This document shows, piece by piece, positions 1 through 64,000 of a stretch of DNA of 64,000 nt. The stretch covers positions 1 to 64,000 of IMG/VR virus record IMGVR_UViG_3300023202_000034. One strand, 5' to 3'. A program made the translations under genes and the position numbers. Numbering within the stretch: the stretch's first letter is position 1; every line of letters starts with the position of its first letter. The notes beneath the pieces were generated by a model. That model saw only the letters and a program-made list of their open reading frames with translations. It was not told the origin of the DNA and did not search any database. Source of the DNA: a virus.

Positions 1-1
1 T

Positions 2-1438
2 CTGCAGTTGGGGCCCTGAGTTGGGGTTGAACACCATACGTTTATTTACACGGTATTCATTCCAATCTTTGGGCAGAATCTTGTCCGGATTCTTGGCTTT
101 ACCTTTGCGGTCAGCGTAGTCTTTCTCCCAAGCCAGTAGAGTTAATCGGTCTTCCAGAGAAACGATCAACGGGTGTTGAGCAAAGATAGCCTCCTGCTCA
201 TGCATGATTTTTTCAAGGACAGTTCTGGCCTCCTGTACCCGTTCCGGATTCAGGGGCATGCCTGAGAGCTCTACCTGAGTGATCACTTTCTGTGAAGGCA
301 TCATCAGGGTCTTGTAGAGTTCTTCCTGTTGGTCTGACACCATGATCGGGTAGTACTTGTCGAACACATAGTTCGTGCACACACCGTCAATAAGGTTGTA
401 TTCCAGCAGGTCTGGCAGCGGGATCTTCAGGACGTTGGTGATCTCTGCCTGAGCCCAATTGCCGGCATACTCCTGAGCCAGGTCTTTCAGGCTGAGTTCG
501 TTACCGGCACAACTGTTGGTGGCCAGGTACGCAATGATTTTTGTGTCTTGGATTCGCTGATACATCAGATGCAAACCGTGGAGTAGCCCGGCTGTGTCCA
601 GCAGGTTGTCCATCCACAGGTTGTAGATCAGTACCTTGGTATCAAAGGGTGAGTTGTGGTATTTCAGCGTGCCTTTGTAGTTCTCGAAGAACCAACGCAG
701 CAGCCAGCGTACCTTGTGATTGGGGACCATCTTGCCGTAGTACCCGTCTTCGGTGGGTTCCTCAAACGGCTGGTAATCGACCGGGAAAGCAATCCCTGAG
801 TGCTGATCCCAACTGAACGTAATGGTGGCAATCCCGGCTTCTTCAAAGCGCAGGCTGGCGGTTTCAACGTCACAAGCCAATGAGGGATAATCCATCAGCT
901 TGGTCAGCCAGGCTTTGACATCCTCAAGCATCATCGGGTAGTGAGCATCTTTGAGAATGTCTTTACCTAATTGGTTTGTCTGGCCCAGAACGGTGGTGGT
1001 CAGAGCGTTCAGACTCATAACCATCTTGGCTTCGTTCTTCGGATCGTAAATCAGAGATTTGTGATTAACCCCCAGGATTACGGTGAAGTGTTCGTAACCT
1101 TCAATGACACAAGGCAAGGCATAGCCCAGATGCTTTTGGGCAGTCTGGGATTTGGTGAGTGCCTTGAAGTACTCGGCGTCTGCACAGTACAGGAACTTGG
1201 CACCCACACTGTCCAAGGCAGGAAGTAGCTGTTCCAGATATTCAAGAATAAATTTCTTGGGGGCTTTACCTTTCTCGTTGTAAGCCAAGGTGAACGAAAT
1301 GATTTGGTCTCGGGGAACCCCTGCAGCAGTGAGTGGGTTCACATAACTGCTCTGGATTTCCAGGGTATTAAATGCGGCCGCTTTAATAAGCAGCGCCACT
1401 GGATACGTGGCTGATTGATCAAATACCAAGTGGCGCAT
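2..1438 (-). CDS. N4-like family A DNA polymerase, 5' part (runs off the window start)
   Basis: Open frame from ATG 1438 (MRHLVFDQSATYPVALLIK...), missing from the ORF track because it has no stop in the window. Contains 3'-5' exonuclease motifs ACDVET, YHNSPFD and YNLID. Follows the helicase as in N4. Confidence 0.9.
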   Translation of the reverse strand, partial: MRHLVFDQSATYPVALLIKAAAFNTLEIQSSYVNPLTAAGVPRDQIISFTLAYNEKGKAPKKFILEYLEQLLPALDSVGAKFLYCADAEYFKALTKSQTAQKHLGYALPCVIEGYEHFTVILGVNHKSLIYDPKNEAKMVMSLNALTTTVLGQTNQLGKDILKDAHYPMMLEDVKAWLTKLMDYPSLACDVETASLRFEEAGIATITFSWDQHSGIAFPVDYQPFEEPTEDGYYGKMVPNHKVRWLLRWFFENYKGTLKYHNSPFDTKVLIYNLWMDNLLDTAGLLHGLHLMYQRIQDTKIIAYLATNSCAGNELSLKDLAQEYAGNWAQAEITNVLKIPLPDLLEYNLIDGVCTNYVFDKYYPIMVSDQQEELYKTLMMPSQKVITQVELSGMPLNPERVQEARTVLEKIMHEQEAIFAQHPLIVSLEDRLTLLAWEKDYADRKGKAKNPDKILPKDWNEYRVNKRMVFNPNSGPQLQ

Positions 1439-1483
1439 AAGGCAATTCCTCATATTGATATAAAGTGAAGCAAGTGAAGCGGG

Positions 1484-2014
1484 TTATATCAACAAGTTTA
1501 ACACCATCCGTTGTTTCATTAATTCAATCGGAATGGTGTTCTTTTGTTTAATAGCCTCTGCTTGTTGAACTGTTATTTCTTCTGCACGACATACACAACT
1601 GTCAATCAGCTCCTGAATAGCAGGATGCACAGAAGAGGGGAATAATTTGAAGTAATCTGGCAAATGCTCTGAAGCGTTTAATACCTGAGTAATATAGTTC
1701 ATTACATAAGGCAACTCTTCATTGTTTAACTTGCTCTTATCTGCCAGGTACTCCTCCATTAAGGATTCCAGAGAGTCATGCAATTCATTAATGGGCAGAG
1801 GAAAAGGGGGTTTGCTGGCAGGGTCGTTATACACCTTGCCATTGTAGCGGAAACACGGTTGGCCATTACGAAAAAGAAGAGAGTTCTTAATTACAATGGC
1901 TTTCAATCGCTGTTCAAACTGCCTTTTAGTGGGTTCATACAGGTGGTTGTAGATTTTGTCCAATATACGCTGCTTGGTAGCAGCGTCGTATTGGAGTTCA
2001 GTGTCGTGACTCAT
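1484..2014 (-). CDS. Conserved N4-like protein between helicase and DNA polymerase
   Basis: 176 aa; overlaps the helicase stop; N4 synteny. Confidence 0.7.
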   Translation of the reverse strand: MSHDTELQYDAATKQRILDKIYNHLYEPTKRQFEQRLKAIVIKNSLLFRNGQPCFRYNGKVYNDPASKPPFPLPINELHDSLESLMEEYLADKSKLNNEELPYVMNYITQVLNASEHLPDYFKLFPSSVHPAIQELIDSCVCRAEEITVQQAEAIKQKNTIPIELMKQRMVLNLLI

Positions 2015-3258
2015 ATCAGATCGCCTGTAAAGAAGACCTTATACCGTGCACGAGATACTGCAACGTAAAGCATACGGGCTACCTGATTGGTATCACGGCA
2101 TTTCTTAACGTCGTCCAGATCAATGAACACAGCGTTGTATGTTGAGCCTTGAGACTTGTTGATGGTGCATGCGTAAGCTGCACGCAAATCAATCCAGGCT
2201 CGGTTAATGTCGGAAACAACATCAAACTGGTTTTCCTCTTTGGCCAGGTTGACACGCTTTTTCTTGTCATCCGGGTTGGTAGGCATGAACGCCGTATGGC
2301 GATTGTCCAAGGTGTACTCAAAACCAGGCACATCATGTTCTTCGGCAGGTGTCATCGAAGTAATGCGCACCATTTGATCGGTCTTGATCTGACAATCCCG
2401 GGTATGGATGTAAGCATTGCAGACCGCGTAATCCCCTTCAGAGAACTGAGGACTGCCTTTGACCAGGTTACGGATGCCATGGTTATAACCAATGACGGTC
2501 TTGTTGGTCCAAGCCAGTACCTTGGAATCCCGGTCGGTCCAGTCCGGACGGTTGAATTCTTTAACGATCTCCGCTTCAAAAGCTTCCCGGGGCAACCATT
2601 GAATATGTTGACCATCGGGTTTGAATGAGAAGAACTCGCCAGTATTGACCGTGTTCCGGAAAGCTGTAGACAGATCAATGATCGGGTTTCCCTTGGCTTG
2701 GCGAACCACTTCGGTCAACTCTGCTGTAGGGAAGCCTGCGTTAAACACGGGTACCTGTGACGACTTTACAGGGGTCAGCTGGGCAGGGTCTCCGATGAAC
2801 ATGATCTTACAGTTCTCGGTACGCTTGAAAATCAGGTCCAGCAAATGGGAATCCACATAGCTGGCTTCGTCAATAATGATCAATGCGTTGCGGACGATCT
2901 CTGCTTTGGGCGCCGGCACCAGCGTACTGACCTGAGTCACGTAGTTCTTTTCAACACGCAGCCCGAGAACGGACTGGATGGTACGCACTTGTTGCTTTGC
3001 AGCCAGCTCAAAGGCTTCTGCTGCTTTGTTGGTGGTAGCGGTTAGAACCAGTTCCATGTTCTTCTGTTTTGGGTCAACCAAAGCCAAGGTACGGAACAGT
3101 TTTGAGATCTGCTCGATGAGGTATTCAACCAGCGTGGTTTTACCAGTACCGGCATAACCTTTCAGGACAAATACGTGTTCGTTGGGGTCAATGACAAACT
3201 GAGCGAAGCCCTCATAGGCCGCTTGTTGCCCTGTGGTAAGTTGCAATGCTGCGCCCAT
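2011..3258 (-). CDS. SF1B (Dda/RecD-like) DNA helicase
   Basis: GYAGTGKT Walker A, IIDEAS, GDPAQL, KSQGSTY, YVAVSRAR. Confidence 0.93.
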   Translation of the reverse strand: MGAALQLTTGQQAAYEGFAQFVIDPNEHVFVLKGYAGTGKTTLVEYLIEQISKLFRTLALVDPKQKNMELVLTATTNKAAEAFELAAKQQVRTIQSVLGLRVEKNYVTQVSTLVPAPKAEIVRNALIIIDEASYVDSHLLDLIFKRTENCKIMFIGDPAQLTPVKSSQVPVFNAGFPTAELTEVVRQAKGNPIIDLSTAFRNTVNTGEFFSFKPDGQHIQWLPREAFEAEIVKEFNRPDWTDRDSKVLAWTNKTVIGYNHGIRNLVKGSPQFSEGDYAVCNAYIHTRDCQIKTDQMVRITSMTPAEEHDVPGFEYTLDNRHTAFMPTNPDDKKKRVNLAKEENQFDVVSDINRAWIDLRAAYACTINKSQGSTYNAVFIDLDDVKKCRDTNQVARMLYVAVSRARYKVFFTGDLI

Positions 3259-3270
3259 GAGGGAGTCTCC

Positions 3271-3618
3271 TTATACGAAATCGGCTACTGCTTCTTCCAA
3301 TGGGAGCAGTCCTTTTTCAATTCGTGGAATATCATTTGGATACACATTCAGAAGGTTGGCCATCTTGATAGACAGGTACTCTGAATGTGGCATGATTTTG
3401 GTGGTCAGCAGGTCGCTGTCATTCAAGGAATTCAGGGGCAGAATCTTGTGATCACGGCTGTAACTACCTTCCAGAAGTTCTGCAGATTCCAGTGCCTCGA
3501 CCAGCTGCATTCCGGCTTTGTAGGGCAAAACCAGTTGCTTGTTGTAGTCGAGCCGAAACACCATGAAATGGGGTTCGGGTTTTTTGGAAGCTAGTTTTCT
3601 TGCTTCATTAAGATCCAT
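3271..3618 (-). CDS. Hypothetical protein
   Basis: 115-aa ORF with GGAG RBS, in the middle operon. Confidence 0.7.
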   Translation of the reverse strand: MDLNEARKLASKKPEPHFMVFRLDYNKQLVLPYKAGMQLVEALESAELLEGSYSRDHKILPLNSLNDSDLLTTKIMPHSEYLSIKMANLLNVYPNDIPRIEKGLLPLEEAVADFV

Positions 3619-3661
3619 ATTTTACTCCTAAGCCATAAAGCAATAAGGCCCCGGAGGGGCC

Positions 3662-4777
3662 CTATTGAATGTCGTAATGAATGACTTTACCGAATGGTGC
3701 CTCCCATTTCGGGTTGTCGTGGATAACCCAGACCACGGGTACACCTGGGTCGAAGGAGGCCGGACGGAAATACCCGTCAGTAAACACCACCAGTACATCT
3801 GGCTTGTTCTCTTGGCCCCATTTCATGACAGGGTCAATTGCGGTACCTCCACGGCCACGGAAGTTGATTCGCATCAGTTCCTGAGCAGTACGGATGGTAT
3901 CGGTCTGGAACACCCGGGTATCAAACTGAACCAGCTTGAGAGACTTGGGCTTGACCGTTTTCAGTACGCTGTAGCTGTCGCCTACGAACTGCTTGGTTTC
4001 CTTATCAGAGACGGAACCCGACATATCAAAGGCAAAGGCCACGTCACCGAGGGCTTCGGAATACGCCGAAGGCAGAATGTGGTCGGGCAGGTAACGTCGA
4101 TTGGGTTTACGGAAGCTGTAGTCGGACTTCAACATACTGTTGAAGTACTTCTTCAGAATCCGATCCCAGGGGAGCTTGGGGTTGACCAGGGAATCGATGT
4201 ACACCTGAAGCTCCCCTGGGATACTCCCAGGGTCATCACCGGCCATACCGGCTGCGACAGAGGCCTTAACAAGAATGTCATCCATCTTGTCTTTCAGATC
4301 CTGTGCAGCACCGGGACTTCCGGAAGGCACAACATCCTGATTAAAGTCAGGAGGGGGATCAGGAATCAGCTGATAGACTTGCATGGAAGACAGCCCATCG
4401 TACTGATGATCCAGGCAACCACCTGGAGGTAATTCAAAACCAGAGTGATCCAGCATGTTGTTGATCACAAAATCCTGAGCTTGATTCAGTTTTTTGGGAT
4501 TGAGATCAGGACGGTGGAACATTTCGTTCAGATGATCGAATGCTGGGTGCCAGGTTTCATGGAGCATCAGGCCCAGTTGCTGTGCCGGGGTCAATGACAG
4601 AAACCACCCGGGGTTGTATTCGATGTACTTGCCGTCAGTCTGTGCCATTGGAATCTTGTCATTGAACCGATGGATCAACGAGAAGCAGACCGTGGTAATA
4701 AAGGTACAGTTTTTGCGGGCCATAAGCTGAATCTTGGCTTTGTCCAACGCTTTTTGTGCAGCTGCAAGTTGATCCAT
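3662..4777 (-). CDS. Metallopeptidase-like + vWA domain protein (N4 gp25-like)
   Basis: HETWH (HExxH), MIDAS DMSGS, GRGGT, VFTDG. Confidence 0.88.
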   Translation of the reverse strand: MDQLAAAQKALDKAKIQLMARKNCTFITTVCFSLIHRFNDKIPMAQTDGKYIEYNPGWFLSLTPAQQLGLMLHETWHPAFDHLNEMFHRPDLNPKKLNQAQDFVINNMLDHSGFELPPGGCLDHQYDGLSSMQVYQLIPDPPPDFNQDVVPSGSPGAAQDLKDKMDDILVKASVAAGMAGDDPGSIPGELQVYIDSLVNPKLPWDRILKKYFNSMLKSDYSFRKPNRRYLPDHILPSAYSEALGDVAFAFDMSGSVSDKETKQFVGDSYSVLKTVKPKSLKLVQFDTRVFQTDTIRTAQELMRINFRGRGGTAIDPVMKWGQENKPDVLVVFTDGYFRPASFDPGVPVVWVIHDNPKWEAPFGKVIHYDIQ

Positions 4778-4784
4778 GAAGGGG

Positions 4785-5252
4785 TTACTCCGGGTTAATC
4801 AGTTGCTTGGTAAGGAAGAGCTTAGAATTGCGTTCCTGGTTATCCCAGGGGATGACTTGGATACCTTTAATACGTTCGCGTACAAGGTCAGCCAAGGCAT
4901 TGTAATCGTGTAGAACCGTTTCCAGTTCCATAATAGGCACAGACAAGTCTTCATCATAAAGAACGACGGCGACTTGCTCTCCCTGGGCATCGTAGCGGTT
5001 ATATTGATAACCTTCGGAATACTCATCGCCGCTTCCCCAAACACTGTCAAAGGGGATGCCCAGTTTTTCTAAATCAGGTAGGAAGGGTAATTCACCATAA
5101 TTAACTTTTTCAAAGCCAAAGACCACAGTTTGAGAGTCTTCAGGATCGTTATACACGTTCTCTTCAGTAATTCCGTAGTCTTCCAAGAAGGGGTGTGCTT
5201 TTTCTACGTGGGTTCTCAGGAGCTTGAGTTGTACGTAAGTACGGTCTCCCAT
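4785..5252 (-). CDS. Hypothetical protein, member of local paralog trio
   Basis: 155 aa; IPFD and C-terminal WDNQERNSKLFLTKQLIN. Confidence 0.75.
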   Translation of the reverse strand: MGDRTYVQLKLLRTHVEKAHPFLEDYGITEENVYNDPEDSQTVVFGFEKVNYGELPFLPDLEKLGIPFDSVWGSGDEYSEGYQYNRYDAQGEQVAVVLYDEDLSVPIMELETVLHDYNALADLVRERIKGIQVIPWDNQERNSKLFLTKQLINPE

Positions 5253-5255
5253 GTA

Positions 5256-5633
5256 TTACTCCTTGATCAGGTTAATTAGCTTGAGGGTAGCCCACTCTTT
5301 TCTAAGACGGACCTGTTGAGCCCAGTCAGAGGTAATGAGGCCTTGCTTGCGAGCGCCAACTCGGTAGTGATGTTGCTCATTAAACCGGGCATAACCGGTA
5401 CTTCCGGTGGTGTCGTTATGTGCAACATAAGGCACTTTCTCAGAAACCAGCGTACCCAGCACCTCTTGGACGCGAGCAGTCCTAGTTCGTAGACGTACAG
5501 AAATGAGTGTCTGTAACGGTGAGACGTTGCCGTACTTCACCGCTGCGCCCAGACCATTTACAGCTCTAACCAGATAATCAGAATGCTCTCGATGCACATA
5601 CAAGCGCACCGAGACTAGCCTTTGCTTTTCCAT
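5256..5633 (-). CDS. Hypothetical protein, member of local paralog trio
   Basis: 125 aa; VPY and C-terminal WAQQVRLRKEWATLKLIN. Confidence 0.7.
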   Translation of the reverse strand: MEKQRLVSVRLYVHREHSDYLVRAVNGLGAAVKYGNVSPLQTLISVRLRTRTARVQEVLGTLVSEKVPYVAHNDTTGSTGYARFNEQHHYRVGARKQGLITSDWAQQVRLRKEWATLKLINLIKE

Positions 5634-5640
5634 GGTTGGG

Positions 5641-5931
5641 TTATTCAGGATTAGGTGGATTAATCAATCGAAGTGTTTTCAACACACTTCGGATCTTCCA
5701 TTGGTTTTCCCAGGACATATCCAGCTCATCTACCATTTCATTGGTGATCAACTCATAGCGCCCGTCTGGACGGCACCTCCGGCTTGTTTTCTCGCCTGTT
5801 GGGTATACAAGATCAAAGGGAATCCAGTCATGGTGAAGTATCCGCAGAGCAGACACGAACCCATATTCTCTGGGGTAAATACGTAGCTTGCGAGTACCAT
5901 CAAGCCCTGGGAGGTGGTCATAAAACCTCAT
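5641..5931 (-). CDS. Hypothetical protein, member of local paralog trio (start uncertain, ORF open to 6066)
   Basis: IPFD and C-terminal WENQWKIRSVLKTLRLIN; the upstream extension is hairpin-rich and probably non-coding. Confidence 0.6.
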   Translation of the reverse strand: MRFYDHLPGLDGTRKLRIYPREYGFVSALRILHHDWIPFDLVYPTGEKTSRRCRPDGRYELITNEMVDELDMSWENQWKIRSVLKTLRLINPPNPE

Positions 5932-6065
5932 GGAAGGATACGCTTCAGCCAGTTTTCGCTTGACTGTCCAATAACACTCCTGAGGTAGTGTCAAAGATCC
6001 TGCAGGACTTGACGGTGAACACCCCAAGGGGTGATGGGGGCTTACGCCCCCTCTCACCCGAGCCA

Positions 6066-6945
6066 TCAGAACAGCTCAGTAGCGTTCCGTGTAACCCAAT
6101 CCTGTACCGCTTTGTTTTGCAGTAGGGGTTTCTTTCTACGGACAATTTCCCGCAGACAGGTCACCTGAAACTCAACAGGAATACGCTGAACGAATTCCAT
6201 CAGAGGTCCGATGTTCACTTCGGTTGCGTTATGCGCAATGGTACCGGTCAATGCATACAGCACGTCCGGTTCTTCTGGGACTGTGACACCCATCGGATTG
6301 GCCGCAATTTGCGGTACGGTCAGCAGCTGGCGGTAGATCTGTGAGTAACCGAAGAACTCCCGGGCTACACCTTCAGAGATGGTGCCAGCCAGCAGTGGCA
6401 GCAGGTCACGTTCAATACGCTCTTCGCTTTTGATAATCCGTGAGCAGAATTCCCAGGTTCTGGGACTGGCGTAGGTTTTGTCATCATGATCCGGTTGGAA
6501 TCGGTACAGGTTGTCTGGCTTGTACTTGATGTACGATGTGATCCGGTGATCAATGCCGTTGGACGTTGCCCATTCAATCCACTGATCTACATCCACAGCC
6601 AGTTCCAGGTGAACCAGTCGTGACTGCAAGGCTGTGCTCATCTCTTCAACCATGGCGTTGTCCGTGTCCAGGTTACCAGCACAGGCAATGGCACAGTTCT
6701 TGTGAATGTTGAATTCACCGATCTGTTTGTCCAGCACCACTTTGTAAGCGGCTTTCTGTACCGAGCGATCAGCGTGATTCATTTCATCCAGTAACAGAAG
6801 CCAGCCAGCATACTCGTGAACGTACTCAGTACCTTTTTCATCCTTACGGAGTTCGGTTGGCAGAGCGTCACCTTCCAGTGGGAATGTACTCATCGGCAGA
6901 TAGCTGGCACGACGGGCTTCTTTATCGATGTGCGGAAATCCTAAA
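6066..6945 (-). CDS. MoxR-like AAA+ ATPase (N4 gp24-like), exon 2
   Basis: Walker B LLLDEMN, AGN, ALQSRL, SPRTWE. Joining to exon 1 gives DPTDLLGFP and a 354-aa protein. Confidence 0.88.
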
Positions 6946-7761
6946 CCTTATGTTCGAGGAAGGTCGCAACACCTTCCCCCGTTCTCTTATGAACTGCTGC
7001 ATATCACTATGCAGAGCAGACTATATCAACACCCTCTGTTTACACAGGTGGGGTGGCTACCGTTTCGAGCACCATTGGCTTGTGCTCTACTCCCTCATGG
7101 GATAGTCGTTCGGCATATTATCCAAGACTGTCCCAAAGATACGCCCTGTACCGTCGATTCTTTACCTTGTTCAAATAGCTCTGAGTAATACCAAATTTGG
7201 TCGCGGTGCCTTTGACACTAGCGCCTTGCTTGATTTCTCGGAGAGCGTCTAATAGTTCAGAATCTGAGTATTTCGCTTTATGGTGGGCCTGGCCAAGTGA
7301 AACCAAACCACTCTGTAAAGCGTGGGTGTAATTCTTTCTTTGGGTAACGATCTCTAGGTTACTGACTGCGTTGTTGCTAGGGTTTCCATCAAGGTGGTTG
7401 ATGACCTTACCCTCAACGCTTCCTAGATATGCACTGGCAACCAAGCGATGTACAAGCCCGTAACTCGCAATCATCCAATACTGATTTTTGGATCTAGCGT
7501 TATTCACTTTCTGGGGCTTGAGTTGGCGTAGGTTACCTTGCTTGGTCGAGAAGATATTACCTTCACGATCGGCGTAGATACCGTTGTGCATCGTTTCCTG
7601 CATAGTCGTTACCTCCTGTGTTTGTTAAATAATAAACACAACGACTATAGAAGTCAATTTTGGAATTTAGCACGGGATTGTCCTCACCATTATGTGGGCG
7701 GAGTTTCCCCGTTTAGGTAGCTTTCGACACAGAATTTCTCCTGTGAAGCCCTTATTAGTTA
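6946..7761 (-). mobile_element. Group I intron (816 nt) with HNH homing endonuclease in the AAA ATPase gene
   Basis: Exon ends in U (GACCU), intron ends in G (CAUAAGG). P4 AACGGGG/AAUCCCGUG; P7 CGACUA/AUAGUC; in-frame stop just inside; removal restores the frame. Confidence 0.88.
7118..7603 (-). CDS. Intron-encoded HNH homing endonuclease
   Basis: VHRLVA...INHLDGNPSNNAVSNLE; C-terminal HTH-like segment; AGGAGG RBS. Confidence 0.9.
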   Translation of the reverse strand: MQETMHNGIYADREGNIFSTKQGNLRQLKPQKVNNARSKNQYWMIASYGLVHRLVASAYLGSVEGKVINHLDGNPSNNAVSNLEIVTQRKNYTHALQSGLVSLGQAHHKAKYSDSELLDALREIKQGASVKGTATKFGITQSYLNKVKNRRYRAYLWDSLG

Positions 7762-7946
7762 AGGTCGGTTGGATCACACTGAGCCAGTCGCAGATCGATC
7801 AGCTTCAGGTTGAATTGTTTGGCAATGGCTTTGAATAGCTCAGACTTACCACAACCAGGAGAGCCTGCCAGGAACGGTACCAGACCGACTTTGATGGCCC
7901 GGATAATAAGATCGTGGGCCTGGTTCATGTTTACGGGAGTTGTCAT
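7762..7946 (-). CDS. MoxR-like AAA+ ATPase, exon 1
   Basis: Walker A GSPGCGKS, IDLRLAQCDPTDL. Confidence 0.88.
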
Positions 7947-7958
7947 GTGAATGTTTCC

Positions 7959-8780
7959 TTAACTGGCTTCAAGAAGTGAGAGTTTCTTCTGGAAAGTGAC
8001 TTGTTTGGCACGGCGATCAGGTAGATCTCCGTAAATGAAATACTGGTGAATCAGGGTGTTAATCATTCGCACACCCAGGGTGTTCTGTTCGTAGTTGTCT
8101 TTGAGCACCTGAGAAATGCGATCAACAACCACAGGGCGTTTTACGTCCTCAAACAGTTCCAGGTAGTTGTCCAGTAGCGGACTGGTTTCCAGGATGTTGA
8201 GCATATCCTCCAGAGACAGTTTCTCCAGAGCAAACGTCAGACCAACTCGGCCCAGGAACTCGGTTTTTATTCCGAACTCTCGCAGGGCATCCAGGTCAAT
8301 GTCTTCCTGACCGTTGAAGGCGCCGGCAAAGATGAACAGAACGTTCTTCACACTGGCTTGGTGATACTTGCCGTAGTCACCAAAGACACTGGCGGTGTCA
8401 CTTTCGAGTACCTTGAGGAACTCGTTCTGGACACCGTTGGTGGTCTCGTGAGCCAGTTCTGAATTAGAGTTCCCTGAGATAAACAGCTTGTCGAACTCAT
8501 CCACAAAGCAGACCACAAGACGGTCTGCATGCATCATCAATGGCGACAAGGCCTTACTGAGGCTGTTACCGGCTGTACCTTCTTTGGTCAGCTGAGCTGC
8601 GTTGACTTCCAGAAAGCCCAGATCCAACTCTTCAACGAGCTGCTGAATCGTGTGGCTTTTACCGGAACCAGAGGGACCTGTCAGGATTGCGTGAGGACGG
8701 ATAATGCCTTGCGACGATTTGTGAATAGTCAGCACTCGCCGCAGACCGGCAATGGTCTGTGCGTTGGTTTGGGTTTTCAT
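7959..8780 (-). CDS. Minimal ClpX/HslU-like AAA+ ATPase
   Basis: TGPSGSGKS, FVDEFDKL, GVQNEFLKVLE, NVLFIFAGAF, FGIKTEFLGRV; no N-terminal zinc domain. Confidence 0.82.
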   Translation of the reverse strand: MKTQTNAQTIAGLRRVLTIHKSSQGIIRPHAILTGPSGSGKSHTIQQLVEELDLGFLEVNAAQLTKEGTAGNSLSKALSPLMMHADRLVVCFVDEFDKLFISGNSNSELAHETTNGVQNEFLKVLESDTASVFGDYGKYHQASVKNVLFIFAGAFNGQEDIDLDALREFGIKTEFLGRVGLTFALEKLSLEDMLNILETSPLLDNYLELFEDVKRPVVVDRISQVLKDNYEQNTLGVRMINTLIHQYFIYGDLPDRRAKQVTFQKKLSLLEAS

Positions 8781-8825
8781 GGAGATTTCCTTGAGAGATA
8801 AATGCAAACAGCGCCCGGAGGGTGC

Positions 8826-9185
8826 CTACCACCAGGGCCAGTAGAAGACTTCTCGACCTTCTTTTAGTGCTTCTTCAATCTTGTCGCAGATGTCTGAAAG
8901 CTCTCTCATATCGTCTTGTTGGTCTTCGAGTTCTTCCTCATTGTTAGGCTCTTCAGTAGGCGTAAATGCCCTCATCATAGCCAACTCATGTTCCTCGATA
9001 ACTAACTCAACTGTGTTGAAGTCTTCAATCTCTTCAGGGTACATATCACCCATGTATTCGTTGAGTGAGTAGAACTTTCGGAAGTAGCCCAATTCAGTAG
9101 ATTTATAAGGATCTTCTCCTGTGATTAGAGCTTCGGCTTTCTCTTCAGAGGTCTTTTTAGCAAGCCAATACATATCAAGTCCCAT
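8826..9185 (-). CDS. Hypothetical acidic protein (MGLDMY...YFRK...YWPWW type)
   Basis: 119 aa; AAGGAG RBS. Confidence 0.75.
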   Translation of the reverse strand: MGLDMYWLAKKTSEEKAEALITGEDPYKSTELGYFRKFYSLNEYMGDMYPEEIEDFNTVELVIEEHELAMMRAFTPTEEPNNEEELEDQQDDMRELSDICDKIEEALKEGREVFYWPWW

Positions 9186-9345
9186 TTGATATCTCCTTCA
9201 AAAGACTGTTGTGGTAGGTCATCAACAGGACGTACATCTCGTTGAGATTAGAGATAGGCACCTGGTCGAGAATGAACTCAGCAGCTTCGTCGAGACTGTC
9301 CATCTCTGGGTAAATGGTTTGGGGTATGGGTTTGATTTCAGGCAT
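9175..9345 (-). CDS. Small hypothetical protein (56 aa, below the ORF track cut-off)
   Basis: MPEIKPIPQTIYPEMDSLDEA...MTYHNSLLKEISNGT; overlaps both neighbours; GAGG RBS. Confidence 0.65.
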   Translation of the reverse strand: MPEIKPIPQTIYPEMDSLDEAAEFILDQVPISNLNEMYVLLMTYHNSLLKEISNGT

Positions 9346-9721
9346 TCATGGCCTCTTTATAGATTATTGCTCTTGCTTGTTGGATGGCTTTCATAGCATT
9401 ACTGAATGCGTACTCATTCATGTTGCACAGGTAAACCAACACATTTGCATGCGAAAGCACGGGAGCTGACAGTGCTTTATCCAGGGTGAAGGCATCCGGT
9501 ATCTGGTGCTTCTCTTTCACCACTGCCAACAGGGATTTATCGTTACCGGAGCATTCAAAGACTTCTCTGGAAGCCAATACACCGCGTTCTTGTAAGACAC
9601 GTTGAATGGTTCTACGGGACAAAGAGTAAGCCATAGCAATGTCTGTCTGGCTTTCTTCTTTGTTTATAAAACGATCAACAACGTCGGATTTCTCTTGTTC
9701 ATTTAAGCAAGTAACAAGCAT
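9338..9721 (-). CDS. HTH DNA-binding protein
   Basis: SQTDIAMAYSLSRRTIQRVL helix-turn-helix. Confidence 0.7.
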   Translation of the reverse strand: MLVTCLNEQEKSDVVDRFINKEESQTDIAMAYSLSRRTIQRVLQERGVLASREVFECSGNDKSLLAVVKEKHQIPDAFTLDKALSAPVLSHANVLVYLCNMNEYAFSNAMKAIQQARAIIYKEAMNA

Positions 9722-9737
9722 GGTTATACCCTCGGGT

Positions 9738-10226
9738 TTATACAGTCAAAATCTCAGTTTTCTGAGGATTTAGTATATCGGTAGGAATAAAGGAGACTTC
9801 TTGTTTGAACTTCTCAAAGTTCTCTTCGGTACGTCGAAAACATTCAACAGACTCTGAGTAATACCCGTTTGATGTTCCATACCACCGGATAGTTACACCA
9901 CCTTTGGCAGTGTCAAACTTGTAGTAGGTCCAGGTATACGACTCATCTTCTTCTTCTGTTCTTGTGTGTGGAACAAGTAACGTGAATGCTTCATGGTAGT
10001 TGCTGACTTCTTCAGCATTAATTAACGGACTACCAATTAAGTCATCCAGGTCACCACAAATATCCTCGATTTCAACACACTCACAGCAATCTGGTTCGTG
10101 ATGTAAAAGAAAGGCCTGACCGTCTGTTGTAATAAATACGATTTGGTCACTATCATTTGATACATGAACTGACTTCAGGGTGAGTCCCTTCATAACATTC
10201 ACATCCACTTGGTCTTTATAATCCAT
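9738..10226 (-). CDS. Conserved phage hypothetical protein
   Basis: HEPDCCECV...WTYYKF.TAKG.VTIRWYGTSNGYYSE pattern common in phages. Confidence 0.75.
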   Translation of the reverse strand: MDYKDQVDVNVMKGLTLKSVHVSNDSDQIVFITTDGQAFLLHHEPDCCECVEIEDICGDLDDLIGSPLINAEEVSNYHEAFTLLVPHTRTEEEDESYTWTYYKFDTAKGGVTIRWYGTSNGYYSESVECFRRTEENFEKFKQEVSFIPTDILNPQKTEILTV

Positions 10227-10296
10227 AAAAGGGCTCCAATACTTGACTGACTCAAACCCAGGCGAAGCCTGGATCTGCTAAGAGTTCTCTAAAAGT

Positions 10297-10405
10297 GAAA
10301 AAGCTCAGCCACCTCTCGATTGAGAAGTGACTGAGCATCTGGGGTGGAATCAACTAAGGGGAGAAGTAAAAAAACGGTGACCAATCCCCTAAGGGACTGG
10401 CCACT
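10297..10405 (-). terminator. Two tandem intrinsic terminators closing the early region
   Basis: Hairpins GCTCAG...CTGAGC and GGTGACCA...TGGCCACT, each followed by a U tract on the minus strand. Confidence 0.6.
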
Positions 10406-10438
10406 CAATCATTCGGCGTCCGGAGGACGCCTTAACTT

Positions 10439-10636
10439 TTACTCTTTCTTTGCTTCAGGTCGATGCTCCCATAAGGTTATGGCCATTGAACGGCTATGAC
10501 CAACTGGCCCCGTTGCACTGCACTTATTGCACATTACGTGATGCTCACAGGTATTGGGGTCTACGTAAGACACTCTTAGATCGTCGCCGGTGCAGAACGG
10601 GCATGAGGTATTGGTAAACTTCGTAGTTTCAGGCAT
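10439..10636 (-). CDS. Lar-like zinc-binding restriction-alleviation protein
   Basis: CPFC...CNKCSATGP...AITLW pattern. Confidence 0.65.
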   Translation of the reverse strand: MPETTKFTNTSCPFCTGDDLRVSYVDPNTCEHHVMCNKCSATGPVGHSRSMAITLWEHRPEAKKE

Positions 10637-10642
10637 AAGTCC

Positions 10643-10827
10643 TCAAGAGAGTCCGTAGTTGGATTGACGAATCAAGTCTCCTAGAACGTCAGATCTTCTT
10701 ACATACTTCACAGGTTGACCATACAGCTGACTCAGGATATCCGAAAGGATTTCAGACTCAGCCAGTTCAGCCATGATTTCCTTATAGTGGAACCGGAGCT
10801 GGTTCATGTTGTTGGCGTGGCACTTAA
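10643..10827 (-). CDS. RNA polymerase II subunit 2 (N4 gp16-like), exon 2
   Basis: KCHANNMNQLRFHYKEIMAELAESEILSDIL...IRQSNYGLS; joined to exon 1 gives IHDEFKCH and 419 aa. Confidence 0.88.
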
Positions 10828-11126
10828 CATCAGTTAATCAGGACGCTACTCCTGACCTTACTTCCCGTGGTAAGTCTCAAACTTTCGTCTGAGTGTCGGA
10901 CTATATCTTCACCCTCGATTTCTCGGTGGGGTGCAAGGCGCTTCGGCCCTCGCTTGAGTGGCCTATGGACATTATTTACCCAGTGGGTATCTCGTCCTAG
11001 TCTCTACACCTTCCAACGTGTTACCACACTGGCTTGGCACGGGATTGGCTTAGGTGTTACCCCTTAGCGTCCCCCGTTTTCACCTCGTTTCATCAGCCTA
11101 TTACTAAGCTGCGGAGCCTAAGATTG
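10828..11126 (-). mobile_element. ORF-less group I intron (299 nt) in RNAP II subunit 2
   Basis: P1 GAGU/GCUC with U.G at the splice site; P4 AACGGGG/AAUCCCGUG; P7 AGACUA/AUAGUC; terminal G; frame restored on removal. Confidence 0.9.
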
Positions 11127-12201
11127 ACTCATCATGGATACACACAACAGGGAATGGCTTATGGCGTAGGCAGTCATTGACGACCTTGGCCAGTGCCTTC
11201 AGGTGATCAGAATCCAGTGCTTCCAGATCTGCGAAGGTCGCATCATCCAGAATCCGGATATCTGCCATCTTGCTGGTTTCATAACGGCCTTTGAGAATAG
11301 GTACCAGTTCCTTGGTAGTTGCACAGAACTGCTTCTGTTGGCTCTCACCAGTGGCACGTTCCAGTAAGATGATCTCAATGGATTTAGTAGCCCATTCCAT
11401 CAGGTGGCGATCGTAGTTGCATCGACGGATCAGACTCCGTAGGACATACGCATCTATGGAGTGGATAACATTTGCCACGTTGCTTAAGCCAGTCTCTTTA
11501 CCTACGTTCTCCTTGTATCTGTAAGTAAAGGTTGCGTGATCCAGTTCGTCCACTTCAATCCGCTTCTCTACCACATCCATGACTTTCACATGGGCATGGT
11601 AGTTGTCTGGCAGTACCCAGCTGTGAGACAGGGCATAGGGTTGCCAACTTTCCAGCAGATCTTGTAGTAGCTCACAAGCTCCCGGAGCCATTTTCCACAT
11701 GGCTTTGTAGAAGGCATTTAGCTCAGGAGTGTCCTCACCAAAGATCAGCTTTGGTTGTTCTTTGGAGCCATATAAAACCGTCATCGTCGCTTTCTTTACG
11801 TGATCACGCTCACTGGCAGGCAGGTGAGGTACCCACTTGCGCATGATGTTGGTGCACAGCGTGTAGGCATCAGCACGCTGGTTTGGGTTAACCAAGCCAG
11901 TAGCCTCTGCACCACTATGACAGCCTGTGGTAGCTGACATGATCTGCATCCCACTACACACCGCATCAAAGCCAACCATGTGGCCAGTAGGTTCCCCTCT
12001 CTGAGCCTTACGGATGGCCTGCACCGCCTTGAAGTACAGCGGACGTTCCTTCCACTTACCAGTACGGGCATGGCCCAACTGTTCCAATTGCTCAAGATTC
12101 TGTTCAGCCCACTCAATACGTGGTTCAAAGTTCTCTTTATCTAGTCCCCACTGGTTTGCTGCGTCAATCAACAAGTACTCATACCCTGTAAATTCTTGCA
12201 T
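11127..12201 (-). CDS. RNA polymerase II subunit 2 (N4 gp16-like), exon 1
   Basis: T7-like motifs A (GFDAVCSGMQ), B (RDHVKKATMTVLYG), ANVIHSIDA, and C (CIHDE). Confidence 0.92.
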
Positions 12202-12219
12202 GTCCTTGCTCCATGATGA

Positions 12220-12450
12220 TTATTGCGTGATTAAATCGAGTAGTAACAAGCGTTTAAGCTCGTCGTTGTAGGCTTGAATGGTGGCTTCTTTGGATACTCG
12301 CAGCTTCCAGTCGTCAGGTAACTGCTGCCCCTCCAGATTGGCTACCCAGACAGACAGTACAGCCACTGTTTTCGGATATTGCTTGAGGAATTGCGTTCGG
12401 TCTTGGTAGACCAGATTGAATACCTCCTGTTCTTCAGGTGATCTATCCAT
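12220..12450 (-). CDS. Hypothetical protein between the RNAP II subunits
   Basis: 76 aa; GGAG RBS; overlaps the upstream gene. Confidence 0.65.
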   Translation of the reverse strand: MDRSPEEQEVFNLVYQDRTQFLKQYPKTVAVLSVWVANLEGQQLPDDWKLRVSKEATIQAYNDELKRLLLLDLITQ

Positions 12451-12652
12451 TGCTGATCAGCTCCAACGTTTTGACGTATTTGATTCGATCTTCAAGCCAA
12501 AGGACTTGCCCTCGAATTTCTTGAACATCCCGATGATTGAAGAAACTGGTATCCATATCGTTGATGCAGCGTAACCTGCGTGCTTCTAACCACGCAGAAT
12601 CTCGCTGTAACCAAAAAGAAGGTATGTGTACTTCAGTTGGTTGGGACTCCAT
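12443..12652 (-). CDS. Hypothetical protein between the RNAP II subunits
   Basis: 69 aa from MESQPTEV; CAGGAG RBS inside the RNAP1 3' end. Confidence 0.6.
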   Translation of the reverse strand: MESQPTEVHIPSFWLQRDSAWLEARRLRCINDMDTSFFNHRDVQEIRGQVLWLEDRIKYVKTLELISNG

Positions 12653-13544
12653 CGACAATCTCCTGTTCAGCGAACTCCAGCATCGCTTTCTTGAACGCTG
12701 TGCCTTGCGTAGAGATGTGGTATCCCTGCGCGTACATCCGGCCTCGCTTGTCGTACTTGTGGGTGAGGTAAATCTCCCCTGTTTGCTTGGCAATCATCAG
12801 GTAAAACCGATAACTGGCAAGCTTGAAGTTCGTCCATTGTTTCTGTTTCTCAACAGTATCAATGTCAAACGTGGGTTCTTCTTCGATGGTACTGAGGAAG
12901 TTGGTATCAATGCGCAACGGTGTCTGGTTCTGCTTGTTCAGAACATCAAGGCACACGTCTTCGTTGTGGTGGTTTCGAGGGCCCAAGATCACACTGTCGT
13001 CGTGCGTCAGGTAGGCAGATTGCTTGTTCTTGGTCAGGTCTTTAGGACAGCACACCATGGGTGGCAGATACTGGGATTGCTGGATATACCCAATGAGCTT
13101 GCTGCTCAAAGGTATACGGCTCTCGATCATCAAACTGGCATCCACAGATGCTTTGGTGATATCAAAAACATCGGTCATGCACAGGACTGCCATGATCTCA
13201 GCAATGGTCTTGATACCATCTTCCCGGTCACTGAATTGCAGCCGGCCAGCCAGCTGTGCTGTCACACTGGTGAACAACTCAGGGTACTGACAGTAAGCAG
13301 AAGCAATGAAACACTGCATGACCAGATCTTCCAGATCCAGTTTCTGCAACTGAGCAAGTCTCTTCTCCTTGGATTCGTAATACGATTGCACCATCCAATG
13401 TTCAAGCCTGGCAACACCTTCAGCCAGCTTGTCCATCATCTCGGGATTCTCTTCAATCTCCTTGCGAATGTACTTGTCAATGAACTTACGGCTGAACGTG
13501 TATTCATTGACTAACTGAATATCAACAGGACTCATCATTCCCAT
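12633..13544 (-). CDS. RNA polymerase II subunit 1 (N4 gp15-like)
   Basis: YLPPMVCCP, THKYDKRGRMYAQGYHISTQG (T7-like DxRGRxY); GGAG RBS before 13544. Confidence 0.92.
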   Translation of the reverse strand: MGMMSPVDIQLVNEYTFSRKFIDKYIRKEIEENPEMMDKLAEGVARLEHWMVQSYYESKEKRLAQLQKLDLEDLVMQCFIASAYCQYPELFTSVTAQLAGRLQFSDREDGIKTIAEIMAVLCMTDVFDITKASVDASLMIESRIPLSSKLIGYIQQSQYLPPMVCCPKDLTKNKQSAYLTHDDSVILGPRNHHNEDVCLDVLNKQNQTPLRIDTNFLSTIEEEPTFDIDTVEKQKQWTNFKLASYRFYLMIAKQTGEIYLTHKYDKRGRMYAQGYHISTQGTAFKKAMLEFAEQEIVDGVPTN

Positions 13545-13607
13545 GGTTTCTCTCCGAATCAAAAAAGGGACAGAAGCGCCAGGATGGCGCCTCCGTACTG
13601 GAATGGC

Positions 13608-13898
13608 CTATTGCTGCACTTGGCTTGCAGCCCATGCAGCCGCACGTTCAAGCGTATGGCCATGACAGCGTTTAGGTGCACAGAAGCACACCAGATCCTT
13701 ACCATGCAGGGCTGCAAGGTCTTGGACACTGACGCTGCCACTATCAATCTGACTGACTAACATAGCCTCGTATTTCTCACAGACCTCGTCACGATCACCG
13801 TCCCGCCCAATCACAAAGGGGTTGCCCCAGCGGGAACCACGACCGATATAAATTGCGCCTTGCGGAATACCAGAGACGCGTTTATTTAAGACAGACAT
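13608..13898 (-). CDS. DUF4326-like protein
   Basis: YIGRGSRWGNPF...GKDLVCFCAPKRCHG. Confidence 0.85.
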   Translation of the reverse strand: MSVLNKRVSGIPQGAIYIGRGSRWGNPFVIGRDGDRDEVCEKYEAMLVSQIDSGSVSVQDLAALHGKDLVCFCAPKRCHGHTLERAAAWAASQVQQ

Positions 13899-13922
13899 AG
13901 GAAATCTCCACAGTTAATTGAT

Positions 13923-13946
13923 CCCACAGCAGCGGCCCATGGCCGC
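13923..13946 (-). promoter_or_regulatory. Putative vRNAP hairpin promoter 5
   Basis: Template strand CCCACAGCAGCGGCC-CAT-GGCCGC just upstream of the RBS of 13898. Confidence 0.75.
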
Positions 13947-13998
13947 ATGGCAGGGAGCAACAGGCACTGCCTGGGCAAGAGACGTATTCGGAAGGGAG

Positions 13999-14029
13999 AA
14001 AAACAACAGGCACCCCGAAGGGTGCCCGA
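13999..14029 (-). terminator. Intrinsic terminator
   Basis: GGCACCC-UUCG-GGGUGCC followed by a U-rich tail on the minus strand. Confidence 0.7.
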
Positions 14030-14037
14030 TGGGAAGA

Positions 14038-14370
14038 TTACTTCTTGGCGAGGAACGCCGGCTTGCGCTCAACTTTCTTGGTCACATCCACATAGGTGGA
14101 CGCTTCAGCCAGCGCTTGAAACAACGTCTTCAGGTTCTCAGGCTTCTCATCCAAGAACGCAATAACGTCCTTGTGATCTTCGTTGTCCAGCTTCAGCCAC
14201 GCGGTGGAGAGCTTGACGTTGAAGGTAGAACCATCTTCCTTCTGCATCTCCAAGTTGAAGTTGATCGCACGATCAGACTTCTCGAAATTGCCACGACCAT
14301 TGCCAGAAGACTTGCCATTGAAAGAAGCAACGTTGGTGTTTTCTTGCTGGGATTGCATCATAACTGCCAT
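14038..14370 (-). CDS. Early protein, possibly an N4 gp2/Drc-like ssDNA-binding activator of RNAP II
   Basis: 110 aa with its own hairpin promoter and terminator; INFNL...KLS...LK...IAFL...PEN pattern; position matches N4 gp2. Confidence 0.55.
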   Translation of the reverse strand: MAVMMQSQQENTNVASFNGKSSGNGRGNFEKSDRAINFNLEMQKEDGSTFNVKLSTAWLKLDNEDHKDVIAFLDEKPENLKTLFQALAEASTYVDVTKKVERKPAFLAKK

Positions 14371-14411
14371 GTTTAATACCTCGATATTGGTTTGAATTTG
14401 GACATAGGTAG

Positions 14412-14435
14412 TCCATACCAGCGGCCCTTGGCCGC
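14412..14435 (-). promoter_or_regulatory. Putative vRNAP hairpin promoter 4
   Basis: TCCATACCAGCGGCC-CTT-GGCCGC. Confidence 0.75.
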
Positions 14436-14468
14436 CAGTCAGTTCAGGTTTACACAGGGAAAGGTGTG

Positions 14469-14600
14469 CTAGTTACTGCCTACCGCAAGAACGGAGTCAC
14501 CACAGCACGGGCAATCACCCTCAGAGAGAACAAATATAGCATCGGTGTAATCCTCACGCCAAGAGCAGCCACAGGTTTGACAGGTGAATACATAAGTCAT
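14469..14600 (-). CDS. Small zinc-ribbon early protein (43 aa, not in the ORF track)
   Basis: MTYVFTCQTCGCSWREDYTDAIFVLSEGDCPCCGDSVLAVGSN; GGAG RBS; directly behind a hairpin promoter. Confidence 0.7.
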   Translation of the reverse strand: MTYVFTCQTCGCSWREDYTDAIFVLSEGDCPCCGDSVLAVGSN

Positions 14601-14628
14601 GGATATATCTCCGAGTATCGGGAACAGT

Positions 14629-14651
14629 CCCATGACAACGGCCTCTGGCCG
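14629..14651 (-). promoter_or_regulatory. Putative vRNAP hairpin promoter 3
   Basis: CCCATGACAACGGCC-TCT-GGCCG. Confidence 0.72.
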
Positions 14652-14807
14652 CTATGCACCAAAGCCGTGCATTATATGTAGACACCTACATGTTTCTTTT
14701 CATAAACGTAAAGCATTGTAAAACGTGCTAACTCATTGAAATGGCAATACCTCGAAAGAATGAATGAATGGGATTTGTGAGATATGTCTCACAAAGAGTG
14801 TCTGACA

Positions 14808-14835
14808 TAAAAAGACAGACCACCCGAAGGTGGTC
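14808..14835 (-). terminator. Intrinsic terminator
   Basis: GACCACC-UUCG-GGUGGUC then UGUCUUUUU. Confidence 0.7.
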
Positions 14836-15028
14836 AAAGTTTGGTCACACGAGACTTGGCATCCAGTACAGACTGGTTCAGCTGCCTCTGGAGCTTAAGC
14901 TCTTTCTGGTATTCACGACGTTCGATGTATGCACACACACAGAACACCACCAGACAGCCTACACCAAGGACTACTAAATCAGCGGGAGTGAGCCACCCCA
15001 AAGACAGGAGTGGCTTTGCTTCCCACAT
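14834..15028 (-). CDS. Small early membrane protein
   Basis: 64 aa with one hydrophobic segment; TGATG coupling to the upstream gene. Confidence 0.55.
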   Translation of the reverse strand: MWEAKPLLSLGWLTPADLVVLGVGCLVVFCVCAYIERREYQKELKLQRQLNQSVLDAKSRVTKL

Positions 15029-15213
15029 CAGCAGGTACCAAAGCGAGTAGGACGAACGTAGTCATAGGAGACTGCGTAATTGAGGTCGTCTGTCTCATGG
15101 GTCTCGTTGAAGTCTTCCAGTTCAACTCTCTCAAGATTGTTGATATGGAGGACTGCACCAGAATCATCAAGAATGGTGATGTGATAACGGAGTTCAGAAG
15201 TAGGATTTGCCAT
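15028..15213 (-). CDS. Small early protein
   Basis: MANPTSELRYH...; GGAG RBS; behind hairpin promoter 2. Confidence 0.6.
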   Translation of the reverse strand: MANPTSELRYHITILDDSGAVLHINNLERVELEDFNETHETDDLNYAVSYDYVRPTRFGTC

Positions 15214-15259
15214 GGGATAGTTCTCCACTAGGTATTGGTTGAATGAGAGAAGGTTTCTC

Positions 15260-15283
15260 TCCATCCCAGTGGCCTTTGGCCAC
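15260..15283 (-). promoter_or_regulatory. Putative vRNAP hairpin promoter 2
   Basis: TCCATCCCAGTGGCC-TTT-GGCCAC. Confidence 0.75.
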
Positions 15284-15517
15284 AAGAGTATCGGTAATGT
15301 ATGGCCATGCTTCGCATGACCTACTCAGCCTATCGGCTTCGTATCGGTACGAGGATTGAGAGAGTTAAGGTATCGGAATTGGAAATGGGAGATGAGATCA
15401 ACAGACCAAGCAGTGTATTCACTCAGATTTCCCTCACTCTTATTCTCATAAGGATCTGACTCATCCCCTCTTGTGCAGGGTGATAGGTACTAACTCCCCT
15501 TGTGTCATGTCTGTAGT

Positions 15518-15546
15518 AAAAAACTAGACTCCCCGAAGGGAGTCAG
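15518..15546 (-). terminator. Intrinsic terminator
   Basis: GACUCCC-UUCG-GGGAGUC-UAG-UUUUUU. Confidence 0.75.
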
Positions 15547-15549
15547 AGG

Positions 15550-15741
15550 TTAGCTGTTAGTCATCTCAGCTAGGCGCTTGGCACGCTCGTCTTCGAGGTC
15601 TGTGATGTAGGCATCAGTGGACTTCTTGACGAACTTACCGGTGGACTCGAATGCCTCAGCATACTCAGCTGTACCATTGGCAACAGCTGTTACTGAACGG
15701 AAGAGTGCAAGTACGAAGGTCTTGGTAGCAGTGCGGATCAT
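15550..15741 (-). CDS. First early protein (gp1-like)
   Basis: 63 aa; AGGAG RBS; own promoter and terminator. Confidence 0.7.
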   Translation of the reverse strand: MIRTATKTFVLALFRSVTAVANGTAEYAEAFESTGKFVKKSTDAYITDLEDERAKRLAEMTNS

Positions 15742-15765
15742 GGTGATCTCCTATGATTAATTGAT

Positions 15766-15788
15766 TCCACAACAGTGGCCTCTGGCCA
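15766..15788 (-). promoter_or_regulatory. Putative vRNAP hairpin promoter 1
   Basis: TCCACAACAGTGGCC-TCT-GGCCA. Confidence 0.75.
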
Positions 15789-16007
15789 TAGAGAGTGGGG
15801 TAGGGTCACAGGAAACTCAGATGTACTAGATAGGGGGGGGTAGTTTGGATTTGTGTCCGCCAGGCGTCAGTAATACGGTCGTACCCATTTTATGTTTTTT
15901 CATCATAAGTCTGATCATTTTTTAACCAGTTCAATTTGAAATAAATATGCAATTCTCCCTGGTCTTTTATTTAATCAATCTCGTTACTTACTTATTACGA
16001 GGTTGTT

Positions 16008-16463
16008 ATGGATGGGTTGTTGAAATTAGCGCGGTTTGATCGACTGGATGAAGGAGTATTTGGGAAGTTAATCTTTCCTGATGGTTGGTGGTGTTATACC
16101 GTTGAACGCCCTTGGTTGGATAATAAACCAATGGTCTCTTGTATTCCTGATGGTGTTTACTTTCTTGGTTTGAGATATTCTCCTACAGTGCAGCGGATTA
16201 CCCGTGGCCGTTATAGCGAAGGATGGGAGATTCAAGATGTACCTGGTCGATCTTTTATTATGGTTCACCCCGCTAATTGGCCTACTGATCTTAATGGTTG
16301 CGTTGGTGTTGGTAAGGATTACACTGAGCTGCAAGGCAGGGATGGTAAGCTTCATAAGGCTGTTACAGAGAGTCAGTCAACGTTTGATGAAGTAATGCGC
16401 CGATTGGAAGAGCGTAGCTCCTGGGAATTGGATATTTATACGGAAGTGGTTGAGTATCCGTAA
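16008..16463 (+). CDS. DUF5675-like protein, candidate cell-wall peptidase/endolysin
   Basis: CYTVERPW...SCIPDGVY...VPGRSFIMVHPAN...GCVGVG. Confidence 0.7.
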   Translation: MDGLLKLARFDRLDEGVFGKLIFPDGWWCYTVERPWLDNKPMVSCIPDGVYFLGLRYSPTVQRITRGRYSEGWEIQDVPGRSFIMVHPANWPTDLNGCVGVGKDYTELQGRDGKLHKAVTESQSTFDEVMRRLEERSSWELDIYTEVVEYP

Positions 16464-16485
16464 GTGTGTTTATTGGTTTCTGTAT

Positions 16486-16511
16486 GAGCCCCTTATTTAG
16501 GGGCTTTTTTA
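16486..16511 (+). terminator. Intrinsic terminator
   Basis: AGCCCCT-TATTT-AGGGGCT followed by a T tract. Confidence 0.75.
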
Positions 16512-16575
16512 TTTATGCAAACCAGATAAGAAATCAATATAGTCGGTGCATATTGTTTCTATTTGGAGCTGCATT

Positions 16576-17268
16576 GTGGATGCCTTAACCATTGATCAGT
16601 TTAAGCAGGCCCTTCCTGCAAATCTGAAGAAGTCGGTTAACCAAGAGTTGATCGATCAGATTAATACCAAGCTGAATAACCCTGATATGTATGAGACCTA
16701 CCGGGATAATCTCCTGGGGTATGTGCATGTGATGAAGGAGGGGAAGTTCAAGGTCTCCAGTTATATTGATGCGGTGAAGTACGTCAGTTTTAAGCTGATG
16801 GGTAAAACCAACATCGATGCATTCTCAGTTACTTTCCCCGACAAGATTGCCAAGTGGCAAGCCAACGGTGTGGCCAGTAAGGATATTGCCTCCTATGTCA
16901 CGGCGTACAACAAGTCGAAGCTGGTCAATCTGATCTATGAGCAGACCCTGACCCCTTTCTGGGTGTTGAACCAGGATATCTACCAACGGGCTATCAATAC
17001 ACAGTGTGAGCTGATGGAGCATGCACAGAGTGAATTGGTACGTACCCAGGCTGCGAATTCTCTGCTTACCCAGTTGAAGCCGCCCGAAACCCGGAAGGTT
17101 GAACTGGATATTGGTATGAAGGCCGATAGCTCCATTGATGCCCTACGTGCCGCTACCCAGGCCCTGGCTGAGCAACAACGGGAGATGATTCAGAACGGTG
17201 GCATGAATGCTCAGGAAGTGGCCCACAGCGGGATCTTGATTGAAGAAGGTGAGGTTGTAAATGAGTGA
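16576..17268 (+). CDS. N4 gp69-like protein (putative terminase small subunit)
   Basis: GTG start after GGAG; directly upstream of and overlapping TerL. Confidence 0.75.
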   Translation: MDALTIDQFKQALPANLKKSVNQELIDQINTKLNNPDMYETYRDNLLGYVHVMKEGKFKVSSYIDAVKYVSFKLMGKTNIDAFSVTFPDKIAKWQANGVASKDIASYVTAYNKSKLVNLIYEQTLTPFWVLNQDIYQRAINTQCELMEHAQSELVRTQAANSLLTQLKPPETRKVELDIGMKADSSIDALRAATQALAEQQREMIQNGGMNAQEVAHSGILIEEGEVVNE

Positions 17269-19876
17269 GGGCTTCGATCTCGCCCAGGCCTTGAAGGTTG
17301 AGGATTACCTCAATCGGGTGAATTACAGCGTACCGGCCAATTATGTGCCGTCCACTTTTGCACTGGAGTTCGTCAGCTTTATCAAGCTGGTAAACGGAGC
17401 GGATGGGGAAGAGAACAAGACCCCTCTGGTGCATTACTACATGCTGGATACCATGGTGTGTGGTAACCGACGAATTGCCAACCTGTGTCACCGGGGCATT
17501 GCGAAAACCACGGTCATGGGTGAATACCTGATTCTCTACATTGCCACCTATGGTTCTATTCCTGAGTTTGGGGAAGTGGATCTTGCGCTGTACGTGTCGG
17601 ACTCCATTGAGAACGGTGTGAAGAACATGCGCAAGAACTTGGAGTACCGTTGGGAGAACTCTGATTTTCTGCGTGAATACGTTCCCCATAAGCACTTCAC
17701 TGATATCCGGTGGGAGTTCAAGAACGCTGATGGCAAGCTGTTCATCGTCAAAGGGTACGGTGCCAAGGCCCTATCTCTCGATAGCGTGTTGTACACTGCT
17801 ACAGGTACAACAACGATAGGGGAGTGTCAGGTAGGTGATGAAATCTACGGTCCCGATGGGAAACTAACAACGATTACCCGCAAGAGTGAGGTTTTCGACA
17901 AGCCCATGTACCGCCTGACCTTGAGGGATGGTCGCTCTATCAAGGTGTCCGAAGACCATATCAACTCCGTGGTCATCAACACCAACCCCAATAACACAGT
18001 TCGACTGGAAGACGTTGACCTCACAACAAAGGAACTCCTGAACCAACCACTGGTTCATACGAAGAAAGGCAATACCCGGCATCGAGGCACGTCCAGCAAG
18101 AGCCTGGTATTTGTCCGCAACACAGCACCTTTGGTTTATCCCGTCAAAGATCTTCCTGTAGATCCGTACACGCTTGGGGTTATTCTTGGGGACGGACGAA
18201 TCCAGAAACCTTCCTGTTCAGTAGAACTAACCACGCACATAGACGATCTACCTACATACCAGCAAAACATTCCGTATGCGTTTGGCAAGGGACGCTTCGA
18301 CAAGCGCAACCCGAAAACATGGACACAGTCCATCCGTGGGCTTGGTTCTTCATTAAGGGCTTTGGGCTTGGGTGTACATGGTAACGACAAGTTCATCCCT
18401 GAAGAGTATTTTCAGGGGTCGGTTGAACAACGCCTGTCTTTGCTTCAAGGATTAATGGACACAGACGGTACAGTTTCTAAAACAGGTCGTACCTCATTCT
18501 GTAGTGTTTCACCTCAATTGCTTGCAGATACTGAACGGCTGGTCCGTTCGTTGGGCGGTACAGCACAACGGAGTAAGAAACCTTACTGTAGTGAGTTCTG
18601 GCTCAATGAGATGTTGTTCCGTTTACCTCGTAAACAAGATCGTCAACGGTTTGACCGTAAAGCCGATATGGTGGCCGTTGAGTCCATCAATCGTATTGCT
18701 GATGAACCTAGTCAGTGTATTGCGGTGGATAATGAGCAACGGCAGTTTCTAACCGATAACTACTTCCGTACGCACAACACCGGTGTACGGGGTGCCAAGG
18801 AATTGGGTAAACGGCCCCAGCTGGCCCTGCTTGATGACTTGATCTCAGATGAGGATGCCCGGTCAGCAACGGTCATTGCCGCGGTAGAGGATACCGTCTA
18901 CAAGGCGGTGGAATACGCCCTGCACCCGAAGAAGAACATGATGATTTGGTCGGGTACACCGTTTAACGCCCGGGACCCTCTGTATAAAGCTGTGGAGTCT
19001 GGTGCCTGGGCAGTCAATGTGTTCCCGGTTTGTGAAGCGTTTCCGTGTACCCGAGAAGAATTCCGGGGTTCCTGGCCAGACCGTTTCACCTATGACTATG
19101 TGAAGGAACAATACGAGAAGGCCCGCAAGCTGGGGAAAGTGGACACCTTCAACCAGGAATTGATGCTCCGGATTATGTCCGATGAAGATCGGGTAATTCT
19201 GGAACACGATATCCAGTGGTACCGGTTGCGTAATGTTCTGGATAACAAGCACCGTTTCAACTTCTACATCACCACCGACTTTGCCACGTCAGGTAAGCAG
19301 GGCGCGGATTTCTCGGTGATCAGCGTGTGGGCTTACAACAACAACGGGGATTGGTTGTACGTCGACGGTGTCTGTGCCCGCCAAACCATGGACAAGAATA
19401 TCAATGACCTGTTCCGTCTGGCTTCGATTTACCGACCCCAGTCTGTGGGTATTGAAGTCTCCGGTCAGCAGGCTGGTTTCATTCCCTGGATTCAGAATGA
19501 GATGTTGTCCCGGAACGTCTACTTCCCACTGGCCACGGAGGGCAATAAAGGGGCCCCCGGTATCCGTCCGTCAACCAACAAGATGGAACGGTTCAACATC
19601 ATGGTTCCGGTAATCAAGATGCATAAGCTGTTCTTCCCGGAGGAACTCAAAGCCAGCCCCATGTTGCTGGAAGCTATGGATGAAATCATGCTGGTTTCCC
19701 CGGGAGGGATGAAGTCTAAGCATGACGATTTCCTGGATACCATTTCCATGCTTGCAAATATGCCGGCCTGGCGCCCAACAGAGACTGGGGACCTGGTACA
19801 ACAGAGTTCAGACAGTCTGTGGGATCTGGACGACGTAGAAGAAGAGCACGATTCACTCAGTTCGTACATCGTTTGA
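17261..19876 (+). CDS. terL: Terminase large subunit containing an intein (534 aa after splicing)
   Basis: CHRGIAKTT, GVRG, LLDDL, SGTPF, TTDFA, KHDDFLD. Confidence 0.93.
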   Translation: MSEGFDLAQALKVEDYLNRVNYSVPANYVPSTFALEFVSFIKLVNGADGEENKTPLVHYYMLDTMVCGNRRIANLCHRGIAKTTVMGEYLILYIATYGSIPEFGEVDLALYVSDSIENGVKNMRKNLEYRWENSDFLREYVPHKHFTDIRWEFKNADGKLFIVKGYGAKALSLDSVLYTATGTTTIGECQVGDEIYGPDGKLTTITRKSEVFDKPMYRLTLRDGRSIKVSEDHINSVVINTNPNNTVRLEDVDLTTKELLNQPLVHTKKGNTRHRGTSSKSLVFVRNTAPLVYPVKDLPVDPYTLGVILGDGRIQKPSCSVELTTHIDDLPTYQQNIPYAFGKGRFDKRNPKTWTQSIRGLGSSLRALGLGVHGNDKFIPEEYFQGSVEQRLSLLQGLMDTDGTVSKTGRTSFCSVSPQLLADTERLVRSLGGTAQRSKKPYCSEFWLNEMLFRLPRKQDRQRFDRKADMVAVESINRIADEPSQCIAVDNEQRQFLTDNYFRTHNTGVRGAKELGKRPQLALLDDLISDEDARSATVIAAVEDTVYKAVEYALHPKKNMMIWSGTPFNARDPLYKAVESGAWAVNVFPVCEAFPCTREEFRGSWPDRFTYDYVKEQYEKARKLGKVDTFNQELMLRIMSDEDRVILEHDIQWYRLRNVLDNKHRFNFYITTDFATSGKQGADFSVISVWAYNNNGDWLYVDGVCARQTMDKNINDLFRLASIYRPQSVGIEVSGQQAGFIPWIQNEMLSRNVYFPLATEGNKGAPGIRPSTNKMERFNIMVPVIKMHKLFFPEELKASPMLLEAMDEIMLVSPGGMKSKHDDFLDTISMLANMPAWRPTETGDLVQQSSDSLWDLDDVEEEHDSLSSYIV
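17768..18778 (+). mobile_element. Ala-start (class 3-like) intein with LAGLIDADG endonuclease, 337 aa
   Basis: GYGAK|ALSLDS...QCIAVD...RTHN|TGVRG; LGVILGDG and LQGLMDTDG. Confidence 0.9.
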
Positions 19877-19886
19877 GGACAAACCT

Positions 19887-20618
19887 ATGACGCTTCAAGA
19901 AATTTTCGATCAACTTGCCTACGGGGAACTGTCCCAACTGTACGTAAGCGGTGACTCAACCACGGAAGGAATGCGGGAAGCAGACAAACCTCGCATGATT
20001 GCCCACATTCAACTGGCTTTAACGGCGCTACATAAGCGGTTTCTGCTGAAAGAAGGGCACTTCACCATCCCACTGACTGCGGGGAAGAGCACTTACGTAC
20101 TCAAAAGCGCGTTTGCCCAGAGTAATACCGAGTCGGCAGAGCCTATCAAGTACATTGACGATACAGAACGCCCATTTAAGGACGATCTGCTGAAGGTAGA
20201 GCGGGTAATCGACAACTTTGGTAACGAACTGACCCTTAATAAGGTCGGAGATCCGCTGGCATTGCGTACTCCATCGTTTAATACCCTCGTTGTTCCTGAC
20301 TTCAAGGAGCTTCCGGAGGAAGCCAGACCATCCTCACTCAAAATTTACTACAGAGCGGACCATCCCAAGATCAATCCGATCATTGGTCAGTATGTGTCCT
20401 TTACAGAAGAGGTTGATCTACCTATTACGCACCTTGAACCATTGCTTTACTTCGTAGCCAGCCGGGTTATGAACCCTGTTGGTATCTCCGGTGAGTTTCA
20501 CGAGGGCAATAACTACGCAGCTAAGTATGAACAGGCCTGTCAGGTACTGGAAATGCAAGGCTTCGAGATTGATGACGGTGGGGAACGTACAAGGTTTGAA
20601 TCTAATGGGTGGTGTTAA
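19887..20618 (+). CDS. N4 gp67-like virion adaptor protein
   Basis: LAYGELSQL...LTALHKRF...HLEPLLYFVASR; synteny. Confidence 0.8.
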   Translation: MTLQEIFDQLAYGELSQLYVSGDSTTEGMREADKPRMIAHIQLALTALHKRFLLKEGHFTIPLTAGKSTYVLKSAFAQSNTESAEPIKYIDDTERPFKDDLLKVERVIDNFGNELTLNKVGDPLALRTPSFNTLVVPDFKELPEEARPSSLKIYYRADHPKINPIIGQYVSFTEEVDLPITHLEPLLYFVASRVMNPVGISGEFHEGNNYAAKYEQACQVLEMQGFEIDDGGERTRFESNGWC

Positions 20619-20648
20619 ATAAAAGAGGGGGCGAAAGCCCCCTTATTA
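20619..20648. terminator. Bidirectional terminator between convergent genes
   Basis: AAAAGAGGGGGC-GAAA-GCCCCCTTATT. Confidence 0.7.
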
Positions 20649-20649
20649 G

Positions 20650-20892
20650 TTAGTCGTGTACAAAGTGCCTTTCACGGAATACCGCATCACGACAATGGTA
20701 GATATCCTTTTCATCCAGGTACACCACATAATCCCCTGGGAAGATCGTTTCATACGCTTTGAATACGTACTCTTTCCCCTCAATGAAAATGGCGTAAGTG
20801 CATTCACCCAGATCCTGAATATCATCGCCTGCTTTAACCCGATAAGCCGTGCGGATAACTGGTTTGCTTTCGTACTCTTTAAACCCTTCCAT
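20650..20892 (-). CDS. Hypothetical protein inverted within the late region
   Basis: 80 aa; AAGGA RBS; YESKPV...PGDYVVY...IYHC...F. Confidence 0.7.
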   Translation of the reverse strand: MEGFKEYESKPVIRTAYRVKAGDDIQDLGECTYAIFIEGKEYVFKAYETIFPGDYVVYLDEKDIYHCRDAVFRERHFVHD

Positions 20893-20984
20893 ATATAGTC
20901 CTTGGTTTGTGACTGTTATTCATTTGTGCAGTTCAATTTTTATTTCATTACTATGGATTGCAATTGAACACTGCCCGGGAATAA

Positions 20985-23162
20985 ATGTCTATGAATAACG
21001 AGACTACTATTACAGAGAACGATCTCGGAGATATTGAAGTTGAATGGAGTAATCCGCCAACTTTGATGGATCTAAAGAATGATTTGGAAGAAGCAACGCC
21101 ATATCACAGTGGACAAGTCCAACAAATAGATCACTGGTTGGACAACCTTAATGTAAAAGGCAAAGCCAAACCAAAATCAAAGAAAGGACGATCGGAAGTT
21201 CAGCCGCAACTTATCCGTAAACAGGCTGAGTGGCGATACGCGGCACTGTCTGAACCTTTCCTGAGTACCGATGACCTGTTTGAAGTGGCTCCCCGCACCT
21301 GGGAAGACACCTTGGCGGCAAAACAGAACAGCCTGGTCCTGAACCACCAGTTTAATGTCCGGATCAACAAGCAGAAGTTCATTGATGACTACGTTCGCAC
21401 CGGCGTTGACGAAGGAACCATCATTGTCCGGACGGGTTGGCAGTACGAAGAAGAGACCTACGAGGAAGAAGAACCGGTTGTTGCACTGGTTCCCAACCCT
21501 GGTATGGGTCAGCTCTTTGAAGAACTCAATGTTCTCAGGCAAACCAATCCCAATGAATACTTCACCATGGTTCCGGATGAGCTTCAGCGTGCGCACGAAG
21601 CCTACCTGGAAGAAGGGGTTGCTTACGAGCCACAGCTAACGGGTGAATCCGAGACCGTGGAACGTACCCGGGTGGTCAAGAACTGCCCGACTCTGGAAGT
21701 GGTGGACTATCACAACGCCTACATGGACCCCACCGCGCAAGGCGATGTTTCCAAGTCGAGTTTCTTTGTGTACAGCTTTGAATCGTCCAAGTCTCAACTT
21801 GAGAAAGACGGTCGCTATTTCAACTTGGACAAAATTAACCTTGAAGCCAATACGGTTGTCGGAGATCCGGACCATGCAGCGAGCACTGATGCGAGCAATT
21901 TCAATTTTAGGGACGCGCCCCGTAAAAAGTTTGTCGTTTATGAGTACTGGGGATTTTGGGATATTGATGGTACTGGTGTTGTTAAGCCTATTGTAGCCAG
22001 TTGGGTCGGTAACACTCTGATCCGCCTTGAAGAGAACCCTTACCCAGATAAACAGATTCCCTTTGTTGTTGTGCCCTACTTGCCGGTTCGTAAACAGAAC
22101 TACGGTGAGCCTGACGGTGCGTTGTTGGAAGACAACCAGAAGATCATTGGTGCCGTGACCCGAGGCATGATCGACATTCTCGGTCGCAGTGCCAACGGTC
22201 AGACCGGTATGCGCAAGGATATGCTGGACAGCACCAACAAGCGCAAGTTCGACCGGGGTGACGATTACGAGTTCAACCAGCACGTCGACCCACGGCAGGG
22301 CGTGCACATGCACACCTTCACCGAGATCCCTCAATCTGCCCAGTTCATGTTGCTGCAACAGAACCAGGAAGCGGAATCACTGACCGGTGTGAAAGCCTTC
22401 TCCAGTGGTATCTCAGGGGAAGCCCTGGGTGAGGTAGCTGCTGGTGTACGCGGTGCACTGGACGCAGCCTCCAAGCGAGAGCTTGGCATTCTCCGACGTC
22501 TGGCCAACGGCATGGTAGAGATCGGTAAGAAGATCGTCTCCATGAACGCTGTGTTTCTCTCTGAAGAAGAAGTGGTCCGGGTAACCAACGACCAGTTCGT
22601 TAAAGTCCGCAGAGAAGAACTATCCGGTGAGTTCGATCTGAAGCTGACTATCTCTACAGCAGAAGAAGACGAGAAGAAAGCACAAGAGTTGGCTTTCATG
22701 ATGCAAACCATGGGTCCAAATGTGGACTTTGGCATCATGAAACAAATGATGGGTAAGATATTCCGTCTTCGCAAAATGCCAGACCTGGCTAAACAGGTTG
22801 AAGAATACGAACCACAACCTGACCCCATGCAACAGCAAATACAACAGTTGGAAATGTTAAAACTCCAAGCTGAGATTGCTGAAATAAATGCAAATGCTGC
22901 AACAAAAGAAACCCAGGCAATACTTAATCAAGCCAAGTCTATTACTGAGCAGGCTAAAGCGCAGAATCTGGGCGCTGATACCGATCAGAAGTCATTGGAT
23001 TTCGTTGAGCAAGAGTCTGGTGTTAAACAAGAACGTGAGTTGCAGAAGCAAGGCGAACAAGCTCGCGCTAATATGCAATTAAAGGCGTTCGACCATAAGT
23101 TAAAACGTGAAGACGAAGTAAATAAGTCTTTTCTACAAAATTATTTGCAAAGTAATCCGTAA
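20985..23162 (+). CDS. Portal protein (N4 gp59-like)
   Basis: 725 aa; IRKQAEWRYAALSEPFL, YEYWG, ESLTGVKAF. Confidence 0.92.
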   Translation: MSMNNETTITENDLGDIEVEWSNPPTLMDLKNDLEEATPYHSGQVQQIDHWLDNLNVKGKAKPKSKKGRSEVQPQLIRKQAEWRYAALSEPFLSTDDLFEVAPRTWEDTLAAKQNSLVLNHQFNVRINKQKFIDDYVRTGVDEGTIIVRTGWQYEEETYEEEEPVVALVPNPGMGQLFEELNVLRQTNPNEYFTMVPDELQRAHEAYLEEGVAYEPQLTGESETVERTRVVKNCPTLEVVDYHNAYMDPTAQGDVSKSSFFVYSFESSKSQLEKDGRYFNLDKINLEANTVVGDPDHAASTDASNFNFRDAPRKKFVVYEYWGFWDIDGTGVVKPIVASWVGNTLIRLEENPYPDKQIPFVVVPYLPVRKQNYGEPDGALLEDNQKIIGAVTRGMIDILGRSANGQTGMRKDMLDSTNKRKFDRGDDYEFNQHVDPRQGVHMHTFTEIPQSAQFMLLQQNQEAESLTGVKAFSSGISGEALGEVAAGVRGALDAASKRELGILRRLANGMVEIGKKIVSMNAVFLSEEEVVRVTNDQFVKVRREELSGEFDLKLTISTAEEDEKKAQELAFMMQTMGPNVDFGIMKQMMGKIFRLRKMPDLAKQVEEYEPQPDPMQQQIQQLEMLKLQAEIAEINANAATKETQAILNQAKSITEQAKAQNLGADTDQKSLDFVEQESGVKQERELQKQGEQARANMQLKAFDHKLKREDEVNKSFLQNYLQSNP

Positions 23163-23232
23163 AACCGTTTTATATACGTTTAAAGCCCACGTATGTGGGC
23201 CCTTTAATTAAATAACCAACGCGGAAGTACTT

Positions 23233-23577
23233 ATGAGCACCAATGAAATCCAAGAGATTGAACTGAACATTAAAGAAGCCAAGAAGTTTGTTGACCTGGG
23301 TAAATCACTCGAGCGTCTTCAATCCAATCGTGACTTCAAAAAGGTGGTTGAAGAAAGCTTCTTCAAAGACGAAGCGGTTCGTCTGGTTCACCTGAAGTCC
23401 AATCCTGCGATGCAACGTCCCGAGCAACAGGCTGCTGTTGATTCGGACATTCGTGCCATTGGTACCTTTGCCCAGTTCCTCGACACCATCTACATGCGTG
23501 CCGATCACGCAGCCAAGGCGATTGAAGCCGACGAAGAATCGCTGGAAGAACTTCGTGCAGAGGGTGCTGAAGAATGA
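23233..23577 (+). CDS. N4 gp58-like protein
   Basis: ERLQSNRDFKKV...EAVRLVHLK; synteny. Confidence 0.78.
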   Translation: MSTNEIQEIELNIKEAKKFVDLGKSLERLQSNRDFKKVVEESFFKDEAVRLVHLKSNPAMQRPEQQAAVDSDIRAIGTFAQFLDTIYMRADHAAKAIEADEESLEELRAEGAEE

Positions 23578-24755
23578 GTGAGACAGCCGTAGACAACGCG
23601 CAGTCTGCCGGGGAACTCCCGGACATTTACTCCATGAGTGACGAGGAACTGATGAACCTCGATCCGAGCCAGTTTAATGAGTATGAGGCTCATGAGCAGG
23701 AGGACGTGTCCGAGGAACCCCCGGCAGACGAGGCAGTAGACGCAGAGGATGCGGACGACCTTCTCACTGACGATCCCGGTGAAGAGGAAGAGACCGAGGC
23801 AGACGACGCCGGCGAAGCCGAAGCGGAGGAAGCCGAGGAATCAGAAAACGAAGAAGAAGGTGAGACCGAATCCGAAGAAGGTGAGGAAGAAAAGGACGAG
23901 AAAGAAGAGTCCGACACCACGGATTACGAAGCGGAGTACAAGAAGATCCTGGCTCCGTTCAAGGCCAACGGTAAAGAGATGCAAGTCGAGTCTGTTGACG
24001 AGGCCATCCAGCTTATGCAGATGGGTGCCAACTACAACAAAAAGATGAGCGCTCTTAAACCGCACCTGAAAACTCTGAAGGTACTGGAAAAGAATAGCCT
24101 TCTGAGTGATGACAAGATTGGTTTCCTGGTAGACCTCGCTAACCGCGATCCCAAAGCCATTGGAAAACTGATCAAGGACAGTGGGCTCGACCCACTGGAT
24201 ATGGATGTTGAAGCAAGCAGTGACTATGTCCCGAAGAAGCATACGGTCAGTGACCAGGAACTTGCTTTGGATGATGTTCTGGATTCCATTCAGGATTCAG
24301 CCAAGTACAGCGAGACTGTGGAACTGGTCAGGCAATGGGACGAGCCCAGCAAGAAAGCCGCGGCAGAAGCTCCTCAACTGCTACAGGTCATTAACCAACA
24401 CATGGAAAACGGTGTGTATGGCGTGATCAGCACGGAGCTTGAACGTCAACGTGTGCTGGGGAAATTGAACGGTTTGTCTGATCTGGAAGCGTACAAGCAG
24501 GTTGGTGACAGCATTCAAGAGCGAGGTGGTTTTGACCATCTGTTTGCCAAGGAAGAGCAGAGGCAACAAGACCCCACGCCAGCGAAGCGACTCCCACCCA
24601 AGCAGAAGCGAGAAGATCCCAAGCTGAAGGAAAAGCGGCGTGCTGCAGCTCCGAGCAAAGGTGCACCCGCTAAGTCGAAGATCCCGGCGGATTTCAATCC
24701 CCTGGCGATGTCCGACGAAGAGTTTGAGAAACACTTTAACCAAAAACTTCTGTGA
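23574..24755 (+). CDS. N4 gp57-like protein (probable scaffold)
   Basis: Acidic N-terminus, APFKANGK, LMQMGANY, NPLAMSDEEF; precedes the capsid gene. Confidence 0.82.
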   Translation: MSETAVDNAQSAGELPDIYSMSDEELMNLDPSQFNEYEAHEQEDVSEEPPADEAVDAEDADDLLTDDPGEEEETEADDAGEAEAEEAEESENEEEGETESEEGEEEKDEKEESDTTDYEAEYKKILAPFKANGKEMQVESVDEAIQLMQMGANYNKKMSALKPHLKTLKVLEKNSLLSDDKIGFLVDLANRDPKAIGKLIKDSGLDPLDMDVEASSDYVPKKHTVSDQELALDDVLDSIQDSAKYSETVELVRQWDEPSKKAAAEAPQLLQVINQHMENGVYGVISTELERQRVLGKLNGLSDLEAYKQVGDSIQERGGFDHLFAKEEQRQQDPTPAKRLPPKQKREDPKLKEKRRAAAPSKGAPAKSKIPADFNPLAMSDEEFEKHFNQKLL

Positions 24756-24771
24756 TATTTAAGGATAGCTT

Positions 24772-25941
24772 ATGAGTCGTCAATATAACGATCCCGCTGG
24801 TGGTTCCCCGTCTAACATCGGTAACCAGTTCAATGAATTCTACTGGCAGAAGCAGGCCCTGATTGAAGCCAAAAAGGAGCAGTACTTCTCTCCGCTGGCG
24901 GATACCACGGCTATGCCGAAGCACTTCGGTAAGAAGATCAAAAAGTACCACTACCTGCCGCTGCTCGACGACGCCAACGTCAATGACCAGGGTATCGACG
25001 CCTCCGGTGCGACCATTGCCAATGGTAACCTTTACGGTTCCAGCAAGGATATCGGCACCATCCCGGGCAAGATGCCTGTGCTGTCTGAAACTGGCGGTCG
25101 TGTTAACCGTGTTGGTTTCAAGCGTAAGGAACTGGAAGGTTCCATCGAGAAGTTCGGCTTCTTCGATGAGTACACCCAGGAGTCCATGGACTTCGATACC
25201 GATGCGGACCTGATGCAGCACATCAACCGCGAAATGGTATTCGGTGCCAACGAAATGACCGAAGACCTTCTGCAGATTGACCTGATCAACTCTGCTGGTC
25301 TCATCAAGTTCGCCGGTGCTGCCACTGACGTACCTGAAGTGAACGCTACTGCTGTCGTGACTTACAGCGACCTGCTGCGTCTGTCTATCGACCTGGACAA
25401 CAACCGCACACCGAAGATGACCAAGGTTGTGACCGGTACCCGTCTGGTGGATACCAAAACCATCCCGGCCGCTCGTGTCATGTACATCGGTTCCGAGCTG
25501 CAGCCGACCATCGAAGCGATGACCGACCTGCACGGCAATCCGGCCTTCATCCCGGTTCAGAAGTACGCCGCTGGCGGCACTGTCCTGAACGGTGAGATCG
25601 GTACCGTGGGTTACTTCCGCATCGTGGTTGTGCCCGAGATGATGAAGTGGGAAGCCGCTGGTGCGGATGCGACTGGTAACGACACTCACTGGGCCACTGC
25701 AAACAAGTTCGACGTGTTCCCGATGCTGGTTGTAGGTGATGGCTCCTTCACCACCATTGGCTTCCTGACCGATGGTAAGACTGTGAAGTTCAAGATCACC
25801 CACAAGAAGCCGGGTACTGAGACTGCTGACCGCAATGATCCGTATGGCGAAATAGGCTTTATGTCCATCAAGTGGTACTACGGCTTCATGGTTCTGCGTC
25901 CTGAGCGTCTGGCTGTGCAGTACACCGCTGCCACCCTTTGA
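24772..25941 (+). CDS. Major capsid protein (N4 gp56-like)
   Basis: [50 protein letters not shown]. Confidence 0.95.
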
Positions 25942-26012
25942 GGGTAGTAGTTAAGCGGTAACCGGGAGGGGTCGAAAGGCCCCTTCCAATCCAAACCAAG
26001 AGAAGGCATCCC

Positions 26013-26555
26013 ATGAGCGAAGTTGAAAACGTAGTAGACACCCAGGAATCCGAACTTGAAGCACTGAAGCTGCGTGCAGACCAGCTTGGCCTCAAGTACC
26101 ACCCCAGCATTGGCCTGGAGAAACTCCGTGAAAAGGTCAACGAAGAATTGAACAAACCCACCGAAGGCGTAGAAGGCGGCGACGTCTCTCATGCTGCGGT
26201 GAACAAAGGTGCACGGAATGAAGCCCTGGCTCTGAAGCGAGTGCGCATTACCTGCATGAACCCCAACAAAAAGGAATGGGAAGGCGAAGTATTCTGCGCC
26301 GGCAACTCCCAGATCGGTACCGTTCGAAAGATGGTCCCCTTTGAAGCGGAATTCCACGTTCCAGACATTCTGCTGAAGATGATCAAGCGCCGGATGTACC
26401 AAACCTTCGTGACGGTAAAAACCCCGAACGGCGGTAAGATCAAGCGCGGCAAGCTGGTTCGTGAATTCGCCGTGGAAGAGCTCGAGCCTCTGACGGAGAA
26501 AGAGCTGGCGGAACTGAAGCAGCGTCAGTTGATGGCAGCCGGTCAGGCTGAGTAA
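26013..26555 (+). CDS. N4 gp55-like protein
   Basis: LKLRADQLG.KYHPSIG, RITCMNPNK; synteny. Confidence 0.8.
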   Translation: MSEVENVVDTQESELEALKLRADQLGLKYHPSIGLEKLREKVNEELNKPTEGVEGGDVSHAAVNKGARNEALALKRVRITCMNPNKKEWEGEVFCAGNSQIGTVRKMVPFEAEFHVPDILLKMIKRRMYQTFVTVKTPNGGKIKRGKLVREFAVEELEPLTEKELAELKQRQLMAAGQAE

Positions 26556-26577
26556 CGGGTAACCCAGGGTAGACAGT

Positions 26578-27306
26578 ATGACGTCAGTGACATTAGATCA
26601 GCTTACCGAGTCTAAAATTGAAGGTACCGGTGTCTTCGACAAACTCATGCAAGCGGTGGAAGCGCACATTCACCAGGAGTTTGGGAAGAACCGGATCAAG
26701 GGCCCGGAGTACTCGACTGTCTACCTTGGGGCTCTTCAGAGCACCCTGGATCAGTCGATCCGCTTTCTGTTGGATAAAGACGATGCCTTGCTCAAAGCCA
26801 AACAGGCAGAGTTGATTGATAAACAGATCGAAGAACTTACCGCTCGGATTGCGTTGATCCAACAGCAGACCGCGAATGCGTTGACCGAAAACGCCACCAT
26901 GCTCAAACAGCAGGACAAGCTGGATGCAGAAGTAGCATTGATCGGTGCACAGAAACTGAAGACCGATGAAGAAATTTTGAGTCTGCAGGAAGGTCAGCTT
27001 AAAACCGCAGCTGAAACTGCACTCCTGGATCAGAAGAAAGTCACTGAAGAGGCCCAGATTTCGGGTGAGGGTGTGGACGCTGATTCAGTCATCGGCAAGC
27101 AGAAAGCACTTTATCAGGCACAGTCTGATGGGTATGAGAAAGATGCTCAGCAGAAAGCCGTGAAGCAAATGCTGGACACCTGGAACGTACGTAAAACAGC
27201 AGACCCCTTCGGTACTGTCGAAACTCCTGATACCAAGCTGGAACCTCTATACATTGGACGTGCTGTAACCAAACTCATGGAAGGTATTGGCGTTGATATG
27301 AGCTAA
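26578..27306 (+). CDS. N4 gp54-like tail/structural protein
   Basis: GTGVFDKLM...EFGKNRIKGPEY; coiled coil. Confidence 0.8.
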   Translation: MTSVTLDQLTESKIEGTGVFDKLMQAVEAHIHQEFGKNRIKGPEYSTVYLGALQSTLDQSIRFLLDKDDALLKAKQAELIDKQIEELTARIALIQQQTANALTENATMLKQQDKLDAEVALIGAQKLKTDEEILSLQEGQLKTAAETALLDQKKVTEEAQISGEGVDADSVIGKQKALYQAQSDGYEKDAQQKAVKQMLDTWNVRKTADPFGTVETPDTKLEPLYIGRAVTKLMEGIGVDMS

Positions 27307-27330
27307 GTCCCTGAACAGGGTGTGTAAACG

Positions 27331-27357
27331 AAGGACAGCTCCGGCTGTCCTTTTTTG
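27331..27357 (+). terminator. Intrinsic terminator
   Basis: AAGGACAGC-TCCG-GCTGTCCTT then T tract. Confidence 0.8.
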
Positions 27358-27371
27358 TAAGAGGGCACGGT

Positions 27372-29723
27372 ATGGGACTATTCAGTAGTAAAAAGAAGAA
27401 GGTTGTCGGAACCAGCGTCACCCGAGTCATCGAAGACGAGGATATTCCTTCCAACGCCAAGGAGAGTGTGATTGCCGCTATTATGCGTGGCGAGTCTGTT
27501 GGTGACATGATTCTGGAAGATCGTATCAATGGGCGTGTTCCCCACTTCGAGCAGGCATACGCATTTGCCAAATCCGACAATTATGTGTTCGGGGTACCTG
27601 ACGAAGAGATCAGTGAAACCAGCTCAGCAAGACTTGCTGTGCAGCAGCAGATCACTGCAGAACAATCCAGCAATGTTCAGCTTTGGTACTACCGACTGCT
27701 TCCCATGAACTTCCTGCACATGGCTTGGGAAACGTTATTTACCCAATACCAGTACGACCCGTTCACCAACAAGCTCGGCACCAAGACAACAGAAAAAGGC
27801 ACGGACGTCTATGTGAAAGACCTGGTGGTATCACTCACCGGTACAGCCGAGGATTACCCCGAATTATCCCTTATCAACTGGGATACGCACCCCCAGGACC
27901 GTTACAGCCTGAGCAGGGGAGACACCCCGACTGAAACCAGAACACCTGTCTTTCTGTTTGAGCAGTCACAGAATGAGTTCCGTGTGGAGATCGAGTGGCT
28001 GGAGGAGGGTTCTGGTACACCAACGGATGGGTATACGGCGCCAGCACTAAGTCAAGCTGTTGTACTACAGGGTGGTTATACTGCCTCACCTTTAAGTCAG
28101 GCAGTTGTCTTGAGCGAATCAGGTACCGGAAGTACGCCAGGGGATGAACCAACCATTCAGACCGAAGTATGGGTTCTACCAATTCCCGCTGTGGATATGG
28201 CACAGCTCTACCACCAAGTGGCATACCGTAACCTAGGAAACAACGCAGAAGGTTATTGGACCTACGCGCAAGGCGTAGGCACCTATCCAGCAATAGACAA
28301 CGCAGGCAATACCACAACCATTGTGGAAACGGATTATATGCCGTTCATGTTTTTCATAAGTGATGGCGTTCTATTGGGCTCTGAAGGCCGGGAAAACACT
28401 CCGGAGTACCGGAGTATGCAACTTATGCTCAGATACATGAGCATGGACTTCAGAGAAGTCTGCGACAACATGGCAGAGAATCCAGACATTGCTGATGTAC
28501 GTCAAGGCGCTATGATCTTTGGGATTCCTATGGATTCAGAAGATCCAGATGAACTGGTCTACCTTTATCGACACTTACGCCACTTGTATGACACCACCAC
28601 GCCAGTGACTGAAGTAACAACCGGAGATGCACAGTATTCCATTGGTTTCACCGACGCGGACTTCCGGATTGATCTGGATTACGCCGGCATTGTGGTCGAA
28701 ACCAAGACAGGTAACGTCGGTGAAGTCGGTTCTGTAAAACGGACGATTGGGAATTACTCGGTACAGGAAACAAAGACCATAGATACCCGGGATGGTCCGG
28801 AGACTGAGGTCGTTACACGTACTTACGACAAGTTGACTCTACAATACCAGGAGACTGCAAACTCGTATCAGGAACTCACGATCTACAACCCGAGCATGGT
28901 GTACTTCGTGGAAGGGAATCGGGCGGTATATGTCAACCTGTCCGATGACGAGGGACGGCTTCTGCTCCCAATGTGTAAACCAATCATCAACACATTCAGT
29001 TACAACCAAAAGGAGAAGTTGTACCTCCGTTCGTTGCACTTCGTCTTTAACTCCCTCGTGGTGGTGAAAGTGAAGTGGTACCAGACCGGAATCTTCAAGG
29101 CGTTTCTGGTGGTAGTGGCTATTGTCATCACAGTACTAAGTGCTGGAACGGCAATACCGGCTATTGCGGGTTTCCTGGGAATCTCAACGTTAGCCGCGGT
29201 GGTGGTCTTCGTCATTATCAGTATTGCGATGTCCTTTGTCTTCCGTCTGGTGGTCAAGGAACTTGGTTTACAGAATAGTATTATTGCTGCAGTCGTATTG
29301 GTTGTTCTGGCTGCGCTTGCAGGAATGAACGGTACAGAGTTCTTTGGTTTTGTTGATGCACAGATGTTGCTTATGATGGGTAACGGGCTTGCGCAGGGTG
29401 TTGGTAAATATGCTGGAGAACTCGTTAATGAATATAATCAAAAATACGAACAGTTTGAAGATTTACTGGACAATAGGACAAAGGAACTAAAAGCAGCTGA
29501 GGAACTATTAGGCGGAGGGATTGATATAGATCCCTTTGAGTTTATCGGGCTACAGCCGTTATTTATCCCCGGAGAAACGCCTGATTTGTTTTATCAAAGA
29601 ACAGTGCATTCCGGTAACATTGGAACATTGGCTTATGAATATTTACACAGTTACTTTGATGTAAACCTCCAATTACCAACCATTTCAGATTCTTTGGGAG
29701 AGTTATATGACCGGAACCGTTAA
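27372..29723 (+). CDS. N4 gp53-like virion protein with hydrophobic C-terminal region
   Basis: MGLFSSKKK start, KVKWYQTGIFK followed by TM-like segments. Confidence 0.82.
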   Translation: MGLFSSKKKKVVGTSVTRVIEDEDIPSNAKESVIAAIMRGESVGDMILEDRINGRVPHFEQAYAFAKSDNYVFGVPDEEISETSSARLAVQQQITAEQSSNVQLWYYRLLPMNFLHMAWETLFTQYQYDPFTNKLGTKTTEKGTDVYVKDLVVSLTGTAEDYPELSLINWDTHPQDRYSLSRGDTPTETRTPVFLFEQSQNEFRVEIEWLEEGSGTPTDGYTAPALSQAVVLQGGYTASPLSQAVVLSESGTGSTPGDEPTIQTEVWVLPIPAVDMAQLYHQVAYRNLGNNAEGYWTYAQGVGTYPAIDNAGNTTTIVETDYMPFMFFISDGVLLGSEGRENTPEYRSMQLMLRYMSMDFREVCDNMAENPDIADVRQGAMIFGIPMDSEDPDELVYLYRHLRHLYDTTTPVTEVTTGDAQYSIGFTDADFRIDLDYAGIVVETKTGNVGEVGSVKRTIGNYSVQETKTIDTRDGPETEVVTRTYDKLTLQYQETANSYQELTIYNPSMVYFVEGNRAVYVNLSDDEGRLLLPMCKPIINTFSYNQKEKLYLRSLHFVFNSLVVVKVKWYQTGIFKAFLVVVAIVITVLSAGTAIPAIAGFLGISTLAAVVVFVIISIAMSFVFRLVVKELGLQNSIIAAVVLVVLAALAGMNGTEFFGFVDAQMLLMMGNGLAQGVGKYAGELVNEYNQKYEQFEDLLDNRTKELKAAEELLGGGIDIDPFEFIGLQPLFIPGETPDLFYQRTVHSGNIGTLAYEYLHSYFDVNLQLPTISDSLGELYDRNR

Positions 29724-30249
29724 CCCTATGCAGGCGCTTGCTATGGCAAGCCCAAATTACACCCCTGTTTCTACCTTTGATCTGGGAACCAGTCCCTATG
29801 ACTTTGGTTATGGGAATTATACCAACCCAAATTTCTCACCTGTTGCTACGGCATCCCCGGTAAGTGCTGCCACATCGGTACCTGTGGCGGACATTTCCCA
29901 ACAGTTGGCGTCTTTTGGATCTGCAGTACCGGCTGGCGCTGAACCGACCACGATGCAAACCTTGTTTGGCGGCAAACTAGCGGATGGTAGTACCCAGATG
30001 GGAATGATTCCTGCTGGTTTGGGGACTGCTAACTCATTGCTGTCCGGCTGGCTTGGTATGAAACAGTATGGATTGGCCAAGAAGCAGATCAACTCATCCA
30101 TTGATATGAGCAAGCGTAACTTCAACGCCCAGGCCAATACGATCAACTCCCAACTGGAAGACCGTCAGCGGTACCGTGCCATGACACAGCCTGGTGCTAA
30201 CCAAGACGTTGCCAGCTATATGGCGAAGTACGGAGTGCAGAAGGTATGA
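29707..30249 (+). CDS. N4 gp52-like ejection protein
   Basis: GMKQYGLAK...NSQLEDRQR; synteny. Confidence 0.78.
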   Translation: MTGTVNPMQALAMASPNYTPVSTFDLGTSPYDFGYGNYTNPNFSPVATASPVSAATSVPVADISQQLASFGSAVPAGAEPTTMQTLFGGKLADGSTQMGMIPAGLGTANSLLSGWLGMKQYGLAKKQINSSIDMSKRNFNAQANTINSQLEDRQRYRAMTQPGANQDVASYMAKYGVQKV

Positions 30250-31562
30250 GCAATCCTATCACTTGGCGTAATGTTAACGGCCCGGATCTTCGATCCGGTG
30301 CCGCCATTCTTGGGCAAGCCCAGCAGAGCTTTGATAAAGCGTTCTCGGGTGCCCAGGGCGTTATCAATGATTGGCAAGGCATTCAGGAGGCCAACCAAGC
30401 CAACACCATTGACAAGAACACTGAGCAATTCCTGAATACGATCAACCAACGTTACCGTGATCCAGCTGCCTTGGAGCAAGCCAGACAATCGGGTGAGCTG
30501 GATGCTCTGCGTCAGCAGTATGGTCAGTATGGTTTGGACACTGATAAAACGAACGTCGCAGCCATTGATTCTATTCTGGGACAACGACGTACCCAGCGTA
30601 AGGAAAACCAAGAGTACTCTGATTTCGAGACTCGCTTGGGTAACCGTGCAGCCAGGGATGCACATGACGTGGCGATTGCTGAAGGTCGCTTTGAGGACGC
30701 GGCCAAGATACGGTCTGAGAACGAGTTTCTCAACGAAGGCGGTATGGCTCAGGCACAAACCAGTGCACAGCATGCTGAAGAGAATCTGAACTGGACCCGG
30801 GAGCAGCGGAACAATACCCGACAGGATCGTGCAGAAACCCAACAACAGAAAGCAATCCGGAAGCAGGGTGAGGCCTTGGCTGCTGACGCATTCCTGCGTA
30901 TGAGCGAACCAGGGGCCAATGCCACCCAGATCAGGAACAGTCTGGTTTCAGACCTGATGTCAGTTCCAGGAATGACTATGGGCATGGCCACGGAAATGGC
31001 AACCAATGCGGACAACACCGATTATCTGACCTCACAATTGTCCAAGCGTGATCAGGCAGGGTTGGACAAAGGTTTGGCAGGAATTGAGAAGGAACTCAGC
31101 AAAAATGAGTTTTACCAGTGGGAGACCTCCAAAGAGTCACCCGCCGAGGCTGCAAACCGCGTAATCCAAAGCGCGCAAGCTAAGATCGACGACGGTTGGG
31201 ACCAGGAAGAAATCCATGATTTTGCGTTGGTTGCGATGACACAAGGCTTTGACTTGGGTACAGGCACGAAGATGCCTCTTCCCCCTGCCGCTGTGGAGTT
31301 CGTTATCAACCATCCGGATGTGGGTTCACTTTGGAACGGAAACCCAGATGATCATGTAAAGCGCTTGATCACCGACAACCCCTACTGGAAGAAGAAACTG
31401 GACGAAGCTGCACAGGGTAAGATTGACAAAAAGACGTATCAGGCCGAGTATTTAAAGAACACCCTGGGGAACGCCGAGCAGTTACAGGCAATGGACGCCC
31501 GCAGGAAAGACGGAGATCCGGTTGGTTGGTTCCTCGAAAGCATCAAGAACCGGGAACAGTAA
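30246..31562 (+). CDS. N4 gp51-like ejection protein
   Basis: PITWRNV start, Q/A-rich, upstream of vRNAP. Confidence 0.75.
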   Translation: MSNPITWRNVNGPDLRSGAAILGQAQQSFDKAFSGAQGVINDWQGIQEANQANTIDKNTEQFLNTINQRYRDPAALEQARQSGELDALRQQYGQYGLDTDKTNVAAIDSILGQRRTQRKENQEYSDFETRLGNRAARDAHDVAIAEGRFEDAAKIRSENEFLNEGGMAQAQTSAQHAEENLNWTREQRNNTRQDRAETQQQKAIRKQGEALAADAFLRMSEPGANATQIRNSLVSDLMSVPGMTMGMATEMATNADNTDYLTSQLSKRDQAGLDKGLAGIEKELSKNEFYQWETSKESPAEAANRVIQSAQAKIDDGWDQEEIHDFALVAMTQGFDLGTGTKMPLPPAAVEFVINHPDVGSLWNGNPDDHVKRLITDNPYWKKKLDEAAQGKIDKKTYQAEYLKNTLGNAEQLQAMDARRKDGDPVGWFLESIKNREQ

Positions 31563-31568
31563 ACTGAG

Positions 31569-31594
31569 GGCCCTCTTCGGAGGGCTTTTTCTTT
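31569..31594 (+). terminator. Intrinsic terminator
   Basis: GCCCTC-TTCG-GAGGGC-TTTTT. Confidence 0.8.
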
Positions 31595-31610
31595 CACAAG
31601 GGGATACCTC

Positions 31611-31919
31611 ATGCGAGGATTTATTACCTCGGTTGTAGTGCTGGCAAGCATTGGTGCTGTGCTTTATGGTGGCACTTACTACCTGACAATGCAGATAGAC
31701 ACTCTCTACTCCGATCTTGCCAATTCTATTGGTTTGATCTATTTAATGATTGCACCGGCTTATTTGGTTGTTCAATTTATCCTTGTTCCATTGTATCGTC
31801 GTGCAACAAAAGAACTGACCATTAGGGATTTGCACAAGTACAAAACACTGCTGGATAACGGACTTATTTCCGAATCAGAATACAACCAAAGAGTTGGTGA
31901 ATTAAAGAAGTCTTTGTAA
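31611..31919 (+). CDS. Two-TM membrane protein with SHOCT-like tail
   Basis: Two hydrophobic segments; KYKTLLDNGLISESEYNQ. Confidence 0.72.
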   Translation: MRGFITSVVVLASIGAVLYGGTYYLTMQIDTLYSDLANSIGLIYLMIAPAYLVVQFILVPLYRRATKELTIRDLHKYKTLLDNGLISESEYNQRVGELKKSL

Positions 31920-32009
31920 TTAAATACAGTCTCTCCTTGTTTTAAATATCGCAACAAATCCTATTCTATTTATAATGCCTCAATGGTTTAAAACTGTTGA
32001 GGCATTTAG

Positions 32010-35000
32010 ATGGATATAATGGATGAACTTGGTTCCCTTCTTAACGATAAAAGCACGCCTCTTGATCGCGTAATACAACGGCGGAATCAGAAAGAGCAAG
32101 ATGTTATTGATGCCGCGTTTAAAAACGTTGAAGCCCTGGATCGCATACATAAAGCCAACGAACGTCGGTTGCAGCCGGATGCCCAAGTAGGTGCACTGGG
32201 CACAGACTCTGATACGGTTCGTTTAGGTGTCGGTGGTGCAATGAGTGGTACAGGTTCTGTGCTTGCAGCTCCTGGCTGGATACTGGACCAGGCCGGTCAA
32301 CTTATTGAATCTGGTTTAATGGCAGCAGGTCTGGAAGATCAAGTACGCGCAGTCAACCAGAAGTTTGTTGATTGGGGTATCTCCGCACCCAGTGAGGCCT
32401 TCAAAGGTGTAGGCGGTTGGCTGAAAGAAGGCGGTCAAGAACTCCAGAAAGCCGTGGATGCTTCCACACAATACTCCTTTGACCAGAGTACACCTACTGG
32501 TGACATCACCGATACGTCCAGTTGGTCATTGGGCGAGAACCCTTCTCTGGAAGGTTATGGTTTGCAGCTGACGAAGATCCTGGGGGAGTTTGCTCCGCAG
32601 GCAGCAGGCCTGGTAGCCCGAAGTCCAGAGAAAGCCATGCAGATCATGGGTGCTATTGGTGGTCTGCAAGCCGGTGAAGGTCAAGCCTCTGACACCGTGG
32701 ATGCCATTATGCAGATGGATGAAGCCACGCTCACAGAAGCTTCTGACCTGTACCGGGAACTGCGCGAAGACACCCCAGAACTTACCCACGAACAAGCCCA
32801 GCAGGAAGTTGCACGTACCGCAGGTGCTGCGTCTTTCATGGGGGGTGCTTTGGTAGGTACAGCGGGTGGTGCAGCCACCGGTTATATCCTCAAACCTCTT
32901 CAAGGCAAACTGCAAGGCAACGTTCTGGGACGTGCTACAAAATCCGTAGGTCTGTCTGCCGGCGAAGAAGCTCTGCAAGAAGTGGGCGAGACCGTTACCG
33001 GACGTGCAGCAAGTAATCTGGCTGCCGGTATGGACCGAGACCTGACCGAAGGTACTTTCGGTGATGCGGTACTGGGTGGTTCCTTTGGCGGTGGTTTGGG
33101 TGCACTGGGTACCACGGCCGATGAAGTAGGACGTATTGCTGAGAAAGTCTCAGCAGCCATGCCTCAGACTGATTTCAGTACCAAAGAGAAAGACATTGTT
33201 GCGGCAGCAGAGTCTGGCAACATCGATAAGTTCCTTGATCCAGAAGACAAGAAGAACTACTCCCCCCTGAATGCCCTTGGCGCCATGGTCATTCGTGCCC
33301 GTCGTGATGATGTGCCGGAAGCTGAAAAGCGTGAACTGAAAGCTTCTATGCAGAACATGATCACCACGCTGGAGCAGGATGCCGTCAAACTGCAACGCCA
33401 GATTGATCAGCATCTTCCTGAAACTATTGAGTCCACGCGGCAGAAACTTCAAACCCGGGAACAGAAGCTGGCAACAGCCGAGACTGAACAGGAACGTGTT
33501 CAGCTACGTGATGACATTGAGTTCCTGAAAGAATCCCTGGATGCCATTGAGAACGTTGATCCCAAGCGCATTAAAGCCATGGAGGCTGAGCTTAAGGGGA
33601 TCAACTCTCAGATCAGTGAAGCTCAGGCCATGTTTTCCCAGGTCCCAGGAGCAGAGGCCACTGCAGACGATGTGGATGCCCTGAAAGCCACTGCCGGCAT
33701 TACCCCAACAGATGCACCGGTATCGTCTACAGAACGTACCCAGGCCGCTAAAGAGCTGACCATAGTGGCTATGCAGAATCCGGATTTGCTGAGTACACAG
33801 GACGTTGAAACCCTGGTAGGGGATGACACCAATGGCTTGTCAGAAGATGACCGACAGTTCCTGCGTACTCTGTCCCAAGCACAGCTTGCCGCGAATCTGG
33901 CTCAAGACATGACCGGAGCACGCCGAGGCGTCATGCAAGGCACAGACGGTTTTATAGGCATTCGCCAGTATCAAGCACGCATGGCCAATGCTGTTAGGGC
34001 CAAAAATGACACGGTGGCCAAAGCCCAGCTCACTGGTTTGCGCAAGTTCCGGGAAAGTCATGAAGCCAAGGCTAACGTATTTGAGAAGGCACTGGAGCAA
34101 ACCAATAAGACTGGTAAGCCGGTGATTGTTGCCCGGGGCAAAGGACACACTGATTGGAAAATCACCCAGCGTAAGTCGTTGACCGATACTTTCCGGAACT
34201 TCGGGGCTATCCGTATTCGCCCAGACTCTACACGGTTGGTGGCTACCGTTGCACAAGAGAGGGAAGCTCTGAAGGCCGCTGAAGCCATGTTAAATGCAGC
34301 CTATACCTTGGGCTTCTCTCAGAACGCATCCGTCACAGAACAGCCGGAGGCTGTCTCCGACACGCCAGAATCCACTGAATCTCCAGTAGCAGAGGAAACC
34401 GTCAATGAGTCAGAGCAAAGCGAAGCGCCCGAACCGGAATCCGTGGAAGCAACACCAGAAACGTCTGAAGCAGAGCCAGAGCCGACGCAGGCAGCAGAAC
34501 CTGTTGCAGAGCCCACACTCAGAGAGCGGGTTGAACAACCTGAGTCAGGTACTGACGGAGAGGTAGAGGCTGAGCTGGAACCGGTAAACCCGGAACCTGA
34601 ATCAGAGGTACCGACCGAGGCGGGCGAAGTCCGCTACGAGGAAGGTACCTTGGCTGTGTTTAAACAAAAAGCAGCAGCAATCACCGGCAAGTTAACCGAT
34701 GAAGCCTTCCGTAAACTCAACCTGGTTCGGCAGTACTTTACCCAAACCAGTAAGAAAGACTCGGATGTGACTGAACGGCCCTTGGTAGTTCAGAAGGATT
34801 TCCTGTCTGCGTTGATTCAGGATGAATCCGTTGCCGATCTGTTCGTGGATGCACGACGCTACGGTAGTTTTGACGGTTCTGGTTTGTCTGAAGCGCAGTA
34901 TGCCGCCATACGTGACTTTGCATCCAAGGCAAAAGACTGGAACGAATATCTGGAAACAGAACTGATTAACTACGATATCAAGGAACAGTTCTACTATCGT

Positions 35001-38000
35001 GATCTGTTCCACCATCTGCGTGATGGTCAGCCAACCGAGGAGAACATCAAGACAGCGATCTCTTATGCGGCATACTCTTGGCTGATTGATAACGCCAGCA
35101 GACCAGCACTGGCCACCGACGAAGAGATCAATACCATCCTGCATCGTCGTCCGGAACACGAAGTCATAGACACTGAGCGGGCTGAGTTTGGTTATATCGG
35201 CACCTCGGACAAGTTGGTGATCAATACGCTGGGTCAAAAGGTGGTTCAGGCATTAGGTATTCGTGGTACCAAGGATACACCAGCTAACCTGGTGTCCCAG
35301 CTTGAGTCGTCTTTGGGTGTCTACGCTATGCAGTTGCTGGCGGAACAAGAGTTGGTTGAGCGTCACCAGGTTACGAGTGCTTCGTTCTCCAGGGAACCCG
35401 GTGATGCAGACGACGCGACCATCTCGGGGGACTATGTTACACACCCGTTTGTTCGTCTGGCTCGTAAAGAGAACCTCAAGCCGGTTGACGTAATTGAAGC
35501 CATTGGTGTAGCCAACCGTAATACTCAGAGTATTCTGAGCCACCTTATGGGTGTGGAGTCTGGCTCTTTTGAACCGGAGTTTGTGGAGCCTGAATTTAAC
35601 CAGGCGTTCACCAAAGGCACCAAGCAACGGGTACCCAAGCGACAGCAGAAGATTGAAGCCAAGAAAGGTAAATACGCCTATCAGGTACGCAGCACCATGT
35701 TTGGTTTGTGGGATGCACTGGACCTGGGTACCAAACGAACCATCGTAGGTGTAAAGGATCTTGACAACAAAGCCGTGCACAAGGTCAACAAGCTGAGTGC
35801 TGAAGGATTCAACGAAGGCCTTGACCGTGAGATTTTCCTGTTCGACGAATTCGCCAGCAAGGAAGAGCACCGGAACCGTCCGTTCTGGTTAATTGGTAAT
35901 ATCTGGAAGCAGCAACGTGTAGGTCTGAAGAGTAACACCATCAACCCGCAAGCCAGCAAGATCCATCGTTTCCTGGTTTCCATGACAGGATGGAAAGTGT
36001 CTGTAGACACTCGCCTGGATTCACCCAGTAACCGGATGTTCCGACTGAACGTAGCTACTGGCCTGGGTATCAAGACGGATAAACAGGCTGTAGAGACTTC
36101 TCTGAAGCGACTAGATGAGAAGCTGAATGACAATCCAATCTTGCTGGATGCTGTAGAGGTCATTAAGCAGAATCTGCTGGGCGAACCACTCTCCGAAGCA
36201 GAGCAGGCTACCCTGGTGGAGGCAGTCAGGGTGGGCGGTGAAGCCATGCACACGATGGATGCTCTGTTGGGTCTGGCACAGTGGGAGCTGGCCGTTGATA
36301 ACGGAGAATCCAGTTTTGAAACCGATATGATGCTGGAAATCGACGGTGTTACCAACGGCCCCATGCTGGCACAACTCCAGTTGGGTGCAGCACCTTCTGC
36401 CGGGGAACTGAACGAGATCCTGAACAAAGGTGGCATGTACGAGCTGGGCAGTGATTACACCAACTTCAATACCTGGAAAGAAGAAGCCAAGCAACCTGAC
36501 CTGTACGAAACCCTGGCCAAAGACATTGCCGAAGCAATGCAGGCGGTGATTCAGGGAGCCGATGCCTGGAAAGCACAGAACTTTGTTTCTCTGAACCGCT
36601 TCATGGACGGGCTGTTTGACGCTAACAGTAAGAAAGTGACCATCGGACGTAACGCGGTGAAGACTCCGCTTACAGCCATGGTGTTTGGTTCTTCAATCAA
36701 CAACGCCATTAAGAGTATGGCGGAAGAGTTTGTTCAGGGTATCTACGATCGAATTGAAGCAGATGCCAATTTACCAGAAGGTGAACGTTCTGCTGCAACC
36801 AAAGAAACCCTCAAGCACATCAACGCACTGTTGAAACCTGGTTTCAAGAAAGGGGTTACCCCACTCTCTGAGAACATGACGACTGATCAGTTGCTGGAGT
36901 TCACCTTTGATAAGGAGCAACTGAAAACGATCAACGACATGTTCCGCTGGAACGTTGGCAAGCATGTTGAAGGTGTGATGGAACATCGCTTTGGTTTGTT
37001 CATGGGACGTAGAAGGGAGCTGAACCGGGGTGCACAGTTGGCCTTCTACCTGTATGACACTGTGTATCAGTACTACCGTGAAAAAGTAATCAAGGAGTTG
37101 GTTAACTCTGGAGATATCCCGGTCAACGTAACCAAGAACGGTAACACACTGTATCGATATGACCTGACCTCAGCACAAGAGCAGTTGGTGGAGCAGCGTG
37201 TACGTGCGGCCATGCCTATGGTACATACCCCACTGTCCAAAGACAGCAAAGACCTGGGTGCTGGCTTGTTCATCGGCAAGACTGAGCGCAGTGTGGCAAA
37301 GGATGCAGACACAGCCTACACCCAGAAAGTGGAATTCAAAAAGCGTAAAGATAAAACACGGTACGTCGACGGCCGCGGCATGAAACGTCAGATGGTCGAC
37401 CCGGGTATAGCCACCCTGATCATGATGATTCACTCATCGGATAGCGCCATTTCTTCCTATGCGGCAGAACAGTTACAAGCCCTGAACATCCACGATGCTC
37501 ATGGTTTGAGTCTGAACGATGCAGCCGAAGGCGGAAAGAACCTGAACAAGGCGACGTATGAAGTCATGCGTGACTACTCGGCGCCATTGGAAATCCATGA
37601 GGCACTGGTTCGGACAATTCGTGGTTTGAAGTCGCTGGGTGAGGATCTGGTATCTGATCCGGAACTGCGTGAGCGGTTTGTTGCCTTGTCTCAAGAGCTA
37701 CACAAATCCAAACTGAACGGGCTCATTGAGCCGGTTGATGATATCAACCCAGATAACGGGGACGTTTTCCGGTACATCCTGAAGCAGACTGAACGTGCTG
37801 CGTTCGCTTCTGAGTACACCAAACTGCAGAACATGGCTCAGTCCAAAGCGTATAACCAGTACGCCTTTGAAGGTGGGGAATACTTAGTAACAGATGCAGA
37901 TCGTGCCAAAGCTTTGGAAAACCTTGATGCGTTGGATGCTCGTCCAGCTAACAAAGGTGACCGGGATCTCATGGAAGTTCTTTACTCGCTGTTCCCAGGC

Positions 38001-41000
38001 AATGAAGCCTACTCTGCAGAGATTGCGGCTGAGCGTGAAGCGAAAGCGATGGACCCTGAGTCTCTGGCTTCACAGGAAGAAATCGCTGCAGCACTGGACC
38101 TGTGGTTGGCTGACCTCAGTTCTGATGCCGTGAAAGAGCTTACTGGTAACGGTGTGATTGGTGAGGCCCTGATCCAGAAAGGTAGGAACCTCCGGTATAT
38201 CGGCCACCAGTTCAGCTTGCATGGAAACCTGAACCAGGTGTTGGAAGAGTATCTGGATGGTGAAGCCAACGACCCGTTTTCGGAACTGGCTACCTTCAAG
38301 AAGGAATTGATTGCCCGTCTGCGCAACTACTCAGTAAGCACAAAAGACGTGCGATCTGCACCGGCCTCTACCGTGTCTAACTTGATTGATGCGCTGAACA
38401 GTAACAGCGTGATTCAGGCCAATTCGGAGCTCTCTCAGGATCTGGTACTGGTGCAGCAAACGATCAACAGCGGTGTGTATGACGTTGTCGCCAGTATCGA
38501 AAAGATGCTGCCGACAGAACGTGCACAGCAAGTGCTGGCCACACTGAATCGTTATTACAACAGTGGTCGGGAACATCGGTTTGGGCTCCTGGGTGCACCA
38601 TACCTTTCTCAGGACTCGGAGTTGGTTGCGTTTCTGGAGAAGAACCCGCAGACGACCACCAAGGAATTGATTGGTGCCATGAAGTCGGCCCTGAAGAAAC
38701 GGAACAAAACGAGTGGACTGTCCCAATACGACCGCTTCATCAACCAAATGCTGAATCTGTTGTCAGGCTCGCTGCCAGGAGATACCAAGGTAGAACTGCT
38801 GACTGCGAACTCTGAAACCGCATTTGGTTACGCCTCCATGGAGATTGTGGAAGCATCGGCGGCATACTTGCCGGGAGTGGGCATCATGGTGAAAAACACC
38901 GATTTCCAAAACGCTTCCGTTACCTACGAAACCCTGACGCACGAGATGATTCATGCGGCGGTTGTGGGGATTACCCGCAAAGCATTGCAGGGTGGGACGG
39001 TTATCCGTGGGGAAGAGTTGGTCACCGAGCAGGTGGTAAGTGACGAAACGGTTCAACTGGTCAAAGAACTGGAAGCCCTGCACGGCGAAGCCAAGAGATT
39101 CCTGGAAGAGCAGGGCGGTGCTTTGGCAAGCCGTTGGGCCTATGCCACCAGCAACCTGGATGAGTTCATTGCCTTCGGTATGTCCAACCAGGATTTCCAG
39201 AATGACGTATTGAAGAAACTTACCGTTGCCGATAAAGGTCGGGGCAACAAGCTGATCGACGGTATGACTGCGTTCATCAACAAACTGGTGGGCATCCTGT
39301 TCGGTAAGAACGCGCCGGCAGATAAGCGCAATGGTTTGTACCAGATGGTGGCGAACACCACTGCCCTTATGAAAGCGGCTCGGGAAGACGCGCAGAAGAC
39401 GCGTGGTATGGAGCTTCCAAAAGGTAAGCCGGAAGTTATTGCCATGCAGGGGCCGGACCCATTGGAGGAAGCCAAGACACTGACCAATGAGCAGGTGTTT
39501 GATCGACTGGCGGGTAACGCGCTGTCAGCGGATCGTCAGACTCACCTCAAAGAACTGCTCAACAGTATTGTTGAGAAACTCCATGGGCCTATGGGTGCCC
39601 TGGGTGCTCAGTTGCGTCAGGAAGCTGCCTACGGACCGGAGGACCGCTACCTTGAGAACCTGGTGAATGGAACTCTGCCGTTCTACTCCCGGACCCTTGG
39701 GGCTGAGCTGAAGATGACTCAGGCTGAAGGGTTTGTATTGGAGCAGGTTGAAATGACAGTGCGTGAAGCCCTGAACAGTGACCGTGCTGCGTATGAAGGT
39801 ATGGCCAAGTTGTTCCGGGAAGCACGGACACAGATTCGTCCGGAAGATCTGCCGGCCGGCGCACACAAGTTTATCTTCACACCTCAGAAGCAGGACGGTG
39901 AATCCACCTCAGATTACCTGAGTCGATTTGCTGCCCTGTCCCTGGTGTACAAACCACTGAACGACAAGATGCAGTTTGCCACGGCAAAGACGGTCCCGAG
40001 CTTGCGAGGCAAAAAACTGGGTGAAATCGTCAAGACGCTCTTTGCCCGCATATTAGAAATCCTGAACGGAAAGATGACCAACACCTTTGCCGGTCAACAA
40101 GCGGATGCCAAGGCAGTCAGCCTGGTGCGTCAGCTGGTGAACAATGAGGCCAAGTACCGGGAATCCGCAGCACTGAGAAAACAAACCTTGGACAACGCTG
40201 AGAAGGGTGCTTTCCAGAAGCTTTCCGATGCAGCCAGGGAAAAGGCAACCCAGTTTGCGGAATCCAACCCGATTGCCAATAACAGTAACGTGTTTGTGCG
40301 TTCTTTCGGAGTGATAACTTCAGCTGTGGCCAATGACCGTGTGCGGGAACTGTTCGACGGATTGGAAGATGTCAGGAACAAGATCTATGCCGGCCAACGC
40401 CAGGGCATCTGGGCAGCAGTGGCTACGGAATTCAAAGGTGCCAATGAGACCAACCTGACCGCGCATCAGCTGTTGCGTATTGCCAAACACAATGAGCAGA
40501 CGCGTAAAATCGTTAAGGAACAGATAGCCAAAGGGGTACTGGAAAGCTTCGATCCAAACCACAAACTAACTGACCTGGAAAAGAAATCCCTGACCAAGGT
40601 GCTGTTGCGTACTGATATGACGGCACTGCTGGGTGATGGTGATTCTGGTTTGGGTACCTACGACCTGACGACGCTGACACGCATGGTTTCCGATGAACAA
40701 TTTCTGGATTCCGAGATCAAGAAACTGGAGAAGGCCATTGCCCGGGAGCAAAGTAACACCCGGTACTATGTGGCCCAAGCCAGAAACACCGGGTACTTCC
40801 TGGCAACGGGACGGAATGCCAGCGCCAACCTGATGCAGAACGCACATAGCATTGTGTACCTGACAGGTACCGGTAACAAACGTAACAAGCCCAGCTTTTC
40901 ACACGCAAAGACTCTGGAACCCATGGTGGATCGTCTGATCTCCCTGAACGCGTTGAAATATACCGATGGGGAACTGCGAGACGTTGCGGCCAATGTCATG

Positions 41001-42911
41001 AAACGTGAGCTGTCCCGGGGCACTGAAAGCGGTATCGAGATGGTTCTGAAAACGCATGAGCGGCTGAAGCGTGAAGCCATGGACAAGCTGTTTGATGACG
41101 GCCCTGCGTTGTTCCGTAAAGGCTACACCAAGGAAATATACGATCCGTACAAGGAGGTAGTACTGGCGCCGGTGAGTGAGCGGGACGATCTGATCAAGCG
41201 TGGGTATGTCCCAGGAGCTGTTCTGGAGCAAGATCCTGCGGACCCGGATCGTCACAATCCCAAGCAGTTGTTCGTGATGCACGATGCAGGGCTCAAGAGC
41301 CGAGTGACAGGAATCTATTCAAATACCGACATGCGGGTACGGGGTACCACCATTCACTCTGGTTTGCAGTCGGTGTCCGGTGAAGGGCTGGTCAGCGTCC
41401 GTCAGGATATGAATACTCAGGTTGCTGCAGCACTGAATTCAGATATCCAGGCATTGTTTACGGCACCGGATAATTACAATCCTGAGCGGGTAACCGGTGC
41501 CAGGATGGCACCTGTCGTCAACAACATGGGCCAGATTGTGAACTATCGGTACATGATGCAGGAGAAAACAAAAGACCTACTGTTGAACCGTAACAATGCC
41601 CTGGAAGAGATTCTGGGTGGTATGGCGGCCAACATCGTAGACAAGGTCTCCAGTCGGGAGCATAACAACCGTGCGGTTGAAGCCATGCATCAACAGTTCC
41701 GGGAAGAGTCTCCGTTACGTCCGCATGCGTTTGTTCGGGTAAGTGCAGAGAGTGAAGACCCTACCGTGCGTGAAGCATGGAATCTGATACCTGAAGGTAC
41801 CAAGCATCATATTCGTAAAGTGTGGGGAAGAAATGAAATGTGGGTAAGGGCAGATCTGTATGACCTGCATTTTGGGTACCGCAAGCTGAGCTTGACAGAC
41901 CCCTGGAAGGTGGCAGAGGACGAGCGTTCTGTCCAGCAAGCCATGGTGGTTGCGACGTTTGAAGCGTTCCTGGGTAAGAAAGCCGCAATGCGCCTGGCGA
42001 AGGCTGAGAACATTTGGGAGGAGTTGGTACGGGAAGTGAAAGATATCTGGGTGATCAAGAGTGTGGTTACCTTGATTGTCAACATCAGCAGTAACGTCAC
42101 TGAGTTGTTCTGGTTTGGGGTGAACCCACGCAACATGCTCCGGGATCACCGGGAAGCGTTGCAAGGTATCTTGTCATACCAGCGGGACTCCAACGAGAAA
42201 ATCCAGTTGGAGAACATGCTGGCGTCTGGTTACATGACTCAGCCCCCTGAAGAAATTCAGGCTCGCCTGGTTGAGCTGGAAGATTCCATTAACCGGAACC
42301 CAGTGAAGGAACTGGTCGATGCAGGCATCTTCCAAACCATTGTTGAAGACGTAGATGCAGAATCCAGTGATTACAGCTACAAGTCCAGACTGTTCCGGAG
42401 AGTTCAGGGGCTGACGGACAAGCTACCAGAGACAGTAACTGCTACAGGTAAAACACTCTATATGGCCCATGACACTCCGCTGTATAAGCTGATGTACCAG
42501 GGAACGTCTTTGAGTGACTTCACCGCCCGTTATGTGCTGTACAAGCACCTGACTACTCGTGATGTAGAACCTATGGCCAAGGAAGAGGCCATCCAGACCA
42601 TCGTAGACGCCTTTGTGAACTACGACATTCCGACACACAAGGGTTTACAGTACATTAACGATATGGGGATCATTCCTTTCACCAAGTACTACATCCGGAT
42701 TCAGAAGGTACTGATGACGTTGTACCGGGAGAACCCAGCCAGAGCATTGGCAGTAGCAACCTTTGGTTGGTTCTTCGACAGCATGGGTGTACTGACAGAC
42801 TCCGGTATCTGGAACAAGGCAGACAACCCACTGGGTAATGGCGCCTTTGACTACATTGATGCAGTAGGTGACATTGGTACAATCAAAGCAGCAATGTCTA
42901 TTGCAGGGTAG
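32010..42911 (+). CDS. Virion-encapsidated RNA polymerase (N4 gp50-like)
   Basis: 3633 aa; motif A EIDGVTNGP, motif B RNAVKTPLTAMVFG, motif C NIHDA; no Cys seen, as in N4 vRNAP. Confidence 0.96.
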   Translation: MDIMDELGSLLNDKSTPLDRVIQRRNQKEQDVIDAAFKNVEALDRIHKANERRLQPDAQVGALGTDSDTVRLGVGGAMSGTGSVLAAPGWILDQAGQLIESGLMAAGLEDQVRAVNQKFVDWGISAPSEAFKGVGGWLKEGGQELQKAVDASTQYSFDQSTPTGDITDTSSWSLGENPSLEGYGLQLTKILGEFAPQAAGLVARSPEKAMQIMGAIGGLQAGEGQASDTVDAIMQMDEATLTEASDLYRELREDTPELTHEQAQQEVARTAGAASFMGGALVGTAGGAATGYILKPLQGKLQGNVLGRATKSVGLSAGEEALQEVGETVTGRAASNLAAGMDRDLTEGTFGDAVLGGSFGGGLGALGTTADEVGRIAEKVSAAMPQTDFSTKEKDIVAAAESGNIDKFLDPEDKKNYSPLNALGAMVIRARRDDVPEAEKRELKASMQNMITTLEQDAVKLQRQIDQHLPETIESTRQKLQTREQKLATAETEQERVQLRDDIEFLKESLDAIENVDPKRIKAMEAELKGINSQISEAQAMFSQVPGAEATADDVDALKATAGITPTDAPVSSTERTQAAKELTIVAMQNPDLLSTQDVETLVGDDTNGLSEDDRQFLRTLSQAQLAANLAQDMTGARRGVMQGTDGFIGIRQYQARMANAVRAKNDTVAKAQLTGLRKFRESHEAKANVFEKALEQTNKTGKPVIVARGKGHTDWKITQRKSLTDTFRNFGAIRIRPDSTRLVATVAQEREALKAAEAMLNAAYTLGFSQNASVTEQPEAVSDTPESTESPVAEETVNESEQSEAPEPESVEATPETSEAEPEPTQAAEPVAEPTLRERVEQPESGTDGEVEAELEPVNPEPESEVPTEAGEVRYEEGTLAVFKQKAAAITGKLTDEAFRKLNLVRQYFTQTSKKDSDVTERPLVVQKDFLSALIQDESVADLFVDARRYGSFDGSGLSEAQYAAIRDFASKAKDWNEYLETELINYDIKEQFYYRDLFHHLRDGQPTEENIKTAISYAAYSWLIDNASRPALATDEEINTILHRRPEHEVIDTERAEFGYIGTSDKLVINTLGQKVVQALGIRGTKDTPANLVSQLESSLGVYAMQLLAEQELVERHQVTSASFSREPGDADDATISGDYVTHPFVRLARKENLKPVDVIEAIGVANRNTQSILSHLMGVESGSFEPEFVEPEFNQAFTKGTKQRVPKRQQKIEAKKGKYAYQVRSTMFGLWDALDLGTKRTIVGVKDLDNKAVHKVNKLSAEGFNEGLDREIFLFDEFASKEEHRNRPFWLIGNIWKQQRVGLKSNTINPQASKIHRFLVSMTGWKVSVDTRLDSPSNRMFRLNVATGLGIKTDKQAVETSLKRLDEKLNDNPILLDAVEVIKQNLLGEPLSEAEQATLVEAVRVGGEAMHTMDALLGLAQWELAVDNGESSFETDMMLEIDGVTNGPMLAQLQLGAAPSAGELNEILNKGGMYELGSDYTNFNTWKEEAKQPDLYETLAKDIAEAMQAVIQGADAWKAQNFVSLNRFMDGLFDANSKKVTIGRNAVKTPLTAMVFGSSINNAIKSMAEEFVQGIYDRIEADANLPEGERSAATKETLKHINALLKPGFKKGVTPLSENMTTDQLLEFTFDKEQLKTINDMFRWNVGKHVEGVMEHRFGLFMGRRRELNRGAQLAFYLYDTVYQYYREKVIKELVNSGDIPVNVTKNGNTLYRYDLTSAQEQLVEQRVRAAMPMVHTPLSKDSKDLGAGLFIGKTERSVAKDADTAYTQKVEFKKRKDKTRYVDGRGMKRQMVDPGIATLIMMIHSSDSAISSYAAEQLQALNIHDAHGLSLNDAAEGGKNLNKATYEVMRDYSAPLEIHEALVRTIRGLKSLGEDLVSDPELRERFVALSQELHKSKLNGLIEPVDDINPDNGDVFRYILKQTERAAFASEYTKLQNMAQSKAYNQYAFEGGEYLVTDADRAKALENLDALDARPANKGDRDLMEVLYSLFPGNEAYSAEIAAEREAKAMDPESLASQEEIAAALDLWLADLSSDAVKELTGNGVIGEALIQKGRNLRYIGHQFSLHGNLNQVLEEYLDGEANDPFSELATFKKELIARLRNYSVSTKDVRSAPASTVSNLIDALNSNSVIQANSELSQDLVLVQQTINSGVYDVVASIEKMLPTERAQQVLATLNRYYNSGREHRFGLLGAPYLSQDSELVAFLEKNPQTTTKELIGAMKSALKKRNKTSGLSQYDRFINQMLNLLSGSLPGDTKVELLTANSETAFGYASMEIVEASAAYLPGVGIMVKNTDFQNASVTYETLTHEMIHAAVVGITRKALQGGTVIRGEELVTEQVVSDETVQLVKELEALHGEAKRFLEEQGGALASRWAYATSNLDEFIAFGMSNQDFQNDVLKKLTVADKGRGNKLIDGMTAFINKLVGILFGKNAPADKRNGLYQMVANTTALMKAAREDAQKTRGMELPKGKPEVIAMQGPDPLEEAKTLTNEQVFDRLAGNALSADRQTHLKELLNSIVEKLHGPMGALGAQLRQEAAYGPEDRYLENLVNGTLPFYSRTLGAELKMTQAEGFVLEQVEMTVREALNSDRAAYEGMAKLFREARTQIRPEDLPAGAHKFIFTPQKQDGESTSDYLSRFAALSLVYKPLNDKMQFATAKTVPSLRGKKLGEIVKTLFARILEILNGKMTNTFAGQQADAKAVSLVRQLVNNEAKYRESAALRKQTLDNAEKGAFQKLSDAAREKATQFAESNPIANNSNVFVRSFGVITSAVANDRVRELFDGLEDVRNKIYAGQRQGIWAAVATEFKGANETNLTAHQLLRIAKHNEQTRKIVKEQIAKGVLESFDPNHKLTDLEKKSLTKVLLRTDMTALLGDGDSGLGTYDLTTLTRMVSDEQFLDSEIKKLEKAIAREQSNTRYYVAQARNTGYFLATGRNASANLMQNAHSIVYLTGTGNKRNKPSFSHAKTLEPMVDRLISLNALKYTDGELRDVAANVMKRELSRGTESGIEMVLKTHERLKREAMDKLFDDGPALFRKGYTKEIYDPYKEVVLAPVSERDDLIKRGYVPGAVLEQDPADPDRHNPKQLFVMHDAGLKSRVTGIYSNTDMRVRGTTIHSGLQSVSGEGLVSVRQDMNTQVAAALNSDIQALFTAPDNYNPERVTGARMAPVVNNMGQIVNYRYMMQEKTKDLLLNRNNALEEILGGMAANIVDKVSSREHNNRAVEAMHQQFREESPLRPHAFVRVSAESEDPTVREAWNLIPEGTKHHIRKVWGRNEMWVRADLYDLHFGYRKLSLTDPWKVAEDERSVQQAMVVATFEAFLGKKAAMRLAKAENIWEELVREVKDIWVIKSVVTLIVNISSNVTELFWFGVNPRNMLRDHREALQGILSYQRDSNEKIQLENMLASGYMTQPPEEIQARLVELEDSINRNPVKELVDAGIFQTIVEDVDAESSDYSYKSRLFRRVQGLTDKLPETVTATGKTLYMAHDTPLYKLMYQGTSLSDFTARYVLYKHLTTRDVEPMAKEEAIQTIVDAFVNYDIPTHKGLQYINDMGIIPFTKYYIRIQKVLMTLYRENPARALAVATFGWFFDSMGVLTDSGIWNKADNPLGNGAFDYIDAVGDIGTIKAAMSIAG

Positions 42912-42969
42912 TAAAGAACAATCAGGAGCCTCGACACCGGGGCTCTTGATTATCCTCTGATAGAAAGAA

Positions 42970-43001
42970 GAAAGCCCCCTGTATAGGGGGCTTTCACTTT
43001 T
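42970..43001. terminator. Bidirectional terminator at the late/middle convergence
   Basis: GAAAGCCCCCT-GTAT-AGGGGGCTTTC. Confidence 0.78.
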
Positions 43002-43012
43002 CGGTCATACAC

Positions 43013-43195
43013 TTATGTCGTTACATCATCATCTTTATCCGTGAAGAACCAGTAGATCAACAGGGTAATGACAACAGCAATAGCGACGTAGGGGAGTATA
43101 ACCAAAAAGACGGAGATTGCCAGCACGACCAAAGCCACAAAGGCAAGAAGTGCAACAGCAATCACCGTGTAGCTGATCGCTTTAAAGACGGACAT
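43013..43195 (-). CDS. Small membrane protein
   Basis: 60 aa, almost wholly hydrophobic. Confidence 0.65.
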   Translation of the reverse strand: MSVFKAISYTVIAVALLAFVALVVLAISVFLVILPYVAIAVVITLLIYWFFTDKDDDVTT

Positions 43196-43204
43196 TCGTC
43201 CCCC

Positions 43205-43546
43205 TTAGCGGCTGAACAAGCTCATGTCTGATTTCTCAACAGAATCTGTTTGAGAATTGGGCAGAGGCTCGCTTGCTGCTTCTTCCGCGTCAGATTGTTC
43301 TGTTTCGTCAGCTTCAGTTGCTTTAACTTCGTCTGTATTAACGGTTTTGGGCTCAACAACCGCGTCGTCAGCACAGCTGGCAACGAAGCCTGGTGTACCT
43401 TCGGCGCATTCAACTTCGGCACTAAGGCCTGAGTCTTTGCGGCCCATGGTGAACGAGATGTTACTCACCGGTCGGGCAACACCCTGACTGGCCAGAAACA
43501 TGGCGATGGCTTCTTCAATGTCTTTTTGCTTAAGACGGATTTCCAT
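43205..43546 (-). CDS. Conserved N4-like hypothetical protein
   Basis: MEIRLKQKDIEEAI...FTMGRK..GLSAEV; acidic tail ending SLF. Confidence 0.72.
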   Translation of the reverse strand: MEIRLKQKDIEEAIAMFLASQGVARPVSNISFTMGRKDSGLSAEVECAEGTPGFVASCADDAVVEPKTVNTDEVKATEADETEQSDAEEAASEPLPNSQTDSVEKSDMSLFSR

Positions 43547-44150
43547 AAACGAGGTCTCTCATTTTGTCTGCGTTAACAGGGGTGGCTTGAATAAAGGGGA
43601 GGATGTTCAGGAATTCAGTGGTCTGAAGTCCTGCCTCAATAGCACCGATGGCATCAGCCATGTGCTCGGCCTTGGAGGCACTGACGGAGGTAACCCCGTT
43701 TCGTGTCACCATTGGCCAGTTAGCGTTGGGATGGAGCTTCACAGCTCGATCAATGATTTCGGCTTTGGAGGCAGTCTTACTGCCCACCGTGGCCAGTTTG
43801 ACTTCAGTCGGGGTCACCTCAAAGAACTGAATACCCTGGGCACGTAAGGCACCCAGGACACCGACACAGATGCCATAGGAAGCCATGGCTCTGGCAGACT
43901 GGCTACCCACCGGGACTTCCACGAAAACACACTGTACGTCTTGAGAAGCCAGTGCAGCCTTGAAGGCCAACTGTCTTGCTCGCTCCAGATCTTTACTGTT
44001 TTGCCTGACCGTTTTACCGGTGGCGAAATCAGGATTGATCAGATCCAGGGTGTGTACCGTCAGCTTCTTGGTTTCGGTGTCATAGTGGCCTTTGGCCAGT
44101 CCCCAATTGTTCAGGGACGGGTCGAAACCACAGACGGTTATTAAGCTCAT
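43530..44150 (-). CDS. RuvC-like Holliday junction resolvase
   Basis: GFDPSLNNWG, VEVPVGSQSARA, EHMADA; start 44150 has a GGAG RBS and ATGA overlap with the HNH stop. Confidence 0.85.
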   Translation of the reverse strand: MSLITVCGFDPSLNNWGLAKGHYDTETKKLTVHTLDLINPDFATGKTVRQNSKDLERARQLAFKAALASQDVQCVFVEVPVGSQSARAMASYGICVGVLGALRAQGIQFFEVTPTEVKLATVGSKTASKAEIIDRAVKLHPNANWPMVTRNGVTSVSASKAEHMADAIGAIEAGLQTTEFLNILPFIQATPVNADKMRDLVYGNPS

Positions 44151-44701
44151 ACGGTACTCCAGGTTCTTCCGGACTTGATCGCACTTATTGCGGCATCTGT
44201 CACACCAAATTTGTCTGCAAACGCTCGACCCATACCACGCTTCCAATGGGGTAAGGCTGATTTAATTTCAGCAACCTGGATTTGGGTTAGTGTTGCTTTT
44301 GCGATCGCTTCACCACGTGCTTGAGTACCGTGGTTGCAACGATCTTCAGCGTTCGATTTGACAGTATCCCAGCGAAGATTTCCTGGAGTATTGTTTTGTG
44401 CCTTACCATCGTTATGACATGCCTGAGCATCAGGAAAAGGACGTTGACCTTTGAAAGCCAGCAATACCAATACGTGTACCGGTACCCACTTTGGTGATTC
44501 ACCATCGGGCGCTACTGCAGCACGTAGGTACTTCTTACCTTTACTATTACTCAAGTTGAGCATGTGAGGTTCCGTACTTAAGCCTCCCCGACCATTACGG
44601 CTTTTGTATGATCGGATGCGTCCAAGAGAAGACGCCTCATACCCAGTAAAGCCAGGTATAGGGCGCCACTCTTCCATCCCTAATACAGAGATCAGACTCA
44701 T
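44147..44701 (-). CDS. Free-standing NUMOD4-HNH homing endonuclease fused to a resolvase N-terminal stub
   Basis: EEWRPIPGFTGYEASSLGRIRS (NUMOD4); VHVLVL...ACHNDG...NN..GNLRWDT. Confidence 0.88.
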   Translation of the reverse strand: MSLISVLGMEEWRPIPGFTGYEASSLGRIRSYKSRNGRGGLSTEPHMLNLSNSKGKKYLRAAVAPDGESPKWVPVHVLVLLAFKGQRPFPDAQACHNDGKAQNNTPGNLRWDTVKSNAEDRCNHGTQARGEAIAKATLTQIQVAEIKSALPHWKRGMGRAFADKFGVTDAAISAIKSGRTWSTV

Positions 44702-44958
44702 GACAGTTTACCGCTCTGCGGGTTGCCAACTGTGTTTGGCGGGATTTCCAGGTACCCTTCTTCAAAGGCCTTCTTGGGAGACCAGGAATGGTACTCATCC
44801 GACGTGCCTTTGTAATAAATCACATGGTAACCGTCAGCCGAGGAGTCGACTTTCCCGGGTAACGGGAAGGGACGTACATTGGCTACAAAGTCCCCCAATG
44901 TCATGGGCTCTGCGTGAACCTGTTTGATTGACTGGTAGCGTTTCAGATTGCCGCTCAT
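44698..44958 (-). CDS. Conserved phage protein (YxSxKxVxA...YxSWSPKxxFExGY)
   Basis: 86 aa; ATGA-coupled on both sides. Confidence 0.75.
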   Translation of the reverse strand: MSGNLKRYQSIKQVHAEPMTLGDFVANVRPFPLPGKVDSSADGYHVIYYKGTSDEYHSWSPKKAFEEGYLEIPPNTVGNPQSGKLS

Positions 44959-45290
44959 ACGATTGGTTTCTCCCCATTCAGTTGAGCGTACAGTCTATAC
45001 CCTTCCAGCTCCCACAGTCGCTTGCTGACCTGTTCCCGGGCATTACGCTCAGCAATCGTCCGTCCCAGCTCTGCATCAAAGTTTTCTGGTGATACACAGG
45101 CACTGTGACCGGTTGCCAGGTAAAACTTCTGATCCAGATAGGCATGACAGAACGTGCTAGTCGTTCCGGCAGGCTGAGAAAAGAAAAAAGATACACGACT
45201 CATCATGGTAAAGATGTGGTCTACCGTAACCCGGGGAGCAGTCAGACCCTTGTCCTGAATCTCCTGCTCTACTGCTTGATCGTTCGACAT
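44955..45290 (-). CDS. N4 Gp49/Sf6 gp66 family protein
   Basis: EQEIQDKGLTAPRVT...GHSACVSPENFDAELG...WELEGY. Confidence 0.85.
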   Translation of the reverse strand: MSNDQAVEQEIQDKGLTAPRVTVDHIFTMMSRVSFFFSQPAGTTSTFCHAYLDQKFYLATGHSACVSPENFDAELGRTIAERNAREQVSKRLWELEGYRLYAQLNGEKPIV

Positions 45291-45348
45291 CGGGTTTCCT
45301 CAGTCGGTGAATGTCAGGGGCTGATATCAGCCCCCGTGGATTCAGAGA

Positions 45349-46110
45349 TTACTGAGCAAACAGACTGGTTGGCTGCGCCTTATTGGCCGTGGCCGCAGCT
45401 GCCATTGGGGCACCTGCTTTGGGTGCGCCGGCGGTGCCTGAAACACCTTTGGAACGATCACGAACTTGACCGGCCCACTTCTGTTCCCAGGTGTTGTAGA
45501 ACACGGCTTCTGTAGCGCCACCCTGTATTTCCATAACAGTCTTCTTGTCATGGTCTTCCAGTGCACAGAAGAACTTATCGATCTCGTTCTTCTCGATGGT
45601 TTCGCCCGTTGCGTGATACTCACCGTCAGTACCCTTCTGGGACTTGTCTTCAATCTGCTTGAAGATAGCGACGTACACTTCTTTGCCCAGCAGATCCATC
45701 AGCATATCCACAGAAGTAGGTACTTCTGCTTTGGCTTCTGGGCTGTAGAGATTGATGGTTTTCTTCTCAGTGTCCATCGCGGCAATTTCCTGGCCGGTGG
45801 TCAGCTGGCACAGGCTGTTGGCCAGGTTGAAGCCAGGCAGATACTGCTTGTCACCGTTCTTGTCGATGAAGAAGTTCTTATTGCCTTTGGCATCACCGGA
45901 AGCCATCCACAAGGTTTGGCGGACTTCACGACCGGCGCTGGTCATCAGGTGCAGTTTCAGGCCCAGGGCGCCACCAGCAGACTTCTGCAGGTAAGCCAGG
46001 GTAATGGTGGTCTTGTAGATCGCGGTATCCAGTGGGCTAAAGTCACCGCCTACAACGTCCTTTTCGCCTTGAATTTCATCAGAGGTAGTCAGGTTAGAGA
46101 GAAGGCTCAT
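45349..46110 (-). CDS. Single-stranded DNA-binding protein (N4 gp45-like)
   Basis: KQYLPGF, NEIDKFF, C-terminal SLF; synteny after gp44. Confidence 0.85.
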   Translation of the reverse strand: MSLLSNLTTSDEIQGEKDVVGGDFSPLDTAIYKTTITLAYLQKSAGGALGLKLHLMTSAGREVRQTLWMASGDAKGNKNFFIDKNGDKQYLPGFNLANSLCQLTTGQEIAAMDTEKKTINLYSPEAKAEVPTSVDMLMDLLGKEVYVAIFKQIEDKSQKGTDGEYHATGETIEKNEIDKFFCALEDHDKKTVMEIQGGATEAVFYNTWEQKWAGQVRDRSKGVSGTAGAPKAGAPMAAAATANKAQPTSLFAQ

Positions 46111-46169
46111 AATGATATTCCTTTGGTTTCAATGATTTCGGGTTTTGGTTTTGTGAGTGGTGCCGGGGG

Positions 46170-46532
46170 TTACCCGGCTACCTTGTCGACACGTTGCTGA
46201 GCATGAGAATCGGTGTAGCTCAGGGAGTGGTAACGCTTCGACAGTTTGGTGATGTTAGCTTCCAGGGTTTCTTCCCGGGTAATACCGAGGCGGGACCGCA
46301 ATCCTTCCATGTAGAATTCCAGGTCACCCAGTTCCTCAATGACGTTGTCACGATCCAATGGCTTGCGATAGATCACGGCTTTCTTGACCGCATCCAGCAA
46401 TTCACCGGATTCGCCGGCAATGCCTACCGCCATGTGGAGGTTGTGGGCGTCGTCACCGGTCAGTTCCCGGGCAATGGTGTCACCGTATTTGGCCAGGGCT
46501 TGAACCAATTCAGGATGGGTAATCTGGGTCAT
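46170..46532 (-). CDS. MazG-like nucleotide pyrophosphohydrolase
   Basis: GIAGESGELLDAVKK...EELGDLEFY...NITKLSKRY. Confidence 0.85.
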   Translation of the reverse strand: MTQITHPELVQALAKYGDTIARELTGDDAHNLHMAVGIAGESGELLDAVKKAVIYRKPLDRDNVIEELGDLEFYMEGLRSRLGITREETLEANITKLSKRYHSLSYTDSHAQQRVDKVAG

Positions 46533-47275
46533 GCTGCGGCTTCCTCGTCGTAGTACTCATGCAAGCGGTTCAGTACCAGCTGGCAGTCGTTGTTGATGAA
46601 GGTTTCCTTGGTATCCCACAGGCCCAGTGGTCCACGGAGCCGTTCGTTGACGGTCTCTTTGGTGAGTCGGGTCTGGAATACGTACTTGATACCCAGGTTC
46701 TCTTCTTCTGGCGTATACGTCAGGAGGGAGTTCTGGTAGTCCTTCAGATCCTTGATCTTGACCTTCTTGGCGGCAATGATGCAGGAGAAGTAACTCTCGA
46801 TGCCGTTGTTTTTGAGCGAACCTTGCACCGGTACTTTGGTCTCCATGACCATATCTTTATCGTTCAGGGTGGCCAGGGTGTGCGCTGTGAAGATCACGTT
46901 CTTGGTAGACCTGGCTACATGCTGCTGCATCAGGCGCTTGAAGAATTGAGCGAAGTCGCCCCAGGCCTTACGCCCATCGGCAGACGGTGCCACATACAGA
47001 GACACATACATGTCCAGCATGTAGGTCAGAGAATCCACCACAATGGTGTGGATCTCCGGCATGGTTTCTGCAACCTGGAAGGCCTCTTCAATCTGGTGCG
47101 GATCGGTGATCACGTACTTCTTAAATTTGCTACGAAAAGGTAGCTTCTTTCCGGATTCGGTGTTGAGGTACATCACACCTTCGGGGTCTTTGAGTCCCAT
47201 AAGAGACGTAGACTTACCCGCAGATGATTCACCACACACCAGAACCAGGTTGTCATTGACTTGGTTTTGGGACAT
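46529..47275 (-). CDS. N4 gp44-like P-loop ATPase (Sak4-like)
   Basis: GESSAGKST, IVVDSLT, IFTAH. Confidence 0.85.
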   Translation of the reverse strand: MSQNQVNDNLVLVCGESSAGKSTSLMGLKDPEGVMYLNTESGKKLPFRSKFKKYVITDPHQIEEAFQVAETMPEIHTIVVDSLTYMLDMYVSLYVAPSADGRKAWGDFAQFFKRLMQQHVARSTKNVIFTAHTLATLNDKDMVMETKVPVQGSLKNNGIESYFSCIIAAKKVKIKDLKDYQNSLLTYTPEEENLGIKYVFQTRLTKETVNERLRGPLGLWDTKETFINNDCQLVLNRLHEYYDEEAAA

Positions 47276-47346
47276 ATATCCTCCGAGGATATGAGTGAAA
47301 GGGGTTGAGGCCTGTAGACGGTAAACCCGTACAGGTAAGGGTCCGG

Positions 47347-47802
47347 CTAATTGTCAAACCAGAACACAACACGCTGGCGGTCAGGGTCCCCGTCGAGGCC
47401 TTGAATAATGTCCTGCAGATAACCGGCCAAGGCTTGTGCGTGCTCTTCGCTGCTGATCAACAGTTCAGCTGCTTTGTTGAGCAGTTCACGCTTGGTCAGA
47501 TGGTTTGGTGAGTGAGCATCACCTTCCCAGCGTCGATAAAGCCGGTCAGTGTGATCTGATGCGTCATCAGGCCAGCCTTTGATCTCGAAAGAGAAAGGCC
47601 ATTCTGTGCGTACACCCGGATGCAGTAAGCCAAACAGCCAGTAGTTCCGGCCGTCATGTTGGGCTTGGTCCATATCAAACCAGCCCTCTTCATCAGGGTC
47701 TTCTGGATCGTCCTTCTCAACAGTAAAGGTGTCTGCTGCGTCGGCAATCCAATGGTCGTTCTCGTCCAGCGTTTCGCTGTACATGTGAATGTCACAGCCC
47801 AT
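47347..47802 (-). CDS. Conserved phage hypothetical protein (MGCDIH...RVVFWFDN)
   Basis: Motif pattern RNYWLFGLL..GVR; AAGGA RBS. Confidence 0.75.
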   Translation of the reverse strand: MGCDIHMYSETLDENDHWIADAADTFTVEKDDPEDPDEEGWFDMDQAQHDGRNYWLFGLLHPGVRTEWPFSFEIKGWPDDASDHTDRLYRRWEGDAHSPNHLTKRELLNKAAELLISSEEHAQALAGYLQDIIQGLDGDPDRQRVVFWFDN

Positions 47803-47858
47803 GAGTTTTCCTTTTGGTGGATTCATGAAGGGGCCGAAGGCCCCCTCACGAACTGGGT

Positions 47859-50021
47859 TTATGCTGCGCGTTTAGCCAGGGCTTTACCCACGGTCACCAT
47901 GATGGTGCCAATGATTTCAGCCTCGTCCAGCTTGTCAGCCAGCTTGTCGTTCAGATCCATGACACGTCGCTGGATCTCTGAGTAGTCCTGTCCGCCGTCT
48001 ACCAGGATCATGGCAAAGCGCATCAACTGGTTGTTGCGGTTACCGTCACCGGTGGTGTTGATCACCCAACGCTCGAGATTGTCCAGAGACTGTTGATCCT
48101 GAATCTGACGCTTGCGCTCTTCGTTCTTGCTGGTTTTCGGAATGAACGGCAGGACGTCCAGTAGCTCACCTTCGCTGTACTCGTAGTGACCTGCATGAGA
48201 CAGCCACTTACGGGCGCGTTGGCCTACTTGTGAATCCACTTCAAACGGAAGCCATTCAAAGATGTTCTTCATGAACTCCTTGAAGTCTTTCGCGTCCAGC
48301 TTCAGCTCGTAGTTGGTGGGAATGATGATCCGGAAGCGGTCTTCACCGTTTTCGCCGTGACGTTTTGTGGTGTAGATCATGTACTTCAGATCTTTCAGGA
48401 CTGTCCGAACCAGAGCCAGGGAAGTTCCGTGGTCCACGTCTACAACAATCAGATTGAACCCGGGCAAGCAGTTGTCTTCCTGACGGTGCCCACCGGTGAC
48501 GTGGTGGTTAATCCAGTGCAATCCCTGGCTTTGCGTCAGGATGTGCAGCTTGTCCCAGGGCGCATACTCGTTCTTGTAGCCTTGGGCAATGTCCGTGGAG
48601 TAGCTCACCGTCAGCTTGTTGAGGTCCGTTGAATCCAGAGTCTCACCCCGGAGGAACTCAATGCTGCTGTCAAACCGCTTCTTGATGATGATGTTGTTCT
48701 TGTAACCCCAGGCAATGGCCAGGTTCAGGAGATCCCGTTGCTGGTTTCCTGCTTTGGGGTAGAACGCCAGATCCTCTACCAGATCGGCTTGTGTCACTTC
48801 ATCCCGGTTGTTGGCCATGTACTTGGCCAGTTTCACGTAGGAACGGTCACGGTTCTGGATACGACTGAAAGCTTCACCGGATTCTTCGGCTGAGCGGATA
48901 GCGGCCTTGTAATGTTCAGGCAGAATTTCCGGACTCTCGTCGATGAAGGCGTAAGCACCGGCCAGTTTCATGGCCTTGAAGAATCGTTGACGCATCTCTG
49001 AGCGTGCCAGGTCCTGATGCAGTGGCAAGTGGTGAGCTCGAAGAGCACAGTCGTTCTCGTACTGGTAGTACAGCAGGGCGGTTTCGTCCGGTACGATCAG
49101 TTGCTTGTGCGCATTGATCATGTTGGACAGTTTGCCCAGATGCTTGGCAGCTTCCGCCAGAGAGGTGTCCTGTTCCATGCTCTTGGCTTTGGCGACTTTT
49201 TCAGCTGGGGAGAGCAGGTCGGGATCTTCCATCACAACGTCGTCATTGACGAAGCCAAAGAAGCAGCGACGTGCGTAACCCATACCCAACAAGTTGTTGA
49301 ACACTTCTTCAGTACGGCCACCATCGAGCAGGCCTTGAGGCACACCAAACAACATCATGTTGGTTGGGGTAATGCCCTGGATTTCTTCGTTCCGGATCGA
49401 CTCTGTGGTGTTTTTCACCAACTTCTGTTTCACCTTCCCGTCAAACAGTTCCAGGAACAATCCCATAATGTCGATGTTGCCAATCAGGTTGGCGCCAATT
49501 TCATCCACCTGGAAGTTCATGGCACCACCGTTGGCCATCAGCAGCATGTTGCGTTGCTGTTTAATCGCCGGTGCAGTACCCGAGTCAAAGCTGAACAGCA
49601 TCGTGCCGTGGCTTTCAAACTCACGACGTACCCGCTCGGCTTCTTCGTCCGGGTCCTTGTTCTTACGTGCCGCACGTTCCAAAGCCAGCTTGGGGATGTT
49701 CATTTCCGCCAGCAGTGGCATGGTCTGGTTGACGAACATGGTGCGGAACTGGTGGATGACCTCGTCTTCAATAATGGCGGTGGAGTGTCCTTTACCAAAA
49801 CCAGAAGGTGCCAGGTTGATCATGAATGCGTTGACCGGCTGAGGGGCTTTACCCTCTTGCTTGATCATGGTGCGCATCATGGAGGCCACGATGGTCAGGT
49901 AGTAGTTCACATGGTTTCGGAAGAAGGAAGTTTCCTTGGTTCCGATTCGGTTACAGATGCTGGTCACCAACCGTTCTGCGAACGGGAAGTGATCCAGGTT
50001 GTCGTAGTCAATCTCGCTCAT
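47859..50021 (-). CDS. DNA primase (N4 gp43/dns-like)
   Basis: APSGFGKG, VVDVD, YTTKRH, GNRNNQL. Confidence 0.88.
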   Translation of the reverse strand: MSEIDYDNLDHFPFAERLVTSICNRIGTKETSFFRNHVNYYLTIVASMMRTMIKQEGKAPQPVNAFMINLAPSGFGKGHSTAIIEDEVIHQFRTMFVNQTMPLLAEMNIPKLALERAARKNKDPDEEAERVRREFESHGTMLFSFDSGTAPAIKQQRNMLLMANGGAMNFQVDEIGANLIGNIDIMGLFLELFDGKVKQKLVKNTTESIRNEEIQGITPTNMMLFGVPQGLLDGGRTEEVFNNLLGMGYARRCFFGFVNDDVVMEDPDLLSPAEKVAKAKSMEQDTSLAEAAKHLGKLSNMINAHKQLIVPDETALLYYQYENDCALRAHHLPLHQDLARSEMRQRFFKAMKLAGAYAFIDESPEILPEHYKAAIRSAEESGEAFSRIQNRDRSYVKLAKYMANNRDEVTQADLVEDLAFYPKAGNQQRDLLNLAIAWGYKNNIIIKKRFDSSIEFLRGETLDSTDLNKLTVSYSTDIAQGYKNEYAPWDKLHILTQSQGLHWINHHVTGGHRQEDNCLPGFNLIVVDVDHGTSLALVRTVLKDLKYMIYTTKRHGENGEDRFRIIIPTNYELKLDAKDFKEFMKNIFEWLPFEVDSQVGQRARKWLSHAGHYEYSEGELLDVLPFIPKTSKNEERKRQIQDQQSLDNLERWVINTTGDGNRNNQLMRFAMILVDGGQDYSEIQRRVMDLNDKLADKLDEAEIIGTIMVTVGKALAKRAA

Positions 50022-50032
50022 AACAGCTCCGG

Positions 50033-51010
50033 CTAGAGGATCAGTGAACCGTCCGCAATCAGAGCGTCTTTCTGTGAACAGACACTAAATGCAGGACAGT
50101 ATTTACACGCCACAACTTCACCAGGCTTCTCCACCACGATGCCGACGTTCTTATCCGCGGCTAAGCGGGCGTAGGCTTCTTGCTGGTTATCGAAGTTCTT
50201 GGTGCTGCGGCTCATTTTTTCAGGGTTCTTGTAGTACTTCCACTGAGGGGCTTTTCTCCACAGTTCTTTGTCTGTACAGAGCGGGATCTGATCTTCCGGG
50301 GCATCCTTGTAGAAGTCGATCTGCTGCAGCTTCTTGACCACAAACTGCTCGGTCTCTTTCAGACTCATCAGAGGAAAAGCCACAGAGACAATCTGGTTTG
50401 GTGGATACCCAGGTTCACGAGACCTGGCGGATTGCCAATCCATGAAGATGTAATGAATCCGCATCTGGTCACTGGTGATGATGTCTGGGGACAACCACCG
50501 GTAGATGCTGCCCTGCAGGATGTAGTCTTCATCTTTGGTGCTGTTGATGAAGGTGAACACCGACGTGGATTTGAAATCCTCCACCTGACCTTCGGCTACG
50601 AAGTCGTACTTACCGGATATCCGGACACCGTTAATGTCCTTGTAGCGACGTTGCTCCATGTACACAGGAACAATGTCCGGGTCTTGGGCCAAGTCTTCTG
50701 GTGAGGGGTTGACCCGCACACGGTCGATCAGCCGCTTGGGGTAGCCCAACTCAGTGAGGGCAACCTGATAGTTGTCTTTCCAGGCACGCTCAATACCGTC
50801 ATGAATGGCATTACCCAGTCGAGACTTCACCAGGTTGGACACATCCGTAATGGATTCAGACGGCGGTACCCGTCCAGCCAGAATGATTTGTCTCAGTGGT
50901 TTAATCAGGGCGGTTGCAGAAACGGTTTGATCGTCATGATCGTAATGATCCGTTGCCAAAAACACAGCAACAGCTAAGGGTATATTCCCCTCGTTGATGT
51001 ATTTACGCAT
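50033..51010 (-). CDS. PD-(D/E)XK nuclease (N4 gp42-like)
   Basis: SGKYDFV...EDFKST, LQGSIY, CKYCPAFSVC. Confidence 0.85.
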   Translation of the reverse strand: MRKYINEGNIPLAVAVFLATDHYDHDDQTVSATALIKPLRQIILAGRVPPSESITDVSNLVKSRLGNAIHDGIERAWKDNYQVALTELGYPKRLIDRVRVNPSPEDLAQDPDIVPVYMEQRRYKDINGVRISGKYDFVAEGQVEDFKSTSVFTFINSTKDEDYILQGSIYRWLSPDIITSDQMRIHYIFMDWQSARSREPGYPPNQIVSVAFPLMSLKETEQFVVKKLQQIDFYKDAPEDQIPLCTDKELWRKAPQWKYYKNPEKMSRSTKNFDNQQEAYARLAADKNVGIVVEKPGEVVACKYCPAFSVCSQKDALIADGSLIL

Positions 51011-51050
51011 GGGTTAAGTCCTTGAATGAAATACACGGGGTAATATCCCG

Positions 51051-51296
51051 TTATTGTGGGAGGTTGTAAGCTTTAATGATTGTAGGTTCCAGTACTTCAC
51101 CAAACCAATTGAAGTAACGTACCTCCGTTAAGTATTGGTCTTTGGTAAGTACTACTCTTTCACCGGGGACTAGGATTCGGTAATACCGGTATTGTCCCTT
51201 AACTGTTAACAAGCAATAGCCTGTAGTAAATCGAGGGGTATACCGGTACAGAAAATCACATCCACGGTTAAACTTTCGGATAATTAAACGGAGCAT
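51051..51296 (-). CDS. Hypothetical protein
   Basis: 81 aa; TAATG coupling. Confidence 0.6.
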   Translation of the reverse strand: MLRLIIRKFNRGCDFLYRYTPRFTTGYCLLTVKGQYRYYRILVPGERVVLTKDQYLTEVRYFNWFGEVLEPTIIKAYNLPQ

Positions 51297-51736
51297 TACG
51301 CTTCCTGTGACAGTGCTCGCGTCTCAATGGCCACCATACGCTGACCGAAGTGAGCTACCTTCTGTGCATTCCTCAGCGGAGTATCTCCAGGTTTGCCGTT
51401 ACCAAAGCGATCCGCACATTTGCGCCAGATAGCCTTGAAGGCTTCTCCTTCCTGGAAGGTCATGCCGAGGGCTTCGATGATATCTTCACACTCAGCCGTA
51501 TAGGCCTTAAGGCGCTTGGGGTGGGTAATGTCCACGAGCCAGTAGTCATTATCACCACCAGAGGATTGCTTAGCTTCTAGCAATACACCGGTGTTTCCTT
51601 GACTGAAACTACGTGTGTTTGATTTGTTGGTTTGCCGTTGTGTAGGTGCTTCTTTCATTAAGCACTCTACGCAGTAATCCAGATCGTGCATCGGATTTAT
51701 TTCATGGGAACAACCAATGTTTTTACATTGCGGCAT
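51296..51736 (-). CDS. Zn-finger plus DUF3310-like domain protein
   Basis: N-terminal C-x4-C...CVEC; ECEDIIEALGMTFQEGEAFKAIWR. Confidence 0.65.
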   Translation of the reverse strand: MPQCKNIGCSHEINPMHDLDYCVECLMKEAPTQRQTNKSNTRSFSQGNTGVLLEAKQSSGGDNDYWLVDITHPKRLKAYTAECEDIIEALGMTFQEGEAFKAIWRKCADRFGNGKPGDTPLRNAQKVAHFGQRMVAIETRALSQEA

Positions 51737-51773
51737 GGTTTACCTGTATATATCGAGCAGGGGAGTTGCTTAT

Positions 51774-52166
51774 TTAAACAGAAAAATGATCCTCAAGGAA
51801 AGGTAAAACAAACTTGACTGCTCTTAAATACTTTTGAGCCTGCTTTTTACCTAAATCAGTCATGGTTTGTATTTCACGAACATTTATCATCTCGATACAT
51901 TGAAGGATGTTATAGAGACGGTTTATGTTCAATGGCCTGGAATCATTACTGTCCAGTCGTGATGCAGCATCAATCCACTCAGCCACTTCGCACCCAGGTG
52001 TGTTGGGCCGAACAAATTGCATCGGAACCAGTACGGTGTTGGGTACGTTGGAGGCTCGTGGTTGCTTCTGCGTGTTCGCCTTACCGGCGTAACGTATCCG
52101 GTCAATCCCGGAGTTACCTAACCTCTTGGAAAGGTTAGTCATTTCGATGATTGGGGCAATATGCAT
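51774..52166 (-). CDS. Hypothetical protein with possible C-terminal HTH (start uncertain)
   Basis: INVREIQTMTDLGKKQAQKYLRAV; the upstream ORF extension crosses a large hairpin. Confidence 0.55.
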   Translation of the reverse strand: MHIAPIIEMTNLSKRLGNSGIDRIRYAGKANTQKQPRASNVPNTVLVPMQFVRPNTPGCEVAEWIDAASRLDSNDSRPLNINRLYNILQCIEMINVREIQTMTDLGKKQAQKYLRAVKFVLPFLEDHFSV

Positions 52167-52324
52167 AGGGTCTTCTGTAAAACGCCTCTTATATATAGGG
52201 GGTAATTCCCCCAGGTCCTCCGGTCTGTCAGACCTGAAGGAATTACCCCCGCTTCGCATCTCTTCTGCTCATCTACCTTCCACCCTTCTGGGTGGTGCAT
52301 TCACTGCCCGGAGGGCAGCTAACC

Positions 52325-52708
52325 CTACTTTGCAAGAGGAAAGAAGGTTTCTGCTTGTTTCATGGCTTCAAGGAAATGCTCTTTGAATTCGCTGCTAAAC
52401 CATTCGGTAGTACCCTTACTGGGTACAGCCTCGAAGAAGTTATTGATCGTTGTCAGGATTCTGGCTTCAACTTCTACAGCATCCTGAAACATTTCAGTAA
52501 CCGCAACAAGCTGAACAGAGTTCCTTGGTCTATTTGAATTATACGCTAGTAACCTCTTGTGAAGGTTGGATGTTCTTCCGATCTTGATATAGTCAGGTTC
52601 GGTACAATCATGGACCATGTAGATGAACCCCCGATTGTCTGGGGGTACTACAAAGCTCTCTGTTGAGATTGCAACCAGAGGGTTTCCATCTTCTCGTAGA
52701 TAACGCAT
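52325..52708 (-). CDS. T5orf172/GIY-YIG-like protein
   Basis: GFIYMV...YIKIGRTSNLHKRL..YN...E...EWF; GGAG RBS. Confidence 0.78.
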   Translation of the reverse strand: MRYLREDGNPLVAISTESFVVPPDNRGFIYMVHDCTEPDYIKIGRTSNLHKRLLAYNSNRPRNSVQLVAVTEMFQDAVEVEARILTTINNFFEAVPSKGTTEWFSSEFKEHFLEAMKQAETFFPLAK

Positions 52709-52801
52709 GTACTTACTCCGTGATGGCAATAGCCCCTACCGCTCCGCTTCGGGGCTATTGCCTGGTTCGGTCACCCGCTCCTGGGTGTCAACTATCATGG
52801 C

Positions 52802-55800
52802 TTAGATTTCGCAGGCACCCCCACTGCACGCCTGAGCGCCGGTGGTATTGATATCGACATACTTGGGTTGTGTGAGTACCGCGGTAAAGTCGATGGGCTT
52901 CAGAGACCGCTCAATGGCCTTCCAGCGGTGCAGGTTGTACACGTCCTTGAGGCAATCGGTGGTGGCCTGGAGGTCACCTGAGAAATACCGTTCTGCAAAT
53001 TGCAGCGCACGACGTACCCAGTCCCGCTTCAGAAGATCGTGAGAGCCATGCTGCGACAGGTTCTTACCTTTCTCCGTGGCTTCAAAGCAGGCTGCCCAGA
53101 GGTCACTGTTGAAGGCATGCAGGCCATCGACCAGCAAACCCGAGGCAAACATGGCGGCATCACCGTACTTGGTATAGATCTCATCACCGGTCAGGACTTC
53201 CTGGAACGGGGCTTGGGGATACGCCTTGTCGCCGCCTTTGGCCAGCAGGGATACCCCGGCAAACCACTGACGATTGTCGTACAGATACTGCTCGACCTCG
53301 TCCCAGTCATCGACTGAAATGGTATTGGAGACGTTGTGACGTAGACGTTTATCCACGCAGAACTCATCCGCAGTACCATACTCTACCCAGAACTGTTGGG
53401 CTTTCTTGACATAATCCAGTTGCTTCACACCCAACAGATCCCGTTTGAAAATGGAACCTTCCTTGGCAATCAGCGGGAAGCTGACCATCTTATCGGTACC
53501 GGTGGCCGACCAAACAGAGTCTTCAACCATTTCCGGATTCTGGCGGATGATCTCTTGCAGGCCTTCATCCATTTCGTTCATCTGCATGTTGCGGAAGAAG
53601 CGAGGTGAGTGTTCACCGTGAATACCTGAGGAGGTCCCGAGCATGACGGAGGCATTACCACTGGGCTTGACACAAGTTGTCCGTGCGGCCGGGTTGATAC
53701 CTAACAGTTTGGCCATGATCTCATTGGTTTTGCGGACTTCCAGGGCGCCGGCTTGCATGTTGAACTCGTCGAACAGTACGTCCGGGTTGTTCATCCAGCC
53801 AGTGATGGAGACACCAATAAGGGCTTCACGTTCTACAATGGACTGGGTAACCCCGTCATCGTCCATGTGAGGAAAGTGGGTGTACCCAGCTTGCAGTGTA
53901 CCGATGATGGAGCCAGCTTTGGCTGCAATCAAAAGATCTTCCAGGGTGTTGCACTTGGAACCGTTGATTTCGGAGAGGTTACACATCTGCCAGCCAGAAC
54001 GGCCTTGTGCATCGTAGCCTCGCATACCGATTTCAACACAGGGATTGAATACAAATTCCAGATCTTCTGTGAAGATAAAACCAGGCTCACCAAAGTCACG
54101 GACAGACTTCATGATGTGAGCCCACTCTTCCCGGGTCAGCTCGTCACGCTTGAGAACGACGGAGTTGTTGGATCGTCCCCGTTGTGGGTTCTCGTTGAAC
54201 CAGTTACCGGTCTTGGCGTTCAACATCTCCTGATCGTCTTTGCTGAACATACAGATGGTGGCTGATCGACGTACACCGCCACTGAGGACCGCATCAGCCA
54301 GGTGCATGACAATGTCGTACACATGGATGGGTCTGAGGCGATTACCTTCTCTGGTGGCTCTCTGGAGCAGTTCTTCGACCTTTGTCAGAGAACTCCGTAA
54401 ACCATCAGGTCCGGGTGCTTTGAAGCCACCGGAAATCAGTGCACCTTTTGGACGAATCAAGCCATAGTCAAAGTTGACGTGATAACCCTGGTACTCTGGT
54501 TTGGGGGCATCGGATTCCAGGAAAGAAGAGATCAGGGCATGCACTGCATCTTTCCAGCCTTCAATACTGTCCTCAATGACGAACAGCTTACTCTCGGAAC
54601 TGCGTGCTTTGATGTTGGGCAACTTGGCAACGTGGTGCTTCTGCACGGAGAAGCCAGCACCTGTACCGCATAACAGCAGATATAGAGCCTGACCAAAGAA
54701 GATCGATCGATCGGCGTAGGTCGCTGCACAGTTACCTGTTACCACTCCGTTGGGCATGATGAACGAACGGTCTTGATTTACTTCTAAGCACCAGGCAATA
54801 CCGGATTTTACGGCTGGCTCGATTGCTTTGACCTTCCAGCCTGCATTGTATTTGGAGCCCATATTATCTGAAGTACGGAAACTAATTGTGTAAGGACGTT
54901 TTCCTAAGTTGGTTTGCTGATCAGTAAGATCAGTCTCAGAAATAATCCAGACTCCAGCGATAGGGAAACATTTACGTATAAAATCAATGTGATCCGTATC
55001 TGAGCATTGAATTGAAGTGTACCGGGTACCGTGGTTATTACGGCTTTTCTCACCATCTGCTTGAAGATAACCGGCAACAAATGCTCGGACCATCTCAGGG
55101 GAATCTACAGAAGGATCTGGGGCGGTTTTTAGGTAGGTACCCGTGTAAGCATACGCATCACCTTTTAGCGAATCGTGCGTCCCTGTTTTGAAGCCCATTT
55201 CCTCAAAACGTTCTACAAACCGAGCATCTTTTCCACAAAGCCTGATCATGGAGTAAGTATGTGTCCCGTTTTTCTTAACACGGGTACCGTCCCCATAGAC
55301 CATCCCATAACACCAGTAAAGGCGTTCTGTAGGTGTTGCTAAGTCGTAATCAAACTCACCGAATGCGTTTTGAGGTTTCAGTAGGTTATCGCCTACTGAA
55401 AGGGTGGTGGTTTCAGAACCATCCTTGAGTAACCATCTGTGGTCAGATGTAGCAAAAACTTCCGTTTCATTAGTTCCTTTACAGAGGGTGATGCGGTTAA
55501 ATTTTTGATGCCCGTAGGAGCGGACAATTGCTTTTTGCCACTTACCTGTGTGGGAAGCAACAACCACTTCTTCACCGTCCTTACAATCACGAAAAGACCT
55601 GACACCTGCAGAGGTTACGAACTGCTCGGCTTCGTCAAAACAGTTGTAGACCTTGGCTTCGTGCTTGAAGATCTGATCACCACCAAACTGCAGTGTCCGT
55701 TGTGCCGCCAGCAGACGCTGGTCGAGATAGGCGTCTTCAGCAAACTGGATCATTTCTTCCAGTTCTGGTGTCATACGGTCTGCGTACTTTGTGCGGTGCA

Positions 55801-55957
55801 TGTTCATGACACGCTTGACTGCTTGTTCCCAACTTTCAAACGCTGCTACATCTTCTTGCCAACGGGAATAGTCCATAAAGAACTTGGCATCCTGCATCAT
55901 GGTTTGACCAATGCCCTTGGCAATAGGCGATTTATCAAACGAAAGGATTTCTCCCAT
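52802..55957 (-). CDS. nrdJ: Class II (B12-dependent) ribonucleotide reductase with intein (747 aa after splicing)
   Basis: GTGAGFSV, SGGVRRSA, NPCVEI, CNLSEIN, TCVKPSG, C-terminal CSGGACEI; no beta subunit gene in the window. Confidence 0.88.
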   Translation of the reverse strand: MGEILSFDKSPIAKGIGQTMMQDAKFFMDYSRWQEDVAAFESWEQAVKRVMNMHRTKYADRMTPELEEMIQFAEDAYLDQRLLAAQRTLQFGGDQIFKHEAKVYNCFDEAEQFVTSAGVRSFRDCKDGEEVVVASHTGKWQKAIVRSYGHQKFNRITLCKGTNETEVFATSDHRWLLKDGSETTTLSVGDNLLKPQNAFGEFDYDLATPTERLYWCYGMVYGDGTRVKKNGTHTYSMIRLCGKDARFVERFEEMGFKTGTHDSLKGDAYAYTGTYLKTAPDPSVDSPEMVRAFVAGYLQADGEKSRNNHGTRYTSIQCSDTDHIDFIRKCFPIAGVWIISETDLTDQQTNLGKRPYTISFRTSDNMGSKYNAGWKVKAIEPAVKSGIAWCLEVNQDRSFIMPNGVVTGNCAATYADRSIFFGQALYLLLCGTGAGFSVQKHHVAKLPNIKARSSESKLFVIEDSIEGWKDAVHALISSFLESDAPKPEYQGYHVNFDYGLIRPKGALISGGFKAPGPDGLRSSLTKVEELLQRATREGNRLRPIHVYDIVMHLADAVLSGGVRRSATICMFSKDDQEMLNAKTGNWFNENPQRGRSNNSVVLKRDELTREEWAHIMKSVRDFGEPGFIFTEDLEFVFNPCVEIGMRGYDAQGRSGWQMCNLSEINGSKCNTLEDLLIAAKAGSIIGTLQAGYTHFPHMDDDGVTQSIVEREALIGVSITGWMNNPDVLFDEFNMQAGALEVRKTNEIMAKLLGINPAARTTCVKPSGNASVMLGTSSGIHGEHSPRFFRNMQMNEMDEGLQEIIRQNPEMVEDSVWSATGTDKMVSFPLIAKEGSIFKRDLLGVKQLDYVKKAQQFWVEYGTADEFCVDKRLRHNVSNTISVDDWDEVEQYLYDNRQWFAGVSLLAKGGDKAYPQAPFQEVLTGDEIYTKYGDAAMFASGLLVDGLHAFNSDLWAACFEATEKGKNLSQHGSHDLLKRDWVRRALQFAERYFSGDLQATTDCLKDVYNLHRWKAIERSLKPIDFTAVLTQPKYVDINTTGAQACSGGACEI
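54731..55642 (-). mobile_element. Intein with LAGLIDADG endonuclease in RNR, 304 aa
   Basis: VYN|CFDEAE...ATSDHRW...VVTGN|CAATY; YGMVYGDG and AGYLQADG. Confidence 0.92.
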
Positions 55958-55982
55958 AAATAACTCCTGAAAGGTATGAGAT

Positions 55983-56009
55983 AAAAAAGGGCCAGAGATT
56001 TCTGGCCCT
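55983..56009 (-). terminator. Intrinsic terminator between thyX and nrdJ
   Basis: AGGGCCAGA-AAUC-UCUGGCCCU then U tract. Confidence 0.7.
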
Positions 56010-56059
56010 ATAAGGGAACGGACTATGTAATCAGAAGTAAAACAGGTTTGCCTGTTTAT

Positions 56060-56487
56060 TTAGTCTACAAGTGCCGACCAAGAGACTGGATAAAGTGGTC
56101 TGATAATCTCATCCCATTGTTTAGCCAGGTCTTGGATTTCTTTTTGGGCATGAGCATCACTGCGTTGAATATACGCGTTGGCCCAGGCATAGAGTGAGCC
56201 GGTTACCCAGTAGGTTGTAAGCATGGATTGAGGCAGAACCATCCTGGCCTGTTCGGGGGCAATGCCGCGATTGATCATCTGGGTATAGAGCAGGCGAGCG
56301 TCTTCAACGAAGTTCTCATACTCGGACTTCCAGTACCCCTGTTGAGTGTCGGAGACACCTCCACCACTACCTTGCTTAATGCCACCGACTGGACGGGCAC
56401 GCCAGACTTCCGGCTCGTGAAACTCCGGCGTATCATCCACATAGCGACGACTTATCTCGTTATAGGTGAAACCAACCATGTGTTTGA
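56060..56487 (-). CDS. thyX: Flavin-dependent thymidylate synthase, exon 2
   Basis: KHMVGFTYNEISRRY, APEQARMVLP, HAQKEI; spliced product 248 aa. Confidence 0.9.
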
Positions 56488-57309
56488 CTTTATCTTCGAT
56501 GGGGAGCGTTAATCCCCACCCGTTCTCTTATGAACTGCTGCATGTTTCCATGCAGAAGAGACTATATCATCACCCTATTTCTAGGGGCTGGGCGCTTCCA
56601 CCAGACTTCTGGTGTACTTCCTCACGGAATAGTCGTTGAACCTTCTCTGCAAGTTCTACAGAGCTTGGCTGCTGATTGCCCTCGTCTTTCTCGTTAGGGG
56701 TTTCCAGCAATTCACCCAGTTCTTCCTCTATGAATTGCTTCATAGGGCGGCTTAAGCTGTATTCGCCTTTAGCTTGATCAAACTCAATAAGACCCATTTT
56801 GACCAACGACATAGACAGTGTTTCAAGCTGTGCATGTACGTTTCGGTGGTGGGCCATATTGTCACAGAGGTACAGATTTGTTGGTCTGAAGTCCTCTTTG
56901 TCACCGTTTACATGATGTACCTTTTCCTGTTTGGTAACTAATCGACCAATAAGATCGCTCATTACCAGACGATGGACAGGCATGTATCCATGGTTTGTGT
57001 TGGTTTTACCTACCCACACCATCGGGTAACCGTCTGAGTGCGTATAGATATTGCCAATGTTCTTGGGCTGTTGTTTGTACCCTTTATTCCAGGGTGTCTT
57101 TCCCAAGTTGGTCAGTTTGTTGCTACAACGGTAACAACGGTGAACGTCTTTTTTATAAGCGTTCCAGTAACTGACACGTTTTTCATCACCACAGTCATCA
57201 CATATACGGGTAACTTGATCGCCGGCTCTATCTTTCAACATACTACTTTTCCTTTGTTTGTTGCTTGATAAATGAGCCTAGCATAGCTATCGACAAATAA
57301 CAGAAGTTT
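56488..57309 (-). mobile_element. Group I intron (822 nt) with HNH ORF in thyX
   Basis: P1 CGGU|AAA...UUUGUCG with U.G; P7 CGACUA/AUAGUC; ends GAUAAAG; joining gives ARQRFKHM. Confidence 0.9.
56570..57241 (-). CDS. Intron-encoded zinc-finger HNH endonuclease
   Basis: CDDC/CYRC; VHRLVM...VHHVNGDKEDFRPTNL; C-terminus reads through the ribozyme core. Confidence 0.85.
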   Translation of the reverse strand: MLKDRAGDQVTRICDDCGDEKRVSYWNAYKKDVHRCYRCSNKLTNLGKTPWNKGYKQQPKNIGNIYTHSDGYPMVWVGKTNTNHGYMPVHRLVMSDLIGRLVTKQEKVHHVNGDKEDFRPTNLYLCDNMAHHRNVHAQLETLSMSLVKMGLIEFDQAKGEYSLSRPMKQFIEEELGELLETPNEKDEGNQQPSSVELAEKVQRLFREEVHQKSGGSAQPLEIG

Positions 57310-57628
57310 ACCGTTGCCTGGCTACAAAGATCGGGACGGTTTCCCGCATGGAGATCATGGCGTGAGAGAACGGTGTCCAATGAGTGGGCATGTTCTTGGC
57401 CCACTTGAGCGTGGCTTCAATTTCTTCACAGGCATACGGATTTTCTGTCTGGTCTTTAAGGCGATCAATTGCATTGTCCCAATCGGACTTCATACATCCA
57501 CGGGCCAGGAATTGAATTAAGCCATAATCCTTTTCAGTCAATTCTTTGGATACAGCGTTGAAGGAGACCCTTGCGGCGTTCGTGACTGTTAAATCCGACC
57601 CCATATGGTCTAAGTACTCAGCTAACAT
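57310..57628 (-). CDS. thyX: Flavin-dependent thymidylate synthase, exon 1
   Basis: DHMGSDLTVTNAARVSF, HWTPFSH, PIFVARQ; GAGGA RBS inside the HNH 3' end. Confidence 0.9.
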
Positions 57629-58154
57629 AATACAATCCTCTTACTACTTTGTTGATAACAGTACGGGATACTCCATACTGTTCAGTGAGTTGTTTGGTAA
57701 ATCCTCTAGGTGCTCTCTTACCGTTTAGTGAGGCGTAGGCGGCTTTAATTTCCTGGACTTGCGCAAGAGATAATTTGGCGTTACGGGGTGTTATCCCTTG
57801 AGCAGCTCGGGCCTTTTGGGCTGCTTGCTTACGGGAAAGTGGACACTTATCCATCTGGTTTTGTGAACTACTTCCAAGAAGGATATTGTCCTTGCTGAAA
57901 TCGAGAGTGTCCCCATTCCTGTGACGCACTTGTATATTTTCTACAAATGCAGCTTCACCATAAAACTGGTATGCAGCAAACTGGTGTATAGGAATGCCAT
58001 AAACCATCCCTCCCCAGTTAGTAGAGAACGTGGGGTACCGTTGTTTACCATGGCAACCAATTTTCAAAGGACCTTTTGGACCGATGAGTTGGTTCCCCTC
58101 TACACGATATCCTCGGGCTACAGCTTCTACGATGCGTTGTTGTGTTTTCGTCAT
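57618..58154 (-). CDS. Free-standing HNH homing endonuclease
   Basis: IHQFAAY...VRHRNGDTLDFSKDNI...QNQMD; C-terminal HTH. Confidence 0.85.
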   Translation of the reverse strand: MTKTQQRIVEAVARGYRVEGNQLIGPKGPLKIGCHGKQRYPTFSTNWGGMVYGIPIHQFAAYQFYGEAAFVENIQVRHRNGDTLDFSKDNILLGSSSQNQMDKCPLSRKQAAQKARAAQGITPRNAKLSLAQVQEIKAAYASLNGKRAPRGFTKQLTEQYGVSRTVINKVVRGLYYVS

Positions 58155-58205
58155 AATAAATCTCCAGAGTGTCGAAGCTATAATGCAGAGTTTACAACAA
58201 CAAAG

Positions 58206-58274
58206 CTAAATTATTATGGCTGCGTTCACGGTTGTAAGGTCTGATCCCATATGATCGAGGTATTCAGCAAGCAT
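58206..58274 (-). pseudogene. thyX: Orphaned 5' stub of thyX (22 codons)
   Basis: MLAEYLDHMGSDLTTVNAAIII*; 17/19 aa identical to the thyX start at 57628. Confidence 0.88.
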
Positions 58275-58380
58275 TGTGTATTACCTGTTTGGTTTGATTA
58301 GAGACTCCTGCATAAAAAACAGCAAGCCATTAAAGTAGGGGGTAACATAACCAGTATTGATTTTGGGTCGGAGACTATAT

Positions 58381-58740
58381 ATGACTACCCCTTTATTTGA
58401 AATATACCGTGGTGATGATTATGCCTTTCGGGTCATTATCAAGGATGAAACTGGTACGCCTGTTGATATAACAGGTTGGGAATTCATGGCAACCATGAAA
58501 ATTGATTTCACCAAAGGTGATGAAGAAGCTCCGGTGAAAGTAAATATTGGTCCTATGTCAGGTACAGGTGCTGAACAAGGTGTTTGTTTCCTAGTACTTC
58601 CGCATGAACAGACACAAAATCTTTTGGCACCATCGGTGTACTTCTTCGATCTGCAGCGTGTCTTCAATGGAATCGTGACCACCGTAATTAAAGGACGTGT
58701 ACGTGTTCATGAAGACATCAGTCGGAGGACGGAAGCATGA
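58381..58740 (+). CDS. Tail fibre attachment/adaptor protein
   Basis: IYRGDD...PVDITGW...YFFDLQ...TVIKGRV pattern typical of fibre N-terminal adaptors. Confidence 0.65.
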   Translation: MTTPLFEIYRGDDYAFRVIIKDETGTPVDITGWEFMATMKIDFTKGDEEAPVKVNIGPMSGTGAEQGVCFLVLPHEQTQNLLAPSVYFFDLQRVFNGIVTTVIKGRVRVHEDISRRTEA

Positions 58741-59801
58741 GTACAGTTCAGGATATTGAAGTTCAATTCGCTGTCCCGGCTATGGATGTACAGACTGGTA
58801 CCTACGGCAAGATCGTTCTGACCGCTGTACTGCAGACAGTCCCTGCAGAAACTGTGATCTATAACGAGGAGCTGCGTCAGTACATTGAGAACATTAAGCT
58901 GGAGATTTCTGAATCTGTTGAGAAGATCACTCAGGATCTGTCGGTCGATGTAACTGGTCGATTAGGTTACCGTTTTACTGTGAACTCTCAGGCTGGCAGC
59001 TCCTATACCTTGACGCTGGAGGATGAAGGTACCTTGGTTCGGATGACTTCCAGTCAGGAAAACCAGGTGATTATTCCTGATGAAGCAACCGTTCCTTTTG
59101 AAGTGGGAACCATTGTAAATCTTCGTCGATCTGGGATAGGTGAGACTGTCGTTGTTCCTGCACCCGGCGTGGTAGTAAATACTCCTGATAGTACGATGAA
59201 GATCGACGACAAGAATCTGGGGGTAGGGCTGGTCAAAGTCGGTCCGGATGAGTGGGATCTGGTGAAGTCTTTCACCGGTGTACCCATGAGTGAGGTTACG
59301 CAACTTATCGATGATATCGAGGGTGCAATCACTGCACAGGATGAAGCGCAGACTGCCCTGGATGACAGGGTTTCGGATATCAATGATACCCTGGCATCTA
59401 CGATTGACACTGTGAATCAAACGCTGACTGAGTCTGTCAACAGTGCCATTGCCAAAGTGGAGAAAGCCATAGAGGACTTGGGTAACGTAGCAACACTTTC
59501 ACAGTTTGGGAGTCTGAAAGACGATACCGGCTACCAAAGACTGCCTGGTGGGTTGATTTTGCAATGGGGTAAGACCGCGTTACTCAATAAAGATGAAATG
59601 GTGACTGTCTTACTGCCAGTATCTTTTCCGAATAAAGCATTGAATGCACAAGCTACAACAAACAGTACGACTACCGATGACAATGATGCAATTGCTCGTG
59701 TGATCTCTTTTACTTCCACAAACATACGTGTACGTAACGAAGGGGCGAATAGAAAATCTTCGTCCTCAGCAGTAATTCACTGGTTTGCGGTAGGGTATTG
59801 A
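58737..59801 (+). CDS. Tail fibre protein
   Basis: Coiled-coil middle; C-terminal GYQRLPGGLILQWG...PVSFPN...WFAVGY domain. Confidence 0.82.
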   Translation: MSTVQDIEVQFAVPAMDVQTGTYGKIVLTAVLQTVPAETVIYNEELRQYIENIKLEISESVEKITQDLSVDVTGRLGYRFTVNSQAGSSYTLTLEDEGTLVRMTSSQENQVIIPDEATVPFEVGTIVNLRRSGIGETVVVPAPGVVVNTPDSTMKIDDKNLGVGLVKVGPDEWDLVKSFTGVPMSEVTQLIDDIEGAITAQDEAQTALDDRVSDINDTLASTIDTVNQTLTESVNSAIAKVEKAIEDLGNVATLSQFGSLKDDTGYQRLPGGLILQWGKTALLNKDEMVTVLLPVSFPNKALNAQATTNSTTTDDNDAIARVISFTSTNIRVRNEGANRKSSSSAVIHWFAVGY

Positions 59802-59802
59802 T

Positions 59803-61494
59803 ATGGACCAAGTAACGAATCTTCAGTATTCCGTTACCGGCCCCAACGGTGTCCTGATTACCTGGGATGTGGTTACAGGTGCAACCGAATACCTGGTAGA
59901 AATCCGCCAAAATAACGAGGAGCTGTTTTCTCAGACCGTGACGGTACCGGAGGTACCCTATGACCTAATCACCTTTGGTGAGTTGTACGAGGTCTTAGTG
60001 AAGGCGACAGACGGTACCGAAACCAGTGACCAGAAACGGTTGGTGGTGTATCTGGCTACTTCTTCCTGGCTTCCTCGTGTCACGGATCTGGCTTACACAG
60101 AACTGGGTACCCGAGATGGGTTTATTGTTACCTGGGGACCTTCTCAAGCAGCCACCAGTTATCGGCTGATTGCTGAGACCTATGGTGACAGCCCTGTGGT
60201 GGTCTATGACGGGGTAGCTACCAGTCCTTTCACCTTAAATGGTTTGGCAGAAGAAACCTTGTACAGGGTGACGGTGATTCCGGTTAACGGGGCAGTGGAA
60301 GGTATTGCTGCAACGGTTGTTGGCTGGATTGCTCCTGTGGTGGATTCTTCGAGGAACAAGAAGACCAGTCATTTGTTGTTCCCGGCAGAGGTGCAAGCAG
60401 ACTACCGATTACTGTACCGACAGAATATCGAGAATATGCGTCCGCTTCGTGAAGACGAGAGATACTGGCGATTTGTTGATCATTTTGATTTTATTGATGG
60501 ACCTCCTGAAATTGGGGAGGTATACACCAAAGAGAACATTACTTGGAGGGTGGCTCTGAAAGGCGGGCCTTCAGGTGATAACTCGACTATTTACGTTACT
60601 AAGTTAGGTGAACGTGATAGTGAAAACGTGTCTCAAGACATTTACACACACACCGCTGCAATAGATGCTGTCTCATTAGAATTTGACCAAAATGGGCGGT
60701 TGCTGATTTTATTTGAATCTCTCGGGGAGATTTTTCTTTATTGGTATGATCCATTAGAAGAGCAGACTGTTCTTAAATCTTTTGGATTTGGACGCACTCC
60801 TGTTGCTTGTACAGATAATTACTGGAGATTGGGAGGGTCAGCAGCTTCTGAACGGTTCATGTTCTTCGTGGAAGACCCCAGTCGCAAAATCGTAGCCTAC
60901 CGTCAGTTGGATCGGTATGACGTGAAATACGTTATAAACCCTGAAGATTCTCGTGAGGTCCTGGAGTTGCTACAAGTCAGCAAAACCTTGGATGGCGGGT
61001 TAGCCGTTGTAGCAGCAGTACAAGAAGTTGATGGTTCCGTTGTGCAAGTTGTCTGGGTATCTCGTGAAAATGGTGCAAACTCTAAGCATGTTAACTCGGA
61101 TCGAGATATTTGGAGTGCTGCTACGATGCAGCTATCTTCAGGGGCTGTCTCACAATTCTCAGTATATGATGCGCGTAATGCGATACACCCTGTTAGAAGT
61201 ACTGCAGGTTTGTCGTTCAATTCAGGTGTGTTTAATTTAATAGACTCTGTTGTAAATATTGGTAAGCCTGGAGGCAGCTACCAAGGTACCCATGAGAGTG
61301 CTGAAATGTTCTTCAATCAACCTGTCTTTACTTTGTATAATGTAAGTAAGAAAGCAAGCTTACTAAGTGCAGAGGAGCTGCAACTCAGTGCTGGACAAAT
61401 TACTCTTTATACTGAATTTGTAGACATAAGCCTCAATGACTCGGCAGCCATGACATTTGAGTCAGGATCGCTTAACAACTTTTCAATTTCCTAA
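59803..61494 (+). CDS. Tail protein with two fibronectin type III-like domains
   Basis: VTNL...ITWDVVTGATEYLV and VTDL...VTWGPSQAATSYRL...LNGLAEETLYRVTV. Confidence 0.75.
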   Translation: MDQVTNLQYSVTGPNGVLITWDVVTGATEYLVEIRQNNEELFSQTVTVPEVPYDLITFGELYEVLVKATDGTETSDQKRLVVYLATSSWLPRVTDLAYTELGTRDGFIVTWGPSQAATSYRLIAETYGDSPVVVYDGVATSPFTLNGLAEETLYRVTVIPVNGAVEGIAATVVGWIAPVVDSSRNKKTSHLLFPAEVQADYRLLYRQNIENMRPLREDERYWRFVDHFDFIDGPPEIGEVYTKENITWRVALKGGPSGDNSTIYVTKLGERDSENVSQDIYTHTAAIDAVSLEFDQNGRLLILFESLGEIFLYWYDPLEEQTVLKSFGFGRTPVACTDNYWRLGGSAASERFMFFVEDPSRKIVAYRQLDRYDVKYVINPEDSREVLELLQVSKTLDGGLAVVAAVQEVDGSVVQVVWVSRENGANSKHVNSDRDIWSAATMQLSSGAVSQFSVYDARNAIHPVRSTAGLSFNSGVFNLIDSVVNIGKPGGSYQGTHESAEMFFNQPVFTLYNVSKKASLLSAEELQLSAGQITLYTEFVDISLNDSAAMTFESGSLNNFSIS

Positions 61495-61506
61495 AGGAAT
61501 ACGCAT

Positions 61507-62532
61507 ATGATGATAAATAACCCATTTAAGATGAATGGCCTTTACGGAATTACCGTAAAGGACAGAGAAGGCCAATTGGTTGCTGGAAAACAGCTAGGCA
61601 TAACAAGTAATACGGTGACTTATAACGGGATTCTAGAATTCTTTTTTGGGCAGCGTATGGCGGGTGGCCTTGTGTGTAAAGTTGGTACAGGGAGTACAGA
61701 AACATCTGTTTTAAGTACTAACTTATCAAACGCCATAAACAGTTATTCTCCTACTACGTCTCCCACGACTACTGAACGTACTACTTGTGAAGTAGACAAT
61801 GGGGATGGCACCTCTACATTTACGTATGAATACGCTTTTGCTTTTAACCTTGGCCAAATTGTAGGTACGATCACTGAAGTTGGAGTAGTCGTCAGTGACA
61901 GAGCCTACTACCCGCTTCTTTGCGGTCAGCTTATTAAGGATGAGTTTGGTAATCCTACTTCAATAACGTTGCTTGAAGAAGAACAGTTAATTGTTACCTA
62001 TGTTATGGAGTTCACAGTACCTAATGCCCCAACAATTGTGGGCACCGGTACAGTTACTGATGCAAATGAAGCAGTGATTGGTTATACAGTCTGGGCACAA
62101 CCTTATTTTATATATCCTAAAGGTACTTCGAATGGTTCCAATTATTTACTCAGAATACGCGATGGGTATAGGTCTGCTAGTTTTAGATATAACAGTTTTA
62201 TCGGATCTGATGGTCAATGCTTTTACGTAAAACTCTTTCAAACTGTTAACGCTTCAAGGGAACTCGTATTAGATCCTACACGCGTTGTAATATCCCACGA
62301 TAAGTTGACGGTTGCTCCAGGTGATTTTGCTTCTAACGACATTAAGTATATTGGTTTGTTTGGAGGTTCCAGATCTAACTCAGTTTCAGATTATCATGTT
62401 GATCTGGTAACTAGAGAGGTTGTACAACGCAACAATTCACACACTGCTTTTCTAGTTGAATTTGATACTCCTATATCTAAATCCAGTGCAGAAGCACTTA
62501 CTTACGATTTCTCTGTAGAGATGCCTCTGTAA
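61507..62532 (+). CDS. Tail-associated protein
   Basis: CKVGTGS, GTITEVGV, LIKDEFGNPTSITLL..EQLIVTY. Confidence 0.7.
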   Translation: MMINNPFKMNGLYGITVKDREGQLVAGKQLGITSNTVTYNGILEFFFGQRMAGGLVCKVGTGSTETSVLSTNLSNAINSYSPTTSPTTTERTTCEVDNGDGTSTFTYEYAFAFNLGQIVGTITEVGVVVSDRAYYPLLCGQLIKDEFGNPTSITLLEEEQLIVTYVMEFTVPNAPTIVGTGTVTDANEAVIGYTVWAQPYFIYPKGTSNGSNYLLRIRDGYRSASFRYNSFIGSDGQCFYVKLFQTVNASRELVLDPTRVVISHDKLTVAPGDFASNDIKYIGLFGGSRSNSVSDYHVDLVTREVVQRNNSHTAFLVEFDTPISKSSAEALTYDFSVEMPL

Positions 62533-62540
62533 AGTGGGCA

Positions 62541-62852
62541 ATGCTTATGATTGATTTATCCATGTTTCAAGAAGTGGAATACCCCTTACCAGATATACCG
62601 GTAAGGGGTAAGCCTATTGTGGGGCAGGAAGTGTTAGGTATACTGAATAACAAGTACCAGTTTGCAGTCCCTCTAAATTTAGCACCTGCAAATGCCTGGG
62701 CAGTTTCCCCAAACAACGCACAAGCGGCTATATATACAACGCGTTTTAATGGGTTGATCTTCAATGCCAAGTGGCAGAGTACTGCTTCTACATGTTTAAC
62801 ATACTGGCAATGGGGGCCTGGGCAATGGGCTCATGAGGTACCTGAAGAGTGA
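62541..62852 (+). CDS. Hypothetical tail-module protein
   Basis: 103 aa, GTGA-coupled to the next gene. Confidence 0.6.
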   Translation: MLMIDLSMFQEVEYPLPDIPVRGKPIVGQEVLGILNNKYQFAVPLNLAPANAWAVSPNNAQAAIYTTRFNGLIFNAKWQSTASTCLTYWQWGPGQWAHEVPEE

Positions 62853-63076
62853 CTGTACAAATTACCAATAATGCAACGACAGAGATAGGTAATCCTATAG
62901 ACCGGGTTGCTATCTTTGATTGGATAACTTGTGAGTTAATTGCCTTGGTTTTCCCAGACAGTAATGGGGATTGGTTTGTAAATATTTCTGCAGGTACTTA
63001 TGGAATTACATATATTGCAGATTCACATGCTCCACAAACACATGGACCGTACATAATAGAGGAACCAGCACCATGA
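62849..63076 (+). CDS. Small beta-rich tail-module protein
   Basis: RVAIFDW...PDSNGDW...GTYGITY...HGPY. Confidence 0.65.
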   Translation: MTVQITNNATTEIGNPIDRVAIFDWITCELIALVFPDSNGDWFVNISAGTYGITYIADSHAPQTHGPYIIEEPAP

Positions 63077-63264
63077 TCGAATCCGTTGTAAATAACGCAG
63101 GAGAGCTTCTGCAAACCGCCTCTTATATCGTGGCAGCAGCTGCTTTGATTGCAGCCATGACCAAGAACGAATCCGATAACCGGTGGGTGGCACGTACCCG
63201 TAAAGTTCTGGATATCCTGGCTTTGAACATTGGTAATGCCAAGAACGAGAAGTCCAACAAATGA
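63073..63264 (+). CDS. Holin-like protein
   Basis: 63 aa from ATG 63073; IVAAAALIAAMT...DN...KVLDILALNIGNAK; basic C-terminus. Confidence 0.65.
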   Translation: MIESVVNNAGELLQTASYIVAAAALIAAMTKNESDNRWVARTRKVLDILALNIGNAKNEKSNK

Positions 63265-63470
63265 AACAGACGCTCCTTGCACTCCTGTATCTGATCGCTT
63301 CCTGGTTTGAGCGGGCACGCAAGGAGAACCAATACACCGAGGATCAAGAGGAACGTAATGTATCTGAGAACGATCCTAACGCTTGGTTTGATGCTGAGTT
63401 TAATGCTGACGGTCGGGTGCACAAGCCTGGGCCAGATGCCACCGGAACCCAGCAAACCAACGTTGATTAG
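63261..63470 (+). CDS. Putative i-spanin (Rz-like)
   Basis: N-terminal TM segment; overlapped by a lipoprotein gene in another frame. Confidence 0.6.
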   Translation: MKQTLLALLYLIASWFERARKENQYTEDQEERNVSENDPNAWFDAEFNADGRVHKPGPDATGTQQTNVD

Positions 63471-63561
63471 AACGGAGGTCCCCGGGCTTCTGTGTTATGA
63501 CCAAGAGAACGCCAGCCGACTGGCTGCGTATATCCAAGCCCTCCAGCGAGGGTACCGGTAA
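63358..63561 (+). CDS. Putative o-spanin (Rz1-like lipoprotein)
   Basis: MYLRTILTLGLMLSLMLTVG-C lipobox, Pro-rich segment, GAGGA RBS. Confidence 0.7.
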   Translation: MYLRTILTLGLMLSLMLTVGCTSLGQMPPEPSKPTLIRTEVPGLLCYDQENASRLAAYIQALQRGYR

Positions 63562-63571
63562 GACCGGACAT

Positions 63572-63597
63572 AGGGCCCCTACGATTGGGGCCCTTTC
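63572..63597. terminator. Terminator between convergent genes
   Basis: AGGGCCCC-TACGATT-GGGGCCCT-TT. Confidence 0.65.
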
Positions 63598-63602
63598 TCG
63601 TT

Positions 63603-63902
63603 TCAGTGCAGTGCGTGCTGGTGGCCCAGTACAGACGAGACAACTTGATCAACGCGTTCTTGTACAGCTTCCGGTGCACAGTACTCTTCCCATTCACGAT
63701 CAGTAAACGGTTCGGCATCTTCGTCGGTCTTCATGTGAGTGATGGAGGTCTGACCAAAGTCTGTGTCACCGGCAATGAGGTGGTCGATCTGGAAGGTGGT
63801 GGTCATCATGGGACGTTCGTACTCGCCGTTCCATCCGCGCATTAAAAGAACTGTGGTACCATGGTGCTCAAGGGTACGGCACCACTCATGAGGATGTGAC
63901 AT
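63603..63902 (-). CDS. Hypothetical protein
   Basis: 99 aa; AGGAG RBS. Confidence 0.65.
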   Translation of the reverse strand: MSHPHEWCRTLEHHGTTVLLMRGWNGEYERPMMTTTFQIDHLIAGDTDFGQTSITHMKTDEDAEPFTDREWEEYCAPEAVQERVDQVVSSVLGHQHALH

Positions 63903-64000
63903 AGGGGAATCTCCTGGTCAAATTTTCAGCAAAGAAAAGCGTGTATACCCACATGTATACCTGAGATGTTTTCGCATTCAAGTACATGAATTTTAACCGC

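Follow-up and report, generated by a model that had tools for sequence, protein, structure and literature searches.

The window analysed here, a stretch of 64,000 nucleotides, contains an HNH endonuclease gene lodged in the first codons of a RuvC-like resolvase gene, an arrangement that very probably arose when an intronless HNH cassette was inserted there, bringing a replacement 5' end for the resolvase and leaving the native resolvase start fused to the endonuclease. The source record (72,964 bases, estimated to be 98% complete) corresponds to an N4-like phage of 73 kb, with an ORF of 3,633 amino acids, the size of a virion RNA polymerase, and a protein of the N4 gp49 family among the N4-like gene content of the window. 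By resolvase protein, the nearest isolates were Schitoviridae, at <60% identity. All the features of the locus lie on the minus strand, in the order SSB-like ORF, gp49-like ORF, 86-aa ORF, HNH ORF and RuvC-like ORF (Table 1), and both ends of the HNH ORF overlap the neighbouring genes as ATGA.

Table 1. Features of the resolvase locus and of the second instance in the same genome, in window positions.
Feature	Positions	Strand	Basis
SSB-like ORF	45349-46110	-	ORF list and PHROGs/Pfam
gp49-like ORF	44955-45290	-	ORF list and PHROGs/Pfam
86-aa ORF upstream of the HNH	44698-44958	-	stop codon and stub ATG share ATGA, a context for translational coupling
Stub: native first 9 resolvase codons + 2 nt (MSLISVLGM + GA), which opens the HNH frame	44673-44701	-	23/29 nt vs. 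L010
HNH homing-endonuclease ORF, 184 aa including the stub	44147-44701	-	Pfam, PHROGs and I-HmuI 1U3E matches
551-nt insert relative to empty-site relatives	44122-44672	-	alignment A5 of both junctions vs. L010 and L093
GGAG ribosome-binding motif for the resolvase	44157-44160	-	6 nt before the resolvase ATG, within HNH codons Trp-Ser
Replacement resolvase start (MSLITVCGF + GA), 3' end of the insert	44122-44150	-	16/29 nt vs. L010
RuvC-like resolvase gene, intact, 206 aa	43530-44150	-	PHROGs, RuvC-like resolvase phrog_159, E 3.3e-41
thyX stub + second HNH + thyX restart	57572-58274	-	second instance, same genome

The HNH protein was assigned by profile and structure matches. A NUMOD4 domain was detected at residues 10-41 (Pfam PF07463, E 1.1e-9, 38.9 bits for a cut-off of 23.4) and an HNH_3 domain at residues 74-118 with E 2.6e-4 and 21.0 bits, which is below the Pfam cut-off of 24.8, and the PHROGs match was to an HNH endonuclease (E 2.7e-35). 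The sole solved structure matching the protein was I-HmuI (PDB 1U3E, E 7.2e-6), in an alignment pairing residues 11-135 of the window HNH with chain residues 2-116. Since residue 2 of the I-HmuI chain is paired with ORF residue 11, residues 1-9 are external to the domain as normally found. When the protein was aligned with four relatives, the typical HNH N-terminus read M-x-E-x-W, to which the window protein adds 7 residues. Residues H96, D98, G99, N104, N108, N117 and H124 are invariant in the HNH alignment (A3). The composition of the gene is foreign, with a GC3 of 0.37 compared to 0.52-0.62 in neighbouring genes.

The HNH stop overlaps the resolvase start, the two being distinct ORFs, and neither an intron nor an intein surrounds the HNH. 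At the Rfam gathering threshold no group I intron was detected at the HNH/resolvase locus, and the only ones in the window lie at 56538-56799 and 10876-11136. When the genome was searched with the HNH, no second copy was found, just a weak match (E 1.1e-5) to an HNH at 7118-7603. Judging from these matches, the window HNH is a free-standing homing-endonuclease gene of the I-HmuI type. I-HmuI itself is intron-encoded and nicks one strand, whereas the window HNH has no intron.

For the RuvC-like resolvase no Pfam match was found, and the resolvase profile A4 matched RuvC 7W8D with an E of 0.0059, covering residues 97-135 only. Residues G8, D10, P11 and S12 are invariant in A4, and D10 is taken to be the catalytic Asp by analogy with RuvC. 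The ORF is full length compared to its relatives in the same alignment and has no coding gap.

A megablast of the locus against the phage collection gave no match, and relatives were found via their proteins. Two relatives without the HNH served as empty sites: L010 from IMG/VR, with a resolvase protein 86% identical, and L093 from a metagenome, with 66%; the metagenome scan yielded this one empty site plus L092, a duplicate of L010. In both, the order is gp49-like gene, short ORF and resolvase, the same as in the window minus the HNH, and orthologues of the 86-aa ORF (87 aa in L010) lie directly 5' of the resolvase start. The resolvases begin MSLIPVLGMDPS in L010 and MSNTIPVLGMDPS in L093 (as aligned, MSLIPVLGMDPSLNNWG and MSNTIPVLGMDPSLNNWG), directly on the stop of the upstream gene, with an overlap of GTGA in the former and ATGA in the latter.

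Both junctions of the insert were located against these two loci. At the left junction, the window follows the empty-site sequence for 29 nt, up to and including the VLGM Met codon and the GA that begins the Asp codon, beyond which it switches to the HNH (E-E-W-R-P). At the right junction, the end of the HNH is followed by a new 29-nt start and the empty-site sequence resumes at the third Asp base. Within the insert are the HNH body, the ribosome-binding motif, the ATGA overlap and the new resolvase start; because GA occurs at either end, the limits of the insert are uncertain by these two nucleotides. The RuvC-like ORF begins MSLITVCGFDPS, with its ATG at 44150 overlapping the HNH TGA. The stub matches the L010 resolvase start at 8 of 9 residues and shares with L093 an identical 13-nt stretch across the upstream stop/start overlap; at the nucleotide level, L010 is matched better by the native copy (23/29 nt) than by the inserted one (16/29 nt). 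The sequence ATGGA may represent a 5-nt microhomology between the ancestral resolvase Met codon and the HNH's own start, and the HNH of the window could start at ATG9 instead of the stub ATG.

The initial annotation of this DNA had described an HNH ORF beginning MSLISVLG before a NUMOD4 start MEEWRPIPG, followed by a RuvC-like gene that starts at the HNH stop as an ATGA overlap and begins MSLITVCG, with six of eight residues matching and all seven codons after the ATG different. The resolvase start and the counts are exactly as it gave them. The HNH start is also correct as sequence, except that the ATG assigned to NUMOD4 is the Met codon of the ancestral VLGMDPS, and the stub has 9 codons plus 2 nt and not 8 codons. 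Similarly, the break had been placed just before the catalytic Asp; the site is right, but the break is inside the Asp codon, after GA. Comparison with HNH-less loci, which had been proposed as a check, bore out the reading of the stub as the old resolvase start, as the starts of L010 and L093 align with it, upstream context included. Stub and HNH form one continuous reading frame, which still overlaps the upstream gene as ATGA, so that the HNH itself may have inherited translational coupling.

The same data bear on whether the window could hold an ordinary intergenic free-standing HNH gene, whose N-terminal extension resembles the start of its neighbour by accident. Because both ORFs start within an ATGA overlap, their second codons necessarily begin with A, which makes a shared Ser likelier. 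However, the stub aligns with the orthologous starts of L010 and L093, flanking nucleotides included, and an accident is contradicted by these empty sites. N-termini like MSLISVLG elsewhere, which the annotation had named as grounds for abandoning its reading, were absent by eye from all 84 other HNH loci, none of which has a similar extension. The eight-residue match is therefore more than chance, given the alignment of the stub with both empty sites and its absence from the other loci; in addition, three further lineages carry stubs that match their own empty sites. An accidental resemblance is thus so improbable that it can practically be set aside.

The divergence of the new start was compared to the background between the window and L010. 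All 9 codons of the new start differ from L010, compared to 2 of the next 12. Over four genes, 47-61% of the codons differ and DNA identity is 68-79%, the match of the stub being at this background level, and runs of 8 codons that all differ occur in 16 of 598 positions compared. As the resolvase DNA of L010, the nearest empty-site relative, is only 73% identical to that of the window, nine differing codons out of nine are only moderately unusual alone (~0.61^9, or 16/598). This codon divergence is itself moderate evidence for the insertion of an HNH cassette with its own resolvase start, and pairs of isolates with and without the HNH weigh more.

In the phage collection, the best HNH matches (709 records, all <60% identity) belong to N4-like and 112-kb nickie-type phages, and those listed beside a RuvC gene or resolvase included HN01/HN04, JWAlpha/JWDelta, Rexella, nickie, phiK7B1, ZY21 and Nican01. 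In all four phage records inspected (HN01, Rexella, JWAlpha and nickie), the HNH abuts the resolvase with an ATGA overlap. Pairs in which the HNH is present or absent were obtained for Rexella/Frozen and HN01/HN03, in addition to window/L010.

The Erwinia phages Rexella (with HNH) and Frozen (without) belong to the same species, with flanks matching at 1392/1400 nt upstream and 539/541 nt downstream (99.4-99.6%). The Frozen resolvase begins MLIPVAGFD, and that of Rexella restarts as MKISVAGFD. The HNH frame of Rexella opens with 14 nt identical to Frozen (MLIPV, a 5-codon stub) fused to V-E-I-W-K-P-I-P-G and has no ATG, GTG or TTG besides the stub ATG, whereas the new resolvase start matches Frozen at only 7 of 14 nt. 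Among the Burkholderia phages, HN01 carries the HNH and HN03/HN02 do not. The HNH of HN01 starts at the same ATG, overlapping the SSB stop, that begins the HN03 resolvase, and the HN01 resolvase restarts as MIVCGLDPSL compared to MLVLGLDPSL in HN03, with all 9 codons after the ATG different; 13 of 30 nt differ in this new start, whereas the flanks match at 668/700 and 518/530 nt. In JWAlpha, the position of the HNH start after the SSB stop is that of the resolvase start (MRIPVLGMDPS) in the HNH-less phiAxp-3, which is a distant empty site because the HNH-less relatives of JWAlpha are only ~72% identical.

The closest HNH found, at 58% identity to that of the window, is in L011. Its frame begins MSLQQSTKPGIQ-EEW, with a 12-codon fused stub homologous to the HNH-less L165 resolvase start MPLPSPTKPGIR; the resolvases of L165, L128 and L135, all without HNH, begin MPLPSPTKPGIR-VVGFDPS or similar. 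The new resolvase start of L011 (MKLK-VCGQDPS) has 4 codons before the shared Val-x-Gly, 8 fewer than the stub, and looks like the xKV(V/C)GQDPS starts found in other contigs. No ATG other than that of the stub precedes the conserved Trp in either Rexella or L011, although L011 also has an in-frame TTG further upstream.

Stub lengths of 1, 5, 9 and 12 codons thus point to separate junctions, each of them in frame with the HNH and located 0-7 codons ahead of the Asp codon. The stub-HNH fusion is not universal, as the stub is reduced to the ATG in JWAlpha, nickie, L019 and L044. At the other end, the HNH gene closes with codons for T-W-S/R-H, which include the sequence TGGAG in the window, HN01, L011, JWAlpha and L044, with a spacing from GGAG to the resolvase ATG of 6-9 nt (6 in the window, 9 in L044), and TGGAA in its place in Rexella and nickie.

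The initial annotation had also claimed two HNH types with the same layout in one genome, and this holds: stub, HNH and copy are likewise found at thyX. An orphan 22-codon ORF (58206-58274) consists of 19 native thyX codons, the thyX start MLAEYLDHMGSDLTTVNAA, followed by 3 more codons and a stop. Downstream of it lies a second HNH of a different type with its own ATG (57618-58154), and thyX restarts at 57628 with MLAEYLDHMGSDLTVTNAA, overlapping the end of this HNH. The thyX stub is not fused to its HNH, unlike the stub at the resolvase site. Six related loci (L176-L181) all lack the HNH at this site. The thyX stub and copy match at 40/57 nt and 17/19 residues, and L180 matches either at 42/57 nt. 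The distance is thus similar for all three pairings, which fits a donor-derived origin of the thyX copy.

The origin of the replacement codons was weighed with these cases in hand. Had the first resolvase codons been duplicated when the HNH inserted, with the downstream copy then diverging in place to escape self-cleavage or repeat-mediated deletion, nothing would have been brought by the cassette. Such an in-situ duplication would fit the new starts that have the length of the stub and lineage-typical residues, as in the window (MSLI in both), Rexella (5 and 5 codons) and HN01 (MIVCGL vs. MLVLGL), as well as the 17 residues out of 19 shared at thyX. In contrast, with Rexella/Frozen flanks almost identical, a difference of 7 nt in 14 is too much for recent divergence in place, the L011 start has the length and residues of starts from other contigs and not those of its own stub, and at thyX copy and stub are about as distant from each other as L180 is from either, as for a donor allele. 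Thus, in-situ duplication is unlikely.

Regarding the preferred reading, insertion of a cassette that carries the replacement start, the source of the codons could be either a foreign donor or old divergence within the lineage, because length and residues are lineage-typical in the window, Rexella and HN01. The lineage-typical length in these three cases argues for old divergence inside each lineage, and L011 together with the 99.5%-identical Erwinia flanks argues that the replacement codons travel with the cassette. The term 'recoded' used for the copy in the annotation is therefore right in that a replacement start comes with the endonuclease, but a diverged or foreign allele is preferred to purposeful synonymous recoding, as 3 of the 9 codons change the residue and the L011 new start is 8 codons shorter than its stub.

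The distribution of the family was analysed from both sides. The resolvase lies directly downstream of the HNH in 6 of the best 80 IMG/VR HNH-family loci, the other 74 being elsewhere, and the three most similar IMG/VR HNH loci are among the resolvase-adjacent six, two of which appear to be the JWAlpha and nickie genomes. From the resolvase side, an HNH was found within 1,000 nt upstream in 1 of the best 80 IMG/VR resolvase loci. A quick maximum-likelihood tree was built from 70 distinct HNHs, leaving out two duplicate records and all identical sequences. Eight of the nine resolvase-adjacent HNHs fell in one weakly supported group of 12, with L019 outside this main group and four non-adjacent HNHs inside it, the downstream ORFs of which were by eye not resolvase-like. 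The adjacency label changed 2 times on the tree compared to 8.6 in shuffles, with 0/500 shuffles as low, although related sequences share labels anyway.

This patchy distribution bears on the alternative that the HNH is not selfish and is kept adjacent to and co-translated with the resolvase as its accessory. Such a role would be consistent with the constant RuvC-type adjacency with ATGA overlap in N4-like and 112-kb nickie-type phages, but not with the single HNH among the 80 best resolvase loci, nor with its presence and absence within one species (Rexella/Frozen) and among Burkholderia phages. Moreover, the codon composition of the HNH is foreign and the other members of the family occupy many other sites, as in 74 of the 80 best HNH loci. 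A domesticated partner is therefore highly improbable, more so than an in-situ duplication.

The insertion of an HNH cassette, the reading that we favour, can be turned into a scheme. From the insertion point, the HNH would nick or cut HNH-less alleles near the codons of the V-x-G-x-D-P-S strand, and repair from a carrier would copy the cassette, with homologous repair on the resolvase side and sometimes illegitimate repair on the upstream side. The stubs would differ in length because the upstream junction is sometimes made without homology, and only in-frame junction products would keep the HNH expressed. The 3' end of the cassette provides GGAG within the last HNH codons, an ATG overlapping the HNH stop and diverged substitute N-terminal codons, and, because it supplies these three elements, the resolvase would still be made whole without splicing. 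The diverged codons would in turn keep the intact target from being regenerated, thus protecting the carrier from its own nuclease. Meanwhile, the native start and its 9 codons would give the HNH the old initiation site of the resolvase and its stop/start coupling to the upstream gene. This HNH lineage is probably a specialist of the 5' ends of RuvC-type resolvase genes, across several groups of phages.

Engineered gene drives carry a cleavage-resistant rescue copy of their target, a logic similar to that of the proposed cassette. By extension, and with somewhat less than even confidence, we suggest that such elements may be natural 'home-and-rescue' drives, in which the ribosome-binding motif, the ATG, the replacement codons and the capture of the start are selected features. 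They might then represent a general and as yet scarcely described splice-free route into the 5' ends of conserved phage genes, taken twice in this genome, with one clade specialised on the region of the RuvC catalytic Asp across unrelated phage families.

Among known systems, the closest in layout are the mORFs of fungal mitochondria, described as creating gene hybrids in Glomus atp6, atp9, cox2 and nad3 and in Allomyces atp6 (PMC3630166, which cites Paquin et al. 1994). As here, an intron-free endonuclease ORF lies inside a coding region and brings a diverged gene terminus that becomes the expressed copy, the native terminus stays beside the insert and is closer to relatives than the inserted copy, and the mORF is sometimes in phase with the host gene, like the stub-HNH fusion (PMC3630166). 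In that account, mORFs affect 3' ends, encode LAGLIDADG or GIY-YIG enzymes and are mitochondrial (PMC3630166), whereas the present cases affect 5' ends, encode HNH enzymes and are found in phages; moreover, unlike in mORFs, the leftover native piece would provide the endonuclease with its start and coupling, and a ribosome-binding motif and an ATG come with the cassette.

The T4 MobA element also resembles the window, in that a phage HNH lies within an ORF with a divergent homologous replacement (homR) and a new downstream start (bioRxiv 10.1101/2022.08.31.505936). There, homR is described as replacing a deleted target stretch and the insertion as protecting against self-nicking; the same source cites Bonocora et al. 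2011 (bioRxiv 10.1101/2022.08.31.505936). Through mobA and the gene 60 cassette, the topoisomerase gene is divided so that two functional subunits with ~44-aa extensions are made, and the 50-nt bypass is required (bioRxiv 10.1101/2022.08.31.505936). In the window, by contrast, the resolvase stays whole and is not a gene in pieces, a 9-codon stub is fused to the HNH and there is no bypass element. Compared to the fungal mORF and MobA cases, the new element is a phage HNH cassette that replaces a 5' end, with the native start fused to the endonuclease.

The T4 Seg and Mob free-standing endonucleases likewise have no intron or intein and a start that overlaps the upstream stop (UAAUGA in mobE), for which coupling has been suggested (PMC2988022). 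In their 'intronless homing', the target is in a neighbouring conserved gene and the flanks are co-converted; these genes are intergenic with cleavage sites hundreds of bp away, whereas here the HNH is inside its target gene, and in the sections of that source on T4 free-standing endonucleases neither duplicated target codons nor fusion to the target start are described (PMC2988022). The hidden HNH of the ShiLan type is another splice-free insertion within a phage coding sequence, that of a methylase, but there translation continues in frame across the insert, which adds a loop to the host protein, and the HNH is out of frame (PMC11855218), whereas the resolvase is restarted by a replacement 5' end. 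Of two further sources, one deals with endonuclease genes at recombination boundaries and not with the stub and replacement-start layout (PMC10448857), and the other, the JWAlpha genome paper, notes just two endonuclease genes after ssb. In open-access full text, no phage report of a replaced gene 5' end with a fused stub was found.

The case of the window shows how a homing endonuclease can live in an important gene without an intron or intein, by restarting the gene and taking over its old start. It accounts for features of phage annotations such as short orphan ORFs and endonucleases with odd N-terminal extensions, as well as for extreme local divergence at gene starts between otherwise near-identical phages. 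Since there are paired isolates that carry or lack the element, such as Rexella and Frozen, homing, immunity of the target site and the choice of start codon are directly testable.

Finally, two features of the new starts themselves can be mentioned. The Cys in V-C-G was considered as a mark of carrier alleles and rejected, as it fits the window, HN01 and L011 but not JWAlpha (VVG) or Rexella (VAG), and the HNH-less L110 has VCG. Regarding codon usage, the new resolvase start of the window uses TTA and ATA, which account for 5% and 7% of the Leu and Ile codons, respectively, in six large genes of the phage.

The thyX gene of the window carries another cassette (57572-58274, minus strand) with the layout seen at the resolvase, that is, a native start stub, an HNH ORF and a diverged replacement start (Table). 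The HNH of this cassette differs from that of the resolvase locus and was absent from all six related loci compared. The same gene is broken again farther inside (56060-57628, minus strand), with an HNH ORF and a group I intron match lying between its N- and C-terminal parts.

Table. Features of the window and of phage JWAlpha (L008)
Feature	Position	Strand	Remarks
Orphan 22-codon ORF	within 57572-58274	-	Carries native first 19 thyX codons
HNH of thyX cassette	57618-58154	-	Own ATG
thyX start, diverged copy of the 19 codons	begins 57628	-	40/57 nt and 17/19 aa identical to native codons
thyX N-terminal part	57308-57628	-	
HNH ORF between thyX parts	56570-57241	-	
Group I intron match between thyX parts	56538-56799	-	Rfam, 100 bits
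thyX C-terminal part	56060-56479	-	Pfam Thy1, profile positions 80-191
T5orf172/MUG113-domain ORF	52325-52729	-	GIY-YIG-like endonuclease family
Group I intron match	10876-11136	-	Rfam, 62.9 bits
63-aa ORF flanking HNH	7755-7946	-	Walker-A-like motif
HNH ORF	7118-7603	-	Untranslated gap either side; site 6066-7946
275-aa ORF flanking HNH on other side	6066-6893	-	
JWAlpha second HNH_3-domain ORF	L008 2590-3081		Immediately downstream of resolvase

A peptide encoded on the opposite strand, in the DNA past the HNH ORF of the 6066-7946 site, resembles one past the HNH of the thyX intron, which suggests that this site, too, has an intron, related to that of thyX; the site (minus strand) gave no Rfam call at the gathering threshold. 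The remaining group I intron match of the table lies on the 3' side of an RNA_pol-domain ORF (11104-12201), and the N4-like RNA polymerase genes of the window may be split by one or more introns. At least five endonuclease-type genes are present in the window, including the T5orf172/MUG113 ORF, which lies directly downstream of a 1,051-aa ORF (52802-55957) without Pfam matches at E 0.001.

Regarding the resolvase, the V-C-G form was elsewhere seen beside the HNH (the window and carriers HN01 and L011), the exception being the HNH-less contig L110, where the resolvase begins MIIRVCGQDPS (1001-1081). This could be a resistant allele, or the L110 lineage could once have had the endonuclease and since lost it.

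Contig L064 has a related HNH that overlaps the 5' end of an ORF of 400 aa (1664-2866) beginning MTILWLDTET. By eye, this extreme N-terminus resembles a 3'-5' exonuclease motif, so this HNH family may sit at the beginning of a nuclease-fold gene here as well. Finally, JWAlpha, with one HNH already beside its resolvase, has its second HNH_3 ORF downstream, and therefore endonuclease genes lie on either side of the resolvase.

Follow-up and report, generated by a model that had tools for sequence, protein, structure and literature searches.

A phage thyX gene that is interrupted by a free-standing HNH endonuclease gene and restarts from a second, foreign-looking 5' end

The usual expectation is that homing endonuclease genes persist within essential genes as passengers of introns or inteins, and that they otherwise occupy intergenic positions. 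The thyX locus in the viral DNA analyzed here, a stretch of 64,000 nucleotides that we refer to as the window, raises the question of how thyX is maintained when an HNH endonuclease gene lies behind its severed start. The locus resides entirely on the minus strand and begins with a thyX stub (58206..58274), which extends over 22 codons from an ATG at 58274 to a TAG at 58206, reads MLAEYLDHMGSDLTTVNAAIII* and consists of the first 19 native-type thyX codons followed by I-I-I-stop. A spacer of 51 nt (58155..58205), in which GGAG at 58165-58162 represents the ribosome binding site (RBS) of the following gene, separates the stub stop from the ATG of HNH-1 (57618..58154), a free-standing gene for an I-HmuI-like HNH homing endonuclease of 178 aa. 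thyX then restarts with an ATG at position 57628 and reads MLAEYLDHMGSDLTVTNAARVSF... This ATG is situated 11 nt within the HNH-1 open reading frame, the last 11 nt of which overlap the thyX start, and the RBS of the restarted gene, AAGAGGA (57636..57642), found 8 nt upstream of the ATG, is likewise part of the HNH-1 coding sequence. Codons 1-19 of the restart (57572..57628) make up a replacement N-terminus, a foreign-looking copy of the stub codons. Restart and body together form thyX exon 1 (57310..57628), which ends on the T preceding an intron, and with exon 2 (56060..56487) the spliced product amounts to 248 aa.

The first-pass annotation of this DNA had described a stub, a free-standing HNH gene and a thyX restart whose new RBS and start codon lie inside the HNH 3' end, and this description is correct to the base. 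Its proposal that thyX is repaired by a carried 5' end is borne out by the second intact 5' end, which adjoins and overlaps HNH-1. A six-frame translation of the 64-kb window contains EYLDHMGSDL in the stub and in the restart and nowhere else, and chance resemblance is thereby excluded. As the RBS and the ATG of thyX reside within the last codons of HNH-1, the endonuclease gene and the 5' end of thyX are transmitted together as a single unit.

By sequence profile as well as by predicted fold, HNH-1 is I-HmuI-like. Residues 56-101 match Pfam HNH_3 with 29.2 bits (gathering cut-off 24.8), the sequence-profile match with I-HmuI from Bacillus phage SPO1 (1u3e) has an E value of 3e-4 at an identity of only 18%, and 1u3e ranks first in a Foldseek search with the predicted HNH-1 structure (pLDDT 84; probability 1.00, 169 aligned columns). 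I-HmuI is an HNH nicking endonuclease. The two proteins match in the N-terminal DNA-binding part, in the HNH core and in the C-terminal helix-turn-helix, and they are of similar size (174 aa for I-HmuI), whereas I-HmuI is intron-encoded and HNH-1 sits outside any intron. H78, N90 and N99 are invariant in the HNH-1 family (11 sequences), and so is an arginine, R77, immediately before the catalytic histidine. The equivalent position in I-HmuI is occupied by what we take to be a metal-binding aspartate, and nuclease activity of HNH-1 is therefore not assured.

HNH-1 belongs to a thyX-linked HNH clade of 13 lineages (the window and others that are identified here by L numbers). thyX is found directly 3' of the HNH gene in all ten lineages with readable downstream sequence, and in all seven lineages checked its ATG is positioned 11-38 nt within the HNH reading frame. 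The succession of stub, HNH gene and restart is shared by four more lineages in which the break occurs at the same thyX codons (L026, L031, L035 and L037), such that stubs are present in five of the 13 lineages. The stub ends with NAA in the window, with NAAR in L026 and with NSA in L035, and it continues as NAARI.. in L037 and as NAARVVYNA.. in L031. It is coupled to translation of the HNH gene by a stop/start overlap in L026 and L031 and by an in-frame fusion in L035. The 51-nt spacer of the window exhibits partial homology to the spacer of L037. The remaining eight lineages of the clade are devoid of a stub, and no two lineages have the same left junction, which identifies the stub as a by-product and not as the defined end of the element.

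The HNH gene is patchily distributed among close relatives and its position in the genome is fixed, as is the case for free-standing homing endonuclease genes (HEGs). The four closest thyX relatives that were compared with the window (66-78% amino acid identity) all lack the HNH gene. L021 and L040 differ from the HNH-less lineages L017 and L018 by a 537-nt insertion that is located 18 nt upstream of the ATG of thyX and bordered by homologous flanks; the comparison of L021 with L017 places the insertion cleanly between genes, immediately 5' of the thyX RBS. Identities of HNH and thyX co-vary among HNH-bearing loci (e.g. 74/73 and 63/61), a pattern that would fit long co-residence as well as frequent mobility. 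A tblastn search of phage records with HNH-1 returned five records, only one of which, Curvibacter phage P26059A (40%), is thyX-linked, and no convincing stub was found at its thyX locus. We did not find a near-identical empty-site genome of the window's phage, and the stub is thus only presumed to be native sequence. Four sequencing runs turned up, all of them in the form of DNA contigs and with no RNA run listed; X1 may represent the source sample, and X3 and X4 contributed nothing useful. Run X2, which contains a relative, features a joint 57398/58304 at the HNH-1 region with unknown letters in between and is uninformative on the empty site.

It could be argued that HNH-1 is housed in an unrecognised self-splicing intron or another splicing element that joins the stub to the thyX body, the restart being incidental. 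A group I intron that contains an HNH gene is indeed present in thyX of the same genome, and some subgroups are not covered by the Rfam group I model. However, an Rfam scan of positions 55800-58600 gave no match at E<=1 besides this downstream intron, which served as the positive control and scored 100 bits in the same scan, and five further loci of this clade (the four with stubs plus L032) likewise gave no ribozyme match. A group I intron or other RNA family at 58205-57629 was accordingly rejected, with RF00028 absent at E<=1. In L026 and L031, the stop codon of the stub and the start of the HNH gene overlap, as do the end of the HNH gene and the start of thyX, leaving no non-coding room on either side. 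An intein was discarded as well, as the stub ends in TAG and is followed by the 51-nt spacer, and the frames of HNH and thyX differ; the stop codon and a frame arrangement differing from that of the HNH gene exclude such an element. In addition, RBS, ATG and all conserved residues are kept in the restart in all five stub-bearing lineages, whereas a conserved aspartate is missing from three of the five stubs. We therefore regard splicing of the stub to the thyX body as highly improbable. The first-pass annotation had noted neither a ribozyme core nor intein motifs and had taken the HNH gene to lie within thyX without a splicing element; scan, frames and stops are in agreement with both statements, for the window and, as far as the ribozyme is concerned, for the five other loci. 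Even less credence can be given to a metagenome assembly chimera that joined the thyX 5' ends of two strains. The record does stem from a metagenome-assembled virus, but a separately made Logan contig of 72,840 nt, possibly from the same sample, spans 55900-58800 without differences, and the same architecture is present in unrelated samples and assemblers.

Where does the second 5' end come from? A recount agrees with the first-pass annotation in that 17 of 19 residues are identical between stub and restart and that ten of these 17 are specified by other codons; 17 of 57 nucleotides differ (40/57 identical) and two residues are replaced. The same annotation had seen in the restart a synonymously recoded copy, and here we come to a different result. 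Nucleotide identity between thyX genes of different phages over the same 57 nt ranges from 36 to 45, and their synonymously different codons number 6-11, so that the divergence of stub and restart corresponds to the ordinary level of orthologues. This argues for a xenologous 5' end that arrived with the endonuclease rather than for a purpose-built one, and the mostly synonymous nature of the changes indicates that each copy evolved in a genome of its own while it was still functional. Stub and restart are equidistant from their closest relatives, which are themselves only 66-78% identical on the amino acid level: 39/57 nt for the stub and 37/57 for the restart with respect to L003, and 42/57 for either one with respect to L007. 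Similarity of the restart to L003 breaks after codon 17 (31/51 nt, then 94/114 nt), a weak signal that 133 of 2000 codon shuffles also attain. The aspartate of the Y-x-D-H-M-G motif is gone from three of the five stubs and from no functional copy listed, apart from a glutamate in the functional copy of L037, and judged by their sequences the stubs are decaying.

Taken together, the locus is probably the result of a cut that a free-standing HNH homing endonuclease placed in thyX near the NAAR codons, the stub being the 5' end of the recipient gene that was severed and then left behind by one-sided or illegitimate repair. One-sided, illegitimate double-strand break repair during homing has been documented for T4 (PMC2988022). 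The fixed home of the clade is the 5' edge of phage thyX. Where the enzyme cuts, how the restart escapes cutting and how the break is repaired are inferred from comparison of the loci, and the course of events may be pictured as follows. The enzyme would cut or nick an HNH-less thyX at or just past N-A-A-R(-V), approximately 60 nt into the gene, the donor's own thyX being protected by sequence differences at that site. Repair from a co-infecting donor would then copy the HNH gene together with the donor's thyX 5' tract. With homologous left flanks, a clean insertion before thyX of the L021 type would ensue. With non-homologous left flanks, the right end may recombine within thyX, while the left end, consisting of recipient upstream DNA and codons 1-19, may be joined illegitimately upstream of the HNH gene. 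The outcome would be the structure present in the window, i.e. native stub, HNH gene, foreign restart and native body. The stub would from then on be a decaying relic, co-opted in some lineages to drive HNH translation. Several features hint that the restart may resist re-cutting. Arginine codons of the AGR type occur in four of seven restarts and in one of 13 sequences elsewhere (Fisher p=0.03, ignoring phylogenetic non-independence), the restarts carry N/V/R substitutions around the NAAR codons, and L021 differs from the HNH-less L017 and L018 in a run of five contiguous nucleotides located precisely at the R-V codons. The cassette might conceivably also protect against recombinational deletion.

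Two further explanations have to be weighed against this reading. The 5' end of thyX may have been duplicated in tandem in situ, with later insertion of the HNH gene and divergence of the copies in place, such that no foreign 5' end would be involved. The protein match of 17/19 between stub and restart indeed beats that with most relatives and is tied only by L007; this other genome, though, reaches 17/19 with both copies. Decay in place would be expected to produce mostly non-synonymous changes and indels, whereas ten synonymously different codons stand against two replaced residues, and the divergence of the copies equals that of orthologues from different phages. Moreover, the overlap of the HNH 3' end with the thyX ATG is kept across HNH proteins that are just 54-63% identical, which marks HNH gene and restart as an old unit, and we consider an in-situ duplication very unlikely. 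Somewhat less remote, yet still improbable, is a designed 'spliceless intron', in which a unit of HNH gene and recoded 5' exon homes into codon ~19, the stub is a regular left homology arm and recoding has been selected for immunity and against deletion, which corresponds to the first-pass proposal in its strong form. Such a design is in line with stub ends that lie within a few codons of one another in five lineages, with the homologous spacer 5' of the HNH gene common to the window and L037, with the stubs that drive HNH translation by overlap or fusion, and with unusual codons and residues of the restarts at NAAR. It is at odds with left junctions that are unlike in every lineage, with the stub-less majority of the clade, with the clean and intergenic insertion in L021 and with a divergence that does not exceed the ordinary level of orthologues.

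The thyX locus has parallels in known systems. mORF elements with a replacement gene terminus have been described for atp6 of Allomyces macrogynus and for atp6, atp9, cox2 and nad3 of Glomus sp. (PMC3630166), and the analogy to fungal mitochondrial endonucleases that the first-pass annotation had drawn is sound on this basis. In both cases, an endonuclease reading frame resides inside a protein-coding gene without an intron, and a second version of the displaced gene end, probably foreign in the case of thyX, is in frame and functional while the presumed native end persists alongside as a relic. In both cases, too, the protein is similar and the DNA has diverged, with 63.5% nucleotide and 91% amino acid identity for atp6 of Glomus (PMC3630166) compared to 70% and 89% here. 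The thyX cassette is, however, a mirror image in that it replaces the 5' end including RBS and start codon and not the 3' end; the enzyme is of the HNH type instead of LAGLIDADG or GIY-YIG as in the fungi; the cassette is part of a phage genome, its replacement start overlaps the endonuclease gene, and in some lineages the relic drives translation of the endonuclease. Functionally it resembles a mORF element, without belonging to these elements. The free-standing Seg and Mob HEGs of T4, which represent intronless homing with co-conversion, share with the thyX cassette an own reading frame beside a conserved gene, with a target presumed in the neighbour, and expression signals of the downstream gene embedded in the HEG, which favour its retention (PMC2988022). 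The HEGs treated there either lie between genes or break a gene into two functional parts, as in the cases of mobE/nrdA of Aeh1 and mobA/gene 60 (PMC2988022), whereas in the thyX cassette the 5' end is duplicated and replaced and there are no cooperating gene pieces. The word stem 'duplicat' is absent from this review, and a phage endonuclease carrying a replacement gene end was not found in the accessible full-text literature (including PMC10448857, PMC2988022, PMC3630166 and PMC8351571), in which subscription journals are sparsely covered.

The locus in the window and its counterparts in four further lineages point to another outcome of endonuclease invasion in phages. The endonuclease probably arrives welded to a foreign gene start, and the host gene would then be repaired by replacement instead of splicing. 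It is possible, and we put this forward tentatively, that the loci represent a regular and so far undescribed class of 'spliceless' homing cassettes in phages, in which an HNH gene is physically joined to a new 5' end (RBS, start codon and the first ~20 codons) and can insert straight into the reading frame of a conserved gene, while the original start that was cut off persists and serves as homology arm and as a leader for translation of the endonuclease. If true, homing endonucleases would have, in addition to introns and inteins, a third means of inhabiting a gene without killing it, and the cassettes would be the viral counterpart, in mirror image, of the mORF elements of fungal mitochondria. 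For annotation, it is relevant that a short 'hypothetical' reading frame ahead of an HNH gene may represent a severed gene start and that thyX start sites fall inside HNH genes. In phylogenetic analyses, thyX codons 1 to ~20 may have another history than the rest of the gene. With regard to the evolution of HEGs, the positions at which the stubs end suggest the conserved ThyX N-A-A-R codons as a candidate cleavage site, and the locus may serve as a natural phage example of gene-end replacement by presumed one-sided repair.

thyX in the window is interrupted a second time, approximately 300 bp downstream of the first interruption, by a group I intron (56488..57309, minus strand, 822 nt) that contains another HNH gene, HNH-2 (57241-56570, minus strand); this combination had been overlooked in the earlier annotation. 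The ribozyme core matches Rfam RF00028 at 56799-56538 (100 bits, E value 4.6e-26). A relative's contig (run X2) lacks 56486-57309 and exhibits an intron-less joint. In a megablast search against phage records, no match was obtained for the region of stub and HNH-1, and the intron/HNH-2 region yielded an 89.5% match with Alteromonas phages AD45-P1 to P4. Scans of 55900-58500 revealed no excess of sigma-70 promoter sites (five compared to 4.3 in shuffled sequences) or of terminator sites (four compared to 3.0), and the sole plausible candidate is a hairpin downstream of thyX.

The thyX gene lies in pieces on the minus strand of the 72,964-bp viral record. A 22-codon stub, MLAEYLDHMGSDLTTVNAA-III-stop (58274-58206), is followed by a 51-nt spacer containing GGAG (58205-58155), a free-standing gene for the 178-aa protein HNH-1 (58154-57618; Pfam HNH_3, 29.2 bits) and a second thyX start, the restart, which opens piece A (57628-57308, 106 aa). 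A further HNH gene, HNH-2 (57241-56570, 223 aa), and piece B (56479-56060, 139 aa) complete the locus. The first-pass annotation had counted the likeness of stub and restart exactly: 17 of 19 residues are the same, ten of these 17 use other codons and 17 of 57 nucleotides are changed. It had also correctly placed the start signals of the restart inside the 3' end of HNH-1, where the ATG lies 11 nt within the HNH-1 reading frame with AAGAGGA upstream. Within the window, the duplicated peptide occurs at these two sites only. A GC-rich 9-bp hairpin with TTTTT after it (55988-56009, minus strand), 50 nt past the thyX stop, is a plausible intrinsic terminator of a stub-HNH-thyX transcription unit.

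The second interruption of thyX is an ordinary group I intron (56488-57309, minus strand) that carries HNH-2 and matches Rfam RF00028 at 56799-56538 with 100 bits. Splicing after T57310 and after G56488 yields a 248-aa ThyX (…FVARQRFKHMVGFTYNE…) colinear with its relatives, and a related phage's contig in sequencing run X2 omits exactly the intron stretch, providing the intron-less junction. Intron and HNH-2 share 89.5% DNA identity with their counterpart in Alteromonas phages AD45-P1 to P4; in these phages, an additional GIY-YIG gene adjoins the HNH gene. The intron served as positive control for the first interruption, at which the same Rfam scan found no match at E<=1, bearing out the earlier claim that HNH-1 comes without a ribozyme. 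Five further loci of the HNH-1 clade, four of them stub-bearing, likewise gave no Rfam match at E<=1.

On profile and model evidence, HNH-1 is a predicted homing-endonuclease-type protein. Its family profile matches I-HmuI (1u3e; E 3e-4) over both the HNH core and the helix-turn-helix at the C-terminus, and Foldseek ranks 1u3e first (prob 1.00) for the AlphaFold model (pLDDT 84). The global TM-score to 1u3e is only 0.40, which may reflect domains that are oriented differently in a long protein wrapping around DNA. Residues H78, N90 and N99 are invariant among 11 family members and the position preceding the catalytic-type His is an invariant Arg, such that catalytic activity appears likely but not assured.

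Searches of IMG/VR, metagenome contigs, species genomes and phage records with HNH-1 and family alignments as queries revealed a thyX-linked clade of 13 lineages with 38-63% identity to HNH-1 (duplicates merged). In all ten lineages with readable 3' sequence, i.e., the window, loci L026, L031, L032, L033, L035, L037, L040/L021 and L045 and Curvibacter phage P26059A, thyX follows directly downstream; the contigs of L036, L038 and L039 stop before the downstream gene and are therefore outside this count. The thyX ATG resides 11-38 nt within the HNH reading frame in seven of seven lineages checked. In the window, L026, L032 and L033 it falls within the conserved Tyr-Tyr/Thr-Ala/Val codons, and L031 and L035 also have that thyX ATG. 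This overlap argues for HNH and thyX start as one physical unit of long standing. In L040 (2405-3688), a Paenibacillus-labelled genome contig identical to viral contig L021, the HNH frame even continues into thyX with no stop between, and either an HNH-ThyX fusion product or internal thyX initiation may result. A distant relative (36%) at L047:1459-2022, in which a Cys-rich C-terminus replaces the helix-turn-helix, has no thyX within 1.4 kb downstream and sets the boundary of the thyX-linked clade.

A thyX stub precedes HNH in five lineages and is not detectable in eight. The stub of the window ends with …TTVNAA followed by III and the stop, 51 nt ahead of HNH-1, that of L026 with …NVVNAAR, SNK and a stop overlapping the HNH ATG, and that of L031 with …NVINAARVVYNA… and a stop overlapping the HNH GTG. 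In L035, …PIVNSA leads into an in-frame fusion with HNH, while the L037 stub ends with …TVVNAARIVNA and a stop, before a spacer partly homologous to that of the window.

It had been proposed that the HNH gene invades thyX without splicing and carries a synonymously recoded replacement N-terminus. Between stub and restart, 40 of 57 nucleotides are identical and 10 codons differ synonymously. This falls within the range of thyX orthologues from different phages of the group (36-45 of 57 nucleotides, 6-11 synonymously different codons), and the two copies are thus separated as far as different phages' genes; the thyX of locus L007 compares with either window copy at 17/19 residues, 42/57 nucleotides and 9 codons. 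The differences are almost entirely silent, the signature of two alleles, each having evolved under selection in a separate genome. Such differences are not what in-place decay of a dead copy would leave, and they reveal no recoding above normal orthologue divergence. The most plausible reading of the restart is a xenologous 5' end that arrived together with HNH. The stubs have the look of relics. In three of five, another residue replaces the Asp of Y-x-D-H-M-G (Cys in L026, Gly in L031 and L037); all functional thyX copies listed retain it except the L037 restart, which has Glu. Spliceless invasion with a replacement N-terminus stands and is recurrent in the clade, but purposeful recoding is not needed, and we regard the stub as a by-product, not a fixed part of the element.

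HNH-1 probably cuts at the conserved N-A-A-R(-V) codons of thyX, to which three indirect observations point. All five stubs terminate there or at most about eight codons beyond. The only close pair with and without HNH, L021/L040 versus L017/L018 (left flank 91% identical), differs by a 537-nt insertion 18 nt upstream of the thyX ATG, and five contiguous nucleotides are changed exactly at the Arg-Val codons of the L021/L040 allele, giving NAAKT for NAARV. AGR codons for Arg occur in four of seven restarts versus one of 13 HNH-less copies and stubs, a small sample that is not phylogenetically independent; restarts also feature Asn-to-Asp/Ser or Val-to-Thr changes. As a further weak hint, DNA identity of the window thyX to that of locus L003 is 61% for codons 1-17 and 82% for codons 18-55 (57464-57577, minus strand), suggesting a mosaic exchange boundary at NAAR, albeit statistically weak (133 of 2000 shuffles attain the contrast).

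Most likely, a free-standing homing endonuclease resident at the 5' edge of thyX cuts HNH-less alleles some 60 nt downstream of the gene start. Where the flanks are homologous, repair would cleanly copy HNH plus the donor thyX 5' tract (L021 type). If the left flank lacks homology, recombination would occur at the right end only and the left end, with the recipient's first ~19 codons, would be joined illegitimately upstream of HNH, creating a stub. An existing stub could act as left homology arm among close relatives and would also supply HNH translation initiation in L026, L031 and L035. Both illegitimate one-sided repair in homing and free-standing endonuclease genes with embedded essential expression signals are described for T4 (PMC2988022). 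The four closest thyX relatives compared with the window (66-78% amino acid identity) are without HNH, and this patchy distribution fits HNH gain in the window's lineage. Across HNH-bearing loci, HNH identity co-varies with thyX identity, so much of the shared history may be vertical.

The suspected parallel with fungal mitochondria holds, the nearest documented analogue being the mORF elements, in which an endonuclease ORF plus foreign C-terminus sits within atp6, atp9, cox2 or nad3 and the native C-terminus remains downstream of the insert; the Glomus atp6 copies share 63.5% DNA and 91% protein identity (PMC3630166). The phage cassette is a mirror image, with the 5' end and its start signals replaced instead of the C-terminus, an HNH enzyme, and a replacement start overlapping the endonuclease gene. 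It also differs from the phage cases in the T4 review, which are intergenic or involve a gene split into two cooperating polypeptides; the review leaves duplication unmentioned (PMC2988022). In the article full texts searched, we found no phage precedent for an endonuclease with a replacement gene end.

Some further features deserve mention. The thyX reading frame of L003 (2971-4182, 403 aa) contains an in-frame insert of ~160 residues, including a Cys-rich stretch, between positions 155 and 318 relative to locus L004. The 1051-aa ribonucleotide-reductase-like protein of the window (52802-55957, minus strand), which as a whole has no Pfam match at E<=0.001, contains residues 107-408 (about 302 aa) missing from its 746-aa L004 homologue; this insert starts with Cys, ends with ...GN followed by Cys, encloses the LAGLIDADG-like VAGYLQADGE and is probably an intein. 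A 3633-aa reading frame (32010-42911, plus strand) is as large as would be expected for an N4-like virion RNA polymerase and, together with the 73-kb genome, fits the initial guess of Schitoviridae.
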